Virus record (IMG/VR): IMGVR_UViG_3300028902_000027 | Source of the DNA: a virus | DNA: 42,945 nucleotides | Direction: 5' to 3' (one strand) | Part shown: positions 1 through 42,945 of the stretch, in pieces | Numbering within the stretch: position 1 is the first letter of the stretch | Layout of the letters: every line of letters begins with the position of its first letter | Made by a program: the position numbers and the translations under genes | Notes under the pieces: model-generated | Told to the model about the DNA's origin: nothing | The model's database searches: none | Seen by the model: only the letters and a program-made list of their open reading frames with translations

Positions 1-171
1 CCGGAAGCCCCCACGGACCCGGCAACGGACCCGGAAGCCCCCACGGACCCGGCAACGGACCCGGAAGCCCCCACGGACCCGGCAACGGACCCGGAAGCCC
101 CCACGGACCCGGAAGCCCCCACGGACCCGGCAACGGACCCGGAAGCCCCCACGGACCCGGAAGCCCCCACG
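1..171 (+). repeat. In-frame tandem repeat (30-nt units plus two 18-nt short units) encoding PEAPTDPATD / PEAPTD; continuation of the array at 42759..42945
   Basis: Units at 1-30, 31-60, 61-90 and 109-138 are ccggaagcccccacggacccggcaacggac. Units at 91-108 and 139-156 are the short form ccggaagcccccacggac. 157-171 is degenerate. Confidence 0.9.
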
Positions 172-234
172 GCCCCGTCGACGGCTAAGACTGCTAAGAA
201 GCCTACCAAGGGAAAGAAGAAGCCCGATGCCTGA
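1..234 (+). CDS. Portal protein, C-terminal fragment (continues from 41346..42945 across the contig junction)
   Basis: Frame 1 is open from nt 1. It reads (PEAPTDPATD)n ... PEAPTAPSTAKTAKKPTKGKKKPDA, then TGA at 232-234, which overlaps the ATG (227) of the next gene. The peptide repeat is the same as at the 3' end of the portal ORF. Confidence 0.75.
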   Translation, partial: PEAPTDPATDPEAPTDPATDPEAPTDPATDPEAPTDPEAPTDPATDPEAPTDPEAPTAPSTAKTAKKPTKGKKKPDA

Positions 235-925
235 TAGGACAATCGTAAGGTTCCTCAAAGGTGAGAAGGGGGAGCGAGGTCTAAAGGGTGCGGACGGAGT
301 TCCCGGTGCCGCAGGTGCCGTTGGCGCTCCCGGAACACCTGCTATCTCTATCAGCGTCCCTAGCTCCGGATGGTCTTGGATCAACCAAGGCGGGGCAACG
401 ATTACCACGAACGCAAGCAAGGACGTTGGAAGCCTATACCTACGCGCCCCACTTGTCGGGGGCGACAACCTACGTTGTTACGTTCGTTCGCTCCCGGCTG
501 GAAAGACGGCCATCGTTGCATTCCGTCCGTACCTCCAACCCGTTGCGCTGAACGTCCCATCGGTTGGCATCCTGTGGCGCGAGTCTTCCTCGGGTAAGCT
601 CTCTGTCATGAATGCGGTTAGGAACTCGGGGTCGCCTTTCGATATGGGTATTGGCCTTCCCAAGTTCACTCTACCTAACTCTTTTAGCGCATCATACAAC
701 CCGCCTAGTTCGGATGCCAAATGGGTGTATGGTGGGGTTCTTTGGATGAAAATGCAGGATGACGGATCTAACCGCATCTTTAGCCTTTCGGTCGACGGAG
801 AGAACTTTCACACCCACCATAGCGTGGGCCGTACGGACTTTCTAACGGCGGACCAATTCGGATTCTTCGTCAATTCCGCCGGCATGGAAGCGGGGTTGCA
901 GTTGCTCCGTTGGGAAGAGTCGTGA
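227..925 (+). CDS. Collagen-like repeat protein with C-terminal beta-sandwich/lectin-like domain (possible head or neck fibre)
   Basis: Nine uninterrupted Gly-X-Y triplets (GEK GER GLK GAD GVP GAA GAV GAP GTP, nt 260-340). About 190 aa of a Trp/Gly/Ser-rich globular domain follow. The ATG overlaps the portal stop. Confidence 0.6.
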   Translation: MPDRTIVRFLKGEKGERGLKGADGVPGAAGAVGAPGTPAISISVPSSGWSWINQGGATITTNASKDVGSLYLRAPLVGGDNLRCYVRSLPAGKTAIVAFRPYLQPVALNVPSVGILWRESSSGKLSVMNAVRNSGSPFDMGIGLPKFTLPNSFSASYNPPSSDAKWVYGGVLWMKMQDDGSNRIFSLSVDGENFHTHHSVGRTDFLTADQFGFFVNSAGMEAGLQLLRWEES

Positions 926-1680
926 CACCTTCGCAGCGCAGGGAATTGATCCGAGTAGCCTCCGACTATCGTCTAGGGGTGCTACACCATGAAAGACAAT
1001 TCATCCGGACCACTCGCGCGATTATGGATGCTCTTGCAGAGACGATGGCTAACTATCTTGAGCCGTCTCTACGCAAGGATTCCAAACCCATTTCGGCCGC
1101 AACGGGTGACATTCCCACGGACGTTGATCGAGTTCTCCGCGCGGTCCTACCGCAGATCGGTCCGAAGGTTCGCGCCGCGCATGCAAAGCTAACCGCCGGC
1201 CTTACTAGGAACTATGATCGCACCATGGGGAAGCAACTCCCTGCACTGCCTTTCGATACCCTAGACGCGCCCGTCAAGATGCAAGCGGCGCTAGCTCGTG
1301 AGTCCTCCGTTGCACTAGTGGAGAATGCCGCGCGCGAGTATGCCGCGGGGGTTCGCGAAGTGTTCGGCGATCCGGCCGCAACCCTAGGCGTTCCGTGGAA
1401 GGAACTCTCAAAGAAGTTACAGGAACGTGCGGACGTTTCCAAGTCGCGCGCCGAATTGATCGCCAGAGATCAAACCCTGAAACTGAACGGTGCGATCAAC
1501 CAAGCTAAGCAGACGGAGCTAGGGATCGACGGATACATTTGGAACACTTCCAATGACGAAAAGGTCCGGAAGTCTCATAAGGCTTTGGCCGGGCAAGAGT
1601 TCTCTTGGTCCGCACCCCCGGACGTTGGTCACCCTGGACAGGATATCCAATGCCGTTGCGTGGCGATCCCTATCATCTAA
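910..1680 (+). CDS. Head morphogenesis protein, Phage Mu F / SPP1 gp7 family
   Basis: The C-terminal signature NTSNDEKVRKSHKALAGQEF...VGHPGQDIQCRCV matches the Mu-F pattern (D..VR..H...HP..CRC). It follows the portal, as is usual. Start uncertain: TTG 910 or GTG 922 (GTGA overlap with the upstream stop). Confidence 0.85.
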   Translation: MGRVVTPSQRRELIRVASDYRLGVLHHERQFIRTTRAIMDALAETMANYLEPSLRKDSKPISAATGDIPTDVDRVLRAVLPQIGPKVRAAHAKLTAGLTRNYDRTMGKQLPALPFDTLDAPVKMQAALARESSVALVENAAREYAAGVREVFGDPAATLGVPWKELSKKLQERADVSKSRAELIARDQTLKLNGAINQAKQTELGIDGYIWNTSNDEKVRKSHKALAGQEFSWSAPPDVGHPGQDIQCRCVAIPII

Positions 1681-3142
1681 GACCCAAGGCCTTTAGCATG
1701 ACGCCCGTATCAATCCCTGCATAGGAGAACGTTCCGGACTTCGTTACATAGTTGATCAATTGGGATGCCATGTCAACGTAATCGTCATTTTTTCCGCGAG
1801 GGAAGTTTAGGTGCTCAAGGATAAAGTCCTTGAGCCATGGCGCATCCATTGGAAAGTGAACGTTGCCCCTCTTCGTTTCCGAGCCATACGAAGGCCGGGA
1901 GGCTTTCGCGCGAGTAACCTTGCTGTCACTGCCAGGATTGATAGGGGTAATCCTTCCGATCTTGTCTTTGATCGTGGCAATGATGGCAGGGCCGTTAGCC
2001 TTATCCTCTATCAGTATTTCCGCCCCGGGGTATTCGCTTGCCCATCCGGAGATCCATTCCAGTGCTCCAACGAAGTCCAGTTTGCGCCGCTCTGCATGGA
2101 GAAGGTAGATATCCGTCCCGTCAATGCGCCATGCACCGCCGGCGCACCAATCGGAGGTGGACTCTCCCTTGAATGATAGGTCAAAGGATAGTGTCGTGAT
2201 ACCCTTTGAAGGTGGCTCCACGTATCGGGATTGGAAGCAATGGGTATCGAACACGATACCCGTAGCGGGGGCCGGCTTATTCTGCCACTGCGACGACCAG
2301 ACACCAATATCAGGGGTTCCGTCCTTGATCGTGGTACACACTTCCGGGGTGTATCGGTCAAGCCAGAAAGACTCATCCGGAGTAGTCCGTGGATCCTTTC
2401 CATAGGGTGTCTCGTACGGATCTCCGTCGAACAGAAGCGGGATACGTACGTGTAGGAAACCCTCGTCGGACTCGAGAAACTTGCCAGCGAGATCCGGTTC
2501 CGCTAGGCGCTGCATGATAAGGATTGTCTGCACTGTCGCAGGGTTCCTAGCGCGGCTTCGCATGGTGGATTGCCACCACTGCCAAGTCTTCTCCAAGTTC
2601 TCCGGAGTGGCTTCCAAGGGCTTCGTTGGGTCGTCAATGACTCGAATGTCAGGGTGACGACCCGTTGTCTTTCCGCCTACCGAGGTGGAGAATCGCCAGC
2701 CGCCGGCCGGGTTTCCGTTGGGTAGGTAGGTAGAGAACTCTCCTCCCGGTTCGTTGGAATCCAGCTTGACTTTGGATCCGAATAGGCCTCGATACCACGC
2801 CGAACCCATGAGGGTACGGACCTTTTCCGCGTCCCTATGGGTCAAGCTCGCGTCAAATGAAGTGTAAATGAAGGCCTTTGAAGGGTCGATAGACCAAAGC
2901 CATGCGTTGAAAAAGACGGATACTAGAAGACTCTTGGACGATCCCGGAGGTTGGTTCAAGATCAGGTTTCGGACGTTGCCTAGCTTTACTTGCTTCAAGT
3001 GCTCGCAAACGTGCTCGATATGCCAGTTATCCTGGAATACGATCGACGGCTCTACGTGCTCCCATGCGCGCCTGACGAAATAGTGCATGGAGCGAATGCA
3101 GCGCGCCCGCTCAACGTCTTTGAGGTTAGGTGCCCGGGCCAT
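1673..3142 (-). CDS. terL: Terminase large subunit
   Basis: Walker A-like LILNQPPGSSKS and Walker B-like IRVIDDP. C-terminal nuclease pattern ILIEDKANG ... FPRGKNDDYVDMASQ. 489 aa. Confidence 0.9.
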   Translation of the reverse strand: MARAPNLKDVERARCIRSMHYFVRRAWEHVEPSIVFQDNWHIEHVCEHLKQVKLGNVRNLILNQPPGSSKSLLVSVFFNAWLWSIDPSKAFIYTSFDASLTHRDAEKVRTLMGSAWYRGLFGSKVKLDSNEPGGEFSTYLPNGNPAGGWRFSTSVGGKTTGRHPDIRVIDDPTKPLEATPENLEKTWQWWQSTMRSRARNPATVQTILIMQRLAEPDLAGKFLESDEGFLHVRIPLLFDGDPYETPYGKDPRTTPDESFWLDRYTPEVCTTIKDGTPDIGVWSSQWQNKPAPATGIVFDTHCFQSRYVEPPSKGITTLSFDLSFKGESTSDWCAGGAWRIDGTDIYLLHAERRKLDFVGALEWISGWASEYPGAEILIEDKANGPAIIATIKDKIGRITPINPGSDSKVTRAKASRPSYGSETKRGNVHFPMDAPWLKDFILEHLNFPRGKNDDYVDMASQLINYVTKSGTFSYAGIDTGVMLKALGLR

Positions 3143-3761
3143 CGTCCAAGCCCTCCCTAGCGCGCGCTAGAGCGCCTGCTAGGTACTGTTCGGCTGCCTC
3201 CCTCCGTCGATACTGGTCTCGGGGGATCCCGATGGCTTCCGCTACGTCCCTGTCTTCTGCATAGGCTAGGATTGCCTCTGCGTCGGCCGGCAGTGCGTCA
3301 CGTAGCGCGTAGGCTACGTCAATGGCTGCCGCCGCACGATCGGCCGTATCAACGGACGGGTAGGCCTTTCCGACGGGCGCGGGAATGGAGGTCATTGCCT
3401 CCCACGCTTCCGCATCCGTTGCGCCGGACTCCGTCTGAGAACGGTTCATTCCCTTGGATGCGTGGAAGAGACACTGGAGTGCATGCCGGATCCGCCACTT
3501 GGCATGGACATAGAAGAGAGTGGAGCTATCGTCTTTCTGCTTAGTCAAGTCGAAGGTCTCGATTGACTCGATCAAGGCAACGCACCCCGCCTGAAACATG
3601 TCAGGCGGGAATGCGTCAAGAGATTTTCTCTTGCCACTTTTCCCACCTGATAGCACCGTCCAACCGACATCAAAGACGATGCGGACGTTGTCCATGACAA
3701 GCCTATTTCTAAGCTTGATATCCGCCGTCCGCTTGTATTCTCTCAAGGCCTCCAGATCCAC
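3126..3761 (-). CDS. ECF-like sigma-70 family factor (region 2 + region 4)
   Basis: RNRLVMDNVRIVFDV ... DMFQAGCVALIESIETFD ... LFYVHAKWRIRHAL parallels sigma70 regions 2.1-2.4 (LV..NLRLV ... LIQEG.IGL..A...FD ... FSTYA.WWIR.AI). C-terminal AEAILAYAEDRDVAEAIGIPRDQYRRREAAEQYL looks like a region-4 HTH. GTG start; the 3' end overlaps terL by 17 nt. Confidence 0.6.
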   Translation of the reverse strand: MDLEALREYKRTADIKLRNRLVMDNVRIVFDVGWTVLSGGKSGKRKSLDAFPPDMFQAGCVALIESIETFDLTKQKDDSSTLFYVHAKWRIRHALQCLFHASKGMNRSQTESGATDAEAWEAMTSIPAPVGKAYPSVDTADRAAAAIDVAYALRDALPADAEAILAYAEDRDVAEAIGIPRDQYRRREAAEQYLAGALARAREGLDDGPGT

Positions 3762-3775
3762 GAGCCAAGTGTGCC

Positions 3776-3979
3776 TTACTTGGGTGCGGACTTCAAGCAG
3801 TAAGATCGAAGGTTCCTCGCTTCATTGCGATGAGAGATAGCTTCGAAAAGATACTTGGCGACCATTGAATCTCTGTAGATCAAACCTGCATTGGTGTAGT
3901 AGATTTGTCGCTTCTCCAACCTTGCAGCTTGGATGGCTCGCCTTGCGGCCGAATACAGATCTGCAATAGTTACTTGCAC
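3776..3979 (-). CDS. Hypothetical protein (67 aa)
   Basis: The ATG directly abuts the stop of the upstream gene (3980). It ends 14 nt before the sigma-like gene, and no competing frame is open. Confidence 0.45.
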   Translation of the reverse strand: MQVTIADLYSAARRAIQAARLEKRQIYYTNAGLIYRDSMVAKYLFEAISHRNEARNLRSYCLKSAPK

Positions 3980-4321
3980 TTATTTGCAAGCCTCCACCAT
4001 TGCGTTTGCAACCTCTATCGCTTTGAGCTTCCATGCCTTGATTGCGTCGAGAACCTCAAAGGGTGTCTCGTAACCCTTGCCATGCGCGGGTGTCGCCTTG
4101 CACCTCTGTTCGTTGACCTTGACTGCTTCTTCTGCAATCTTGCGAGCCGCCGCATACTCCCTGACAAGAGGCGCAAGAGTCTCAAAGGCTTGGTAACGAC
4201 CCTTTAGGATCGTGATAAGATTCTTGACCTTATCTTCCGCTTGCTTGGCTCGCACCTCTGCCTCATGACGGAGATCATGCACGTTGCGGTTGTAGTCCGG
4301 GGGATGCTCGCTAGTGGACAT
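3980..4321 (-). CDS. Hypothetical coiled-coil protein
   Basis: The ORF is open to a TTG at 4345. I prefer the ATG at 4321 (MSTSEHPP...), which overlaps the polymerase stop by 11 nt. Confidence 0.5.
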   Translation of the reverse strand: MSTSEHPPDYNRNVHDLRHEAEVRAKQAEDKVKNLITILKGRYQAFETLAPLVREYAAARKIAEEAVKVNEQRCKATPAHGKGYETPFEVLDAIKAWKLKAIEVANAMVEACK

Positions 4322-6230
4322 GTGACACCTTTCGACGATAGACAAGGACCTTACCCGTATTCGGATCGATCAAGCTCTCTGCATTCTTTGACCAATGATC
4401 CATAAGGACGGGTTCAACATTGGTGAATGGAACATCCGGGAGGAATTCGTTTGCACCCTTCACCATGAGTTCACACATACGGAGCACGCGATCGGACGCC
4501 CAAGGATCGTCTGGACACTCGCCGATGAATTCGTCATGCACGAAATTGACAAGCCTTGAACCGTATAGTACGGACCCGGGTTCGGCGTACATTTCCCGGG
4601 TAATGTACCAACCCGCTCTAGAGGTAGCGTCCGCTCCCAACCCTTGGAAGTAAGAGTTACACGCCGCGGTGTAGCTCAATCCACCTCGGTATCTGTCCAC
4701 GTATAGGTGACGGATGAGAGGTGGATCCGCTTCCACTTGCTGGCCGACCAATGCAAAGTAACCATGCATTTCCGGCCACGTTTCGAGCCAATTGGCTTTG
4801 AGGTGCCGCGCTTCGTCCTCTGATACAATTACTCCGTATGTAGCGCGGGCAAAGTCAATGAAAGCCTTATAGCCTAGGCCTCCCGGGAAACCGAAATTAG
4901 CCACCTTCGCGGCCTGTCTAGCATCCTTGACCTTCTCATCTTTCGCCTTTAGACGAGCCTTTGCGTCGTCATAGGAAGTCCGGAGGATCTGTGCCGCAAG
5001 TGCTAGGTGAGGGTCCATGCCGGCGTTTAGAGCACCCGCAAGCCTGGACTCACCCAGTAGACTCATACAGGCTTGCGCAAGCGTACGTAGCTCTAGACCG
5101 GGGAAGTCCGCTTGCATGAACACATGTCCAAGGCGAGGGACGAAGCACTCCCGGATCCCTGGCATGCGTCGGATGTTCTGAATATTCGGCGATGCACTAG
5201 AGGTGCGCCCGGTTTCTACGATGTCAAAATTAGAGTGGATCGGATAGGGAAACCCCTCCCGAAGCATCTTTAGATCCTTGGACTTTACCGCCTTGATTAC
5301 GCCGAATTCACCATAGGCCTTGAGCCAAGGATCCTCGGTACGTTCGCACGAATCCTTATCCAGTGCGACACCTTCCAAGGATGTCGGATCCCATTCGAGT
5401 CCGGCCTTGACCTTCGCTTGCATGGTCTTGGTCGCCACGACAGGGATTCCCTTCGCTTGGCAGACTTGCACCATGTATCTCGCTACTGCCTTGGTATCGC
5501 GGGAGGCCTTCTTATCTGTGCGGACGAAACCGGCCTCTTGCAAGCGACGTTGCATTTCCGCTAGCGTCGCGTCAATCTCCGCGGCGAACCTTTCCACTCC
5601 CTCTTGGTCCGTTCGAATTCCCCAATTGGACATGAGACGAAGCCACCAATCGCGGCGGACTTGCCTGTATTGATCGGCGAGAAAGTCCTTGTGTACCTCT
5701 TGCGCGGCCCACACGGCTTCGGTAGCTTGCGCATCTTGGAGTGGATAGGTACGCGCACCCTCCGGCCACTGCGCTAGCGGTACGTCGATTAGCTCGCCAT
5801 ACCTTAGGCGCCAAGTGTCTTTATCTAGTTCCATACCCGCGTAACGACGGGCAAGGCTTCCTAGATCGTAATTGTTCGGTGCCCAATAAACTGTACCGTC
5901 GTCGCGCCCTCTAAGTTCCTTACGGAACCGTCCGGCGGCAATGTCAAGTAGCTTTCCCCGGATCTCTGTGCAAGTGATCCGGTCGGCCTCCAAGGCAGTA
6001 AAGACTAGTGGAAGAAGCTTAGGCCTCGCTTGGCAAATGACACCTAGGTCAAATGGCACGTTGTGACCCACGTTTGGAGAAAGGTTGGCTAGATGCCATT
6101 CGAGGCAATCCAACCCCTGATACTTATCCAGTAGGGCCGCCGCACCGTCCGAACAGATAGAGACGCACACCAATTCAGGTGCGCACACTCCGGGACGGAT
6201 GAGACAGGTTTCGGTGTCCCATGCAAGCAT
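4311..6230 (-). CDS. DNA polymerase, family A (Pol I-like) with 3'-5' exonuclease domain
   Basis: Exo I AWDTET; SASPNIQNI; motif A DFPGLELRTLA; motif B RQAAKVANFGFPGGLG; motif C VNFVHDEF. Confidence 0.92.
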   Translation of the reverse strand: MLAWDTETCLIRPGVCAPELVCVSICSDGAAALLDKYQGLDCLEWHLANLSPNVGHNVPFDLGVICQARPKLLPLVFTALEADRITCTEIRGKLLDIAAGRFRKELRGRDDGTVYWAPNNYDLGSLARRYAGMELDKDTWRLRYGELIDVPLAQWPEGARTYPLQDAQATEAVWAAQEVHKDFLADQYRQVRRDWWLRLMSNWGIRTDQEGVERFAAEIDATLAEMQRRLQEAGFVRTDKKASRDTKAVARYMVQVCQAKGIPVVATKTMQAKVKAGLEWDPTSLEGVALDKDSCERTEDPWLKAYGEFGVIKAVKSKDLKMLREGFPYPIHSNFDIVETGRTSSASPNIQNIRRMPGIRECFVPRLGHVFMQADFPGLELRTLAQACMSLLGESRLAGALNAGMDPHLALAAQILRTSYDDAKARLKAKDEKVKDARQAAKVANFGFPGGLGYKAFIDFARATYGVIVSEDEARHLKANWLETWPEMHGYFALVGQQVEADPPLIRHLYVDRYRGGLSYTAACNSYFQGLGADATSRAGWYITREMYAEPGSVLYGSRLVNFVHDEFIGECPDDPWASDRVLRMCELMVKGANEFLPDVPFTNVEPVLMDHWSKNAESLIDPNTGKVLVYRRKVSHVH

Positions 6231-6231
6231 G

Positions 6232-6495
6232 CTAACCAGCCGGCCAGCGGGAATCGAATTCCTCGAAAGCCTTAGTGATAGCTTCGTGGATTAACGAACC
6301 TACGCCGTTGGCTACCTTGAACGCATCCTTTCCGCACCTTGCATCGGCGAAAACGTAATAGAGTCCGTCCGTGCCTTTCATGCATTCGAGACGGTCAATA
6401 CCCCTATGAGCTTTTTTCATCTCCAGTAGGCCAACCGTTGTGGTGGGAGTCACCTTAGGGGAAAGGGCCTCTTTGAGTATTCCGTCAATGGACAT
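6232..6495 (-). CDS. Hypothetical protein
   Basis: ATG at 6495 (MSIDGILKEA...). The same frame stays open upstream to ATG 6591 and TTG 6606, but that part overlaps a more protein-like ORF in another frame. Confidence 0.4.
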   Translation of the reverse strand: MSIDGILKEALSPKVTPTTTVGLLEMKKAHRGIDRLECMKGTDGLYYVFADARCGKDAFKVANGVGSLIHEAITKAFEEFDSRWPAG

Positions 6496-6697
6496 GTGAT
6501 TCCTTACAGTGGCAAGAGAAATGCCAAAGGAAGATTTCTCCGGTCCGCCAATCCTTGACAGAGACGGAGATTTGTCCGTAACCCTCTTCATAGTAACTCT
6601 TAGCAAGGTCTAGGGCTGTTTGTGGCAAATGGAGCATAACCTTATGGGTAGGCAAGTCGATCCATGCGGTTAGATTTCCTCTCCAATTCGTTTTCAT
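6485..6697 (-). CDS. Hypothetical protein (70 aa)
   Basis: ATG start with GAAAGG about 10 nt upstream. Balanced amino-acid composition. The stop overlaps the downstream ATG by 11 nt. Confidence 0.4.
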   Translation of the reverse strand: MKTNWRGNLTAWIDLPTHKVMLHLPQTALDLAKSYYEEGYGQISVSVKDWRTGEIFLWHFSCHCKESHVH

Positions 6698-6838
6698 TTG
6701 CGATTGCCTTTCGCTTCGGTGTAGCGTCCCATGCGTTCCTTGTCACGATCGGAAAGCAGGCCTCCCGAAGTGTACGCCGCGATACGTTAGGACCGGGATT
6801 GCTAGAGCGATGCAAAGGATTGCTAGTGCGTCCATTCG

Positions 6839-6919
6839 TAGGAGTGAGGGGATTCGAACCCCTAAGCCTTTCGGCACGGTACCTAAAACCGCTGCGTATG
6901 CCAGTTCCGCCACACTCCC
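6839..6919 (-). tRNA. tRNA-Leu (anticodon UAG), type II with long variable arm
   Basis: Hand-folded cloverleaf. Acceptor GGGAGTG/CACTCCT (G1-U72). D arm GCG-N11-CGC. Anticodon stem GCGGT/ACCGT with loop TT-TAG-GT. Variable arm GCCGAAAGGC. T arm AGGGG-TTCGAAT-CCCCT. Discriminator A. No encoded CCA. Confidence 0.75.
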
Positions 6920-7070
6920 AAGTTGCCTCCACTTTCGTAGGAGGCGCACGGTTGGTTTCGTGAGACACGCTTAGAACGGGCACCAACAACTCTAATCCCG
7001 TTCTCCCTGTACCTCGGGGGTAGGCTTACGATCCCTCCCTGCATTCCTACGCGGTACAGGGCAAGTCTTC

Positions 7071-7796
7071 TCAGATAACAGGGCCGAACTTCAAGCGAGT
7101 GATTCGCTGGCCCTTCTTCGTAATGTGCAAGGTCGTGGCGACCCGGACAACCTGCCCATTCAGTGCGCCACCCTCGATCGCTTGCGTCAAGATCTGCTCG
7201 GATTGCGGGGCAATCTTTGCATTGATCTCGTCGGCGCTACCGATGCGGTACACGGCACCCAAGAAGGAAATCAGGTTGGGAAAAGCCACGTTGCGATCCT
7301 TGAGAGTCTGAACGTAGGATCGAGACGTACCCACGGGAACCTTCGGATTCCCCGATTCCACCACTTCCATTTCCACGATGACGGCGGGACCGTTCTGCTG
7401 TGTATTCTTTGCCAAGACCTTAGTGATCTTGCAAGTGTATTGCCCCTCTCCCTCTTGGTCCACATTGAAGTATGAACCCTGTTCGAACGTCTTGGATCCG
7501 CTCATCCCTTGGAACAGAGCGCCGGCCGGAGGCATGCCAGGGACGCCCATGGGAGCCGCTCCCGGAGGCGCACCGTACGCCGGGGGAGGTTGGTAGGCCT
7601 GTCCAGGGGGCGCGTAGCCGGGCATCGGGGTCGGCTGGTAGGCCGGTTGCGCGGGAGGTGGAGTCCAACCCGGAAGGGGCCCGGCGGGCGGCGGAGCGGC
7701 CGGGTAACCAGGGGGCGCGGCATGCCCGGGCACTTGCGGCGGGGCGAAGCCGTAGGGGTTACCAGGGACGGGCGGCGGGGGGAAGTTGTTGCTCAT
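7071..7796 (-). CDS. Protein with about 100-aa Pro-rich N-terminal region and C-terminal OB-like domain (possible DUF669-type ssDNA-binding protein)
   Basis: The N-terminus is low complexity (PPPVPGNPYGFAPPQVPG...). The C-terminal part GQYTCKITKVLAKNTQQNGPAVIVEMEVVE...FPNLISFLGAV resembles the DUF669 pattern as I recall it. It lies between the helicase and the polymerase. Confidence 0.35.
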   Translation of the reverse strand: MSNNFPPPPVPGNPYGFAPPQVPGHAAPPGYPAAPPPAGPLPGWTPPPAQPAYQPTPMPGYAPPGQAYQPPPAYGAPPGAAPMGVPGMPPAGALFQGMSGSKTFEQGSYFNVDQEGEGQYTCKITKVLAKNTQQNGPAVIVEMEVVESGNPKVPVGTSRSYVQTLKDRNVAFPNLISFLGAVYRIGSADEINAKIAPQSEQILTQAIEGGALNGQVVRVATTLHITKKGQRITRLKFGPVI

Positions 7797-7810
7797 GATT
7801 CATTGTCCTT

Positions 7811-9520
7811 TCACTCTTTCCGATTCGCAACCCACCTTGGAGTATTCCAAGGGTGGGAGTCCATATCCAGATCCGCAATCAATAGCTTCTGTGTGTGCCC
7901 TGTCATTTCCTGAATCATCCTTGCACTATCTAGGGCACCACGGAAACTTTCTTCATGTTCTAGGCATCCGATAAGAAAGTCACATGAAACGTTGTCTGCT
8001 GTCTGCCCGTCACGATGTGTCCGGCCAAGCAATTGTTCCCATGCTGGAGCGCCGGCCGGAACGGCGGTAAGTAGGTTCCGATTGAACGCTTGCAAGTTGC
8101 GTCCAGTGGAGTTTGCCTTAGTGGAGGCAATGATTACCTGAGAGGGATCGGCGCGCTCGATTGGCTCACCTTGATCTGTTACTCCCTCTCTACCGTAATA
8201 CTTCCATCCGGTCAAGCGGGCAAGTTCTCTGGCAAAGAAACTATGATCTGTCCAAATGATTCCGGGTCCGCCCCTTGCCCATTTCTGGCACACCTTCAAG
8301 GCGGAATCGTCATGCCATACGGGTTTAGAGTTAGGGGTGAAAGAGTCTCGGATCCTTGCCCATTGATTCCAGCTTGACGGATCCAATTGGCCGGCCGCGC
8401 AAGCATGGGCTATCTGTAGCTCCGTGTCAAGCGTCCGGGAGTGGGAAATCACAGCGCGCACGAATGCGGCCCATTGACGCCTTGCGTTGATCCATTCCTC
8501 CGGAGGTCTTGGATCCCAAATGTAATGCAGGCCTAGTGCCAACTCTCGAGAATGACGCCATACGTCAATGGCTTGCGTCAATGCCCAGCCATCCGGTGTC
8601 TCCCAAAGGTTCCTTAGGCGCTTGAAGTTGTCCTCCGTTGTTTGGTTGACATCGTATGCCATTCCGTGGAGGTACAGAGAACATGCTACGTGGTCGTCGC
8701 CGGAAGAGATGACACCGGGAGTGTCAAGCAAACGATCGCGGAACACTTGCCGCGCTTTGCTTAGATCGTCACCTTCATAGGCTTTCCCCGGGCGAGCTAG
8801 ACGAAGCAACGGGCCCGGTTCAATCTTATTGAAGGAACGATCGGAGGGCGAAAGACATTCACTCCACTCCATGCGCGTTCCCATGTCCAACGGGATGGGA
8901 GCGGTTGCCTTCAATGCCCATTCTAGAAGATGGCCGAAGTCCTCCAAAGAGTCTTTGATCAAGGTACCGGACATGGGAACGAACCGTGTTCCGGGAGCCG
9001 CTTCCATGTAGCGTTTCACTCGGCGGGTAACGCCAGCCTTGAGAGACTTCAATTTGTGTGCTTCGTCCGCGATAATGATATCCGGCTGGGCCGTCTCAAA
9101 GAAGCGAGCGGAACTCTCCCGGCCTAGCATTTCATAGGACACCATTTGGATATTCCTAGGGATCCTCCAATGTCCCATGAGGGTGTCCATCTCAAGTCTC
9201 GTTTTCTTGATCAAGCTCGCGGGCAACAGAAGCACTGGACGAACGGCATTCGTCACGAATGGGATCAAGAGACTTAGGAGAGTCTTTCCACCTCCGACGC
9301 GCACGGCAACGAAAGCGCCCCCAATGGTCGCCACCTCATGCAGCGCCGCACCTTGAACGGGACGGAGGTGCATACGACCATTGGGAAGCCTGCAAGTGGA
9401 GGTGTAGTAAGCAGCCGCACCTTGCATTTGCTCCGTTGTCCACTGCCGCCTAGGTAGCGCGTGAATGCGCGCCATGTCGGCGGACGGTGTCAAGTTGGTG
9501 CGTGTGTAAAGAGCTTGCAA
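7811..9520 (-). CDS. SNF2/DEAD-DEAH superfamily 2 helicase
   Basis: Motif I VRVGGGKTL, motif II IIADEAHKL, motif VI QLLGRTHRDGQ. Start is TTG 9520 or ATG 9475. Confidence 0.85.
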   Translation of the reverse strand: MQALYTRTNLTPSADMARIHALPRRQWTTEQMQGAAAYYTSTCRLPNGRMHLRPVQGAALHEVATIGGAFVAVRVGGGKTLLSLLIPFVTNAVRPVLLLPASLIKKTRLEMDTLMGHWRIPRNIQMVSYEMLGRESSARFFETAQPDIIIADEAHKLKSLKAGVTRRVKRYMEAAPGTRFVPMSGTLIKDSLEDFGHLLEWALKATAPIPLDMGTRMEWSECLSPSDRSFNKIEPGPLLRLARPGKAYEGDDLSKARQVFRDRLLDTPGVISSGDDHVACSLYLHGMAYDVNQTTEDNFKRLRNLWETPDGWALTQAIDVWRHSRELALGLHYIWDPRPPEEWINARRQWAAFVRAVISHSRTLDTELQIAHACAAGQLDPSSWNQWARIRDSFTPNSKPVWHDDSALKVCQKWARGGPGIIWTDHSFFARELARLTGWKYYGREGVTDQGEPIERADPSQVIIASTKANSTGRNLQAFNRNLLTAVPAGAPAWEQLLGRTHRDGQTADNVSCDFLIGCLEHEESFRGALDSARMIQEMTGHTQKLLIADLDMDSHPWNTPRWVANRKE

Positions 9521-9537
9521 GATGCGGCCCGGCTTGA

Positions 9538-9957
9538 CTAGTTGGATCGGGAGATAATGGAGTTTTTCAATCCGCTATCCCAAATCCGTTTGAACCCCAA
9601 GCCTTTGGGTGTGCGAGGCCTGGAGTAGAAAACCTTTCGAGCGGTGTAAGGCTGGCAGTTCTCCAAGACCTTTGACTCTTCGTAGACACTCGCTTCCATG
9701 TATCCACAATCGACCAGCCATGCGATGACATGGGCCAGCCGAACGGGATTGATTGCCATCGAATCGAGGATGTCTAGAAAGGTCAACTGGGTAGCTCCGA
9801 ACCTACCGAGGTGAGAGCCGGCGTAATTGTCAAACACTCGGATAATGTTTGACACCATGAAAGGTTCCGTTACGTCCTTGGGTTGCGGCTTCCATTGATC
9901 GAACCCCCCACCGGGCACGACACCTAGGGTGACGGTTCCATCTTCGTCAACGTGCAT
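9538..9957 (-). CDS. Hypothetical protein
   Basis: ATG ORF packed tightly between neighbouring genes. No motif recognised. Confidence 0.5.
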   Translation of the reverse strand: MHVDEDGTVTLGVVPGGGFDQWKPQPKDVTEPFMVSNIIRVFDNYAGSHLGRFGATQLTFLDILDSMAINPVRLAHVIAWLVDCGYMEASVYEESKVLENCQPYTARKVFYSRPRTPKGLGFKRIWDSGLKNSIISRSN

Positions 9958-10255
9958 TGATCTGTCCCTTTACGATGATATACTCCAACTTAGCATCGGT
10001 ATTCATGCCGCGCATAGCGCGACGCATCATGATTCGATCCCAATGGGCCTCGTTGGAAGGTTTGGCCATGCGAGCCATCTCACGGAAGCGATGGCCCACA
10101 CCAGCCGGACTTGACGTGCGATAGTTACGCGGCGGAATGGCACGCGACGATCGAGCCGCCGCATTGCACATGGCATTGGTAAGGCGACGTTCGTTGATCC
10201 GCTTGATAAGGCGGGTCACATCCGGCGGCAAGGAATGGATCGGAGCTTCTTTCAT
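9947..10255 (-). CDS. Hypothetical basic protein
   Basis: Start and stop overlap both neighbours, in operon-style packing. No motif recognised. Confidence 0.4.
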   Translation of the reverse strand: MKEAPIHSLPPDVTRLIKRINERRLTNAMCNAAARSSRAIPPRNYRTSSPAGVGHRFREMARMAKPSNEAHWDRIMMRRAMRGMNTDAKLEYIIVKGQINAR

Positions 10256-10407
10256 TTGTTGAGCCTATTCATGGTGGGTGAAAGGATTGTCAGCGTTCCT
10301 AGCGCAGCAAGCCCCCAACCAAATCCGAAGTGAGATCCTACTTGGTAGGCAATTGAGAGCATGAGAATGATCGTTGCAACGTAATCAAGTACGTTGATCG
10401 GTTTCAT
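10252..10407 (-). CDS. Small membrane protein (51 aa, two hydrophobic helices)
   Basis: The ATG at 10407 lies 1 nt after the stop of the upstream gene. Sequence MKPINVLDYVATIILMLSIAYQVGSHFGFGWGLAALGTLTIL. The longer 101-aa reading would overlap the nuclease gene. Confidence 0.5.
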   Translation of the reverse strand: MKPINVLDYVATIILMLSIAYQVGSHFGFGWGLAALGTLTILSPTMNRLNK

Positions 10408-10408
10408 G

Positions 10409-12202
10409 CTAGAACCCTCGCACGACGCAGCCGGCCTTACCAGCCAACCGGGAGCAAAGGATCTGTCCCTCGCGCGTGCGAACGTCAAGGACAAGGGAGG
10501 CGCCCTTATACTTGGTCGCGACGAGATTCTCGACATACAGGGCAAGGACTCCCGCACCCTTATAGTCGATCATGGCCCAATCGGTTCCGTTGTTATCCTT
10601 GCGGATATCGTCCGAAGCCTCTTGGATCAAGTCGTCAATTGAGAACACGCCATCCCAATCGGAGGGGGCGCAATTGACATACAGGAAAGAGATGTCCGCT
10701 CCACCTTCCATGGTAACGGCCGGAGTGTTCGTCTGCTCCGGTGCGCTGGCCGGAGTATTCTTAGAACCCTTCGGACGCCCCCTGCGCTTCGGTTCGGCAG
10801 GGGCGGGCGGTTGGGGTAGCGTCGCGGGGGCAACCGCTTGCACGGGCGCTGTAGGGGCCGCACCGGGAGGGGGTTGCCACTCCGGAGGGTTGATCGGTCC
10901 GGTTGTCGCGGGGGGCGCGAATGCGGGCGGCGGGGCAGGCGGCGGGGTTTGCATGCCCGGAGGCGCCCAACCCGTGGCAGGGGCAGGAGAAGGGGCCGGA
11001 GGTGGAGGGGCAGGGCGCTCGCCAGGCGCAGGGCCTTGCACCACTCCACGGGCGACGTTCTCCGCATGCTCATTAGCGGCGTGCTCTAGCAACTGTGCCA
11101 CGACATGGGTTAGCGGACGGGTCGGGAGATACCCTCCCGTTTGCGGATTCTGAACCCATCCCGTTTGGATCACATTGGGAGGAAGATCCCTGTTTGAAAG
11201 GGACTTGCAGACATTCCCTGTCGTGGGATCCTTCACTGCGATCGAATACATATCCTCCGCGGTTGGTGCCGCTTGCGGCGCGGGAGGGGTGGGAGCCGGC
11301 GGAGTGAAGGCCGGAGGCGCCGTCAATGCCGGAGGGGCCTGGACGGCAGGCATTCCCGGCAAGGCCGGAGGTGCGGGATATCCAGCCGGCGCAGGAGCGG
11401 GAGGGGCCATGTTGCCGGCAAGGGAACCGAGACGATCCATGAGAGAGGGGGTGTTTGACATGGTAAACCTCAAAGCTTCAAGGGGTGACAAGTTGCATTG
11501 ATTGCGATAAGGACAACCGCCGTATTTGTCGCAGGCGTCCGGGTTGTGTGGGTATTCCTTCGCTTCGGTTAGGGTTTCTCGAGTTGTGGTAATCTCATTG
11601 GCGACTTGATCGAGTAGCGCCATACGATCCTGAATGTGCTCTCGATACAATGTCAGCCGTCTAGGCTCCGCGCGAAGGGCTCCCCTCGTCTGGACATAGG
11701 TCCATTGAAGGTCAACCTTTTCCACGTTGAACCGTCGAATACCCCATGCAGAGTATACGATCGCTTGGGTGTCCGTTGCGAGCGCTTCGGGTGTCTTGGC
11801 ATACGACGCGATCGAAGAGGTGGATTTGTGGTCGCCAATGGTAAGGGATTGGCCATCGAAGCGATACCAATCGATCCGGCCCGTCCAGGAATGCTTAGAC
11901 CACTTCGGACCGGGAAAGGATATCTCACCTTCGACTGTCACGCAAGGATCATTCGGTGCAGGGATCCAAGGCGTCACCTCTTGAGCAAGGCGTGCGGCAT
12001 GGTGGTCCGCCGCAAAGTCAAACGGTAGGCCTTTCTGATAGGCCTCCAGTTGCGCATGGATCTGTGTACCTAGGCGCGCGCTAGCGGACTCGCCACGGGG
12101 AATCTTGGCGATCTTATCCCAAGCCCATTTCCGGTTACAATCGTTCCACGACTCCACTTGGGAAGGGGAGTAGACGTATACCGACGGTGCGTCCGTGGTC
12201 AC
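10409..12202 (-). CDS. PD-(D/E)XK Cas4/RecB-like nuclease fused through Pro/Ala-rich linkers to a small middle domain, an AT-hook and a C-terminal domain
   Basis: GRIDWY ... IGDHKST ... TQAIVY (D, DxK, QxxxY). Cys cluster C22 plus CDKYGGCPYRNQC. Two long P/A-rich tracts. PKRRGRPKGSKN (RGRP AT-hook core, about nt 10765-10795). The last about 100 aa are globular. Confidence 0.75.
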   Translation of the reverse strand: MTTDAPSVYVYSPSQVESWNDCNRKWAWDKIAKIPRGESASARLGTQIHAQLEAYQKGLPFDFAADHHAARLAQEVTPWIPAPNDPCVTVEGEISFPGPKWSKHSWTGRIDWYRFDGQSLTIGDHKSTSSIASYAKTPEALATDTQAIVYSAWGIRRFNVEKVDLQWTYVQTRGALRAEPRRLTLYREHIQDRMALLDQVANEITTTRETLTEAKEYPHNPDACDKYGGCPYRNQCNLSPLEALRFTMSNTPSLMDRLGSLAGNMAPPAPAPAGYPAPPALPGMPAVQAPPALTAPPAFTPPAPTPPAPQAAPTAEDMYSIAVKDPTTGNVCKSLSNRDLPPNVIQTGWVQNPQTGGYLPTRPLTHVVAQLLEHAANEHAENVARGVVQGPAPGERPAPPPPAPSPAPATGWAPPGMQTPPPAPPPAFAPPATTGPINPPEWQPPPGAAPTAPVQAVAPATLPQPPAPAEPKRRGRPKGSKNTPASAPEQTNTPAVTMEGGADISFLYVNCAPSDWDGVFSIDDLIQEASDDIRKDNNGTDWAMIDYKGAGVLALYVENLVATKYKGASLVLDVRTREGQILCSRLAGKAGCVVRGF

Positions 12203-12489
12203 TTGGACATGTCAAGGTTAGGGGTAGCGCCTTGATTGATCAAGTTGTTGACTAGTTGCTGCGCGCGCTTTCGGTTCTCTTGCGCCACGGAAAGCTCGCC
12301 CTTGATCGAGTGGAAAAGCTTGGCCGCTTCCTGATACTTTAGGAATGCCTCTTTTTCCGCCTTGATCGCATTGTCAAGGGCAATCGCCGCTTGCACCCGA
12401 GGGGACGCAGTAGGGTCGGCCTCCGATGCCAGCCGATCGGCGAGAGTGGACGACGGCGCCTCGGTTGTGCTAGCCTGCGATTTAGCCAT
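12199..12489 (-). CDS. Hypothetical coiled-coil protein (candidate leaderless mRNA)
   Basis: The ATG at 12489 (MAKSQAST...) sits 7 nt downstream of a TATTCT -10 box. The upstream TTG at 12525 is part of the TTGACT -35 hexamer. Confidence 0.55.
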   Translation of the reverse strand: MAKSQASTTEAPSSTLADRLASEADPTASPRVQAAIALDNAIKAEKEAFLKYQEAAKLFHSIKGELSVAQENRKRAQQLVNNLINQGATPNLDMSK

Positions 12490-12496
12490 GGGACGG

Positions 12497-12525
12497 AGAA
12501 TAGCGGACCCTCCTATGGCAGTCAA
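12497..12525 (-). promoter_or_regulatory. Sigma70-type promoter TTGACT-N17-TATTCT, 7 nt from the ATG
   Basis: Minus strand reads ggggTTGACTgccataggagggtccgcTATTCTccgtcccATG. -35 at 12525-12520, -10 at 12502-12497. Confidence 0.6.
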
Positions 12526-12549
12526 CCCCTATCGTGCGCAAGGCAAATA

Positions 12550-14790
12550 ATGTCCGACCCTAGGACACCGGCCCAACTGGGTGGAGTCAACGTGGATACG
12601 ATCCCCCTTTGGCCCTTGCTCGCCGGAGGTGCGTGTGCATGTGGCAATTGCGAGAGTCCGGGGAAGCATCCCGCGGCACATATGTACCCCCAACCCGGTG
12701 CGGGTTACGGGATCCATTGCGGTGAGCGCAACAATGTATTTGTCATTGATTGCGACGTGAAACCGGACGCCAACGGTCTAGAGGAATTCGGCCGCCTATG
12801 TCGTGAGAGAGGTGGACATGAGTTGCCTAACACCCTTGTAGTGCGTACGGGATCGGGAGGCTTCCACTTCTTTTTTCGCTGGCCGGGAAAACGGATCAAG
12901 AATTCGCGTTCTAAGCTTGCAAAGGCGGTTGACGTAAAGGGCGACGGTGGGTGGGTTGTCGGTCCGGGTTCGCCGCACGCCAATGGAGGGACGTATGCAG
13001 TCGTCAATGATGCGCCGGTCTTGGAAGCGCCCCCTTGGTTGCTCGCATGGCAGGGCCTTTACCATGGAGAGCAACCGGACGGAGGTGGCCCTACCCCGCC
13101 TGTTCACATCCCTTGGGTTGATCCTGAATCCGACGAAGGCAAGCGGCGTATCAATGCATATGTTCTCGAATGCAAGGGACTAGAGGGTGAGTTCCCTTCG
13201 TCGGTCGCGGGCAATAGGGGGCATGATCGGCTATTCGCCATTGCAAGGCGTGGCACTGCATACTGGCAGATACCGATCGATCTATGCGCATTGATTGTAT
13301 GGGAACATTTCAACCCACGCTGCGAACCTCCCTGGCAGTGGCACGACATCCATCGGAAGGTGAATGAAGCGGTTAGAACCTTAGTGGAGCCGTCGATCGG
13401 TCCGCCTCCCATGCATTGGGGTGCGCAACTTTCAGCGATGGCAGCACTAGGTGGCGAGCTTCCTGCTGAACCAGTGGACCGCCCACGGGACAAGGATCCA
13501 ACGCACGTATACACGTTGGATGCGTCGCGCTCTGTAGTAGCAGGGAAACCGACCAAGTGCGCGTTTAGTGACATCGTCTTCCGTCTCGTGAATCACCCCT
13601 CATGGTCAGGGGTTCTCTACTTCGACGAATTTGCTCACTGTATCCGAGCCGTCAATCCTCCAATGCGCCTAGATGCGGAGACATCGGAGGAAGGCCTTTC
13701 GGACAATGACATCTCTCGTTTCAGTGTATGGTTCGAAGCGGTGCAAGGTTTCGCCGTGGCGCGGGAGCGGCTCATTGAAGCCGTCCAGTTGGCGGCACAA
13801 TCGATCAAGGTGCACCCGGTAAGAGAGTACCTTTACGCGCTTCCGAAGACTCCTACAACCATTCTGGACGACTTGGCGGGCAAGCTTTGGGGAGGATCCA
13901 AACTGGAATCCGATCTAGTTCGCAAGTTCCTTGTCGGTGCCGTGCGGCGCATCCTAAGGCCTGGCACGCAAATGGACACCATGCTTGTCCTTCAAGGACA
14001 CCAGGGGGCTAAGAAGACGCAGTTCGTGCGCACACTGTTCGGTTGGGATTGGTCGTCGCAAAGCCTTTCGGACATTACAACGAAAGATGCATCGCAGGGA
14101 TTGCAAGGCGTATGGGGTCAAGAGATTGGCGAATTGGATAAGTTCCTGAGAGTGGATCCGATGACTGCAAAGGACTTCGTCTCAAGGACGGATGAAAGGT
14201 ACCGGCCGCCATTCGGCCGCGCATTTATTCGAGTTCCGAGGCAAGTTGTATTTGTCGGAACCACTAACCTAAAGTCCATGCTCCGTGACCCCACAGGCGA
14301 ACGAAGGTATTGGATCTGCCGCATCCCTGATAACGTGGTTCTAGACCTCGAATGGGTGAAGGCTCATAGGGATGAGATTTGGTCCGCCGCATTGCAGCTT
14401 GCCATTGCCGGTACGCCGCATTGGATCGACGAAGGTACGGCAATGGCCATGGAGCTACGTACCTCGCAAGAGCAGCACGCGGAAAGGGATCCTTGGGAGG
14501 AAATTCTACGGGACTACCTCCGTGGAAAGACTTGGGTAGCTACCCGAGATCTGTACCGTTGGGCCATCTCCCATGGAGAGACTGGGTGGGAAGGCCGATT
14601 CGGTGTCAGGGAACAGAACCGAATCAATACCGCATGCCAGCGCATTGGTTGCGACCCTGAGATTGTCGGCGGCTCCAAGGGGTGGAAGGTACCGGAGCCA
14701 TTGGCCTCCGAAGCGCCCTCCAAGCCCTCCGTAGAGACTCCCAAGCTTGCGCTGCTATCTCTGGTCACCGAAAAGAAGAAACCCGCCTAG
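12550..14790 (+). CDS. Bifunctional primase-polymerase (Prim-Pol N-terminal domain) fused to VirE/D5-type P-loop helicase
   Basis: CACGNCESPGKHP, VIDCDVK and GSGGFHFFF fit the prim-pol pattern. Walker A LVLQGHQGAKKTQF sits in the C-terminal half. I prefer the ATG at 12550; the ORF is open from 12391 but would overlap the divergent gene. Confidence 0.8.
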   Translation: MSDPRTPAQLGGVNVDTIPLWPLLAGGACACGNCESPGKHPAAHMYPQPGAGYGIHCGERNNVFVIDCDVKPDANGLEEFGRLCRERGGHELPNTLVVRTGSGGFHFFFRWPGKRIKNSRSKLAKAVDVKGDGGWVVGPGSPHANGGTYAVVNDAPVLEAPPWLLAWQGLYHGEQPDGGGPTPPVHIPWVDPESDEGKRRINAYVLECKGLEGEFPSSVAGNRGHDRLFAIARRGTAYWQIPIDLCALIVWEHFNPRCEPPWQWHDIHRKVNEAVRTLVEPSIGPPPMHWGAQLSAMAALGGELPAEPVDRPRDKDPTHVYTLDASRSVVAGKPTKCAFSDIVFRLVNHPSWSGVLYFDEFAHCIRAVNPPMRLDAETSEEGLSDNDISRFSVWFEAVQGFAVARERLIEAVQLAAQSIKVHPVREYLYALPKTPTTILDDLAGKLWGGSKLESDLVRKFLVGAVRRILRPGTQMDTMLVLQGHQGAKKTQFVRTLFGWDWSSQSLSDITTKDASQGLQGVWGQEIGELDKFLRVDPMTAKDFVSRTDERYRPPFGRAFIRVPRQVVFVGTTNLKSMLRDPTGERRYWICRIPDNVVLDLEWVKAHRDEIWSAALQLAIAGTPHWIDEGTAMAMELRTSQEQHAERDPWEEILRDYLRGKTWVATRDLYRWAISHGETGWEGRFGVREQNRINTACQRIGCDPEIVGGSKGWKVPEPLASEAPSKPSVETPKLALLSLVTEKKKPA

Positions 14791-14808
14791 GGTGTCCTAG
14801 ACGGGTTT
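14779..14808. terminator. Bidirectional hairpin terminator between convergent genes
   Basis: AAACCCG(c)CTAGG-gtgt-CCTAG(a)CGGGTTT: 7 bp plus 5 bp stems around a tetraloop. It is flanked by an A-run upstream (aaaagaagaa), which gives a U-rich tail on the minus-strand transcript. It overlaps the primase stop codon. Confidence 0.6.
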
Positions 14809-14813
14809 GCTTG

Positions 14814-15005
14814 TCACTGTTTAGGTGGAGGGGTTGGAGAGCAACTCCAAGTCCATGCGGCAACTAGTTGCCCTTGGAACTCTACACATTGGTTTGGAAG
14901 AGACCAATCCGAGTAACCTTCCTCTTTCTCCGGAGGTTGCACCTCCACTTCGTTTGATTCCCCATCGGTCACTAGACGAATGTAGGTCGTAACGTATTTG
15001 TTCAT
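14814..15005 (-). CDS. Hypothetical protein (63 aa)
   Basis: ATG ORF, last gene of the leftward early unit, just before the hairpin terminator. Confidence 0.4.
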   Translation of the reverse strand: MNKYVTTYIRLVTDGESNEVEVQPPEKEEGYSDWSLPNQCVEFQGQLVAAWTWSCSPTPPPKQ

Positions 15006-15017
15006 GCTTCGCGGTTA

Positions 15018-15488
15018 CTACAGTCCGGTTGCGGCGTCAAGCCAATATGTTGGAAGGAACTCCCAACGGGCGGCCATGATTCGGATCGTACTGTAGCTCA
15101 CTTGGTGAAGGTTTCGCTTGGCGAGCTTGGCACGATCCCATTCGTTCATTTCCTCGAAAGAGACTTTCCCTCCGTACATTCGACCAAATTGCCAGTAGGG
15201 AGCCATCTCCCAAAGGGTGGAATTTGTGTTGTCAACGTAAATGAAGTCCGGCCGAGTGATGGTGCAAGCTTCCACGAAGTGGTGAAAGCACATCCGATGC
15301 GCTCGATCGAGTTGCCTGGAATCAAACAGGTATTCGCCGTCCTTTTCGAAGAAGTGATCCGCGGAACACCGGACGAACGAGGTTCCCGGATGTGCCACGA
15401 TGTGGCGATCAATCCATGTCGTCTTCCCCGAACCGGGAAGGCCGCGCATGATAATGATCTGTGTGTTCGATTGAATGATAGGTGTCAT
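15018..15488 (-). CDS. P-loop kinase-like ATPase (AAA_33 / polynucleotide-kinase-like)
   Basis: MTPIIQSNTQIIIMRGLPGSGKTTW (Walker A near the N-terminus) and YVDNTN. The frame stays open upstream to an ATG at 15821, so the start is unresolved. Confidence 0.55.
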   Translation of the reverse strand: MTPIIQSNTQIIIMRGLPGSGKTTWIDRHIVAHPGTSFVRCSADHFFEKDGEYLFDSRQLDRAHRMCFHHFVEACTITRPDFIYVDNTNSTLWEMAPYWQFGRMYGGKVSFEEMNEWDRAKLAKRNLHQVSYSTIRIMAARWEFLPTYWLDAATGL

Positions 15489-15640
15489 TGGTCGTCTTTC
15501 CACCCTTCCGGTTTCGGACTCTGCTTTTTCCATGCGTCCGGATTCGCAGGAATGAGACGAATCAAGTGGAGTGTATGGACATACTCCACCGGTGACATTT
15601 CGAGCAACTTGGTACCTTTGATTGGGCCAATCTGAGCCAT
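15485..15640 (-). CDS. Hypothetical protein (51 aa)
   Basis: ATGA start/stop overlap with the kinase ATG at 15488. Protein-like hydrophobic pattern (LLEMSPVEYVHTLHLIRLI). It competes with the N-terminal extension of the kinase frame. Confidence 0.35.
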   Translation of the reverse strand: MAQIGPIKGTKLLEMSPVEYVHTLHLIRLIPANPDAWKKQSPKPEGWKDDQ

Positions 15641-15821
15641 CTTGGCAAGCTCTCCCCTCCGACATGTCAAGGGGGGCCGTCGCCGTCGACATGACGACGG
15701 AGACTACTGCGGTGGAGGCGGTGGCGACGGCGACATCGATGCGCCCGGCGGCGGAAGTGGTGGTGTTCCCACCTCCGAAAGCTCGTCTGAACGCACGGCA
15801 CGGAAATCGGGGTTGCCCCAT

Positions 15822-16019
15822 TCAGGCAGGTTCATTGGTCACCTTCCGAATGCGGCGGGCGCTTTCCCTGTGACACCTTGCGCGATAGATGAGGACAGCC
15901 GCTTCCTCCCTCTGGAGTTCCTTTGCAAGCTGAGACGTGGAAAGATTCCGGAGGATATGCCCGGCTACCCTGAGAAGGGTACGGGCAAGGCGGTAGTGTT
16001 CGGTACTAGTCAAGTCCAT
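15822..16019 (-). CDS. Hypothetical protein (65 aa)
   Basis: The ATG ORF overlaps the upstream stop by 14 nt. Its stop is immediately followed by an ATG (TGAATG). Confidence 0.35.
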   Translation of the reverse strand: MDLTSTEHYRLARTLLRVAGHILRNLSTSQLAKELQREEAAVLIYRARCHRESARRIRKVTNEPA

Positions 16020-16257
16020 GGCTACCGGCCTTGCGCGTCACACCATGCGTTCGCTCGAGGCCACCCTTCTCTCGCAGCCTCGTTTCGAGTTCGAAAGGCC
16101 CCATGCCTTCAGCATGAAGAGAGTCGGCAGCCGCCGGTGGATAGCCGTGACGTCGAAGCATCTCCCGCATCTCGTGGAGCTCAGAAGATCCGCTTGCGTC
16201 GAGCTTGCCTGTAGGGATCTTGTCGCCGACGAAGATTTGAAGCTTTGCAAGGTTCAT
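16006..16257 (-). CDS. Hypothetical protein
   Basis: The ATG at 16257 (MNLAKLQIF...) forms an ATGA overlap with the upstream stop. Confidence 0.45.
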   Translation of the reverse strand: MNLAKLQIFVGDKIPTGKLDASGSSELHEMREMLRRHGYPPAAADSLHAEGMGPFELETRLREKGGLERTHGVTRKAGSHGLD

Positions 16258-16454
16258 TTTGAGTTCTCCGTTTCCGTCAACTTGCCTTCGATGCGGATCC
16301 ACTCCCTTCTAAGGGCTCCGTTCTCCCTTACTTCGACACTTGTGATCCCTTGGTCTTTTTCGAAAACCTCTCCAACCCAAGACTCTGCCTGGTATTCATA
16401 ATCAACGTCAACAGTTCCGGAATGTCTCCTGCCACGATATGTAAGGACTTTCAT
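16254..16454 (-). CDS. Hypothetical protein (66 aa)
   Basis: ATG ORF packed tightly in the early leftward operon. Confidence 0.45.
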   Translation of the reverse strand: MKVLTYRGRRHSGTVDVDYEYQAESWVGEVFEKDQGITSVEVRENGALRREWIRIEGKLTETENSK

Positions 16455-16455
16455 G

Positions 16456-16968
16456 TCACACTCCCTGTAGCAACTTGCGAGCCGCTGAGATACCTTCCGC
16501 CCATTGGAGGGATCCCGGTACCGTGGAAACCAATTGACGGGCCACGATTCTCCAGGATAGCACCTCCGTTGTCAGGGACACCACTGCGCCGCTCGGGAGA
16601 CTCTCCAACGGGCGGCTCTTGCGGCTCTGATACGTGACCCACGCCAGGGTCCGGATCTGCTCCACGGACACGTCAGGGAGGGTTCTGGTGTCATCGGGCT
16701 TGCGGTTGTCGCGGGGGGCCCGGCCGCCGGAATAGTGGACAGGCACGTCAACGATCTTGGTCGTAGGATCGATGCCCTCCCGGATGGTCTTGGGAGCAAT
16801 CTCCCGGCCGCATCCTGGACAACGGAACCGGAGCTTGCCATCCTTCGCGAACGCGAGGGTGGGTTTTCCTTCCTGTTCTGTGATGGTCTCCAAGTCCTTG
16901 TCAGAGTGGTAGCAGACCAATCCGGTAAGACGAGAGGTGGGACATTCGCCGGGTCGTCGCGCTCGCAT
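16456..16968 (-). CDS. Hypothetical protein with putative zinc ribbon; first gene of the leftward early operon
   Basis: ATG preceded by GGAGG 7 nt upstream. Cys pairs ECPTSRLTGLVC ... CPGC. Confidence 0.55.
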   Translation of the reverse strand: MRARRPGECPTSRLTGLVCYHSDKDLETITEQEGKPTLAFAKDGKLRFRCPGCGREIAPKTIREGIDPTTKIVDVPVHYSGGRAPRDNRKPDDTRTLPDVSVEQIRTLAWVTYQSRKSRPLESLPSGAVVSLTTEVLSWRIVARQLVSTVPGSLQWAEGISAARKLLQGV

Positions 16969-16995
16969 AGGGGGCCTCCGTGGAGCAGACCAGGC

Positions 16996-17026
16996 CTAAG
17001 TGGCCGGATCCATTGGGTTGTGTAAC
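16996..17026 (+). promoter_or_regulatory. Operator-like repeat copy 1 (CTAA-N6-GGATCCATTGG core)
   Basis: ctaagtggccggatccattgggttgtgtaac; 26 of 31 nt identical to 17097-17127. It lies in the leader between the leftward promoter and the first gene. Confidence 0.5.
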
Positions 17027-17038
17027 GAACCGAGGGAG

Positions 17039-17067
17039 AGTATAACCCCCTCATTTGGTAGTGTCAA
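17039..17067 (-). promoter_or_regulatory. Leftward early promoter, TTGACA-N17-TATACT
   Basis: Minus strand reads agcTTGACActaccaaatgagggggtTATACTctccc. -35 at 17067-17062, -10 at 17044-17039. About 70 nt upstream of the ATG at 16968. Confidence 0.7.
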
Positions 17068-17096
17068 GCTGGCATATGTCCGAACGGCGATTGGCT

Positions 17097-17127
17097 CTAA
17101 GTGCTCGGATCCATTGGCTTCTGTCAC
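17097..17127 (+). promoter_or_regulatory. Operator-like repeat copy 2
   Basis: ctaagtgctcggatccattggcttctgtcac, 101 bp from copy 1 and 30 bp upstream of the -35 box of the leftward promoter. Confidence 0.5.
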
Positions 17128-17393
17128 ATTTCTAAAGATCAAGTTATAGGTAAGTCGAGGGGAGTTAGGTAAAAATGAGGGGACTAAACGTGTAAATAAT
17201 GCCATATATACCCCCGTATACCCCGCCGCCACACCCCCCGCGCGTGGGCTCTAAGTTGGACGGTGTGTGCAGTTTGGCGAGGGTGTCAAACCCCAATGGT
17301 TTCGCATTTTTAGGGGCATGAATTCGCGGGGCAACCCCCCCAAAGGGTCGTGTGAAATTCGAGGTTCCATTTATGCCGAATTCGAGGCAAAGT

Positions 17394-17414
17394 CCAATGG
17401 ATCCGAATGGTTAG
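17394..17414 (-). promoter_or_regulatory. Operator-like repeat copy 3 (inverted orientation)
   Basis: The reverse complement reads ctaaccattcGGATCCATTGG, the same CTAA-N6-GGATCCATTGG architecture. Confidence 0.4.
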
Positions 17415-17624
17415 ACGTGTTCGCCGTGCGCGCTTAGGCCTTATGTGCAGAAAAGCGCAGCGGTACTGTAAAAAGCACAGTGCGGACATAATTACGTCCG
17501 TGATTTACCTCCGAATATACCACTTCGGCTATGCGAAGGATTTGCGTCTGAATATGTCAGAGTGGCAAATGAATATGCCAGGATGACAAATGCCCGGAAA
17601 TGAGGTTGTGAACGCCGCAATACG

Positions 17625-17744
17625 GACACGAATGTCATAGGCTTTTTCCGAGCAATTCGATCAAGCTCGAAAACCGCGACATTCATGTCATAAGGAAATC
17701 GGCCTAATATTGAAGGTGACCAGAAACCAGGACATCTATGTCAT
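17625..17744 (+). repeat. Three phased GACA-N3-ATGTCAT sites (starts 17625, 17678, 17731; 53-bp spacing)
   Basis: GACAcgaATGTCAT, GACAttcATGTCAT and GACAtctATGTCAT. Each contains the inverted repeat GACA-N4-TGTC. Confidence 0.6.
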
Positions 17745-18041
17745 GGTCAAGGGTTGGAGGGATAATGGAGCTTTGCAGGGAATCGAGCGGGTTGCTTGTT
17801 TTCAAGGGTTGGCATGGGGCCTGCAATATGGGAAGGTATGAGCAACACCATGGCAAACGAAAAGGCCGGAGCACCAAATAACCTCTTGACAGGCAATTCA
17901 GAACCATTAGGATGGTATCATGGCCAAACATTCCGATTACCACTAAGGTGCGTGCAAAGGTTATCGGCCTTCGTCGGACTCTGTCCGAAATCCTCCGGGA
18001 GTGGCTTGCAAGCAAGGGATCGAAAGGCTAAGGTAACCCCC

Positions 18042-18161
18042 ATGGACCCTGTCATTATCGCAATCAACCTCGCAAATCCCCCTGTGGCAATGGGCCTTTG
18101 GCTCGTTACCGTGCTCGCCACTTACCTCGTAACCTCTCGTCTCGTTCGGAGGGGTAAATAG
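18042..18161 (+). CDS. Possible small membrane peptide (39 aa)
   Basis: ATG preceded by aaggctaagg. Sequence MDPVIIAINLANPPVAMGLWLVTVLATYLVTSRLVRRGK: one hydrophobic helix plus a basic tail. The frame is open upstream to TTG 17796, so the extent is uncertain. Confidence 0.3.
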   Translation: MDPVIIAINLANPPVAMGLWLVTVLATYLVTSRLVRRGK

Positions 18162-18164
18162 ATC

Positions 18165-18193
18165 TTGACCCTTTCGAGTCCCTAGGCTACTAA
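18165..18193 (+). promoter_or_regulatory. Rightward promoter, TTGACC-N17-TACTAA
   Basis: gatcTTGACCctttcgagtccctaggcTACTAAtacg, 49 nt upstream of the ATG at 18242. Confidence 0.6.
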
Positions 18194-18241
18194 TACGAAA
18201 CCAAGCGCAATCCAGCGCACCCCAAAGAAAAGAGAACTCCA

Positions 18242-18898
18242 ATGACCGACACCAACACCGCCACCACTCCCGCCACGGAAACCGCCAAGACCAAGACTCC
18301 GAAGGTGACCCCTCCGGAGGTCACTTTGGGTGCGACCAAGTTCGGCGAGCTTCTCTCGTCGCACTGGGATGCCGTCGTCATCTCGGGTCCGGAGGGAGTG
18401 GATCGCGATCGTACGGAGCGCGCGTTCTCGCTTGCCCTCACTGCCTATCTCAAGGGCAAGGGCTTGATTACCCGTGGCGGCCGTGAGAAGTCCTACGATG
18501 AAACCAACGTTCTCAACGCGATCATGGTCGCGTTCCTGACGCAAGCCAAGACCCCCACGGATCAACTCCAACTTGCGACCGTCACCTATGCCGCGATCGA
18601 AGTGCTCAAGGTTGGCTTCGCTGACATGGATAAGGCCCGCCGCGCCGTCCAGTCGACGCTTATCTCGGATGCGTCTCCGTTCTATGCCAAGCGCGCGGGA
18701 GAGTCCAAGTTCTCCGGAACCGTCGTGGGTCTCAAGGATCCGGCCAAGCTCCCGACCAAGCCCTCCGTCCTCTCTTGGGAGCACAAGGACGATGCGCCGG
18801 CCCCCGTTGCCGCCGCACTTGTGCCGACCCCTGTCGCCGCCGCGCCCAAGGCGGAAGAGAAGAAGCCCACCAACGGAGGCAAGCCCGCGAAGAAGTGA
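18242..18898 (+). CDS. Hypothetical protein with Thr/Lys-rich N-terminus and Pro/Ala/Lys-rich C-terminal tail
   Basis: First gene after the rightward sigma70-type promoter. Its ends are low complexity (TDTNTATTPATETAKTKTPK ... PKAEEKKPTNGGKPAKK). The long antisense ORF over it is Arg/Gly-rich and judged spurious. Confidence 0.7.
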   Translation: MTDTNTATTPATETAKTKTPKVTPPEVTLGATKFGELLSSHWDAVVISGPEGVDRDRTERAFSLALTAYLKGKGLITRGGREKSYDETNVLNAIMVAFLTQAKTPTDQLQLATVTYAAIEVLKVGFADMDKARRAVQSTLISDASPFYAKRAGESKFSGTVVGLKDPAKLPTKPSVLSWEHKDDAPAPVAAALVPTPVAAAPKAEEKKPTNGGKPAKK

Positions 18899-18984
18899 GA
18901 GACTTTGCCCGGGACGAGCACAGTGGAGGGTGCAACTCCCTCCCTCGGGCCTAAGGATCCTAACCCCTAATCGAAGGACACACA

Positions 18985-19236
18985 ATGCCAGTCCGGCCAA
19001 TGAAGGAAAACGACAAGCCAACCCACTGCTATGCATGCTGGCATTTGCCGTACGCATGCAAATGCAAGGGGCGAGACGAGCACGAAGCCTGCAAGGAATG
19101 CAAGGAAGCACAGAAAGAAGGTTACGCCGTCTGTCGTGCGCACGAGAAGAAGGGTATTGAGACACAGAAGCACTATGATCGAAGCGAGCGTTTGCGCGCG
19201 AAAGATCACAGACGCTACATGTCGAGAACCCTGTAA
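18985..19236 (+). CDS. Small Cys-rich (zinc-finger-like) basic protein
   Basis: CxxC (C15,C18), CxC (C25,C27), CxxC (C36,C39) and CxxH (C50,H53), followed by a basic tail. GAAGGA lies 7 nt upstream of the ATG. Confidence 0.6.
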   Translation: MPVRPMKENDKPTHCYACWHLPYACKCKGRDEHEACKECKEAQKEGYAVCRAHEKKGIETQKHYDRSERLRAKDHRRYMSRTL

Positions 19237-19359
19237 GACTGCCAACTAGCCCGTGGCAGGAAAGTAAGGGCTAGATAGGATTGAAACTAGATGGGTTTGA
19301 TTCACCCACCTATCGCAAAGAATTAGGTTTAGCGACCCTACCTAACGAAAGGGTCCATT

Positions 19360-19430
19360 AGAGGTGTCGTCCAACGGCAGGACCGGGGATTTTGGTTCCC
19401 TGTATCTAGGTTCGAATCCTAGCACCTCTG
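19360..19430 (+). tRNA. tRNA-Gln (anticodon UUG)
   Basis: Hand-folded. Acceptor AGAGGTG/CACCTCT. D arm GTCC-AACGGCA-GGAC. Anticodon arm GGGGA-TT-TTG-GT-TCCCT. T arm CTAGG-TTCGAAT-CCTAG. Discriminator G. Confidence 0.8.
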
Positions 19431-19439
19431 CAAAGTCAC

Positions 19440-19447
19440 CTATCCTA
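19440..19447 (+). promoter_or_regulatory. CTATCCTA box (-10-like), 6 nt before the ATG at 19453
   Basis: caccTATCCTatctgtATG. Member of the recurrent CTAT(T/C)CTA family. Confidence 0.45.
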
Positions 19448-19452
19448 TCTGT

Positions 19453-20550
19453 ATGGGCAAGGTCCTACGGGTAGATTTCGCTTCGGAGAAACTTCCTAGT
19501 CCGGTCACTCTCACGGATGGATCTCTACGTGTGTCCGCTCGAATTGCGCGCACTGGAGTTCAGGTATACCGTTTCGAGGATGGCACGGAATGGAGGGAGT
19601 ATCGTCCGCCGGAAGAAGTGTTCGCTAAGGACTCCCTCGAATCGTGGGATGACCTAGCTGTCACTGTATTGCACCCTTCGGAGCCTGTAGCGCCCTCCAA
19701 CTGGGCCTTGCTTGCGAAGGGACATGTGGACGACCCTTCAAGGGATGGGACGTTCCTAGCAGCAACTTGCGTGGTCAAGGATGCCGCGACCATTCAGGCT
19801 ATCCAGGCGGGGAGCCTAGTGGAAGTGTCGTGTGGCTACTTCATGGACATTGACGTCACCCCGGGCGTTTCTCCCGAAGGTGAATCGTACGATGCCATTC
19901 AACGGAACATCGTTGGTAACCATGTCGCGCTAGGGCCCGTCGATTGGGGTCGTGCGGGTAATGATGTCCGCCTATATGCAGACTCAAAGGACATTGTCCG
20001 GGGGGACTCCAGTAGGCTCCGAACGGACGACTATCCTAAGAGCATGGCCCAAGAGATCCAGAATCCCACTGCGACCCCCGCTGAGAAGGTGGTCCCGTTC
20101 GCCGAATACGAGAAGGTTGCCGCGGAGCGAGACGCGCTCAAGGTTGCCGCCGCTACCGCGGAAGCAAAGATTATCGAGGTGACCAATTCGGTTGACTCGA
20201 TCGTTGCCAAGCGTGTGGGCAATATCGCAGCGGCTCTCAAGGTCAAGCCTACTCTCGACACCTCCAAGACGGATCGAGAGATCATGACGGAGGCTATCAA
20301 GGTTTCCGATCCCACGTTCGTGGCCGATGGCAAGTCGGACGAATACTTGCGCGCTCGCGTTGATACGGCGAACCTTGCTCCGGCCCCGAAGGCCCAGGAA
20401 GAGAACCTCCGTCGTCAAGTCGAGGATTCGGCGAATCAAGCCACCAATCAACCGAGCAAACTCGGAATGGTGGAAGATGCGCGACGGGCCATGATCGAAA
20501 AGAACCTGGAGGCTAACCGCAAGCCTCTGAATGCTCAAGTGAAGGGGTGA
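19453..20550 (+). CDS. Prohead protease/scaffold-like protein (DUF2213-type)
   Basis: The N-terminal pattern ...GSLVEVSCGYFMDIDVTPG...YDAIQRNIVGNHVALG fits DUF2213 as I recall it. The C-terminal half is charged and coiled-coil, like a scaffold. It lies upstream of the capsid gene. Confidence 0.55.
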   Translation: MGKVLRVDFASEKLPSPVTLTDGSLRVSARIARTGVQVYRFEDGTEWREYRPPEEVFAKDSLESWDDLAVTVLHPSEPVAPSNWALLAKGHVDDPSRDGTFLAATCVVKDAATIQAIQAGSLVEVSCGYFMDIDVTPGVSPEGESYDAIQRNIVGNHVALGPVDWGRAGNDVRLYADSKDIVRGDSSRLRTDDYPKSMAQEIQNPTATPAEKVVPFAEYEKVAAERDALKVAAATAEAKIIEVTNSVDSIVAKRVGNIAAALKVKPTLDTSKTDREIMTEAIKVSDPTFVADGKSDEYLRARVDTANLAPAPKAQEENLRRQVEDSANQATNQPSKLGMVEDARRAMIEKNLEANRKPLNAQVKG

Positions 20551-20557
20551 TAGGAAC

Positions 20558-21025
20558 ATGCCGCAAACTTCTTACTCGATTGATCCTGTCATCGCCGTTC
20601 CTGGCATGGCGGCAGACGGAAACCAACTGGAGTGCGAGACGTTCATTGCGTATACCGATCTAGCGTTCGGTCGCGCAGTGCGTATCCGCGCTGATAAGAC
20701 CGTCGAATACCCTACCGATGACACGGGGTCGGTTGTTGGTGTCACTGTCTACCGAGGGATGACGGAGTCCACCTTCCCGCAAGGTTCAGCCGTTATCAAG
20801 GCAGGCACCCCGGTTAGCGTTTGCTTCCGAGGTGACGTGTGGATGGAGCACACAGGGGCCGCGGGTAGCGAGCGCGGTACGGTCAAGCTGGACGACGTTA
20901 CCGGCAAGTCTACAGGCGCCGCGCCTAGTGCGGGTACCATCCGAGACATGTCGTCCCGCGCCATCTTCGTTGACGTGGACAAGCATACTAGCACGCTTGC
21001 GAAGGTCCGTTGGAATCTTCCGTGA
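20558..21025 (+). CDS. Capsid decoration/cement-like protein
   Basis: 155 aa, Gly/Val-rich beta pattern (FGRAV...VVGVTV...GTPVSV...). It sits between the scaffold and the major capsid gene, as in DUF2213/DUF2184 head modules. Confidence 0.45.
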   Translation: MPQTSYSIDPVIAVPGMAADGNQLECETFIAYTDLAFGRAVRIRADKTVEYPTDDTGSVVGVTVYRGMTESTFPQGSAVIKAGTPVSVCFRGDVWMEHTGAAGSERGTVKLDDVTGKSTGAAPSAGTIRDMSSRAIFVDVDKHTSTLAKVRWNLP

Positions 21026-21047
21026 CGGATACAGGAAAGGATGACCA

Positions 21048-22028
21048 ATGCGTCACGATACGATCCAACGAATTCTAGAGCGTACTCTCCCGGTTGTCGA
21101 TCAAGACTACCGCGGCGATGCGAACGAAACTGCGGCGATGGCTCGCCAACTAGAGCACTTCTTCTCCAAGCTCTATCAGATCGAGTATGCGGAAGCGATG
21201 GGGCGCAAGATCGTCCCTCTCAATTTTGAGGTTCCGAGTGGAGCTAGTGCTTTCACGTACGTTCAAATGGACGAACGTGGCGAGGCTGATATCCTCGATT
21301 CCTATAGCAAGGACTTCCCCATGGTGGAGGAGTTCGGTACGGAATCGACGGGTAAGACGCTCCCGATCGCGGCAGGCTTCTTCGTTAGCCTGCAAGATCT
21401 CCGCGCCGCTGCAATGCTTGGACGGGACATTGAAAGCCGCAAGGCTGACATGGCTCGACGCGCAATGGAGCGCAAGCTAGACGCTATCCTGTGCGTGGGC
21501 GATACCAAGTCGGGCCTAAAGGGCCTAGCGAACCTTTCGGGCCCTTCGGTCCTTACCGCGGGAACCGATTTCACTGGCGGTTGGTCGACCGCTACCAGTG
21601 ACCAGATCCAGGAAGATGTCGAGGCACTTCAGAAGAAGATCTTTGACGACACCCTGGGTGTTCACGGCAACCCGGACAATGGGACCAAGCTTACGCTTGC
21701 ACTCCCTCCGGCCGCGTACAGTGCGATTGCGACCCGTCGACTGGACAACTTCCACGAGATGACGATGCTTCAATACATTCTCAAGAATTCGCCGTTCGTC
21801 GGTGACATCGTCTCTTGGGCGCGACTTGCTACGGCAGGCGCCAGTTCCGCTACGCGCGCAGTGTGGTTCGAACGTAGCAACGATGTCTTGGAGGGGATTA
21901 TCTCGCAAGAGGTTGAGATCCTCCCGATGCAACCGAAGGCACTAGGTTGGCAAGTTCCGCTGCACATGCGGACGGGCGGTGTCATTGCCCGGTATCCCAA
22001 GGCAATCTTCTATGCCGACGGTGTCTGA
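21048..22028 (+). CDS. Major capsid protein (HK97 fold, DUF2184/encapsulin-like family)
   Basis: 326 aa. Position after scaffold and decoration genes. The pattern FFSKLYQIEYAEAMGRKIVPL...FTYVQMDERGEA is typical of this family as I recall it. A strong terminator follows. Confidence 0.75.
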   Translation: MRHDTIQRILERTLPVVDQDYRGDANETAAMARQLEHFFSKLYQIEYAEAMGRKIVPLNFEVPSGASAFTYVQMDERGEADILDSYSKDFPMVEEFGTESTGKTLPIAAGFFVSLQDLRAAAMLGRDIESRKADMARRAMERKLDAILCVGDTKSGLKGLANLSGPSVLTAGTDFTGGWSTATSDQIQEDVEALQKKIFDDTLGVHGNPDNGTKLTLALPPAAYSAIATRRLDNFHEMTMLQYILKNSPFVGDIVSWARLATAGASSATRAVWFERSNDVLEGIISQEVEILPMQPKALGWQVPLHMRTGGVIARYPKAIFYADGV

Positions 22029-22054
22029 AACTCGCTAAGGGGTGCGGGAGTTAG

Positions 22055-22090
22055 AGAGGGCTCTAGACTTAGGTCTAGGGCCCTTTCGCT
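22055..22090 (+). terminator. Rho-independent-type terminator after the capsid gene
   Basis: GGGCTCTAGAC-ttag-GTCTAGGGCCC (11-bp stem with one G-U pair, 22058-22083), extendable by 3 pairs, followed by TTTCGCT. Confidence 0.6.
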
Positions 22091-22096
22091 ATTCTA
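22089..22096 (+). promoter_or_regulatory. CTATTCTA box, 5 nt before the ATG at 22101
   Basis: ttcgCTATTCTAaggcATG, immediately after the terminator hairpin. Confidence 0.45.
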
Positions 22097-22100
22097 AGGC

Positions 22101-22382
22101 ATGGCCGTTACCCTTTCCGCGTTCCGGGATATGCATCCTGAATTCCAGAACGTTCCTGACGCGCTCTGTCAAGCGTGTCTAGACGAAGCCCTAGCTTCGC
22201 TGAATGCAACCCGTTGGGGTACTATGATTGATATTGGACAGAGGTACCTTGCAGCGCATCGCATCGCGCTAAGCCCTTACGGTCAAGGCACTCGCTTGGT
22301 AACGAGCAAGGAAACCACAACCTACGGAACTCATTACGAAGATCTAGTTAGGCAGATCTCGGAAGGGGTTGCAGTGCTATAA
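22101..22382 (+). CDS. Head-tail connector/adaptor-like protein (DUF4054-like)
   Basis: 93 aa. FRDMHPEFQNV...RYLAAHRIAL fits the DUF4054 pattern as I recall it. First gene after the capsid terminator. Confidence 0.5.
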   Translation: MAVTLSAFRDMHPEFQNVPDALCQACLDEALASLNATRWGTMIDIGQRYLAAHRIALSPYGQGTRLVTSKETTTYGTHYEDLVRQISEGVAVL

Positions 22383-22888
22383 TGGCAGGGTCCAAGATCA
22401 AGATTACCGACAAGTCTTCCACTAAGGATTGGAAGACTGTATACGGGAAGGGGAAGGCCTCCGTTACCGTTGGAGTCCTTGACTCAAAAGGTGGATCGGA
22501 GAAAGCCTCGAAAGGCAACATCACTCTTTCCGAGCTTGCAGCGATCCATGAGTTCGGCCTTGGAGGACTACCAGAGAGGAGCTTCATTCGTTCCTATTTC
22601 GATGCCCATACCAAGGACTTGATCGCAATGGTAGCCAAACTCATGGCTAAAGCCATTGCAAAGGCAACCGCAAGCGGCAAGCCTATCACAGACGAGCAAC
22701 GTAAGGGAATCTTGGGAATAGTTGGAGCGTATGCGAAGGGGCAGATCCAAGCTCGGATTTCTAATAAGGAAATCCAACCGCAGAAGCTAGCCGATAGCAC
22801 CATTGAACGCAAAGGATCGTCGGTCGCATTGATCGACACAGGGCAACTAAGAAGCTCGATTGATTACGAGGTCAAGATCAATGGCTGA
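22382..22888 (+). CDS. Head-tail joining protein, HK97 gp10-like
   Basis: ELAAIHEFGLGGLPERSFIR ... LIDTGQLRSSIDYEV matches the gp10-family signature. Confidence 0.65.
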   Translation: MAGSKIKITDKSSTKDWKTVYGKGKASVTVGVLDSKGGSEKASKGNITLSELAAIHEFGLGGLPERSFIRSYFDAHTKDLIAMVAKLMAKAIAKATASGKPITDEQRKGILGIVGAYAKGQIQARISNKEIQPQKLADSTIERKGSSVALIDTGQLRSSIDYEVKING

Positions 22889-23753
22889 TCATCATTTCCC
22901 GGATCGAGCTTGGCTCAAGAGCATCGTTCAGAAAGCCGTGGGGGCTCTTTCAGACGTGTCGTGGGACTATGAGCCTACCAACTTTCAAGGCTTCTCCGGC
23001 CTAGGTGTGGACGGAGATCCACTTCCTGGCATGCCTTTGGCTCCTCCCGCGTTGACGGCGCAAGCGTCCGGAGGTGCGACGCAAGTAACTCTATCGATTC
23101 CTTCCTGGGTTGGCCACGGGAACGATTGCGTTACTCGATCGCTTGTCATGGGTCCTTGGACACTTGCCGGCCCTACCCCTCCGACGATCGTTATCGCAGG
23201 GGATGTTGATACGGAGAAGGTCAAGCGACTTGATATTCGTGTCACTCTAGCCGGCGCTAGAGGGGTTTGGGAGGGCGAATACAGTCTCGATAGGGGTGTG
23301 ACGTGGGTCCCATTCACAAGCGCCGCAACCGTCACCCTGGGCACCTCCGGTCTAGAGCTACAGATCTCGACGGGCAACGCGAGCTTGACGAACACTTGGA
23401 GAAGCAATCCGGCGCAAAGCCTGCTCAATTCTGGTTTGCGTCACTTCACCTTGTCGATCAAGTGTGAAAGTGAATCGGACGCACACTCCATTCTCGAGAG
23501 GGTCTCTACCTATTTCAATCTGAAAAGCACAATCTCTCAACTTCCATCCCATTTCATGGCGCTTAGGGATGTGTCCGAAGTGGTCAACCTTCCCAACGTT
23601 GAGTGGGATGGGAGGGCAATCCGAGCCGCGGTGCTAGAAGTGTTCCTTACTTACTTGACAGAGCAAGTGGACACAGAGGGAGAGACGGGAAGTGAGTTCC
23701 CAAACAACTGGATTGAGACGGTGCTACCTCCAACCTCCGAATTGACGGACTAA
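22881..23753 (+). CDS. Hypothetical virion (neck/tail completion?) protein
   Basis: The ATG at 22881 forms an ATGGCTGA overlap with the upstream stop. Assigned by position between connector genes and later virion genes. No motif recognised. Confidence 0.5.
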   Translation: MADHHFPDRAWLKSIVQKAVGALSDVSWDYEPTNFQGFSGLGVDGDPLPGMPLAPPALTAQASGGATQVTLSIPSWVGHGNDCVTRSLVMGPWTLAGPTPPTIVIAGDVDTEKVKRLDIRVTLAGARGVWEGEYSLDRGVTWVPFTSAATVTLGTSGLELQISTGNASLTNTWRSNPAQSLLNSGLRHFTLSIKCESESDAHSILERVSTYFNLKSTISQLPSHFMALRDVSEVVNLPNVEWDGRAIRAAVLEVFLTYLTEQVDTEGETGSEFPNNWIETVLPPTSELTD

Positions 23754-23761
23754 CTATTCTA
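23754..23761 (+). promoter_or_regulatory. CTATTCTA box, 6 nt before the ATG at 23767
   Basis: ctaaCTATTCTAttactATG. Confidence 0.45.
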
Positions 23762-23766
23762 TTACT

Positions 23767-24663
23767 ATGCAACCCCGCCCCTTCCTTTGGGTAGCCTTCC
23801 CTACCATGCTTGGAGGCTATGCCAAGATCGTTGATATGGCCCATGCGCTGGGCTTTGCAGGCATTGCGCCGCGAGCTGGTCAAGGCAATCGAGACGGCTC
23901 GTTTTCGTCTAGCCTTGACATGAAAGACGTTCGGCGGATCATCGATTCCGGCCTTGAATGCCTACCATGGGAGTTTAGTCGACCGGAGGCTATCAAGTCG
24001 GAGGTTGCGAACGCTATCGAGTGCCAAGACAACGGAGCGACGGCGTATATCATTGACGCCGAACTCCCTTGGGATCAAGCGAGCAACGCAAAGGATCGTG
24101 CAAAGGAAATGGGGGACCTTCTTCTCCCTCACATGTCGATCCCTGTGTATGATGCTCCCTGGCCTTGGATTGACTGGCATCCTGGATACCCGGAAAAGGA
24201 ATTCCGTTGGGTCGACGGTAGGCTTATTCAGGCTTACTGGACAGAGATTGGCGTCTCTGCCCGTCTGTGTCTTGATCGAGCGAAAGAGCAATGGGCCAAG
24301 AGGGATTCCCGTGTGTATCCGATCGGGGTCACGTACGGTAAGAAAGAAATCCAGAAATGGGGTGCGAGCCAATTGCCTCCGGGCGAGATCTCCGTTGACA
24401 CCGTCAAGGCAGTGGCGGCCGAGATTACCGGAGGTTGGTATTCCATGGAAGCGGCCGGGCCCGGCGTTCTGGACGCCCTAGGTTCCATTCTAAAGGCCGA
24501 TCGTCCTACCCCTGTCCCTGTCACCCCTACCCCTTCGGACGAGCCGCCGGATACGCTTCCGGAGGCCTGTTCAGCCGAGGTAGCGGAGTGGAGGTGTATC
24601 CGGGAGGAAGCCTTGGAAGCTCTGTCTATCTTCTCGGATTCCATCGGAGGGTTGTTCGGATGA
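23767..24663 (+). CDS. Possible TIM-barrel glycoside-hydrolase-like protein (candidate muralytic enzyme)
   Basis: Alternating beta/alpha-like pattern. GFAGIAPRAGQG and ATAYIIDAELPW resemble GH25/DUF1906-type lysin motifs (weak, from memory). Pro/Thr linker and short C-terminal tail. A holin-like gene follows. Confidence 0.3.
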   Translation: MQPRPFLWVAFPTMLGGYAKIVDMAHALGFAGIAPRAGQGNRDGSFSSSLDMKDVRRIIDSGLECLPWEFSRPEAIKSEVANAIECQDNGATAYIIDAELPWDQASNAKDRAKEMGDLLLPHMSIPVYDAPWPWIDWHPGYPEKEFRWVDGRLIQAYWTEIGVSARLCLDRAKEQWAKRDSRVYPIGVTYGKKEIQKWGASQLPPGEISVDTVKAVAAEITGGWYSMEAAGPGVLDALGSILKADRPTPVPVTPTPSDEPPDTLPEACSAEVAEWRCIREEALEALSIFSDSIGGLFG

Positions 24664-24953
24664 CACACATTCAAATGGGCGCCGTCCTTGGAAGCTTGAC
24701 AGGCATGGTGGGTGCCGCCGTTAGTGCGGCGGACGGTCTAGTTACCCTTCCCATGGGAGTGCTTATCGGGATAGCCTCTGCTCTAGTTGGAGGTGTCTGG
24801 TTTGCGGCGGATAAGTTGGGCAAGATCTCCACTGATATTGCCGTACTAGTCTCTCAGAACGGAGCGGATCATACCCGCTACGATCATGCTCTAGAGATTC
24901 TAGGCAATAAGGTTACCGAGCATGGAGAGAAGCTAGCCAAGCTCGACGATTGA
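24660..24953 (+). CDS. Holin-like membrane protein (two TM helices plus coiled-coil tail)
   Basis: ATGA overlap with the upstream stop. MTHIQMGAVLGSLTGMVGAAVSAADGLVTLPMGVLIGIASALVGGVWFAA, then a charged C-terminus. Confidence 0.5.
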   Translation: MTHIQMGAVLGSLTGMVGAAVSAADGLVTLPMGVLIGIASALVGGVWFAADKLGKISTDIAVLVSQNGADHTRYDHALEILGNKVTEHGEKLAKLDD

Positions 24954-24961
24954 CTATCCTA
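24954..24961 (+). promoter_or_regulatory. CTATCCTA box, 18 nt before the ATG at 24979 (GAGAGGA Shine-Dalgarno in between)
   Basis: ttgaCTATCCTAtttGAGAGGAaacaagcATG. Confidence 0.4.
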
Positions 24962-24978
24962 TTTGAGAGGAAACAAGC

Positions 24979-25311
24979 ATGCCTATCGAAAAGCGCCGGT
25001 CTACGGCTAACAAGGGTCAAGCGTCCGCTGCTACCACTGGAGCAAACCAGACGACTGGAATCAAGCTAGCGAGCACCCCGGCCGGTTTCGGTAAGAAATG
25101 GGTTACTGTGATCTTGAACGGAATGGATCTCCAAATCGGGGATGCTGTCAAGACCAAAGACTTCTATTTCTCGCGCGATGGCGGAACCACTGCACTAGGC
25201 CTGAACGCTCTAAAGAAGGGCGACACCCTTTACTGGACTAAGGCCCGAGAGGCTTACAACCTCTCTACCTCTGACCTCATCTCGATTGATTACGAAACCA
25301 CGGGGGTTTGA
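24979..25311 (+). CDS. Hypothetical virion protein (110 aa)
   Basis: ATG with a good SD. No motif recognised. Confidence 0.55.
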   Translation: MPIEKRRSTANKGQASAATTGANQTTGIKLASTPAGFGKKWVTVILNGMDLQIGDAVKTKDFYFSRDGGTTALGLNALKKGDTLYWTKAREAYNLSTSDLISIDYETTGV

Positions 25312-25314
25312 ACG

Positions 25315-25938
25315 ATGCTACCTTTCAAGTCGCTTTCTCAGACTCCTACGGCCCGTTGCGTTCGTACCACGAACGTCACTAGCCTTGCAGCGTTCGCTGT
25401 GGCCACGGGAACGGACGGTGTTACCCTTGTGGAAGGGGATACTGTTCTCTTGGTTGCACAGACTACCGGAGCGGAGAACGGCCCTTACGTGGTGGGTGCC
25501 GTCGCAGGCGGTAACGCTCCGCTTACCCGTCCGGATTGGTTCTCGACTGGAGACACCTTCCGACCCGGGATCAAGTCTTCCATCTATGTCACGGATGGAA
25601 CCATCTTCCAAGGAACTTGGTGGGATTCGAAGAAGACGGCCGCGGGTGTGGTCGGTACGGACGATCCTCTGTACTACGTCCGTCGCGTTACGGTTGCTGC
25701 TACCCTAGTGGCGGGTACTGTTACGATCGCGACGATCCCTCTGTTCAGTGCAACTAAGAGCAGCGTCCAACTGCAATTGGTAACGCCGAATACGACCACC
25801 TCGACAGTGACCTATTCGACGCCAACCCTTACCATCGGGAAGATTGGTACGGCTTCGATTGTCGCTCGCGCGAACGTCGCCGCCGGTACGATCAATGCGG
25901 CGGACGTTAGCACCCTTGCTGTGACTGTTCAGAACTGA
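25315..25938 (+). CDS. Tail-fibre-related protein
   Basis: VRTTNVTSLAAFAVATGTDGVTLVEGDTVLLVAQTTGAENGPYVV resembles the common fibre/spike N-terminal motif (A.T.NI.L.G...IDGV.L..GDRVLVK.Q....NGIY). Confidence 0.5.
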   Translation: MLPFKSLSQTPTARCVRTTNVTSLAAFAVATGTDGVTLVEGDTVLLVAQTTGAENGPYVVGAVAGGNAPLTRPDWFSTGDTFRPGIKSSIYVTDGTIFQGTWWDSKKTAAGVVGTDDPLYYVRRVTVAATLVAGTVTIATIPLFSATKSSVQLQLVTPNTTTSTVTYSTPTLTIGKIGTASIVARANVAAGTINAADVSTLAVTVQN

Positions 25939-25944
25939 GATCCC

Positions 25945-26226
25945 ATGTCGGTAACCAACCAAGCTCCGGGAGCCGAGCAGAGCAAAGCCCTAAGCGTTGT
26001 AGCAGCACAACTGCACGCGAACCTTGCTTGCGTCAAGGGTTGCTTCGTTGGCAATCCTTACGACAGTGGAATCATCGTTGCGGTTGGACGAACCTCGGGT
26101 GTGACGATGGCTAAGGGAGTTCAGTTGGCGCCAGGGGAAAGGCAATTTTTCCCTGTGTCAAACGTGAATAAGTTGTATGGGATTGCCGCAAGCGGAACCC
26201 CTACCGTTTCGATCGTTCCCGTCTGA
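25945..26226 (+). CDS. Hypothetical protein (93 aa)
   Basis: ATG ORF between two fibre-like genes. Confidence 0.5.
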   Translation: MSVTNQAPGAEQSKALSVVAAQLHANLACVKGCFVGNPYDSGIIVAVGRTSGVTMAKGVQLAPGERQFFPVSNVNKLYGIAASGTPTVSIVPV

Positions 26227-26235
26227 AAGGGATTC

Positions 26236-28155
26236 ATGTCGCGCCGTCTAGCAGCCGAAGTGCTAGCTATCTTGACCGATAGCGCCAAGCCTAAGGGAGT
26301 AGATTATTCGCTACTCCCTGTTGGGCCTTTGCCCGGCCGGACCCTTCCGGGAGGGCGTACGTATACGCAAGCGGTTGGCGCTAACCAGACCGAAGAGACA
26401 GTGCAGACCAGTGCGTCGACCGTCGCGCGTTGGAACTTCATCGCTGACAGGCCTCGCATTGGTTTGCTTGCAGACGGCGGAACGGGCTTGGTGCTAGAGC
26501 CGCCGCGGACGAATCGCGCCGTTCGTTCCGATGCGATCGACAATGGATCTTGGTTCGTTGAATCGGGAGCAGTTTCGCGCGGAGCCAATGTTACTGCGTC
26601 ACCTACAGGAACCGTCGACGCAGAGTCCGTGTCTTGGACATCCGGCGCATTGCGCTACATTGGACAGACAATCTCTTTCGCACTAGAAACCTCAACCATT
26701 TCGATTTGGGCTAAGGTTTCAAGCGGTAAGATTCGTTTGCGCCTACCTTCCCAGGTGGGTGTGTCGAACGTAGACAGCGAGGACTTGACTCCAACATCTT
26801 CGTGGGCTGCGTTCGCACATACAGTCACTAACGTTACTACGGCCGGACCTTCTAGCGCAATTGTGGAAAGCGACGTGGCTAATGGTGCCATGTCCGGACA
26901 TATGTGGGGGGCGCAAGTTGAGGCCGGTAAGTATCGCACGAATTGGCTTCCCACTGTAGCGGGAAACGTATCCCGTGCAGGCTTTCGTTTGCAAGTCTCC
27001 ATTCACAATCTAGTGCGTGGAGGAACCTTCCGAGCTACCATCTCCCATGTCCCTTGGGCGGATTGTACTGCCTACGATGGGGATACTGCAACCGTTCGTC
27101 TATGGACGATTGACGCGAATACGTATGCAGAGATCAATACCTCCACTCGGGTATTGATAGTGTGCGTGAATGGTGTGTCAAGGGTTGCGGCAGTTCCCAT
27201 TTGGTGGCTAAAGGGTCATCGTATCGAATGGTATTGGAGCGTAGGCAATGGCGCTCTGTATGTTCGATATAAACTCTCTACGGATAAGGGTGTAAGCTAC
27301 ACTCTACCCTTTGATCCGTTCGCGGGAGTGGTGAATACGGACGCTGCTATCAGCACTTCCGCAACCCAGGTTGACCTTTACTCCGATGGTTCGGGTAAAT
27401 GGTTCGGCAACGGAGCTTGCAGAGAAGATCTGGTTTACTCCGCTCCCGCTTGGGCGCTTCAAGCGTTGCCTACGGATGTTGCTTCGGTTCAAGCATTCTT
27501 CCGAGCGGACCATTCGGTTACGTTGTCCGGAAGTTCCGTTACGGGTTGGGGCAGCAATGGCGCTGTAGCTATTACCGCGTTCAGTCAAGGTGTAGGCGCA
27601 AACCAACCTACTTTCGCAGCATCCGGTCTAGGTACTGCAAGACCTAGTTTTACGTATGACGGAGCCAATGACTACTTGGAGGCTGGCCCGTTGTCGGAGT
27701 GGATCACTTCGCGCGGCGCGGTCTATGTACTGTTCAAGGCTAACTCTGTCAGCACGAACAATACCCCGAACTACAATAATCACCCTCTATGGGAAAACAT
27801 CGGAGCCTATGCCGGAATAGGTCTAAGAACCGGACCCATTGCAGGTGGATTCAATTACGACGGCACGTATGACGATGCATCCGTTTCGTTCGCGCTTTCA
27901 ACATCTCAAGTAGTCCGATGGCGCCACGACGTTAGCAACCTGTATGTGAGGGTTGGTACCTCGGGTGAAAGCGCACCAACCGCAAGCGGGGCAACCTCTT
28001 TGCTGACAGGCAACAACCGTATTGGAGGCAATCCTGGAGCGGTTGGAGTCTACTTCAATGGGCACATTGCGGCAGTGGTAGCGATGAATACGCAACCCAC
28101 CACTAACGAAGATGTCGCGATTATGTCTTTCCTGAACGCCTATGGTGGGCTGTAA
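26236..28155 (+). CDS. Tail fibre / receptor-binding protein with lectin-like (ConA/LamG-type) domains
   Basis: LEPPRTNRAVRSDAIDNGSWFVESGAVSRGANVTASPTGTVDAESV matches the widespread fibre motif (E..RTN....S......W.......V......APDGT..A). C-terminal FTYDGANDYLEAG resembles the LamG motif. Confidence 0.65.
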   Translation: MSRRLAAEVLAILTDSAKPKGVDYSLLPVGPLPGRTLPGGRTYTQAVGANQTEETVQTSASTVARWNFIADRPRIGLLADGGTGLVLEPPRTNRAVRSDAIDNGSWFVESGAVSRGANVTASPTGTVDAESVSWTSGALRYIGQTISFALETSTISIWAKVSSGKIRLRLPSQVGVSNVDSEDLTPTSSWAAFAHTVTNVTTAGPSSAIVESDVANGAMSGHMWGAQVEAGKYRTNWLPTVAGNVSRAGFRLQVSIHNLVRGGTFRATISHVPWADCTAYDGDTATVRLWTIDANTYAEINTSTRVLIVCVNGVSRVAAVPIWWLKGHRIEWYWSVGNGALYVRYKLSTDKGVSYTLPFDPFAGVVNTDAAISTSATQVDLYSDGSGKWFGNGACREDLVYSAPAWALQALPTDVASVQAFFRADHSVTLSGSSVTGWGSNGAVAITAFSQGVGANQPTFAASGLGTARPSFTYDGANDYLEAGPLSEWITSRGAVYVLFKANSVSTNNTPNYNNHPLWENIGAYAGIGLRTGPIAGGFNYDGTYDDASVSFALSTSQVVRWRHDVSNLYVRVGTSGESAPTASGATSLLTGNNRIGGNPGAVGVYFNGHIAAVVAMNTQPTTNEDVAIMSFLNAYGGL

Positions 28156-28550
28156 TGTTCGTAACCAACCTAACCCTTGCAGACGCTAAGCAACTCTGCA
28201 ACCGCTTGGACAAGTGCCTAGGAATCCCTCCGGAGGGCTTGGAAGGCATTGGAGGGCCCGGGCGCACCATGAGGTGGGCAGAGCCTATTCCGCTCGCCGA
28301 TGGTACATACGCTGTTCCTGTACCTAAGAAGGGTAGGCTAAAGGATCTGCTAGATGCCTTGCGCGATCGGAAGTCTGAGTCCGCGCTAACGGACGATCGA
28401 ACGGACAGCCTATCCGGTCAAGTCACTCCGAAGGTAATCTCAAAGGCGAATCTCAAAGAGGTTATCGATCTGGTCGCAACGGCCAGAAAGCTCGATCCCT
28501 CTGAACTGAAAACAGATACCACAAAGGATTTGCAAGATGTCAAAGCTTGA
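28155..28550 (+). CDS. Hypothetical protein (possible fibre assembly factor, by position only)
   Basis: TAATG overlap with the fibre gene. No motif recognised. Confidence 0.45.
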   Translation: MFVTNLTLADAKQLCNRLDKCLGIPPEGLEGIGGPGRTMRWAEPIPLADGTYAVPVPKKGRLKDLLDALRDRKSESALTDDRTDSLSGQVTPKVISKANLKEVIDLVATARKLDPSELKTDTTKDLQDVKA

Positions 28551-28809
28551 CTATATTTTCGCTTGGTTCAACTTGCATCCGTTCGCCGCCGCAATCGCTG
28601 GGTTGATCCTTACCGCGGCCGTCAATTGGCTTGTGGCCTATCTCACCTCCGAACGGTGGACCAAGCTAGTGGCGAGCAACCCTCGCCTTGCGGCCTTCCT
28701 ACTGCTCTTGAAGCATGCCGGATTCAATCCGGTTGGTGTGCTGCAAGCTCTCCAGAACATCGTTACCGGCAAGCTTGGCTTGACCTCTAAGAAGGATGAC
28801 ACCAAATGA
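28537..28809 (+). CDS. Holin-like membrane protein (90 aa)
   Basis: Hydrophobic segments HPFAAAIAGLILTAAVNWLVAYL and LAAFLLLLKHAGFNPVGVL, with a charged C-terminus (SKKDDTK). Confidence 0.5.
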   Translation: MSKLDYIFAWFNLHPFAAAIAGLILTAAVNWLVAYLTSERWTKLVASNPRLAAFLLLLKHAGFNPVGVLQALQNIVTGKLGLTSKKDDTK

Positions 28810-29063
28810 AGCACCTACTTCTAACCCTTGCGATCCTCACCTCCGGTTGTGCGTGGTTCTCGCGCGCTAACCATGCAAAGGATCTGGCTTCCATCCTTTC
28901 GTGTATCTCCGGAGAAGCGGCGGCCGGAAAGAGTCCGGGCGAGATTGCTCTCACTTGTGGTCTTGAGAATGCAGACGAGGTCATTGACCTTATCACGAAG
29001 TCTCAAGGCGTTTCTAGCGCGGCCCCGAAGATGGGACCCGCCGCACCTAAGGCGAGCAAGTGA
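28806..29063 (+). CDS. Lipoprotein (lipobox LTSGC), o-spanin-like by position
   Basis: MKHLLLTLAILTSGC signal/lipobox. ATGA overlap with the upstream gene. Pro/Ala/Lys-rich C-terminus. Confidence 0.6.
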   Translation: MKHLLLTLAILTSGCAWFSRANHAKDLASILSCISGEAAAGKSPGEIALTCGLENADEVIDLITKSQGVSSAAPKMGPAAPKASK

Positions 29064-29341
29064 TCTCGCTTCTCCGGGGCTTGCAGGTAGGCCTATTGGG
29101 CGGAATCCTGGCGATCGGTTGTCGCTCCGACCATCCGAAGCCAATCCCCGTAGGTGACGCATGCGAGCGCGCGCAAGCGCACCTAGTGGAAATGGGTTGT
29201 TCCTGGCAAGTCAATGCCTCCGGCGGAACGTGGGCAAGCTCTTGCACATACCTTGCGGGCAAGGGGTATCCGAGGATCCTTGTCGTGGCGGAATGCGTCT
29301 CCGTTTCCTCCACCTGTGAAGGGGCCAAGACATGTCACTAA
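29060..29341 (+). CDS. Cys-rich lipoprotein (lipobox LAIGC)
   Basis: GTG start in a GTGA overlap. MISLLRGLQVGLLGGILAIGC, then six further Cys residues. Confidence 0.55.
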   Translation: MISLLRGLQVGLLGGILAIGCRSDHPKPIPVGDACERAQAHLVEMGCSWQVNASGGTWASSCTYLAGKGYPRILVVAECVSVSSTCEGAKTCH

Positions 29342-30087
29342 TGCACCGCCTAGATGCATGCTGCCTAGTGAAGTCCCCTCCCGGTCAATGGGACTCGCCT
29401 TGGATGCCACGCCGCGCGCCAAGCGCAAGGCCTACCGTCGATCGCTTCTGTCTTGACCCTACCGCCTTGATTCGTGTGCAAGTCGGAGGGACTTGCGCCG
29501 GTAACGCGATTGCGCAAGCGATTACTACGGGAATTGTCCTACTGGGCGGCGACCGTATCGAGGTGAGCGGGACAGGGGTTTGGGCGCAAGGGCAGCTATG
29601 GGGTGCCATTGAAGGTGCGGACGTTGATCCCAATGCAGGTACGTGGGTCGCCAAAGCCTTGGAAGCTTGCCGCGTATGGGGTTGGCCTACGCGCAATGAC
29701 CATCCGGAAGAAGATCTCAGGGCGCTTGACGCGAGCGCGCTAGGGGAGATTGTTGCTCGCGCGGTTGGCCGTTACACATTCGAGCACAAATCCGTCTCGG
29801 AAAGTGACTGCAAGGATGCGATTTCGGAAGGCTGGACGATCGTCACCTCCGGTACGGTTGACGAAGCCTTTGCGAATGCCAAACCAGGGGGATGGCTGGA
29901 CACCTGCATTAGTGGAGGTGGCCACTCGCTTCTCGTCGACGGATGGGATCCGGCCGGTTATCTAGTCCGTGATACATGGGGTCGCGGCGTAGGCGAAATC
30001 GAATTGGAGCGCAAGCGTTTGCATGGCTCCGTCAATTGGATGCGTTCCCGTTGGGAGTTGCGCGCCACTCGCGTCGTGTTCCGATAA
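29332..30087 (+). CDS. Papain-like (C1-type) cysteine peptidase, candidate endolysin
   Basis: QVGGTCAGNAIAQA (Gln/Cys), GGGHSLLVDGWD (His) and VRDTWGRGVGE (Asn-position Asp, SWG-like). These occur in the order expected for the C1 fold. Confidence 0.55.
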   Translation: MSLMHRLDACCLVKSPPGQWDSPWMPRRAPSARPTVDRFCLDPTALIRVQVGGTCAGNAIAQAITTGIVLLGGDRIEVSGTGVWAQGQLWGAIEGADVDPNAGTWVAKALEACRVWGWPTRNDHPEEDLRALDASALGEIVARAVGRYTFEHKSVSESDCKDAISEGWTIVTSGTVDEAFANAKPGGWLDTCISGGGHSLLVDGWDPAGYLVRDTWGRGVGEIELERKRLHGSVNWMRSRWELRATRVVFR

Positions 30088-30089
30088 CA

Positions 30090-30097
30090 CTATCCTA
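30090..30097 (+). promoter_or_regulatory. CTATCCTA box, 14 nt before the ATG at 30111 (AGAGGA Shine-Dalgarno in between)
   Basis: aacaCTATCCTAatacAGAGGAtccATG. Confidence 0.4.
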
Positions 30098-30110
30098 ATA
30101 CAGAGGATCC

Positions 30111-31445
30111 ATGAGCCTAGATAGCACCATCTCGATTTCTATCACGCGCGCTACCAAGACTTCTAGCCGTAAGGGGTTCAATAACCCGCTGCTAGGTGTC
30201 AGTAAGGTTCCCGCGGGTTGGGGTACCGCGAAGGTCCGCACCTTTGGCTCGCTAAAGGAACTCACGGATCTAGGGTTCCTTACCACGGATGAATGCTATA
30301 AGATGGCTTCGGCCCTCTTGGCGCAATCGCCGTCCGTCAAGACTTTCTTGGTTGGGAAGCGTTCGCTACCTCCGACGAAGTCTATCAAGCTCACTGTCAC
30401 GAACGCTACCGAGGGGTACAAATACAGTTTTTACGTCAACGGGACGTTGATTGAATACACTGTTCCGGCGGCACAGACGACCACGCAAGTGGCCACTGCA
30501 CTGGAGTTGTTGATCGAAGCAGTGACGGATATCACTTCGTCATCGTCGGTCAACGTTATCACCATGGGTGCTCCAGCCGGAATCATCTTTGACGTGTCCG
30601 GTTGGCGTGGCAACTCGCAAGTGCCCGGAGGGGACTCCGGTATGTTGCTAGAAGACGCCACGACGGATCCGGGAGTGGCAACCGATCTTACCGCTTGGCG
30701 CGCCGCTTCCACGAATTGGTATGGTGTCGTGTTCGATTCCATCGGTAAGTTGGAGCAGATTGCAGCCGCTACTTGGGCGCAAAGCAATGGCGTACTGCTC
30801 TGTATTGACGCCGCGGATTCCGAGATCCTCGATTCGGGTGACACGAACGATGCTGCTAGCACCTCCAAGGCTGCGACCATCGATCGCGCGGCATACTTCG
30901 TCGGAACGGAATCCCTACTACACCGTACCGCGGTTGCCATGCTAGGGAACCGTCTTCCGCGTCAACCCGGTTCGGATACGTGGAAGTGGAAGAGTCTAGC
31001 CACCATTTCCCCGTCGAATCTTACCGAGGGAGAGAAGACAGCAATCAAGGCTAAGAATGCCAACACTTACTCGGTTATGGGCGGACCGTCCATGATCGAA
31101 GATGGCAAGGTAGCGTCTGGAGAGTATGCGGACGTTATCCGGTTCGTCGATTGGCTCCAAGCGGAAATGCAATCCGACATCTTGGACACGCTTGCGAATG
31201 CGGAGAAGATTCCGTTTACGGACGCCGGCGTTGACGTTGTCAAGGGTTGCGTGCAAGGAACTCTTGGTCGCGGTGTCAAGGTCGGAGGCCTAGACAAGTC
31301 TCCAGAGCCAAGCGTGGAAGCGCCGCTAGTTGCGGACATCTCTTCCGGCAATCGAGGGAATCGAATCCTACCGGATATCGCGTTCCTTGGGCGCCTTGCA
31401 GGGGCAATCCACTATGTCAACGTCGCGGGTGTTCTGTCCGTCTGA
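30111..31445 (+). CDS. Tail sheath protein (DUF3383-like)
   Basis: 444 aa, with N-terminal ISISITRATKTSSRKGFNNPLLG. It lies directly upstream of the tube, chaperone and tape-measure genes. Confidence 0.7.
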   Translation: MSLDSTISISITRATKTSSRKGFNNPLLGVSKVPAGWGTAKVRTFGSLKELTDLGFLTTDECYKMASALLAQSPSVKTFLVGKRSLPPTKSIKLTVTNATEGYKYSFYVNGTLIEYTVPAAQTTTQVATALELLIEAVTDITSSSSVNVITMGAPAGIIFDVSGWRGNSQVPGGDSGMLLEDATTDPGVATDLTAWRAASTNWYGVVFDSIGKLEQIAAATWAQSNGVLLCIDAADSEILDSGDTNDAASTSKAATIDRAAYFVGTESLLHRTAVAMLGNRLPRQPGSDTWKWKSLATISPSNLTEGEKTAIKAKNANTYSVMGGPSMIEDGKVASGEYADVIRFVDWLQAEMQSDILDTLANAEKIPFTDAGVDVVKGCVQGTLGRGVKVGGLDKSPEPSVEAPLVADISSGNRGNRILPDIAFLGRLAGAIHYVNVAGVLSV

Positions 31446-31458
31446 GAGGGAATGACCA

Positions 31459-31884
31459 ATGCCTAAGATTTACGATGCGGACCAAGTCACTCTCTCCACG
31501 TTCGGATTCCTTGTCGATTCCGGCCTAGCTGATGGAGAGTTCCTAGCAATGGAGCGCGCCATGGGTCATCGGACTTCCAAGTCGGGAACCGACGGGGAAG
31601 TTGTCACTTCCAAGACCAATAACAAGTTGGTCAAGATCAAGGTAAAGCTCATGAAAACCTCGGATGGCAATACCAAGCTATCCGCGGTCTATCAAGCGGA
31701 TCGCGCCGCTCCGAATGGTGTAGGGGTGGGCCCTCTCATGATTCGTGACCGGAGCGGTACTGAGATCTATGCAGGAACTTGCTGGATCGAGGATCCTCCC
31801 AATGCAACCTTCGATCGCGAAGCCACGGAACGGGAGTGGACGCTAGGCGCTGAACTCACTGTCGATTTCCCGGGCGGCTCGTGA
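31459..31884 (+). CDS. Tail tube protein (DUF3277-like)
   Basis: 141 aa, between the sheath and the chaperone genes. Confidence 0.65.
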   Translation: MPKIYDADQVTLSTFGFLVDSGLADGEFLAMERAMGHRTSKSGTDGEVVTSKTNNKLVKIKVKLMKTSDGNTKLSAVYQADRAAPNGVGVGPLMIRDRSGTEIYAGTCWIEDPPNATFDREATEREWTLGAELTVDFPGGS

Positions 31885-31896
31885 TAGGTTAGGGGA

Positions 31897-32337
31897 ATGG
31901 CATTTCCCCACCTAGTGCAAGAGAGACGAATCGGAGATCACACCTATACGTGCGAGCCGCTAGGGTTCGTGTCCGGGCGACGGGGCCTAGTGCGCCTCGG
32001 AAAGACCCTAGGGCCGGCCCTTGCGGCTCTTGCGCTTGCAGAGGGGCCAACGGACCTCTCTGCACTTGCGGGAGGCTTTGCGAGGCTTCTAGAGGGCTTG
32101 TCGGAGGAAGATCTAGTTTTCTTCGATAACCTGTTTGGTCCGGTGTCGCAGTGCACGCTTCCGGACGGGAAGAAGCCACTTGTAAAGGATCTCCTGCTAG
32201 GAGATCACTTCGCAGGGAAATATGCGGAATACTTCGCTTGGCTGGCATTCTGCATTCAGACAACGTACGCTGATTTTTTCGCCGTCGCGCTCGCAAAGGC
32301 CGGCGAGCACGTTCAGACGGCGAAAGCATCCGGGTAG
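31897..32337 (+). CDS. Tail assembly chaperone (G-like, zero-frame product)
   Basis: 146 aa, immediately upstream of the tape measure. It contains the slippery heptamer T TTT TTC near its 3' end. Confidence 0.7.
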   Translation: MAFPHLVQERRIGDHTYTCEPLGFVSGRRGLVRLGKTLGPALAALALAEGPTDLSALAGGFARLLEGLSEEDLVFFDNLFGPVSQCTLPDGKKPLVKDLLLGDHFAGKYAEYFAWLAFCIQTTYADFFAVALAKAGEHVQTAKASG

Positions 32338-32537
32338 AGTTACCGGAAGGGGTGGAATGGGCCGAATGGCGCCTTATCACTTCCCCTCGGTTCAAGATCG
32401 TAAGTTTGACCCAGTTGGATCGAGAATTCGCATTCATTGAAGGGGTTGACGCACACGCTATTCTAGATGCGTTGGAAGAAGCTGAAGCGGAGCAGATCCG
32501 GCGGTCAAGAGAAAGCCTAGGAAGACATGGCGCTTAG
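31897..32537 (+). CDS. Tail assembly chaperone, -1 frameshift fusion product (GT-like)
   Basis: The -1 frame is open from 32274 to the TAG at 32535-32537. A slip at 32274-32280 joins ...TTYADFF to RRRARKGRRARSDGESIRVELPEGVEWAEWRLITSPRFKIV.... Confidence 0.6.
32274..32280 (+). promoter_or_regulatory. -1 programmed ribosomal frameshift slippery site T TTT TTC
   Basis: Zero-frame codons are gat ttt ttc gcc. The hairpin GCTCGC-aaaggccg-GCGAGC (32289-32308) starts 8 nt downstream. Confidence 0.6.
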
Positions 32538-34086
32538 GGAAGTTGCTGCAAAGCTTGGAGTTGACGTTGATTCGAAGAAGCTCGAAAGCTTCATGGGATC
32601 CGTTGACGCTGCGAAAGAGAAGCTTGCAGCACTAGGCGCCGCATTCCTAGGATCTCAATTCGTTTCGTTCGTCAACTCTCAGATTGAGGCAACGGCAGCC
32701 ATCGCGGGAATGGCTGCTAAGATGAGTGTCTCTACCGACGAAGCACAGAAGCTAGCCTTTGCCTTGGGTCGTATCGGACTTGACTCCGATAAGGCAACCA
32801 AGGCAATGGTTATGTTCAATAAGGCTATCGGAGATGACTCCGTCAATGCCGGAACCAAGTTCGCTAAGCTCGGAATCAAGATCAAGGACGGCAACGGAGC
32901 AATCAAACCAACCTCTGAGATCCTTGGAGATGTTGCGGATCGTATTCAGAAGACGGGCAATGTAGCGGAAGCAACCGCCATTGCAATGCAACTCTTTGGA
33001 GAAGATGCTAAGGATATGGTCCCTCTGCTTATGCAGGGACGAGCCGGACTAAAGTCTCTCACGGATGAGTTCGAAGCAATGGGGGGTGTCATCTCGGGTG
33101 ACACGATCAAGCAAGCCAAAGAGGTTCGCAAAGAGGTAAAGAGTATCAAGTTTGCCCTTGAAACGCTGACGAACAACGCTATTGCTCCACTACTGCCGTA
33201 TATCAAGGCGGTTATCAAGGTTGGGAGCGGTTGGGCCGGGTCTCTTTCCAAGCTAGTCAAGACATCCAACGTACTGCAAGTGGCGTTGATTACCCTTGGA
33301 GCTATCGCCGCTGTGAAGTTGGTTCCGATGCTGTTTCAGACGGCACGAACCTTCTTCTCTATGCAGACGGCTATCATGGGTGTTACGGGCCCAACGTGGC
33401 TTTGGATTGCCGCTCTAGCGTTTCTGTTCCTAGTCTTCGAAGATCTGTTCACGCTGGTTACCGGAGGTGACTCACTTATCGGTACGTTGCTGGATAAGTT
33501 CGGCGGACTAGGTACGAAAGAGAAGGTAATTACTGCTCTCAAGGACGCTTGGAAGCTCATAGTGGATGTGTGGACGGATGCGAAAACCGCATTCAATGAC
33601 ATCGTCAAGGCTTGGGAGGCCGGAGAAGGTGTCCTAGGCGGTATCAAGGCTGCTATCAAGATCGTTATGGATGCGATCGACGCCTTGGTAAAGAAATACG
33701 AACAACTCACAGGGGGGATCAAGTCTAATACGAAGGTGTATACTGGAGCGGAAGCGGACGCCAAGCTAAAGGGTTACGCCGCGAACGGGACGCAAGTCTT
33801 TACGGGTGACGATGTGGCTAAGAAGCTTGGAGAGTTCCCTAAGCAGCCGGCGTTCTCCGGTACGGTCGCAGGCAATTCGTTTACCGTTCCGGCCAAGCTA
33901 CCTACGCCCGGAGGCGCAACGGACTCTGCCCCTGTCATTCAAGACAACTCCAGTAAGCAAGTGGTAATCAATGCGTCTCAGTTGTCCAAGGACGAAGCGG
34001 AGAAGTTGGTTCAAGGCGAAGTAAAAAAAGCCATGGACAAGGGCAACGCAAAGACTTGGCACGCACAACCGGGGTTCGCTAAATGA
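32527..34086 (+). CDS. Tape measure protein
   Basis: 519 aa, Ala/Lys/Gly-rich and helical. Internal hydrophobic segment (VALITLGAIAAVKLVPMLF...WLWIAALAFLFLVF). Located after the chaperone pair. Confidence 0.85.
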   Translation: MALREVAAKLGVDVDSKKLESFMGSVDAAKEKLAALGAAFLGSQFVSFVNSQIEATAAIAGMAAKMSVSTDEAQKLAFALGRIGLDSDKATKAMVMFNKAIGDDSVNAGTKFAKLGIKIKDGNGAIKPTSEILGDVADRIQKTGNVAEATAIAMQLFGEDAKDMVPLLMQGRAGLKSLTDEFEAMGGVISGDTIKQAKEVRKEVKSIKFALETLTNNAIAPLLPYIKAVIKVGSGWAGSLSKLVKTSNVLQVALITLGAIAAVKLVPMLFQTARTFFSMQTAIMGVTGPTWLWIAALAFLFLVFEDLFTLVTGGDSLIGTLLDKFGGLGTKEKVITALKDAWKLIVDVWTDAKTAFNDIVKAWEAGEGVLGGIKAAIKIVMDAIDALVKKYEQLTGGIKSNTKVYTGAEADAKLKGYAANGTQVFTGDDVAKKLGEFPKQPAFSGTVAGNSFTVPAKLPTPGGATDSAPVIQDNSSKQVVINASQLSKDEAEKLVQGEVKKAMDKGNAKTWHAQPGFAK

Positions 34087-34805
34087 CCGCATCACTTTTC
34101 CTTATCACTTGGAAGGGGACTCTAACCAGTCCAGGGGGAAGCCTTGCCTTCGATGCTATCATGTCTGAGACGTACGATGAAAGCTCCACTATAACAGACT
34201 TCCCGGTAGAGTCCGGAGCGAATATCAACGATCATATTCGCTCTAATCCGGAGCGGGTGACGTGCGATGCATGGGTCACAGATACGCCGCACACGGGGGA
34301 CAATAACGTCAATGGAGGCCTTCCCCGTGGCTCCATTGCAGGCAAGGTGCTAGAGACACCTTCCGCGCCTACGCAATACGGATTCACTGGATTGGTTGCG
34401 CTGGCGAAACGCGCACTAGGCCTAGGTGCGCCTCCGGTCAAGGCACAGTTGCTACAATTCGCGACCCCTTTCTCTGCTATCACGGAAACGCACCAATTGC
34501 TTTCCAAGCTCCGGGAGGAAGGCCGACCGTTGGAGTTGTTCGCGCGCGATTGGTTCGCGGATAACATGGTCATTGAATCCATCTCGAAACCGCGCGCCCC
34601 GGAAGATGGTTCAATGGCTCACTTTGCGATCAACTTCAAGCGTGTTCGCATTGTTGAGACTCGCGTTACAGTTGCGGCCGTTCCCGCCGAACCAAGAGGT
34701 AAAGGCAAGGTCGACGCGGGGAAGAAGGATGGATCTAGCTCCGATGCTGCTAAGAAGTCCTCTCTACTAGCAAAGGGTGCGAAGTATCTTGGAGTCCTAC
34801 CGTAA
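34083..34805 (+). CDS. Baseplate/tail-tip protein (Dit-like fold?)
   Basis: ATGA overlap with the tape measure. ITDFPVESGANINDHIR resembles the Dit-like N-terminal motif. Confidence 0.5.
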   Translation: MTASLFLITWKGTLTSPGGSLAFDAIMSETYDESSTITDFPVESGANINDHIRSNPERVTCDAWVTDTPHTGDNNVNGGLPRGSIAGKVLETPSAPTQYGFTGLVALAKRALGLGAPPVKAQLLQFATPFSAITETHQLLSKLREEGRPLELFARDWFADNMVIESISKPRAPEDGSMAHFAINFKRVRIVETRVTVAAVPAEPRGKGKVDAGKKDGSSSDAAKKSSLLAKGAKYLGVLP

Positions 34806-35152
34806 TGCCCATCTCCATTCCTTGCAGAGCGGATCCACATTGGGATCAAATCACAGAGCTTGACGGCGCCGAATACAAATTGGCCTTTCGTTGGAATCAA
34901 CGGGAGGCTAGGTATTCTCTTAGCCTGTATACTCCGGATGACATTCCTATCGCACTAGGCGCAAAGCTAGTTGTCGGTTGGCCTCTATTCCTGAACGCCA
35001 CTAGCGAACTCATGCCTACCGGGTCTTTCGTGGTAATCAACTCCGGAGATAGCGAGGCTAATCCTGGCATCGGCGAGCTAGGGATCGGTAAGAGGTGTGA
35101 ACTTTTCTACTTCACAGAAGAGGAAGTAGCTAGCGCAAAGGCCGCACTGTGA
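34805..35152 (+). CDS. Small baseplate (plug-like) protein
   Basis: 115 aa, TAATG overlap. ELDGAEYKLAFRWNQREARYSLSLY is a pattern seen in small baseplate plug proteins of simple myovirus baseplates (from memory). Confidence 0.45.
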   Translation: MPISIPCRADPHWDQITELDGAEYKLAFRWNQREARYSLSLYTPDDIPIALGAKLVVGWPLFLNATSELMPTGSFVVINSGDSEANPGIGELGIGKRCELFYFTEEEVASAKAAL

Positions 35153-35982
35153 AACTCTTTGGCAGGGCTTGGGAGATCTCCGCGGGTGACGTGCTCCTAT
35201 CGGACACGACATCGGGAGTAGCTTGCGAATTCTCCGTAAAGAAAACGCTGAAACCGGAGCCGAATACTGCTGACTTGAAGGTGTGGAACCTTTCCGAGAC
35301 AACGCGAGCCAAGCTCACTAGCCCGAAGAAGGTTCCGATTCGTATCGAAGCGGGCTACGTTGACAGGGTGTCTCAGATCTATCTAGGTGACGTGCGGGCT
35401 ATGTCGCCAGGGGAGAAGCGAGGCCCGGACATCGTAACGGAACTCATGTCCGGGGATGGTTCGCAGCAATTCCGGGAGGCGCATCTAGAAGTTCCGCTAG
35501 GCCCCAAGACACCCAACGGGGTTGCCCTGCAAGCGATTGCAAAGGCCTTGGGCGTAGGCATGGGCAACGTGCCCAAAGTCGCCGCAACGCTGGCCTCCAA
35601 GGGCTCCGCGGTGTTCCCTAGGTCCACTGTCCTAGTGGGCAACGTGGCACGCATCCTAACGGATTTCTGCCGCTCCGCGGGGTTGGAGTGGAGCATTCAG
35701 GATGGGGTGCTCCAAGTCCTAGATCTAGGGAAGCCTCTCGAAACGAAGCCCTATGTGATCTCTGCCGATTCTGGTATGATTGGCGCACCCTCCCTAGGTT
35801 CCGATGGGAAGGTTTCCGCTACATGTCTCATGATCCCTGAGTTGCGCCCCGGTATGCGCGTCATGTTTGATACCTTCGCAGTAAAGGGCGTCTATCGTGT
35901 TTCTGAATGCGAGTATCAGGGATCGACGCATGGCGCGGATTGGAGTCTCAAGATCGTTTGCGAGAAGCCAAAGGCGGTATAA
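35149..35982 (+). CDS. Baseplate hub-like protein
   Basis: 277 aa, GTGA overlap. Located between the tape-measure-proximal genes and the spike. Confidence 0.5.
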   Translation: MKLFGRAWEISAGDVLLSDTTSGVACEFSVKKTLKPEPNTADLKVWNLSETTRAKLTSPKKVPIRIEAGYVDRVSQIYLGDVRAMSPGEKRGPDIVTELMSGDGSQQFREAHLEVPLGPKTPNGVALQAIAKALGVGMGNVPKVAATLASKGSAVFPRSTVLVGNVARILTDFCRSAGLEWSIQDGVLQVLDLGKPLETKPYVISADSGMIGAPSLGSDGKVSATCLMIPELRPGMRVMFDTFAVKGVYRVSECEYQGSTHGADWSLKIVCEKPKAV

Positions 35983-36158
35983 TGGTCATTGATCCCGAAA
36001 TGCCGTTGACCAAGATCAACCCGGCGAACTCAGAAGAAAAAGTGTTCTGGGATCGGGCGTTCCTTTCCATGTTGCCAGCGTCCGGCAATGTGTATGTAGC
36101 GGCCCAAGCGGCGGACGTTGCTATTCAAGCTCGACGCAAGAGGCTAGAACACCCGTGA
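35982..36158 (+). CDS. Hypothetical small protein (58 aa)
   Basis: The ATG at 35982 is in a TAATG overlap, and the stop overlaps the next GTG. Confidence 0.4.
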   Translation: MVIDPEMPLTKINPANSEEKVFWDRAFLSMLPASGNVYVAAQAADVAIQARRKRLEHP

Positions 36159-36844
36159 GTGACGAAGGCTATGAGCTTACAGACATTCTCCGCGCATCCA
36201 ACGAAGCCACGTTGGATGGTATCAACGTTGCTCTCCCTGGCATTGTGGTTAGCTACTCCGCTGCTAAGCAGACGGCAACAGTGCGTCCTGCTGTCAAAGT
36301 CCCTAGGAAGGTGGCCGGAAAGTTTCCCTCTGACGAAACGGGAATCACTTATCAAACCTTGCCCGATTTGCCGGACGTGCCTATCGCATGGGCCAGTGGT
36401 GGCGGTTACGTGGCGACTTTCCCCCTTGCCGCAAACGATCCTGTTATGCTGATTTTCTCGTCGGTAGCGTTCGGGGAATACATGCTAAGCGGGAAAGTGT
36501 CCGAACCCAAGGACACTCGGAAGCATTCGCTTGGCTATCCTATTGCTATACCGGGAGGCGCACGGCCCGATACGAAACCGATCCTTGACGCTAGTGCTAC
36601 GGAGATGGTTATCGGAAAGGACAATGGAGATCCACAAGTCCGTATCGGCGCGACGACTATCACACTTGGCAAGGGTGCGACGGATGCGGTTGCGCTTGCG
36701 AGTAAAGTACTGACAGAGTTGCAAGCAATCAAGACAGCATATGACGGGCATACGCATACCGCGCCCGGAGGTGCTACGGGAGTCCCAATCCCTCTATTGC
36801 CTACCCCGGGATCGGTAGCATCCACTCTAATCAAGGCTAAGTAA
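36155..36844 (+). CDS. Baseplate central spike (Gp138 N-terminal / Mu gp45-like)
   Basis: PGIVVSYSAAKQTATVRPAVK ... LPDLPDVPIAWASGGGYVATFPLAANDPVMLIFSS matches the spike OB-domain pattern. GTG start. Confidence 0.65.
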   Translation: MSDEGYELTDILRASNEATLDGINVALPGIVVSYSAAKQTATVRPAVKVPRKVAGKFPSDETGITYQTLPDLPDVPIAWASGGGYVATFPLAANDPVMLIFSSVAFGEYMLSGKVSEPKDTRKHSLGYPIAIPGGARPDTKPILDASATEMVIGKDNGDPQVRIGATTITLGKGATDAVALASKVLTELQAIKTAYDGHTHTAPGGATGVPIPLLPTPGSVASTLIKAK

Positions 36845-37263
36845 TGTCCTTTTTCGAGCTTACAGACGACGGAGATCTAGCCCTGAAAGTGACGAATGTC
36901 GCGACGGGGAAGAAAGGTCTAAGCCTTTCGAGGGACGTAGCCTATGCGGCGGCGACCAAGATCAAGACTCGTCTTCTGTTCTGGGAAGGGGAATGGTTCC
37001 TTGATACGCGGCAAGGTACACCATGGATCCGGTATATCCTGGTAAAGAATCCGAATCTAAACTTGATCCGAATCATCGTCTCTAAGATCCTACTCTCTGT
37101 GAAGTCCGTTGCAAGCGTATTGTCTGTGACGATCGAGGTAAATGCGCAACGGGAGGCCTCGATTGGATTCGAGGCTATCACTTCGGACGGTCGCAAGGTC
37201 TCCGGAGGGATGGGACAACCGTTCCTTGTGGAAGGTGTGGAAGTTAGCGAGGGCTTGCTATGA
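36844..37263 (+). CDS. Baseplate wedge protein (gp25/W-like)
   Basis: 139 aa. TRLLFWEGEWFLDTRQGTPW fits the GEW..D...G motif. Located before the J-like gene. Confidence 0.6.
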   Translation: MSFFELTDDGDLALKVTNVATGKKGLSLSRDVAYAAATKIKTRLLFWEGEWFLDTRQGTPWIRYILVKNPNLNLIRIIVSKILLSVKSVASVLSVTIEVNAQREASIGFEAITSDGRKVSGGMGQPFLVEGVEVSEGLL

Positions 37264-38432
37264 GCTACGGTCTAGATGATACCGGATTCGTTCCCGCTAC
37301 CGTGGAGGATCTCCGCGACGAGATGAATGCGGATATACTTGCGGACGTTGACGCGGATCTAGACCTAGATCCGGATCAACCCGCCGGGCAATTCGTAGGC
37401 ATCTTTGCTAGCAAGCTTTCGGAGGCATGGGAGCTACTAGATACGGTTGTCAAGGCGTTGGACGACAACTCGGCGGAAGACTCCCTACTTGACAACCTTG
37501 CTGCAATGACAGGGACCAAGAGGCCTGCCGCGAAAAAGGGAAAGGTTACGATCCGTTGCACGCTGGCCGGCGGCACCGTCATGGCAGGGACGGCTCAGGT
37601 TGCGGACGTTGCAGACGCAACGAACACTTGGACAATCGAGGAATCCTATACGGCCGGAGCTTCTCCAGAGACGAAGGATCTCACGTTCGTTTGCGATCGA
37701 GAGGGTGTGGTGCTAGCTCCCGCGGGAACGTTGACGGTTATCACCACTCCGATCGCAGGATGGTCCGCCGCCACGAACCCAACGGATGCCGTTCCCGGCC
37801 GTCTGGTCGCGAAGGACTTGGAGTTGAGACAGTTGCGCCGGCAAGAGCTTGCGGACCTAGGCGCAACGTCCCTGCCTGCCCTCCGTTCGGCCTTGCTCAA
37901 GGTGGAAGGTGTCATCGCCGCACTGTGCGAGGAAAACACTTCTATGGCCGTCGACGCCTATGGCCGTCCGGCCAAGAGTATCGAGGCAATCATTTGGGAT
38001 GGGGTTGCCCTTGACGCGCTCGATCAAGATCTCGCAAAGACCATTTTCGAGAACACCGCGGGAGGGATCGAATCCTACGGAACTACTGCGACGGTCGTCT
38101 ATGTGGATGAATACGAGGTGAATCACACTATCCGTTTCACCCGAGCAACCCAGGTACCTATCACGGTAAGTATCACCCTGACACAAGATCCAAAGCTCCC
38201 GGCGTACAATCCGGTTACGGTTCGTCAAGCGATCGTTGATTACGGCAACTCGCTTGGAGGCAATGAGGATCCGATTATCGAGCGGGTGAAAGCCGTTGCG
38301 CTGGCCGTCGCAGGCGTCAAAGATGTCGTCGCTTGCACCCTTGACAGAGGTTCCGGGCCCGTCGCGACGAACATCTCGATCGGTAAACGGGAGGTGTCCA
38401 CTTGGGACACCGGAGATGTAACGGTGCTATGA
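37260..38432 (+). CDS. Baseplate J-like protein
   Basis: 390 aa. N-terminal GFVPATVEDLRDEMNADI...SAEDSLLDNLAAMTG is typical of the Baseplate_J family. Confidence 0.75.
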   Translation: MSYGLDDTGFVPATVEDLRDEMNADILADVDADLDLDPDQPAGQFVGIFASKLSEAWELLDTVVKALDDNSAEDSLLDNLAAMTGTKRPAAKKGKVTIRCTLAGGTVMAGTAQVADVADATNTWTIEESYTAGASPETKDLTFVCDREGVVLAPAGTLTVITTPIAGWSAATNPTDAVPGRLVAKDLELRQLRRQELADLGATSLPALRSALLKVEGVIAALCEENTSMAVDAYGRPAKSIEAIIWDGVALDALDQDLAKTIFENTAGGIESYGTTATVVYVDEYEVNHTIRFTRATQVPITVSITLTQDPKLPAYNPVTVRQAIVDYGNSLGGNEDPIIERVKAVALAVAGVKDVVACTLDRGSGPVATNISIGKREVSTWDTGDVTVL

Positions 38433-39046
38433 TTCCCGCCGTCAACAACTCTCATGTGTACGAAGCTAGGAATAGGCTTCTCTCTCAATTCCGAAAGCCT
38501 CGAATTGAAGGTTTCCTAAAGGCCTTCGTCAAGCGAGTTCAACGCTTGGAAGACGAGATTTGGAAAGTCCTAGGAGAGATTCATCTAGGCACCAATAACA
38601 CACACATTCTTGATTCTCTTGGTACGATCCTCCAACTGGACAGGGGGCCTAGGAATGCAGAGTATCGAGCGGCGCTAGCTCTCAGAATCCTTGTCCTCCG
38701 GTCGAAAGCGCGCGCAATGGATCTTGTCAAGATCGTTGCGACGGCTGCAAGTCAGGAATGGGGTTACTGGTCTGCTTTCCCGGCCGGATTCACTGTGTAT
38801 CATTACGGTTCGACCGCGGAGCTAAACGCTATCGTAGAGAGTCTCAGGGCTGCAAAGGCCGGAGGTGTGGACGGTAGGGTTTGGTATTCGTCGGAAAGCT
38901 TTACCGAGCTTCTCATTCCAGGTACCACAACGGCAGCACCACTCCACTATGACCTAGATTCACCTTTCGAAGTCTTGGAACCTACGGCACCAAATAACGT
39001 TGGAGATGTTGTAGGTTTCGTTCCCGTTCACTGTGTACCCCTCTAA
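38429..39046 (+). CDS. Baseplate/tail protein (P2 gpI / DUF2612-like)
   Basis: The ATG at 38429 is in an ATGA overlap. Located after the J-like gene. LLSQFRKPRIEGFLKAFVKRVQRLEDEIW pattern. Confidence 0.5.
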   Translation: MIPAVNNSHVYEARNRLLSQFRKPRIEGFLKAFVKRVQRLEDEIWKVLGEIHLGTNNTHILDSLGTILQLDRGPRNAEYRAALALRILVLRSKARAMDLVKIVATAASQEWGYWSAFPAGFTVYHYGSTAELNAIVESLRAAKAGGVDGRVWYSSESFTELLIPGTTTAAPLHYDLDSPFEVLEPTAPNNVGDVVGFVPVHCVPL

Positions 39047-39055
39047 GGCAAACCA

Positions 39056-40315
39056 ATGGCAGATCTTCCTATCAAGGTTCTATATGCGGCCGATGCGAAC
39101 TATGCAGCGGGCGCTCACCCTTGGAGTGGTACTCCGACGAAGGTAGCTCCGGGGTCTAGCTTCCAATCCAAGGGTTGGATCCCTGGGTCGCCGATCGCGG
39201 CGCAGGAACAGAATTACGTTATTGACAAGATCCAAGACCTTGCGATCGACGCACAGCAACGCGGGGCAGTCAAGGCTATTGCGCAAGGGACCCTTGACAG
39301 TTACTCCCTGGGTTGGTTTCTTGAAGGCACTAAGCGTCTCGTCTCGTCGGTTGACGTAACGGGAACTCAGAAGATTACAGCGTTCGCCGCGAACAATCCG
39401 GGTCGTAAGGCTTCTAGCGCGACGACCATGCCAAGCTTCCAAGATCGTTTCGCTTACGATCGAGTTTCGAAGAAGCTAGTATGTTTCTCCAAGCCTTTGG
39501 TTGGTAGCTCCGGAACCTTCCTGGATATCACCGATGATAAGGCATTGACTACTGCCAGCCGGAACCCTCCGACCGTCAATGCTCGCTACACCGACGTTTG
39601 CACGGATGTCAGTACCGGCAAAATCGTCATGGTCTCTGCGCTCGATCCTGGTACGCCGGCCTTCGGAGTGGCCTACGGAAGCCCTCCTAGCGCCCTCTCT
39701 TGGACGGCCGCGGGCATCGGTTGGATTTCGGATACTGAGACCAAGATTTCCAGCAAACCTGGAGAGACTAGGATCTTTTCGTATCAGAAAACGTACAGTA
39801 CGCCCGATGCTGGAGCTACGCTATCGTCGGTCAATACCACGACATGGACCGGAGGCTATACCGCCGGATCCACCATGTTCCGACCGTGCTGGGATACGCT
39901 AAAGAGCCGCTGGATTTGCTCCACGGCAAAGATGGGTGTTTCCCATGACGATGCTTCGTCTAGCTCCAAGCTTTGGACGAGCACGGACGGGATCACTTGG
40001 ACGACGCTGGCGACCAATCCGGCGTATGTCTTCCTCGACATGGTCTGTTTCAAGGGTTGGCTTTGGGCCGCGGGTTGCGTCCTAGACCGTACCGGCAACC
40101 CTGGACACGGAGGGATCGAGATCTTTTACTCCCGCGACGGGGGGACTACTTGGATCCGTACAGGGCTCATCCTGTCCCTTCGAACCGGCGGAACCGTCAC
40201 GGACCACCAACCTAGGTTGGTTCCCTGCGACGGTATCCTAATGTGTCTCACCTACCGAGCTACCGGAGCCGCGGGCGACTTGGATTACATTGCCGTTGAC
40301 ACGGGAGCGCTCTAG
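39056..40315 (+). CDS. Tail fibre with C-terminal BNR/Asp-box (sialidase-like beta-propeller) domain
   Basis: The N-terminal KGWIPGSPIAAQEQNYV is fibre-like. Two canonical Asp-boxes SxDxGxTW are present: STDGITW (about 39980-40000) and SRDGGTTW (about 40130-40153). Confidence 0.65.
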   Translation: MADLPIKVLYAADANYAAGAHPWSGTPTKVAPGSSFQSKGWIPGSPIAAQEQNYVIDKIQDLAIDAQQRGAVKAIAQGTLDSYSLGWFLEGTKRLVSSVDVTGTQKITAFAANNPGRKASSATTMPSFQDRFAYDRVSKKLVCFSKPLVGSSGTFLDITDDKALTTASRNPPTVNARYTDVCTDVSTGKIVMVSALDPGTPAFGVAYGSPPSALSWTAAGIGWISDTETKISSKPGETRIFSYQKTYSTPDAGATLSSVNTTTWTGGYTAGSTMFRPCWDTLKSRWICSTAKMGVSHDDASSSSKLWTSTDGITWTTLATNPAYVFLDMVCFKGWLWAAGCVLDRTGNPGHGGIEIFYSRDGGTTWIRTGLILSLRTGGTVTDHQPRLVPCDGILMCLTYRATGAAGDLDYIAVDTGAL

Positions 40316-40812
40316 CCTCCCGCACCTCGTGAGATCCTTCCGAGGTGGAAGAGACCTAGGCCGATCGCGTCCAACATGTTGTGTGCATCGGCCTTAGGTA
40401 GCTTTGGGATTCTGGCAGATTCTGCAGGGGATAGAGCAGCAAGGATCCTCTCATGGTGGACGTTCTTTGGAACCTGTCCCTTCCACTCTTGCGGAAGGTG
40501 TCGATACACAGAAGCACCATAAAGCTTGGCTCGCTCGATCCATTGACCCGCTTGCACTGCCACCTTGATCAAGTCGTTTGGGTCTCCCTTTGACTTGCCC
40601 ACACGATAGACTTGCGGGATCTCTATCACTAGCTGTCCCTCCCGGAAAAGCCAATCCCAAGGCATGACAGCTGTTTTAGTTGCCAGCCATTGATCGTCCA
40701 CTGTGCAAATACCTGAGTAGGCCAGTTCCTTGGTAACAGGGTTGAACACGGCCCATCCTGTGCAGTTGCCCGGGTCAATGGATAGAAGATTGGGCATCGT
40801 CGCGCTTTCCAT
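40312..40812 (-). CDS. RuvC-like Holliday junction resolvase
   Basis: LLSIDPGNCTGWAV (catalytic Asp), LVIEIPQ (Glu) and AHNMLDAIGLGL (C-terminal His/Asp). Start is ATG 40812 or 40797. Confidence 0.75.
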   Translation of the reverse strand: MESATMPNLLSIDPGNCTGWAVFNPVTKELAYSGICTVDDQWLATKTAVMPWDWLFREGQLVIEIPQVYRVGKSKGDPNDLIKVAVQAGQWIERAKLYGASVYRHLPQEWKGQVPKNVHHERILAALSPAESARIPKLPKADAHNMLDAIGLGLFHLGRISRGAGG

Positions 40813-41314
40813 TAGTCAAGAGGTTTTCCAGTTGGATCAATTCCTCTTCGGACAAGTGGCTTAGATCTTGGGTCTCTTCCACTCGCTCCGTAGCTTCCCC
40901 TCGGATGAGACGGTCAAGCTTGACGGTGGACTCTAGCAGTGCGCGCAAGTCACGAGGCTTGATAACTTCCAAGTTGGAGGATCGAACCGTTGCAAGTAGC
41001 TTGGCGAATTCCTGCTCTAGCACTTGCCGCGCATCTTGAAGGATCGACATATGCTGTGCTGCAATCTCTTTCGCAGATTGGGTCAAGAGAGCTTCCCGTT
41101 CCGCAAGCATGATCCCGTCTAGGTGTCGATCGTATTCGGCAACCCGCTCCCTCCAGAAATGCTTTTCAATCCATTGCGCCACTTGGACAGGGTTACGCCG
41201 TCCGGGTCGATAGGTGTAGGCCTTCCGAGGCCGGGGGGAGTCCCTATAGGCCACGAATTCCGGCCAGCTTTCCTCCGTATCATACGGTTGACGTTCCCAG
41301 GGTTGCGGGTCCAT
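40775..41314 (-). CDS. Small-terminase-like / HTH protein
   Basis: MDPQPWERQPYDTEESWPEFVAYRDSPRPRK...WRERVAEYD resembles the N-terminal motif of many small terminase or HTH proteins (PWERQ..E....F..YRD). C-terminal coiled coil. I prefer the ATG at 41314 over the GTG at 41332. Confidence 0.4.
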   Translation of the reverse strand: MDPQPWERQPYDTEESWPEFVAYRDSPRPRKAYTYRPGRRNPVQVAQWIEKHFWRERVAEYDRHLDGIMLAEREALLTQSAKEIAAQHMSILQDARQVLEQEFAKLLATVRSSNLEVIKPRDLRALLESTVKLDRLIRGEATERVEETQDLSHLSEEELIQLENLLTNGKRDDAQSSIH

Positions 41315-41320
41315 TCTGCA

Positions 41321-41340
41321 ATGATAGCACACCTATTCTA
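41321..41340. promoter_or_regulatory. Back-to-back -10-like boxes for divergent portal and small-terminase-like genes
   Basis: CTATTCTA at 41333-41340 (+) is 6 nt before the portal ATG at 41346. TATCAT at 41326-41321 (-) is 6 nt before the ATG at 41314. Confidence 0.4.
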
Positions 41341-41345
41341 ATGGT

Positions 41346-42945
41346 ATGGGACTATTCGACGCGCTAGCGCTAGCTTTCTCTGGACAGATTGCACCGAATG
41401 TGTCCCCCATGCGTTCCGATGGCTGGACGAATACGCTAACGGGTCAAGGGACTGTAGAGCGAGATAAGTCCCAATCTGCCTATTACTTTCGCGATCGAAT
41501 ACTGAACGGTCCGGAGCTTTCGGATCTCTATTACGGTGACTTTCTCGCAAAGATCGTGGTAGACGAACTAGTTGATCAAGCCTTCCGACGAGGTGTCTGT
41601 ATCGAGACAGAAGCTGGTGAGGGAGGAGAAGACTTCCTCAAATGGGCGGAAGAGAAATACTCCGCTATGGCGCAAGTCAAGCACGCTTGCAAGATGGGCC
41701 GGCTATTCGGCGGAGCACTCATCCTAGTGGGCGCCAATGACGGCCAAGACTTGGATCAACCTCTGAACGTTGACCGTATCAAGTCTATCGATTGGATTTT
41801 GGTTGTTGACCGAAGGCAAGCCCAACCTTGCAAGTGGTATACGATCCTAGGACCCAAGCTTGGCCGGCCGGAGCAATACCAAATCTCTCTCATGGGCTCT
41901 GCTTTCTTCGGAGGCAGTCCGAAGGATCTCAAGGGGAAGCAAGTCAACTTCACCAAGATGCATGAGACGCGCACGATCCGCTTCGATGGCGAGCAAGTCG
42001 ACCGCGTCAAGTCTCTAGAGCTTTTCAACGGTTGGAGCCTGTCGGTACTGCAACGCTGCTACCCTATCCTTCAATCATTTGGTGCCGCAATGGGTGGCAT
42101 CGATAACATGCTAGTGGACGGATCGCAAGGCGTGTTCAAGATCAAGGACTTGATCAAGATGCTTGCCGGTTCGCAGGCAGATAAGATCATGGACCGTTTG
42201 CGCATTATGGACATGTCTAGATCCATCGTGCGCGGCATCGTTCTCGACTCCGACGGGGAGTCTTTCGAGAACGTGGAGAGAACCTTTACGGGTCTAGCGG
42301 ACGTAATCGATCGCAAGATTCTCCAACTGTCTGCCGCAACTAGGATTCCTGTGTCCGTTCTCATGGGCCGCTCCGCCGCCGGCATGAATGCCACTGGAGA
42401 GCTAGATCTAACCAATTGGTATGACCAAGTTGAGACGTACCAAGAGGATCCGCTAGAACATTTGATCGATTCTTTTCTCCGTTTGCTAGCACGGGATAAG
42501 GATTCTCCCCTATCACCTGAATTGGTTGACGTGGAGTTCCCTCCGCTAAAGACCATGACGGCCAAAGAGGAAGCGGAGATCTATACACAGGTGACGGGCG
42601 CCGATGCGGTCAATATCGACAAGGGTGTTCTAGACCCGGCCGCGGTTGCCATTGCTCGATTTGGTCAAGGGAAGTGGAGTCCGCGCGCACCCGAGGTGGA
42701 TGTCGAGGCATTGCAGAGGGAGCTTGCCACAAGGGAGACCTTTGACGTTCCCACGCCTCCCGGAGCCCCCACGGACCCGGCAACGGACCCGGAAGCCCCC
42801 ACGGACCCTGCAACGGACCCGGAAGCCCCCACGGACCCGGCAACGGACCCGGAAGCCCCCACGGACCCGGCAACGGACCCGGAAGCCCCCACGGACCCGG
42901 CAACGGACCCGGAAGCCCCCACGGACCCGGCAACGGACCCGGAAG
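41346..42945 (+). CDS. Portal protein (DUF1073-type), runs off the window end and continues at 1..234
   Basis: The frame is open from the ATG at 41346 to the end of the window. Core pattern ...ILVGANDGQD...MGRSAAGMNATGELDLTNWY.... This ORF is not in the supplied ORF track because it has no stop in the window. Confidence 0.85.
   Translation, partial: MGLFDALALAFSGQIAPNVSPMRSDGWTNTLTGQGTVERDKSQSAYYFRDRILNGPELSDLYYGDFLAKIVVDELVDQAFRRGVCIETEAGEGGEDFLKWAEEKYSAMAQVKHACKMGRLFGGALILVGANDGQDLDQPLNVDRIKSIDWILVVDRRQAQPCKWYTILGPKLGRPEQYQISLMGSAFFGGSPKDLKGKQVNFTKMHETRTIRFDGEQVDRVKSLELFNGWSLSVLQRCYPILQSFGAAMGGIDNMLVDGSQGVFKIKDLIKMLAGSQADKIMDRLRIMDMSRSIVRGIVLDSDGESFENVERTFTGLADVIDRKILQLSAATRIPVSVLMGRSAAGMNATGELDLTNWYDQVETYQEDPLEHLIDSFLRLLARDKDSPLSPELVDVEFPPLKTMTAKEEAEIYTQVTGADAVNIDKGVLDPAAVAIARFGQGKWSPRAPEVDVEALQRELATRETFDVPTPPGAPTDPATDPEAPTDPATDPEAPTDPATDPEAPTDPATDPEAPTDPATDPEAPTDPATDPE
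42759..42945 (+). repeat. In-frame 30-nt tandem repeat (six units plus 7 nt) encoding PGAPTDPATD, then PEAPTDPATD
   Basis: Units start at 42759, 42789, 42819, 42849, 42879 and 42909. There is a single synonymous variant (cct, T at 42809). The last 97 nt equal nt 1-97. Confidence 0.9.

Follow-up and report, generated by a model that had tools for sequence, protein, structure and literature searches.

The largest non-coding region of a circular tailed phage genome of about 43 kb (the window, i.e. the whole stretch of 42,945 bp analysed here) contains three phased palindromes, which we regard as the probable upstream activator sequences (UAS), and thus as the enhancer, of a sigma-54-dependent promoter at positions 17810–17825, as judged from sequence comparison. 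According to the mechanism proposed, dimers of an activator with a DNA-binding domain of the Fis/NtrC type (HTH_8) would bind to the three sites, and the bound dimers, located on one helical face and five turns apart, would assemble into an active AAA+ oligomer. This oligomer would loop to the sigma-54 holoenzyme held in a closed complex at the -24/-12 element and would use ATP to open this complex. Transcription would then start near position 17836 and proceed rightward into a 22-kb virion-morphogenesis cluster. The element at 17810–17825 would accordingly act as a switchable promoter of the late type; a conserved sigma-70-like promoter follows it in tandem at a distance of 75 bp.

Genome context of the array

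The window was assembled as a closed circle, its ends overlapping by 97 nt inside a 30-nt tandem repeat. Genes oriented leftward include those for terminase, a family-A DNA polymerase, a helicase, and a PD-(D/E)XK nuclease, and a PrimPol-VapE/D5-type primase-helicase is encoded on the plus strand at 12391–14790. Small genes oriented leftward form a short run up to 16968, after which about 1 kb of non-coding DNA follows, the largest such region of the genome. The array is located here, in the main regulatory intergenic region, which separates the early/replication genes from the virion genes as a divergent control region.

The rightward cluster is unbroken from about 18042 to 40315. The portion at 18242–40315 (plus strand) comprises the genes for a 218-aa and an 83-aa protein, a tRNA-Gln gene (19360–19431), the head genes (DUF2213/Pa193 gp24-like at 19453, cement at 20558, major capsid at 21048), and then the tail and baseplate genes. 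A search of the plus strand between 17836 and 21200 revealed no terminator-like site, and the cluster at 18242–40315 is presumably served by the promoter at 17810–17825. The cumulative GC skew of the window tracks the direction of transcription.

The first ORF after the promoter (17838–18161, plus strand, 107 aa) starts with an ATG 12 nt past the promoter 16-mer, at about +3. Conservation of this ORF is confined to its last 39 codons (18042–18161), which specify a small membrane peptide and are matched by a gene call (1881–1997) in a close relative, the contig L007, and the 107-aa form is doubtful because the ATG at 17838 is absent from that contig. Two further ORFs of this region were discarded: a 327-aa ORF on the minus strand (18182–19165) is an antisense artefact of the real plus-strand gene for the 218-aa protein, and a 39-aa ORF (17912–18031), tried as a ribbon-helix-helix-like candidate binder, was dropped because it is not conserved in L007. 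A DNA search with positions 16900–18300 against GenBank phages gave no match, and with the DUF2213 protein as query no related loci were found among viral contigs.

The three palindromes

The initial annotation described three copies of GACA-N3-ATGTCAT at 17625, 17678, and 17731, each containing the inverted repeat GACA-N4-TGTC. All three are present on the plus strand, each starting 53 bp from the next, and the inverted repeat is found in every one of them and nowhere else, there being exactly three copies in the 42,945 bp of the window. Site 1 (GACACGAATGTCAT/GACAcgaaTGTCAT, 17625–17638), site 2 (GACATTCATGTCAT/GACAttcaTGTCAT, 17678–17691), and site 3 (GACATCTATGTCAT/GACAtctaTGTCAT, 17731–17744) are palindromic 14-mers. 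When up to one mismatch is allowed, the window contains six matches to the 14-mer (0.58 expected), a number reached in none of 100 shuffles. The spacing of 53 bp corresponds to 5.0 helical turns between successive palindrome centres, in agreement with the proposal that all sites face the same side of the helix. The 39-bp spacers between the sites are mutually dissimilar in sequence, so that the array does not represent a decayed tandem duplication.

The sequences ATGTCAG (17554) and ATGACA (17583), which had been noted as nearby half-sites, do occur at these positions but are part of a different element, namely two 19-bp imperfect palindromes of the form TGYCA-N3-TGRCA (17552–17591). These palindromes (ATATGTCAGAGTGGCAAAT, 17552–17570, and ATATGCCAGGATGACAAAT, 17573–17591) are placed 21 bp apart, are unique in the window, and are kept in L007. 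They are probably sites for a second protein.

A sigma-54-type promoter downstream of the array

The 16-mer TGGCATGGGGCCTGCA (17810–17825, plus strand) is an exact match to TGGCAY-N5-YTGCW, with the GG at 17811–17812 (-24) and the GC at 17823–17824 (-12) ten bases apart. It begins 68 bp past the TGTC of site 3 and is oriented toward the rightward virion genes. Only two exact matches to this pattern exist in the window (86 kb when both strands are counted), the second one (8526–8541, minus strand) being located inside the helicase gene and without nearby palindromes. With C17824 taken as position -12, the transcription start is predicted at about 17836, and relative to this start the centres of sites 1, 2, and 3 lie at about -206, -153, and -100. 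In a survey of the target operons of bacterial enhancer-binding proteins (bEBPs), several UAS were usually located about 100–250 bp upstream of the -24/-12 element (PMC6615313). The array, with its dyad-symmetric, multiple, and helically phased sites at these distances, therefore has the layout expected of bEBP upstream activator sequences.

A sigma-70-like promoter, TTGACA-16-TAGGAT (17886–17913, plus strand, 10/12 matches), is situated in tandem downstream of the sigma-54-type promoter. It is identical at 27 of 28 positions in L007, where an ATG follows 6 nt past the -10 element, and this conserved sequence could be the main promoter of the same genes.

Conservation in close and distant relatives

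The sole close relative found, the 27-kb contig L007, was detected via the 218-aa neighbour protein, for which the protein database contains a single homologue cluster, at 77% identity; two more contigs encode the identical protein and have an identical array. The suggestion of the initial annotation that the same phased motif be sought in related genomes was borne out by L007, in which the motif (sites at 1263, 1316, and 1369), the spacing of 53 and 53 bp, and the promoter are all kept. Of 36 core positions 35 are identical in the window and L007, the single change being located in the N4 spacer of site 1, which in addition shows a T>C change in its flank. The cores of sites 2 and 3 are preserved at 12 of 12 positions each; the left flank of site 2 becomes ATGACA in L007, which completes a 16-bp palindrome, and the 10 bp immediately upstream of site 3 differ. 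The -24/-12 element of L007, TGGCACGGGTCTAGCA, follows site 3 at the same distance of 68 bp and differs from the 16-mer of the window at four positions, none of which is in the GG or the GC.

Together these elements form a conserved regulatory block of 301 bp (17536–17836, plus strand), composed of the two 19-bp palindromes, the three UAS, the spacer, and the -24/-12 promoter. Identity to L007 amounts to 84% in this block versus 42% in 17131–17535 and 29% in 17837–17885, and sequence conservation ends at the predicted start site, right after the promoter. Within the block, identity is 80–90% in the spacers and 92–100% in the sites, a difference between two sequences only that cannot statistically separate sites from spacers.

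More distant syntenic relatives were found through the capsid protein (50–52% identity). In one of them, L246 (capsid protein 50% identical), the same gene cluster is headed by TGGCACGTGGATAGCA, with one degenerate site, TATGACCGGAGTGTCAT, 67 bp upstream of this element. Sites and promoter are thus conserved together in L007 and L246, which belong to the same lineage. The contigs L243 and L247, which are syntenic and encode the same primase-helicase, are devoid of the cassette and contain other repeats instead, and three further relatives obtained with the capsid protein (P0006, P0007, and P0016) are represented by contigs too short to reach the regulatory region.

Recurrence of the cassette in unrelated contigs

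Outside this lineage, TATGACA-N4-TGTCATA followed by a -24/-12 element 43–76 bp further on occurs in more than 50 unrelated viral and metagenomic contigs. In a scan of viral contigs for two copies of the motif GACA-N3-ATGTCAT, in which a promoter was not requested, six loci were obtained, the sites of which conform to the fuller palindrome TATGACA-N4-TGTCATA. In four of these (L001, L002, L005, and L006), a -24/-12 element with at least 9 of 12 matches to the consensus is located 44–61 bp beyond the last site and points away from the array, at a background of 0.06 such elements per 300 nt. One locus (L003) ends at the array and was left out of the promoter test, and another (L004) is a 54-bp tandem duplication without a -24/-12 element and probably unrelated. 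Further cassettes were recovered by a looser scan in L137 (two, on the same 94.6-kb contig as L002), L140, L181, L182 and L184 (one 619-kb contig), L216, and L225. In viral and bacterial genomes, loose pairs of TGACA-N4-TGTCA are mostly not linked to a -24/-12 element (in the looser scan, 11 of 113 clusters linked versus about 7 expected). Among 120 bacterial-genome loci with paired ATGACA-N4-TGTCAT, the cassette was present only in a Polyangiaceae MAG contig (L083), which contains it twice. Myxophage Mx8, tried as a known carrier, lacks the sites.

A metagenome scan for one site plus promoter yielded at least 120 loci with at least 131 modules. A Pfam scan of the longest of these loci showed phage genes mixed with ordinary bacterial genes; the loci therefore include bacterial chromosome, and part of the single-site matches will be due to chance. 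For this analysis, reliance was placed on the multi-site subset rather than on the single-site matches; taken together, the viral contigs, the metagenome contigs, and one MAG provide more than 50 unrelated cassettes with several sites. Several features that were not selected by the search pattern recur among the metagenome matches listed. Two to four sites within 300 nt are present in 63–65 of the 131 modules; the spacing between sites peaks at 44, 55, 69, and 96–98 bp, and that between proximal site and promoter at 56–57, 63–68, and 77–78 bp (79 bp in the window). Across the family, the cassettes show a phasing of about 11 bp. Position 7 of the 16-mer is G, as in TGGCACG, in 41 of the 65 multi-site modules listed, and in 31 of these 65 an ATG preceded by GG is found 11–13 nt past the 16-mer. 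An ATG at this distance is consistent with transcripts whose first nucleotide belongs to the initiation codon or immediately precedes it, and provides independent support for the predicted start site. Among the matches listed, the contig that resembles the window most closely in architecture is L344, which is phage-like and 4.2 kb long and has three sites 55 and 55 bp apart; the proximal site starts 77 bp ahead of TGGCATAGTCCCTGCA, which is followed by an ATG at offset 12.

On this basis a broader proposition can be advanced, although only tentatively and with less confidence than the enhancer function of the array itself: there may be a widespread, previously undescribed phage cassette in which helically phased TATGACA-N4-TGTCATA enhancer sites are combined with a sigma-54 promoter and with a gene beginning at the transcription start, and the window would contain one copy of it. 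The cassette would wire gene blocks, here the virion genes, of diverse uncultivated phages to the host sigma-54 machinery, and some of these phages would carry a free-standing bEBP DNA-binding domain, perhaps to compete with, mimic, or redirect the host activator.

Candidate binding proteins

None of the 123 ORFs of at least 90 aa in the window matches the sigma-54 activator ATPase family PF00158. Likewise, in the cassette loci fetched by the viral, metagenome, and relative searches, no GAFTGA-type ATPase or Walker motifs were detected except in L293, a low-GC contig on which a full-length, frameshifted bEBP gene ending in a typical HTH is directly followed by TGACAAATTTGTCA and TTGGCACAATTATTGCAT. 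All-against-all BLAST comparison disclosed no protein common to the cassette loci beyond small HTH families. In at least 15 cassette loci, a small gene (60–110 aa) is present on the same strand as the sites, and its end coincides with the first site or is no more than about 100 bp away from it. The encoded proteins share the motif GGN..AAR.LG(V/I)S.RT and match Pfam HTH_8 with up to 38 bits, and, in a comparison with solved structures, the L344 protein was matched best by the DNA-binding domains of ZraR, NtrX, NtrC4, and NifA, all of them sigma-54 activators; a homologue search with the L344 protein gave no matches. The HTH_8 genes beside the sites and the structural matches of the L344 protein indicate that the sites are of the kind read by bEBP-type DNA-binding domains. 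As no activator is encoded by the phage, we infer that the sites of the window are bound by a bEBP of the host, and a host enhancer-binding protein is the most likely activator. The free-standing HTH_8 domains of other cassette phages may serve as competitor, mimic, or adaptor.

The same small genes lend some weight to a different assignment, in which a phage-encoded protein without AAA+ domain binds the sites. Such a protein, which could be a small DNA-binding protein that escaped recognition and behaves like the free-standing HTH_8 proteins of other cassette phages, would either compete with the host activator and in this way repress or anti-activate the sigma-54 promoter, or recruit a host ATPase, and the array would be an operator set for temporal control instead of the enhancer of the activator itself. 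Besides the HTH_8 genes placed directly upstream of the sites in the cassette loci, several small early ORFs with no assigned function adjoin the region in the window. A protein that consists of a DNA-binding domain only cannot remodel the sigma-54 holoenzyme and hence must modulate something else. However, no HTH_8-like protein was found in the window, either by an HMM search of all ORFs of at least 30 aa or by hhalign profile comparison of three small early proteins, and the fact that both the window and L007 retain the sites while an HTH_8-type gene is absent from both suggests that the binder comes from the host. This assignment, which still presupposes the sigma-54 promoter, is in our opinion unlikely.

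Origin or operator functions of the sites

Replication iterons and cooperative operators for a dimeric DNA-binding protein were the two functions originally suggested for the array. The second suggestion holds in part: phased, symmetric, and conserved sites fit well with a cooperative array for a dimeric protein, whereas neither an iteron nor a repressor-operator function is the best fit.

As iterons, the sites would belong to a phage replication origin and be recognised by the PrimPol-VapE/D5-type primase-helicase or another initiator. The P4 alpha protein, a relative of this primase-helicase, recognises origin repeats, and in the window phased repeats are indeed found in the largest non-coding region, 2.8 kb from the primase-helicase gene; moreover, the cassette of L225 is surrounded by DnaA-box-like repeats. 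The cassette contigs, however, share no replication protein with the window, and the palindrome recurs in them at a fixed, phased distance upstream of a -24/-12 element and is tied in the same way to a gene start. The GC content across 17600–17760 is 0.47, and there is no AT-rich unwinding stretch beside the array; the only strongly AT-rich stretch (17109–17210, GC 0.30–0.33, with the 40-mers of lowest GC content) is located 450–600 bp to the left of the array and is surrounded by three to four copies of a different repeat, CGGATCCATTGG. An origin would be predicted there, near 17000–17400, and not at the array. Since, in addition, L243 and L247 encode the same primase-helicase but carry other repeats in place of the sites, an origin function of the array appears very improbable.

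Just as improbable are classical lambda-like repressor operators of the OR/OL type on overlapping sigma-70 promoters, serving lysogeny or an early/late switch: they would account for the dyad symmetry and the multiple copies of the sites, and a sigma-70-like sequence, ATGTCA-17-GATAAT (9/12), uses site 3 as its -35 element, but sites 1 and 2 overlap no promoter-like sequence, GATAAT is replaced by GGCAAG in L007 with loss of the -10 element while site 3 is untouched, the 53-bp spacing is unlike that of adjacent operators, and Pfam and PHROG scans of the window revealed no repressor, integrase, or HTH protein.

Implications of a probable sigma-54 enhancer in phage genomes

In the window, the virion genes of a phage are preceded by an enhancer and a promoter in textbook arrangement, and the same cassette is present in dozens of unrelated environmental phage contigs. 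If the sites are indeed UAS of a sigma-54-dependent promoter, phages of some host groups would regularly employ activator-gated transcription by sigma-54 holoenzyme, which would link phage development to the signal sensed by the host activator, and the new UAS consensus could be used to find both this activator and the hosts. The free-standing HTH_8 proteins would then be candidate viral modulators of enhancer-binding proteins, and a domain that competes with, mimics, or redirects the host activator would represent a new viral control of enhancer-dependent transcription. For genome annotation, phased palindromes in phage intergenic regions need to be checked for a -24/-12 element before they are labelled as iterons.

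Comparison with known systems

No description of the TATGACA-N4-TGTCATA consensus or of the cassette was found in the literature by a search that was not exhaustive, and queries on the motif, on myxophages and sigma-54, and on RpoN promoters in phage genomes returned nothing relevant except Pseudomonas phage YuA. Development of this phage is reported to be strictly dependent on host sigma-54 (PMC5053324, citing Ceyssens 2008; PMC10914365), and in PMC5053324, where YuA is given as the example, the use of sigma-54 by phages is said to be rare. In the GenBank record of YuA, three -24/-12 promoter fragments are annotated in the structural gene region. YuA is thus a precedent for a tailed phage with promoters of the -24/-12 type in its structural region, but it differs from the phage studied here in that its annotated fragments are weak -24/-12 matches (at most 8/12 by our scoring), its genome contains no GACA-N4-TGTC site, and it has no protein or DNA similarity to the window.

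The arrangement in the window resembles well-known bEBP enhancers, such as those of NtrC at glnAp2, NifA, ZraR, and the EBP regulons of Clostridiales (PMC6615313), in several respects: the promoter has a -24 GG and a -12 GC at exact spacing, several dyad-symmetric sites for a domain of the HTH_8 type are located about 100–200 bp upstream on one helical face, and genes for regulator domains are often adjacent to the targets. In contrast, TATGACA-N4-TGTCATA is not known to match any UAS consensus, the cassette resides in phage genomes and the phage of the window has no AAA+ activator, many cassettes show a leaderless geometry with an ATG at the predicted start, and the proximal sites of other cassettes, at about -75 to -100, are closer to the promoter than the 100–250 bp of Clostridiales EBP targets.

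The array also shares features with origin iterons, as represented by the O-binding repeats of lambda and the ori/crr repeats of the P4 alpha primase-helicase: the protein-binding sites are repeated and phased, and they occupy an intergenic region of a phage close to a gene for a primase-helicase. Unlike iterons, sites of the type present in the window are not associated with a single initiator family, are not adjacent to an AT-rich region, and are tied to a promoter element.

Finally, lambda Q acting at PR' and the C and Mor proteins of Mu are late-gene activators which are encoded just upstream of the promoter that they control and which act on the sigma-70 holoenzyme. The system described here deviates from them by its promoter of the -24/-12 type and by the lack of a small regulator gene in the window, but other cassette phages show the same organization as these activators in that a small regulator gene is placed directly upstream of the sites and the promoter, where a new transcription unit begins.

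Sequence elements surrounding the enhancer-type sites

Two 19-bp imperfect palindromes of the pattern TGYCA-N3-TGRCA, ATATGTCAGAGTGGCAAAT (17552-17570) and ATATGCCAGGATGACAAAT (17573-17591), are located 21 bp apart, and the first of the three putative enhancer sites (UAS site 1, 17625) follows directly downstream. The pair is conserved in the close relative L007 and has no further copies in the window; it probably represents the binding sites of a second regulator. Downstream of the enhancer-type sites, a strongly conserved sigma-70-like promoter, TTGACA-16-TAGGAT (17886-17913, + strand; 1544-1581 in L007), is positioned 75 bp beyond the predicted sigma-54 start. In L007, the ATG of an 85-aa gene lies 6 nt past the -10 element, which is a leaderless geometry, whereas the window has merely an 8-codon ORF at this place, and thus an indel of this gene separates the two phages.

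Candidate replication origin

The initial annotation considered the GACA sites as possible iterons of a replication origin. Better candidates for this function are the repeats of CGGATCCATTGG, which are present in three exact copies and one degenerate copy, two of them direct (17005-17016 and 17106-17117, + strand) and two inverted (17293-17304 and 17394-17405, - strand), with a distance of 101 bp within each pair. These copies flank the AT-richest stretch of the region (17109-17210, GC 0.30-0.33), and a leftward sigma-70-like promoter (17067..17039) is also located between them. At the corresponding position, the more distant syntenic relatives L246 and L247 contain numerous GTTACA/TGTAAC repeats.

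Other features of the window

A second exact sigma-54-like 16-mer, TGGCACTAGGCCTGCA (8526-8541, - strand), is located within the helicase gene; it has no neighbouring palindromes and may be a chance occurrence or an intragenic sigma-54 site. Two tRNA genes are present, tRNA-Leu(TAG) (6838-6919, - strand) and tRNA-Gln(TTG) (19360-19431, + strand), the latter being situated within the presumed sigma-54/sigma-70 transcription unit, with small early-late genes on one side and head genes on the other. The longest ORF of this part of the window occupies 18182-19165 on the - strand and would encode 327 aa with a high content of R, G, and L; it runs antisense to a conserved + strand gene of 218 aa and was rejected as almost certainly spurious. 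The ends of the window (1-190 and 42750-42945) share a 97-nt overlap inside a 30-nt tandem repeat, CCGGAAGCCCCCACGGACCCGGCAACGGAC, which codes for a proline-rich or collagen-like repeat of a junction-spanning protein, and this repeat is probably the point at which the assembly broke and was closed into a circle.

Cassettes and regulator genes in other contigs

Cassettes, i.e. phased TATGACA-N4-TGTCATA sites with a downstream -24/-12 element, occur two to four times within a few kb on several contigs (L314, 1-5753; L316; L274; L269; L272; L307; L137/L002). Every cassette of these contigs stands at the head of a short block of genes, and the series works like a recurring punctuation mark of transcription units. 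Elements of other types adjoin the sites on two further contigs. In L005, a 16-bp parS-like palindrome, GTGTTTCACGTGAAACA, is present twice (2938-2955 and 3056-3073) directly ahead of five putative enhancer sites, which hints at a phage maintained in a plasmid-like manner; in L225 (about 1000-1380), a DnaA-box-like sequence, TGTGGATAA, is repeated on either side of the cassette and may mark an origin beside a putative sigma-54 promoter.

At least 15 cassette contigs carry, directly upstream of the putative enhancer sites, a gene for a free-standing Fis/NtrC-type HTH_8 protein of 60-110 aa with the motif GGN..AAR.LGVS.RT (for example L344, 165-422; L259, 1779-1973; L266, 4818-5099; L330, 487-822; L083, about 7100-7569). 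In effect, each of these proteins is a sigma-54 activator (bacterial enhancer-binding protein, bEBP) reduced to its DNA-binding domain and lacking the ATPase. A full-length but frameshifted bEBP gene with PAS, GAFTGA, and C-terminal HTH (1260-2700, - strand) is found on the low-GC metagenome contig L293, followed by TGTCATTAATGACA, TGACAAATTTGTCA, and TTGGCACAATTATTGCAT and then by a DUF1446/AtuA-like gene, an assignment made by eye from the translation. L293 is a cellular case of sites of this type adjoining the gene of their activator.

Follow-up and report, generated by a model that had tools for sequence, protein, structure and literature searches.

A conserved CTATYCTA box before late genes of an uncultivated tailed phage, most likely a -10-type promoter element

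Results

The window, that is the whole 42,945-nucleotide stretch of viral DNA that was analysed (IMG/VR record IMGVR_UViG_3300028902_000027), comes from a tailed phage that is uncultivated and known from metagenomes only. Exact copies of the octamer CTATYCTA occur nine times in the whole window when both strands are searched, all on the + strand and all within the rightward virion (late) block; they are listed here together with neighbouring features:

19360..19431, + strand: tRNA-Gln(TTG), just ahead of the protease box; 100% identical in the close relative L006
19440..19447, + strand: box CTATCCTA, then 5 nt and ATG 19453 of the head maturation protease/scaffold gene
20031..20038, + strand: box CTATCCTA within the protease gene; in-frame ATG 20044 after 5 nt
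22054..22087, + strand: 15-bp terminator-like hairpin downstream of the major capsid gene; the next box follows after 1 nt
22089..22096, + strand: box CTATTCTA, then 4 nt and ATG 22101 of an E217_gp27-like head-tail adaptor gene
23754..23761, + strand: box CTATTCTA directly past the previous gene's stop, then 5 nt and ATG 23767 (298 aa)
24954..24961, + strand: box CTATCCTA directly past a TGA stop, then 5 nt, GAGGA and ATG 24979 (110-aa protein)
30090..30097, + strand: box CTATCCTA, then 5 nt, GAGGA and ATG 30111 (tail sheath)
32458..32465, + strand: box CTATTCTA within the ORF of the tail-chaperone extension; the tape-measure ATG 32527 follows 61 nt further on
36535..36542, + strand: box CTATCCTA inside gene 36155-36844 (baseplate region), coding ...G-Y-P-I...
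41321..41326, - strand: TATCAT, then 6 nt and ATG 41314 (small terminase-like); divergent partner of the portal box
41333..41340, + strand: box CTATTCTA, then 5 nt and ATG 41346 (portal)

A tenth copy, the variant CTATTCTC, lies on the - strand upstream of a leftward gene. The box always has the orientation of the genes. The enumeration on both strands that the first-pass annotation had proposed gave nine exact copies against 1.18 expected from dinucleotide shuffles (both strands together), with enrichment close to starts, and none of 100 shuffles reached nine. The shorter TATYCTA is found 10 times on the + strand versus 0 on the - strand, and one-mismatch variants are scattered over both strands without start-codon proximity. 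Seven of the nine exact copies are in intergenic spacers or at their edge, the exceptions being 20031 and 36535, but only about 7 of roughly 35 late genes have a box directly before their start. The placement before start codons had been judged very unlikely by chance, and the probability that at least five of nine boxes have an ATG at a spacer of 4–6 nt is indeed 1.5e-5. When the window sequence was rechecked, all the coordinates given earlier were correct and every listed site stood, while three exact copies (20031, 32458 and 36535) had been missed. The recurrence is therefore confirmed as real and stronger than first reported; the term 'phage-wide' is too broad, the exact box being limited to the virion/late block.

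Five exact copies are followed, 4–5 nt downstream, by an ATG that opens a long ORF without a Shine-Dalgarno sequence. Their spacers, from the end of the box to the ATG, are 5, 5, 4, 5 and 5 nt (ATG 19453, 20044, 22101, 23767 and 41346), and these ATGs are the 5'-most possible starts of their ORFs. At other sites the spacer is 6 nt (ATG 12489), 17 nt (24979) or 13 nt (30111). Start-proximity thus holds as described earlier, with distances to be corrected, each having been given as one above the number of spacer bases. Counted from the hexamer TATYCT, which fits the proposed TAnnnT form at all ten window sites, the spacers are 6, 6, 5, 6, 6 and 7 nt at six sites. The A of the ATG comes 6–7 nt after the hexamer, and 6–7 nt is the usual distance from a -10 element to +1. 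No Shine-Dalgarno sequence is present at the six boxed starts, whereas most other genes have one (AAGG, GAGG or GGAG). The copies at 24954 and 30090, reported to precede a Shine-Dalgarno sequence and an ATG, both have GAGGA, whose first G is base 6 past the box here and in both L006 orthologues; in the four leaderless-type sites with a 5-nt spacer, base 6 is the A of the ATG. In the alignment of boxed sites the eight box columns carry 1.0–2.2 bits each, and no shared -35 element is seen, every upstream column remaining at or below 0.7 bit.

The protease box begins 8 nt past the tRNA-Gln and has equivalents at L006:3617 (CTATTCTA, 5 nt, ATG), L007:8123 (CTACCCTTagggcGTG) and L063:8139 (CTACCCTTccgccATG), and in L010, where TACCAT and 7 nt precede the ATG. 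The second box of this gene sits where the protease domain meets the coiled-coil scaffold-like C-terminal half, and at ATG 20044, codon 198 of 365, an internal leaderless start is predicted that would give a scaffold-like C-terminal product of 168 aa. In-frame boxed internal starts are also found at L006:4208, L063:8739 (ATG 8752) and L062:8923 (ATG 8936); the peptide at this site is D/S-Y-P/T-x-x-M, with the Pro/Thr codon always NCT. The internal box encodes Tyr-Pro, so that its conservation could partly be that of the protein.

The box at 22089 had been placed right after the capsid terminator, and a terminator-like hairpin (centroid energy -31.9 kcal/mol; z = -3.9 for the whole 76-nt stretch) does end 1 nt upstream of it. 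Hairpin then box recur at the same place in L006, L007, L010 and L063 (boxes at L006:6270, L007:11064, L010:8677 and L063:11111), and in four lineages no other element than the box stands between hairpin and start codon. The 23754 box is retained at L006:7939 with a different spacer; its gene (23767-24663), called hydrolase-like in the first-pass annotation, has no Pfam or PHROG match. At the portal gene, L011, a distant relative, has CTACCTTTagggcGTG upstream. The TATCAT reported 6 nt from the divergent small-terminase-like ATG 41314 (- strand) was found as described, the two ATGs being 31 bp apart, and the equivalent gene of L011 has CTACACTA, 9 nt and ATG.

Transcription from the 24954 box (L006:9139, CTATTCTAatcgaGAGGA) is predicted to start at G 24967, giving a 12-nt leader that opens with the Shine-Dalgarno sequence. 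The sheath unit has a predicted +1 at G 30103; box and spacer are identical at L006:14421, and CTACCCTTggacATG lies upstream of the sheath gene at L010:16813. The 32458 box is possibly a candidate promoter, with a leader, for the tape-measure gene. The 36535 box has no start codon nearby and may have arisen by chance or through the coding sequence. Of the nine copies, one or two may be non-functional (36535, perhaps 32458).

The close relative L006 is 80–89% identical to the window (capsid gene, 80%) and carries 7 box copies versus 0.46 expected. The six orthologous boxes are identical at 46 of 48 positions, both changes being at the Y position, while the 5-nt spacers and the 20 nt upstream of the boxes are only about 57% identical. 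In distant relatives (GC 54–68%) a variant box, CTACCCTT or CTACACTT, is followed by 4–5 nt and ATG or GTG at equivalent places: upstream of the protease gene, at the in-frame Met within it, past the capsid terminator, and upstream of the sheath and portal genes. The hexamer in relatives is TACCCT, TACACT or TACCAT. CTACCCTT occurs three times in L007 (0.06 expected) and three times in L063 (0.44 expected), in the latter each time before 4–5 nt and ATG; L010 and L062 carry variant-box sites too, and L011 has the one upstream of its portal gene. Diverged relatives share no conserved island other than the box, which recurs at orthologous places in four further lineages.

These data bear on the idea that the recurrence is due to chance or is a by-product of coding sequence or composition. 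The copies at 36535 and 20031 do encode Tyr-Pro in frame, and the loose 7-mer CTAYHCT as such is not enriched (22 versus 17.3 expected). Against these stand the excess over shuffles, the spacing, the intergenic position of most copies, conservation in L006 above the flanks and the orthologous boxes of four further lineages, and we regard a chance origin as extremely improbable. The chance or composition reading is effectively refuted by enrichment, spacing, the L006 and L007 counts and L006 conservation.

Two leftward sites combine a -35 element with a -10 hexamer:

12496..12525, - strand: sigma-70-type promoter, TTGACT 12525-12520, 17 nt, TATTCT 12502-12497 within CTATTCTC
17039..17067, - strand: canonical promoter-like site, TTGACA, 17 nt, TATACT, in the early leftward region

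Past the box of the first site (12503-12496) come 6 nt and then ATG 12489, where the leftward replication operon has its first gene; the last genes of this operon are those for the sigma and the terminase. The TTGACT reported before this gene is present, 17 nt from TATTCT. In L002 the -35, the box and the ATG of this promoter are kept, whereas the 17-nt spacer between -35 and box has diverged. The 17067-17039 site, with its TTGACA, indicates that -35-containing promoters are also present in this phage, and L063 has a repeated TTGCAC, N17, TATGCT. Although 9/9 exact copies are in the virion block, the variant with a -35 heads the replication operon and L062 has a box-like CTACACTG upstream of its primase gene, so that the box may not be strictly late; the host primary sigma may also read it.

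We also considered that the box acts in RNA, either as a non-Shine-Dalgarno ribosome-binding signal or translational operator, of which T4 RegA provides an example, or as an endoribonuclease target where late transcripts would be trimmed to leaderless mRNAs. The box occupies the Shine-Dalgarno position in five genes that lack one, and several boxes directly past the previous stop codon would lie inside a polycistronic RNA. Nevertheless, CUAUYCUA is pyrimidine-rich and cannot pair with an anti-Shine-Dalgarno of the CCUCC type (which may not be that of the host 16S), and it fails as a ribosome-binding signal in its distances, which are 4–6 nt at six sites versus 13, 17 or 61 nt, or no start codon at all, at the four others, two of whose genes have their own GAGGA. 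Furthermore, the box fits TAnnnT with A2 and T6 invariant, it is conserved at 12503(-) together with the -35 element across a diverged spacer, and it stands alone before the start codon after the capsid hairpin in four lineages. Action at the RNA level is thus rather improbable.

The phage sigma-like factor invoked in the first-pass annotation exists:

3126..3761, - strand: divergent sigma-70-family protein, 211 aa; its gene runs at the 3' end into the start of the large terminase gene (1673-3142)

A profile built from 10 homologues hits region 2 of the sigma factors SigA, SigF and RpoS with E down to 3.9e-17, and 7 of the 10 match Pfam Sigma70_r2. NCBIfam SigF/SigG models match the protein at E = 1e-6, under the model cut-offs. 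The AF2 model has a pLDDT of 72, and all 50 of the 50 Foldseek matches listed are sigma factors or RNA polymerase complexes (mostly chain F). The best matches are SigF, SigG, WhiG and SigA, not gp55, and L011 has a syntenic sigma homologue before its terminase gene. The protein seems to keep a region-4-like C-terminus, yet the boxes have no conserved -35. It is a candidate reader of the box.

The host primary sigma alone might instead read the boxes as promoters of leaderless mRNAs, in a host of the kind that uses -10-only TAnnnT promoters, with the phage sigma reserved for other genes or another time. The heptamer CTATTCT is the -10 of the promoter with a good host-type -35 at 12503(-), kept in L002, and a similar box precedes the L062 primase gene. 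The Thermus phage Lalka27a has a class-specific late box and no encoded sigma factor, and mycobacteria commonly make leaderless transcripts from -10-only promoters (PMC4633059). However, the -35 promoters of the early region (17067-17039 and the L063 repeats) suggest that the hosts use a -35, which no late box has; the invariant 8-mer is far tighter than a usual housekeeping -10; and the box family persists over phages of 54–68% GC, with a syntenic sigma gene retained in at least one of them (L011). We consider recognition by the host sigma alone unlikely, but less so than action in RNA.

Discussion

CTATYCTA is most likely a late-gene promoter, probably read by the phage's own sigma. The full proposal, in which the box is the core -10-type element of late promoters, five sites give leaderless mRNAs and the phage sigma is the most likely reader, has in our estimate a probability of about two in three. 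The promoter and leaderless interpretation of the first-pass annotation made sequence-level predictions that were borne out (TAnnnT, spacing, lack of Shine-Dalgarno, conservation, sigma gene); the function as a promoter, the +1 at the AUG and the identity of the sigma involved are inferred. The box would span -13 to -6, the hexamer placing its A at -11 and its T at -7, with transcription starting about 6 nt past the box. At five sites the start would fall on the A of the start codon (plus or minus one base), giving mRNAs without a leader for the protease, the nested scaffold-like product, the head-tail adaptor, the 298-aa protein and the portal. At two sites (110-aa protein and sheath) it would fall on the first G of GAGGA, and the mRNA would open with the Shine-Dalgarno sequence. 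No -35 would be needed, host core RNA polymerase with the phage sigma-70-family protein being the most likely reader. Since the sigma gene is near the end of the leftward replication operon, itself under a host-type -35 promoter, an early-to-late cascade may result. The late units of the virion block would number at least six or seven, and one of them would re-start right after the capsid terminator.

More tentatively, and with somewhat less than even odds, we propose an uncultivated clade of E217-like myoviruses (GC 54–68%) with a SigF/WhiG-like sigma that would need only an 8-bp box at -13 to -6, late mRNAs that, through the placement of this box 4–6 nt ahead of start codons, would start on AUG/GUG or on the first Shine-Dalgarno base, and an intragenic promoter for a nested scaffold. 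The GC range across the clade suggests that it probably has several different hosts. If this is true, the nested scaffold protein comes from a separate leaderless transcript rather than from internal translation initiation.

As in the nested scaffolds of lambda C/Nu3 and P2 gpO type, an in-frame internal start lies at the protease/scaffold boundary. The lambda internal product arises by internal translation initiation on the same mRNA, whereas the internal ATG here has a promoter box and not a Shine-Dalgarno sequence, which predicts a separate leaderless transcript, and the boxed arrangement is found in four lineages. Host -10-only leaderless promoters of Actinobacteria and Deinococcus-Thermus have degenerate hexamers, unlike the invariant 8-mer here, which defines one temporal class of phage genes. 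Leaderless genes of these bacteria share with our sites a TAnnnT 6–7 nt before ATG/GTG and no Shine-Dalgarno sequence (PMC4633059). In T4 late promoters (TATAAATA) the phage sigma gp55 recognises a box of 8 bp that spans -13 to -6 (PMC1524935), and the phage studied here similarly has a nearly invariant 8-bp box, no -35, a position before virion genes and an encoded sigma-family protein. This protein differs from that of T4 in resembling SigF/WhiG-type proteins of about 200 aa, no clamp-loader link is seen, and leaderless transcripts are predicted. In T4, by comparison, the minimal sigma gp55 depends on gp33 and on gp45, the sliding clamp, and the late mRNAs carry leaders that contain Shine-Dalgarno sequences.

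The closest parallel is with Thermus phages. In Lalka27a, 16 late promoters share a TAGGGT box specific to their class, with start sites 6 bp downstream, and, as in YS40, the late mRNAs are mostly leaderless and have the A or G of the initiator codon as their first base (bioRxiv 10.64898/2026.04.20.719267). Like phiYS40 and Lalka27a, our phage has a highly conserved class-specific TAnnnT box, no usable -35 and many late promoters (here putative) in the virion module, and leaderless starts 6 bp past the box, measured in the Thermus phages, are predicted here. Early and middle promoters of Lalka27a and phiYS40 combine TTGACA with TAnnnT, as at 12503(-) and 17067(-). The box sequence is different (CTATYCTA or CTACCCTT), there is no conserved C at -25, and the lineage is unrelated, with E217/PB1-like virion genes; the best match of the terminase among isolated phages is at 33% identity. 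No sigma is recognizable in Lalka27a, whereas one is encoded next to the terminase in our phage and in at least one distant relative (L011). In conclusion, the leaderless late-box arrangement is already known from Thermus phages, and this phage is probably a further case of the kind known from YS40, Lalka27a and T4 gp55.

Results

A recurrent 8-mer among the virion genes

The 8-mer CTATYCTA, hereafter the box, occurs nine times in the window, always on the plus strand and always among the rightward virion genes (19440-41340), while shuffled sequences predict 1.18 copies over the two strands and never reached nine in 100 shuffles; TATYCTA likewise has a plus-to-minus ratio of 10:0. The first-pass annotation had noticed this recurrence and listed six of the nine exact copies; the count confirms it and extends it by those at 20031, 32458 and 36535, which had been overlooked. 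Two other over-represented 8-mers, CTTGCAAG and TTGATCAA, are accounted for by tetranucleotide bias. The sole TATYCTA copy without a 5' C is GTATCCTA (40233-40240, plus strand), close to where gene 39056-40315 ends; it is directed into the leftward genes of the resolvase-like protein and the small terminase and could yield an antisense or upstream portal transcript. The main features around the boxes are as follows.

6838-6919, minus strand: tRNA-Leu(TAG)
12503-12496, minus strand: CTATTCTC, upstream of a leftward gene
from 12550, plus strand: primase-polymerase gene
19360-19431, plus strand: tRNA-Gln(TTG), ending 8 nt upstream of the protease box
19453-40315, plus strand: virion genes, in one rightward block
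start 41346, plus strand: portal gene, with a MuF-like gene next

The virion block of this 42.9-kb tailed-phage genome (55% GC) encodes a protease/scaffold, a cement protein, the major capsid protein, an E217_gp27-like adaptor, neck and tail-terminator proteins, sheath, tube, chaperone, tape measure and baseplate. The leftward blocks carry the replication genes, encoding a PD-(D/E)XK nuclease, an SNF2-like helicase and a family A DNA polymerase, then a 211-aa protein and the large terminase. A 30-nt tandem repeat is present at both ends (1-184 and 42759-42945), which makes a circular assembly, opened within the repeat, probable; the copy number of the repeat is uncertain. It encodes PTDPATDPEA units, and these lengthen the portal ORF considerably at its C-terminus. 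An Rfam scan found nothing besides tRNA. Downstream of the tail assembly chaperone gene (31897-32337, plus strand), a short overlapping ORF (32352-32537) leads up to the tape-measure gene; a programmed frameshift product is usually encoded at this place.

Spacing between box and start codon

Five exact boxes are followed after 4-5 nt by an ATG (19453, 20044, 22101, 23767 and 41346), and the minus-strand copy CTATTCTC is followed by ATG 12489 after 6 nt. The chance that at least five of nine boxes have such a spacing is 1.5e-5. One-mismatch variants are scattered over both strands without relation to gene starts, indicating that the exact 8-mer is the unit. No possible start codon lies further 5' in the ORFs that begin at 19453, 22101 and 23767, and their N-termini are kept in relatives. 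A Shine-Dalgarno sequence is absent at all six boxed starts; of the remaining genes, most carry AAGG, GAGG or GGAG at a typical distance. At boxes 24954 and 30090, 5 nt are followed by GAGGA; where a 5-nt spacer precedes a predicted leaderless start (four sites), the A of the ATG stands at the position at which GAGGA begins in these two. The orthologues in the close relative have the same layout. This shared position suggests a fixed starting point of some kind about 6 nt past the box, where a purine is found in 8 of 10 sites.

By eye, the pyrimidine part of the box (AUCCU or UCCU) in a read-through RNA might base-pair with the GAGGA(U) that follows, hiding the Shine-Dalgarno sequence (30092-30108 and 24957-24971); in transcripts begun at the box, the Shine-Dalgarno sequence would be free of this pairing.

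Conservation in a close relative

The close relative is represented by two contigs, L002 and L006, with protein identities of 85-89%. L006 carries seven exact boxes (0.46 expected), all on the sense strand, six of which are orthologous to those of the window with 46 of 48 positions identical, both changes being at Y. Identity is 57% in the 5-nt spacers together with the 20 nt upstream, and 80% in the DNA of the capsid gene. The tRNA-Gln is 100% identical in L006, its upstream flank being fully diverged. At the leftward site, L002 has kept GGTTGAC, CTATTCTC and the ATG, with a changed 17-nt stretch between -35 and box; this pattern is the footprint of a predicted promoter of the classic -35/-10 type. 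A signal acting at the RNA level, in ribosome binding, as a translational operator or as a processing site, is consistent with the five close-spaced sites but not with the four others, with the TAnnnT form of the box or with the co-conserved -35 at 12503.

Sister boxes in distant relatives

In distant relatives (capsid identity 44-53%, GC 54-68%), a sister box lies at equivalent places. In L007/L011 (GC 68%), CTACCCTTagggcGTG is found upstream of the protease gene and again after the capsid hairpin, with a third copy, CTACCCTT, within the protease gene (three copies, 0.06 expected) and CTACCTTTagggcGTG upstream of the portal gene. L063 has CTACCCTT three times, each followed by 4-5 nt and ATG: one copy upstream of the protease gene, one within this gene at an in-frame Met, and one past the capsid hairpin. 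In L010, CTACCCTT lies after the capsid hairpin and upstream of the sheath gene, and TACCAT, 7 nt and an ATG are found at the conserved protease N-terminus; the L010 box at 16424 (minus strand) was discounted, as it leads only to a 42-aa ORF. In L062, CTAAAATC upstream of the protease and CTACACTT at the internal protease Met are both followed by 5 nt and ATG. Summed over six independent lineages (the window, L007, L010, L061, L062 and L063), there are 18 box-plus-start arrangements versus about 3.7 expected. The loose family pattern CTAYHCT by itself is not enriched; enrichment is confined to the lineage-specific 8-mers and to the combination of box and start. Chance recurrence is excluded by the copy number and start spacing in the window, the enrichment in L007 and L006, and conservation above that of the flanks in L006.

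For several genes of the relatives, the automatically called starts lie upstream or downstream of the box-adjacent ones (L006 7991, L010 8635 and 5740, L063 8080 and 11129, L011 13831, L002 208). As the box-adjacent ATG/GVG codons fit the conserved N-termini better, leaderless starts appear to be systematically mis-called; examples of corrections are from 7991 to 7952 in L006, from 8635 to 8689 in L010 and from 8080 to 8152 in L063, plus the L011 portal gene.

Outside these loci, an IMG/VR search found one distant locus (30% capsid identity, GC 39%), where the box is absent. No close isolated phage was found: blastn of the capsid region had no match among GenBank phages, and tblastn against isolated phages gave a best match of 33% identity for the terminase and a single marginal match for the 211-aa protein. 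A scan of genome contigs for a host gave no locus above 30% identity, and the loci that it gave belong to unrelated taxa. TTAA is nearly absent from the window (one site, at 6291, versus 104 expected from base composition), and it is also depleted in L002/L006 (5 versus 72), L007/L011 (0 versus 28), L061 and L062, without depletion in L010 and L063; its scarcity suggests evasion of a host restriction system specific for TTAA. GATC shows a 2-fold enrichment in the window and one of 5- to 7-fold in L007/L011.

The internal protease site

The box at 20031 and the in-frame Met that follows it lie in a variable linker that joins the protease domain to the coiled-coil C-terminal half. This arrangement is present in four lineages (the window, L006, L062 and L063), with the codon pattern TAY-NCT-W, and suggests that a nested scaffold-like protein might be made from its own leaderless transcript.

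20044-20550, plus strand: predicted nested 168-aa scaffold-like protein inside the protease gene (19453-20550), with an in-frame start and a promoter-like box

Surroundings of the boxes and -35 elements

Boxes 23754, 24954 and 30090 lie directly 3' of the stop codon of the preceding gene, and box 22089 is downstream of the 15-bp hairpin that ends the capsid gene, a pairing of hairpin and box also found in four other lineages. The portal box faces the TATCAT box of the small terminase gene, with 31 bp between the two ATGs. No shared -35 or other upstream element was found: no upstream column exceeds 0.7 bit, which argues against a common -35. TTGACG occurs exactly 7 nt upstream of TATTCT at two independent boxes (23740-23761 and 32444-32465), with one orthologue in L006 (7925-7946); as a -35 element it was rejected, its spacing being wrong and its occurrence insignificant after multiple testing (about 0.4 expected). 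A simple sigma-70 scan found no excess of canonical promoters. Promoter-like sequences with a -35 element are found in early regions:

17067-17039, minus strand, window: TTGACA, 17 nt, TATACT; promoter-like, early region
3290-3330, 5377-5415 and neighbours, minus strand, L063: promoter-leader cassette

The L063 cassette is repeated upstream of early leftward genes and consists of TTGCAC, N17, CTATGCTG (TATGCT), a leader of about 30 nt that ends in GAAAGGCTCC, and ATG; in contrast to this early arrangement of leader and Shine-Dalgarno sequence, the L063 late genes are predicted to be leaderless. At the head of the window's replication operon stands a -10 that is almost the same as that of the box and has a -35 element, and L062 has a box-like -10 for its primase gene, so that the host sigma factor may recognize the same hexamer when a -35 helps.

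A phage sigma factor

The first-pass annotation had assumed a phage sigma-like factor, for which the 211-aa gene (3126-3761, minus strand) is the candidate. As a single sequence, it has no match in Pfam or PHROGs. It has only marginal sigma matches in PDB, and SigF/SigG-type NCBIfam matches under the models' cut-offs. A word-indexed search found only itself and one relative; the assignment was settled only by an exhaustive HMMER search, which gave nine further homologues, and then by their profile, which matches region 2 of SigA, SigF and RpoS with E down to 3.9e-17. Pfam Sigma70_r2 is matched by 7 of the 10 family members. The AF2 model rose from pLDDT 48 with 2 sequences to 72 with the 10-sequence alignment, and its 50 matches listed are all sigma factors or RNA polymerase complexes, over the whole length. 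L011 has a homologue (BLASTP 7e-11) as the gene just upstream of the terminase, and this homologue matches Sigma70_r2 weakly. The profile, Pfam and AF2 results and this synteny argue that the predicted phage sigma factor is real and that its gene position is conserved in at least one distant relative.

Discussion

The first-pass annotation had read the box as a promoter giving leaderless mRNAs, and sequence and comparative evidence support this reading. If TATYCT is the -10 hexamer, the box would extend from -13 to -6 and +1 would fall on the A of the ATG or on the G of GAGGA. This would lay out the regulation of a phage lineage that has been seen in metagenomes only, with early promoters that have a -35, a sigma gene of the phage itself, and late units numbering at least six or seven. 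The reading would also point to a host that efficiently translates leaderless AUG and GUG mRNAs, suggest a transcriptional route to nested scaffold proteins, and make the compact pair of sigma factor and 8-bp box a candidate orthogonal expression module.

The proposed geometry is shared by T4 late promoters, in which an 8-bp box at -13 to -6 is read by the phage sigma factor gp55 (PMC1524935), and the predicted outcome is like that measured in the Thermus phage Lalka27a, and earlier in YS40, namely late mRNAs that lack a leader and arise from a TAnnnT box specific to their class (bioRxiv 10.64898/2026.04.20.719267). Given this T4-like geometry and Thermus-phage-like outcome, we put the probability that the box is a promoter for leaderless transcripts at about 0.7 to 0.8; if it is a promoter, the phage sigma factor is more likely than not its reader, the chief doubt being the -10 with a -35 at the replication operon and the box-like -10 of the L062 primase gene. 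Late promoters that are class-specific and consist of a -10 only, and phage mRNAs that lack a leader, are in principle already established from the Thermus phages and T4, and what is gained here is therefore breadth rather than a new mechanism.
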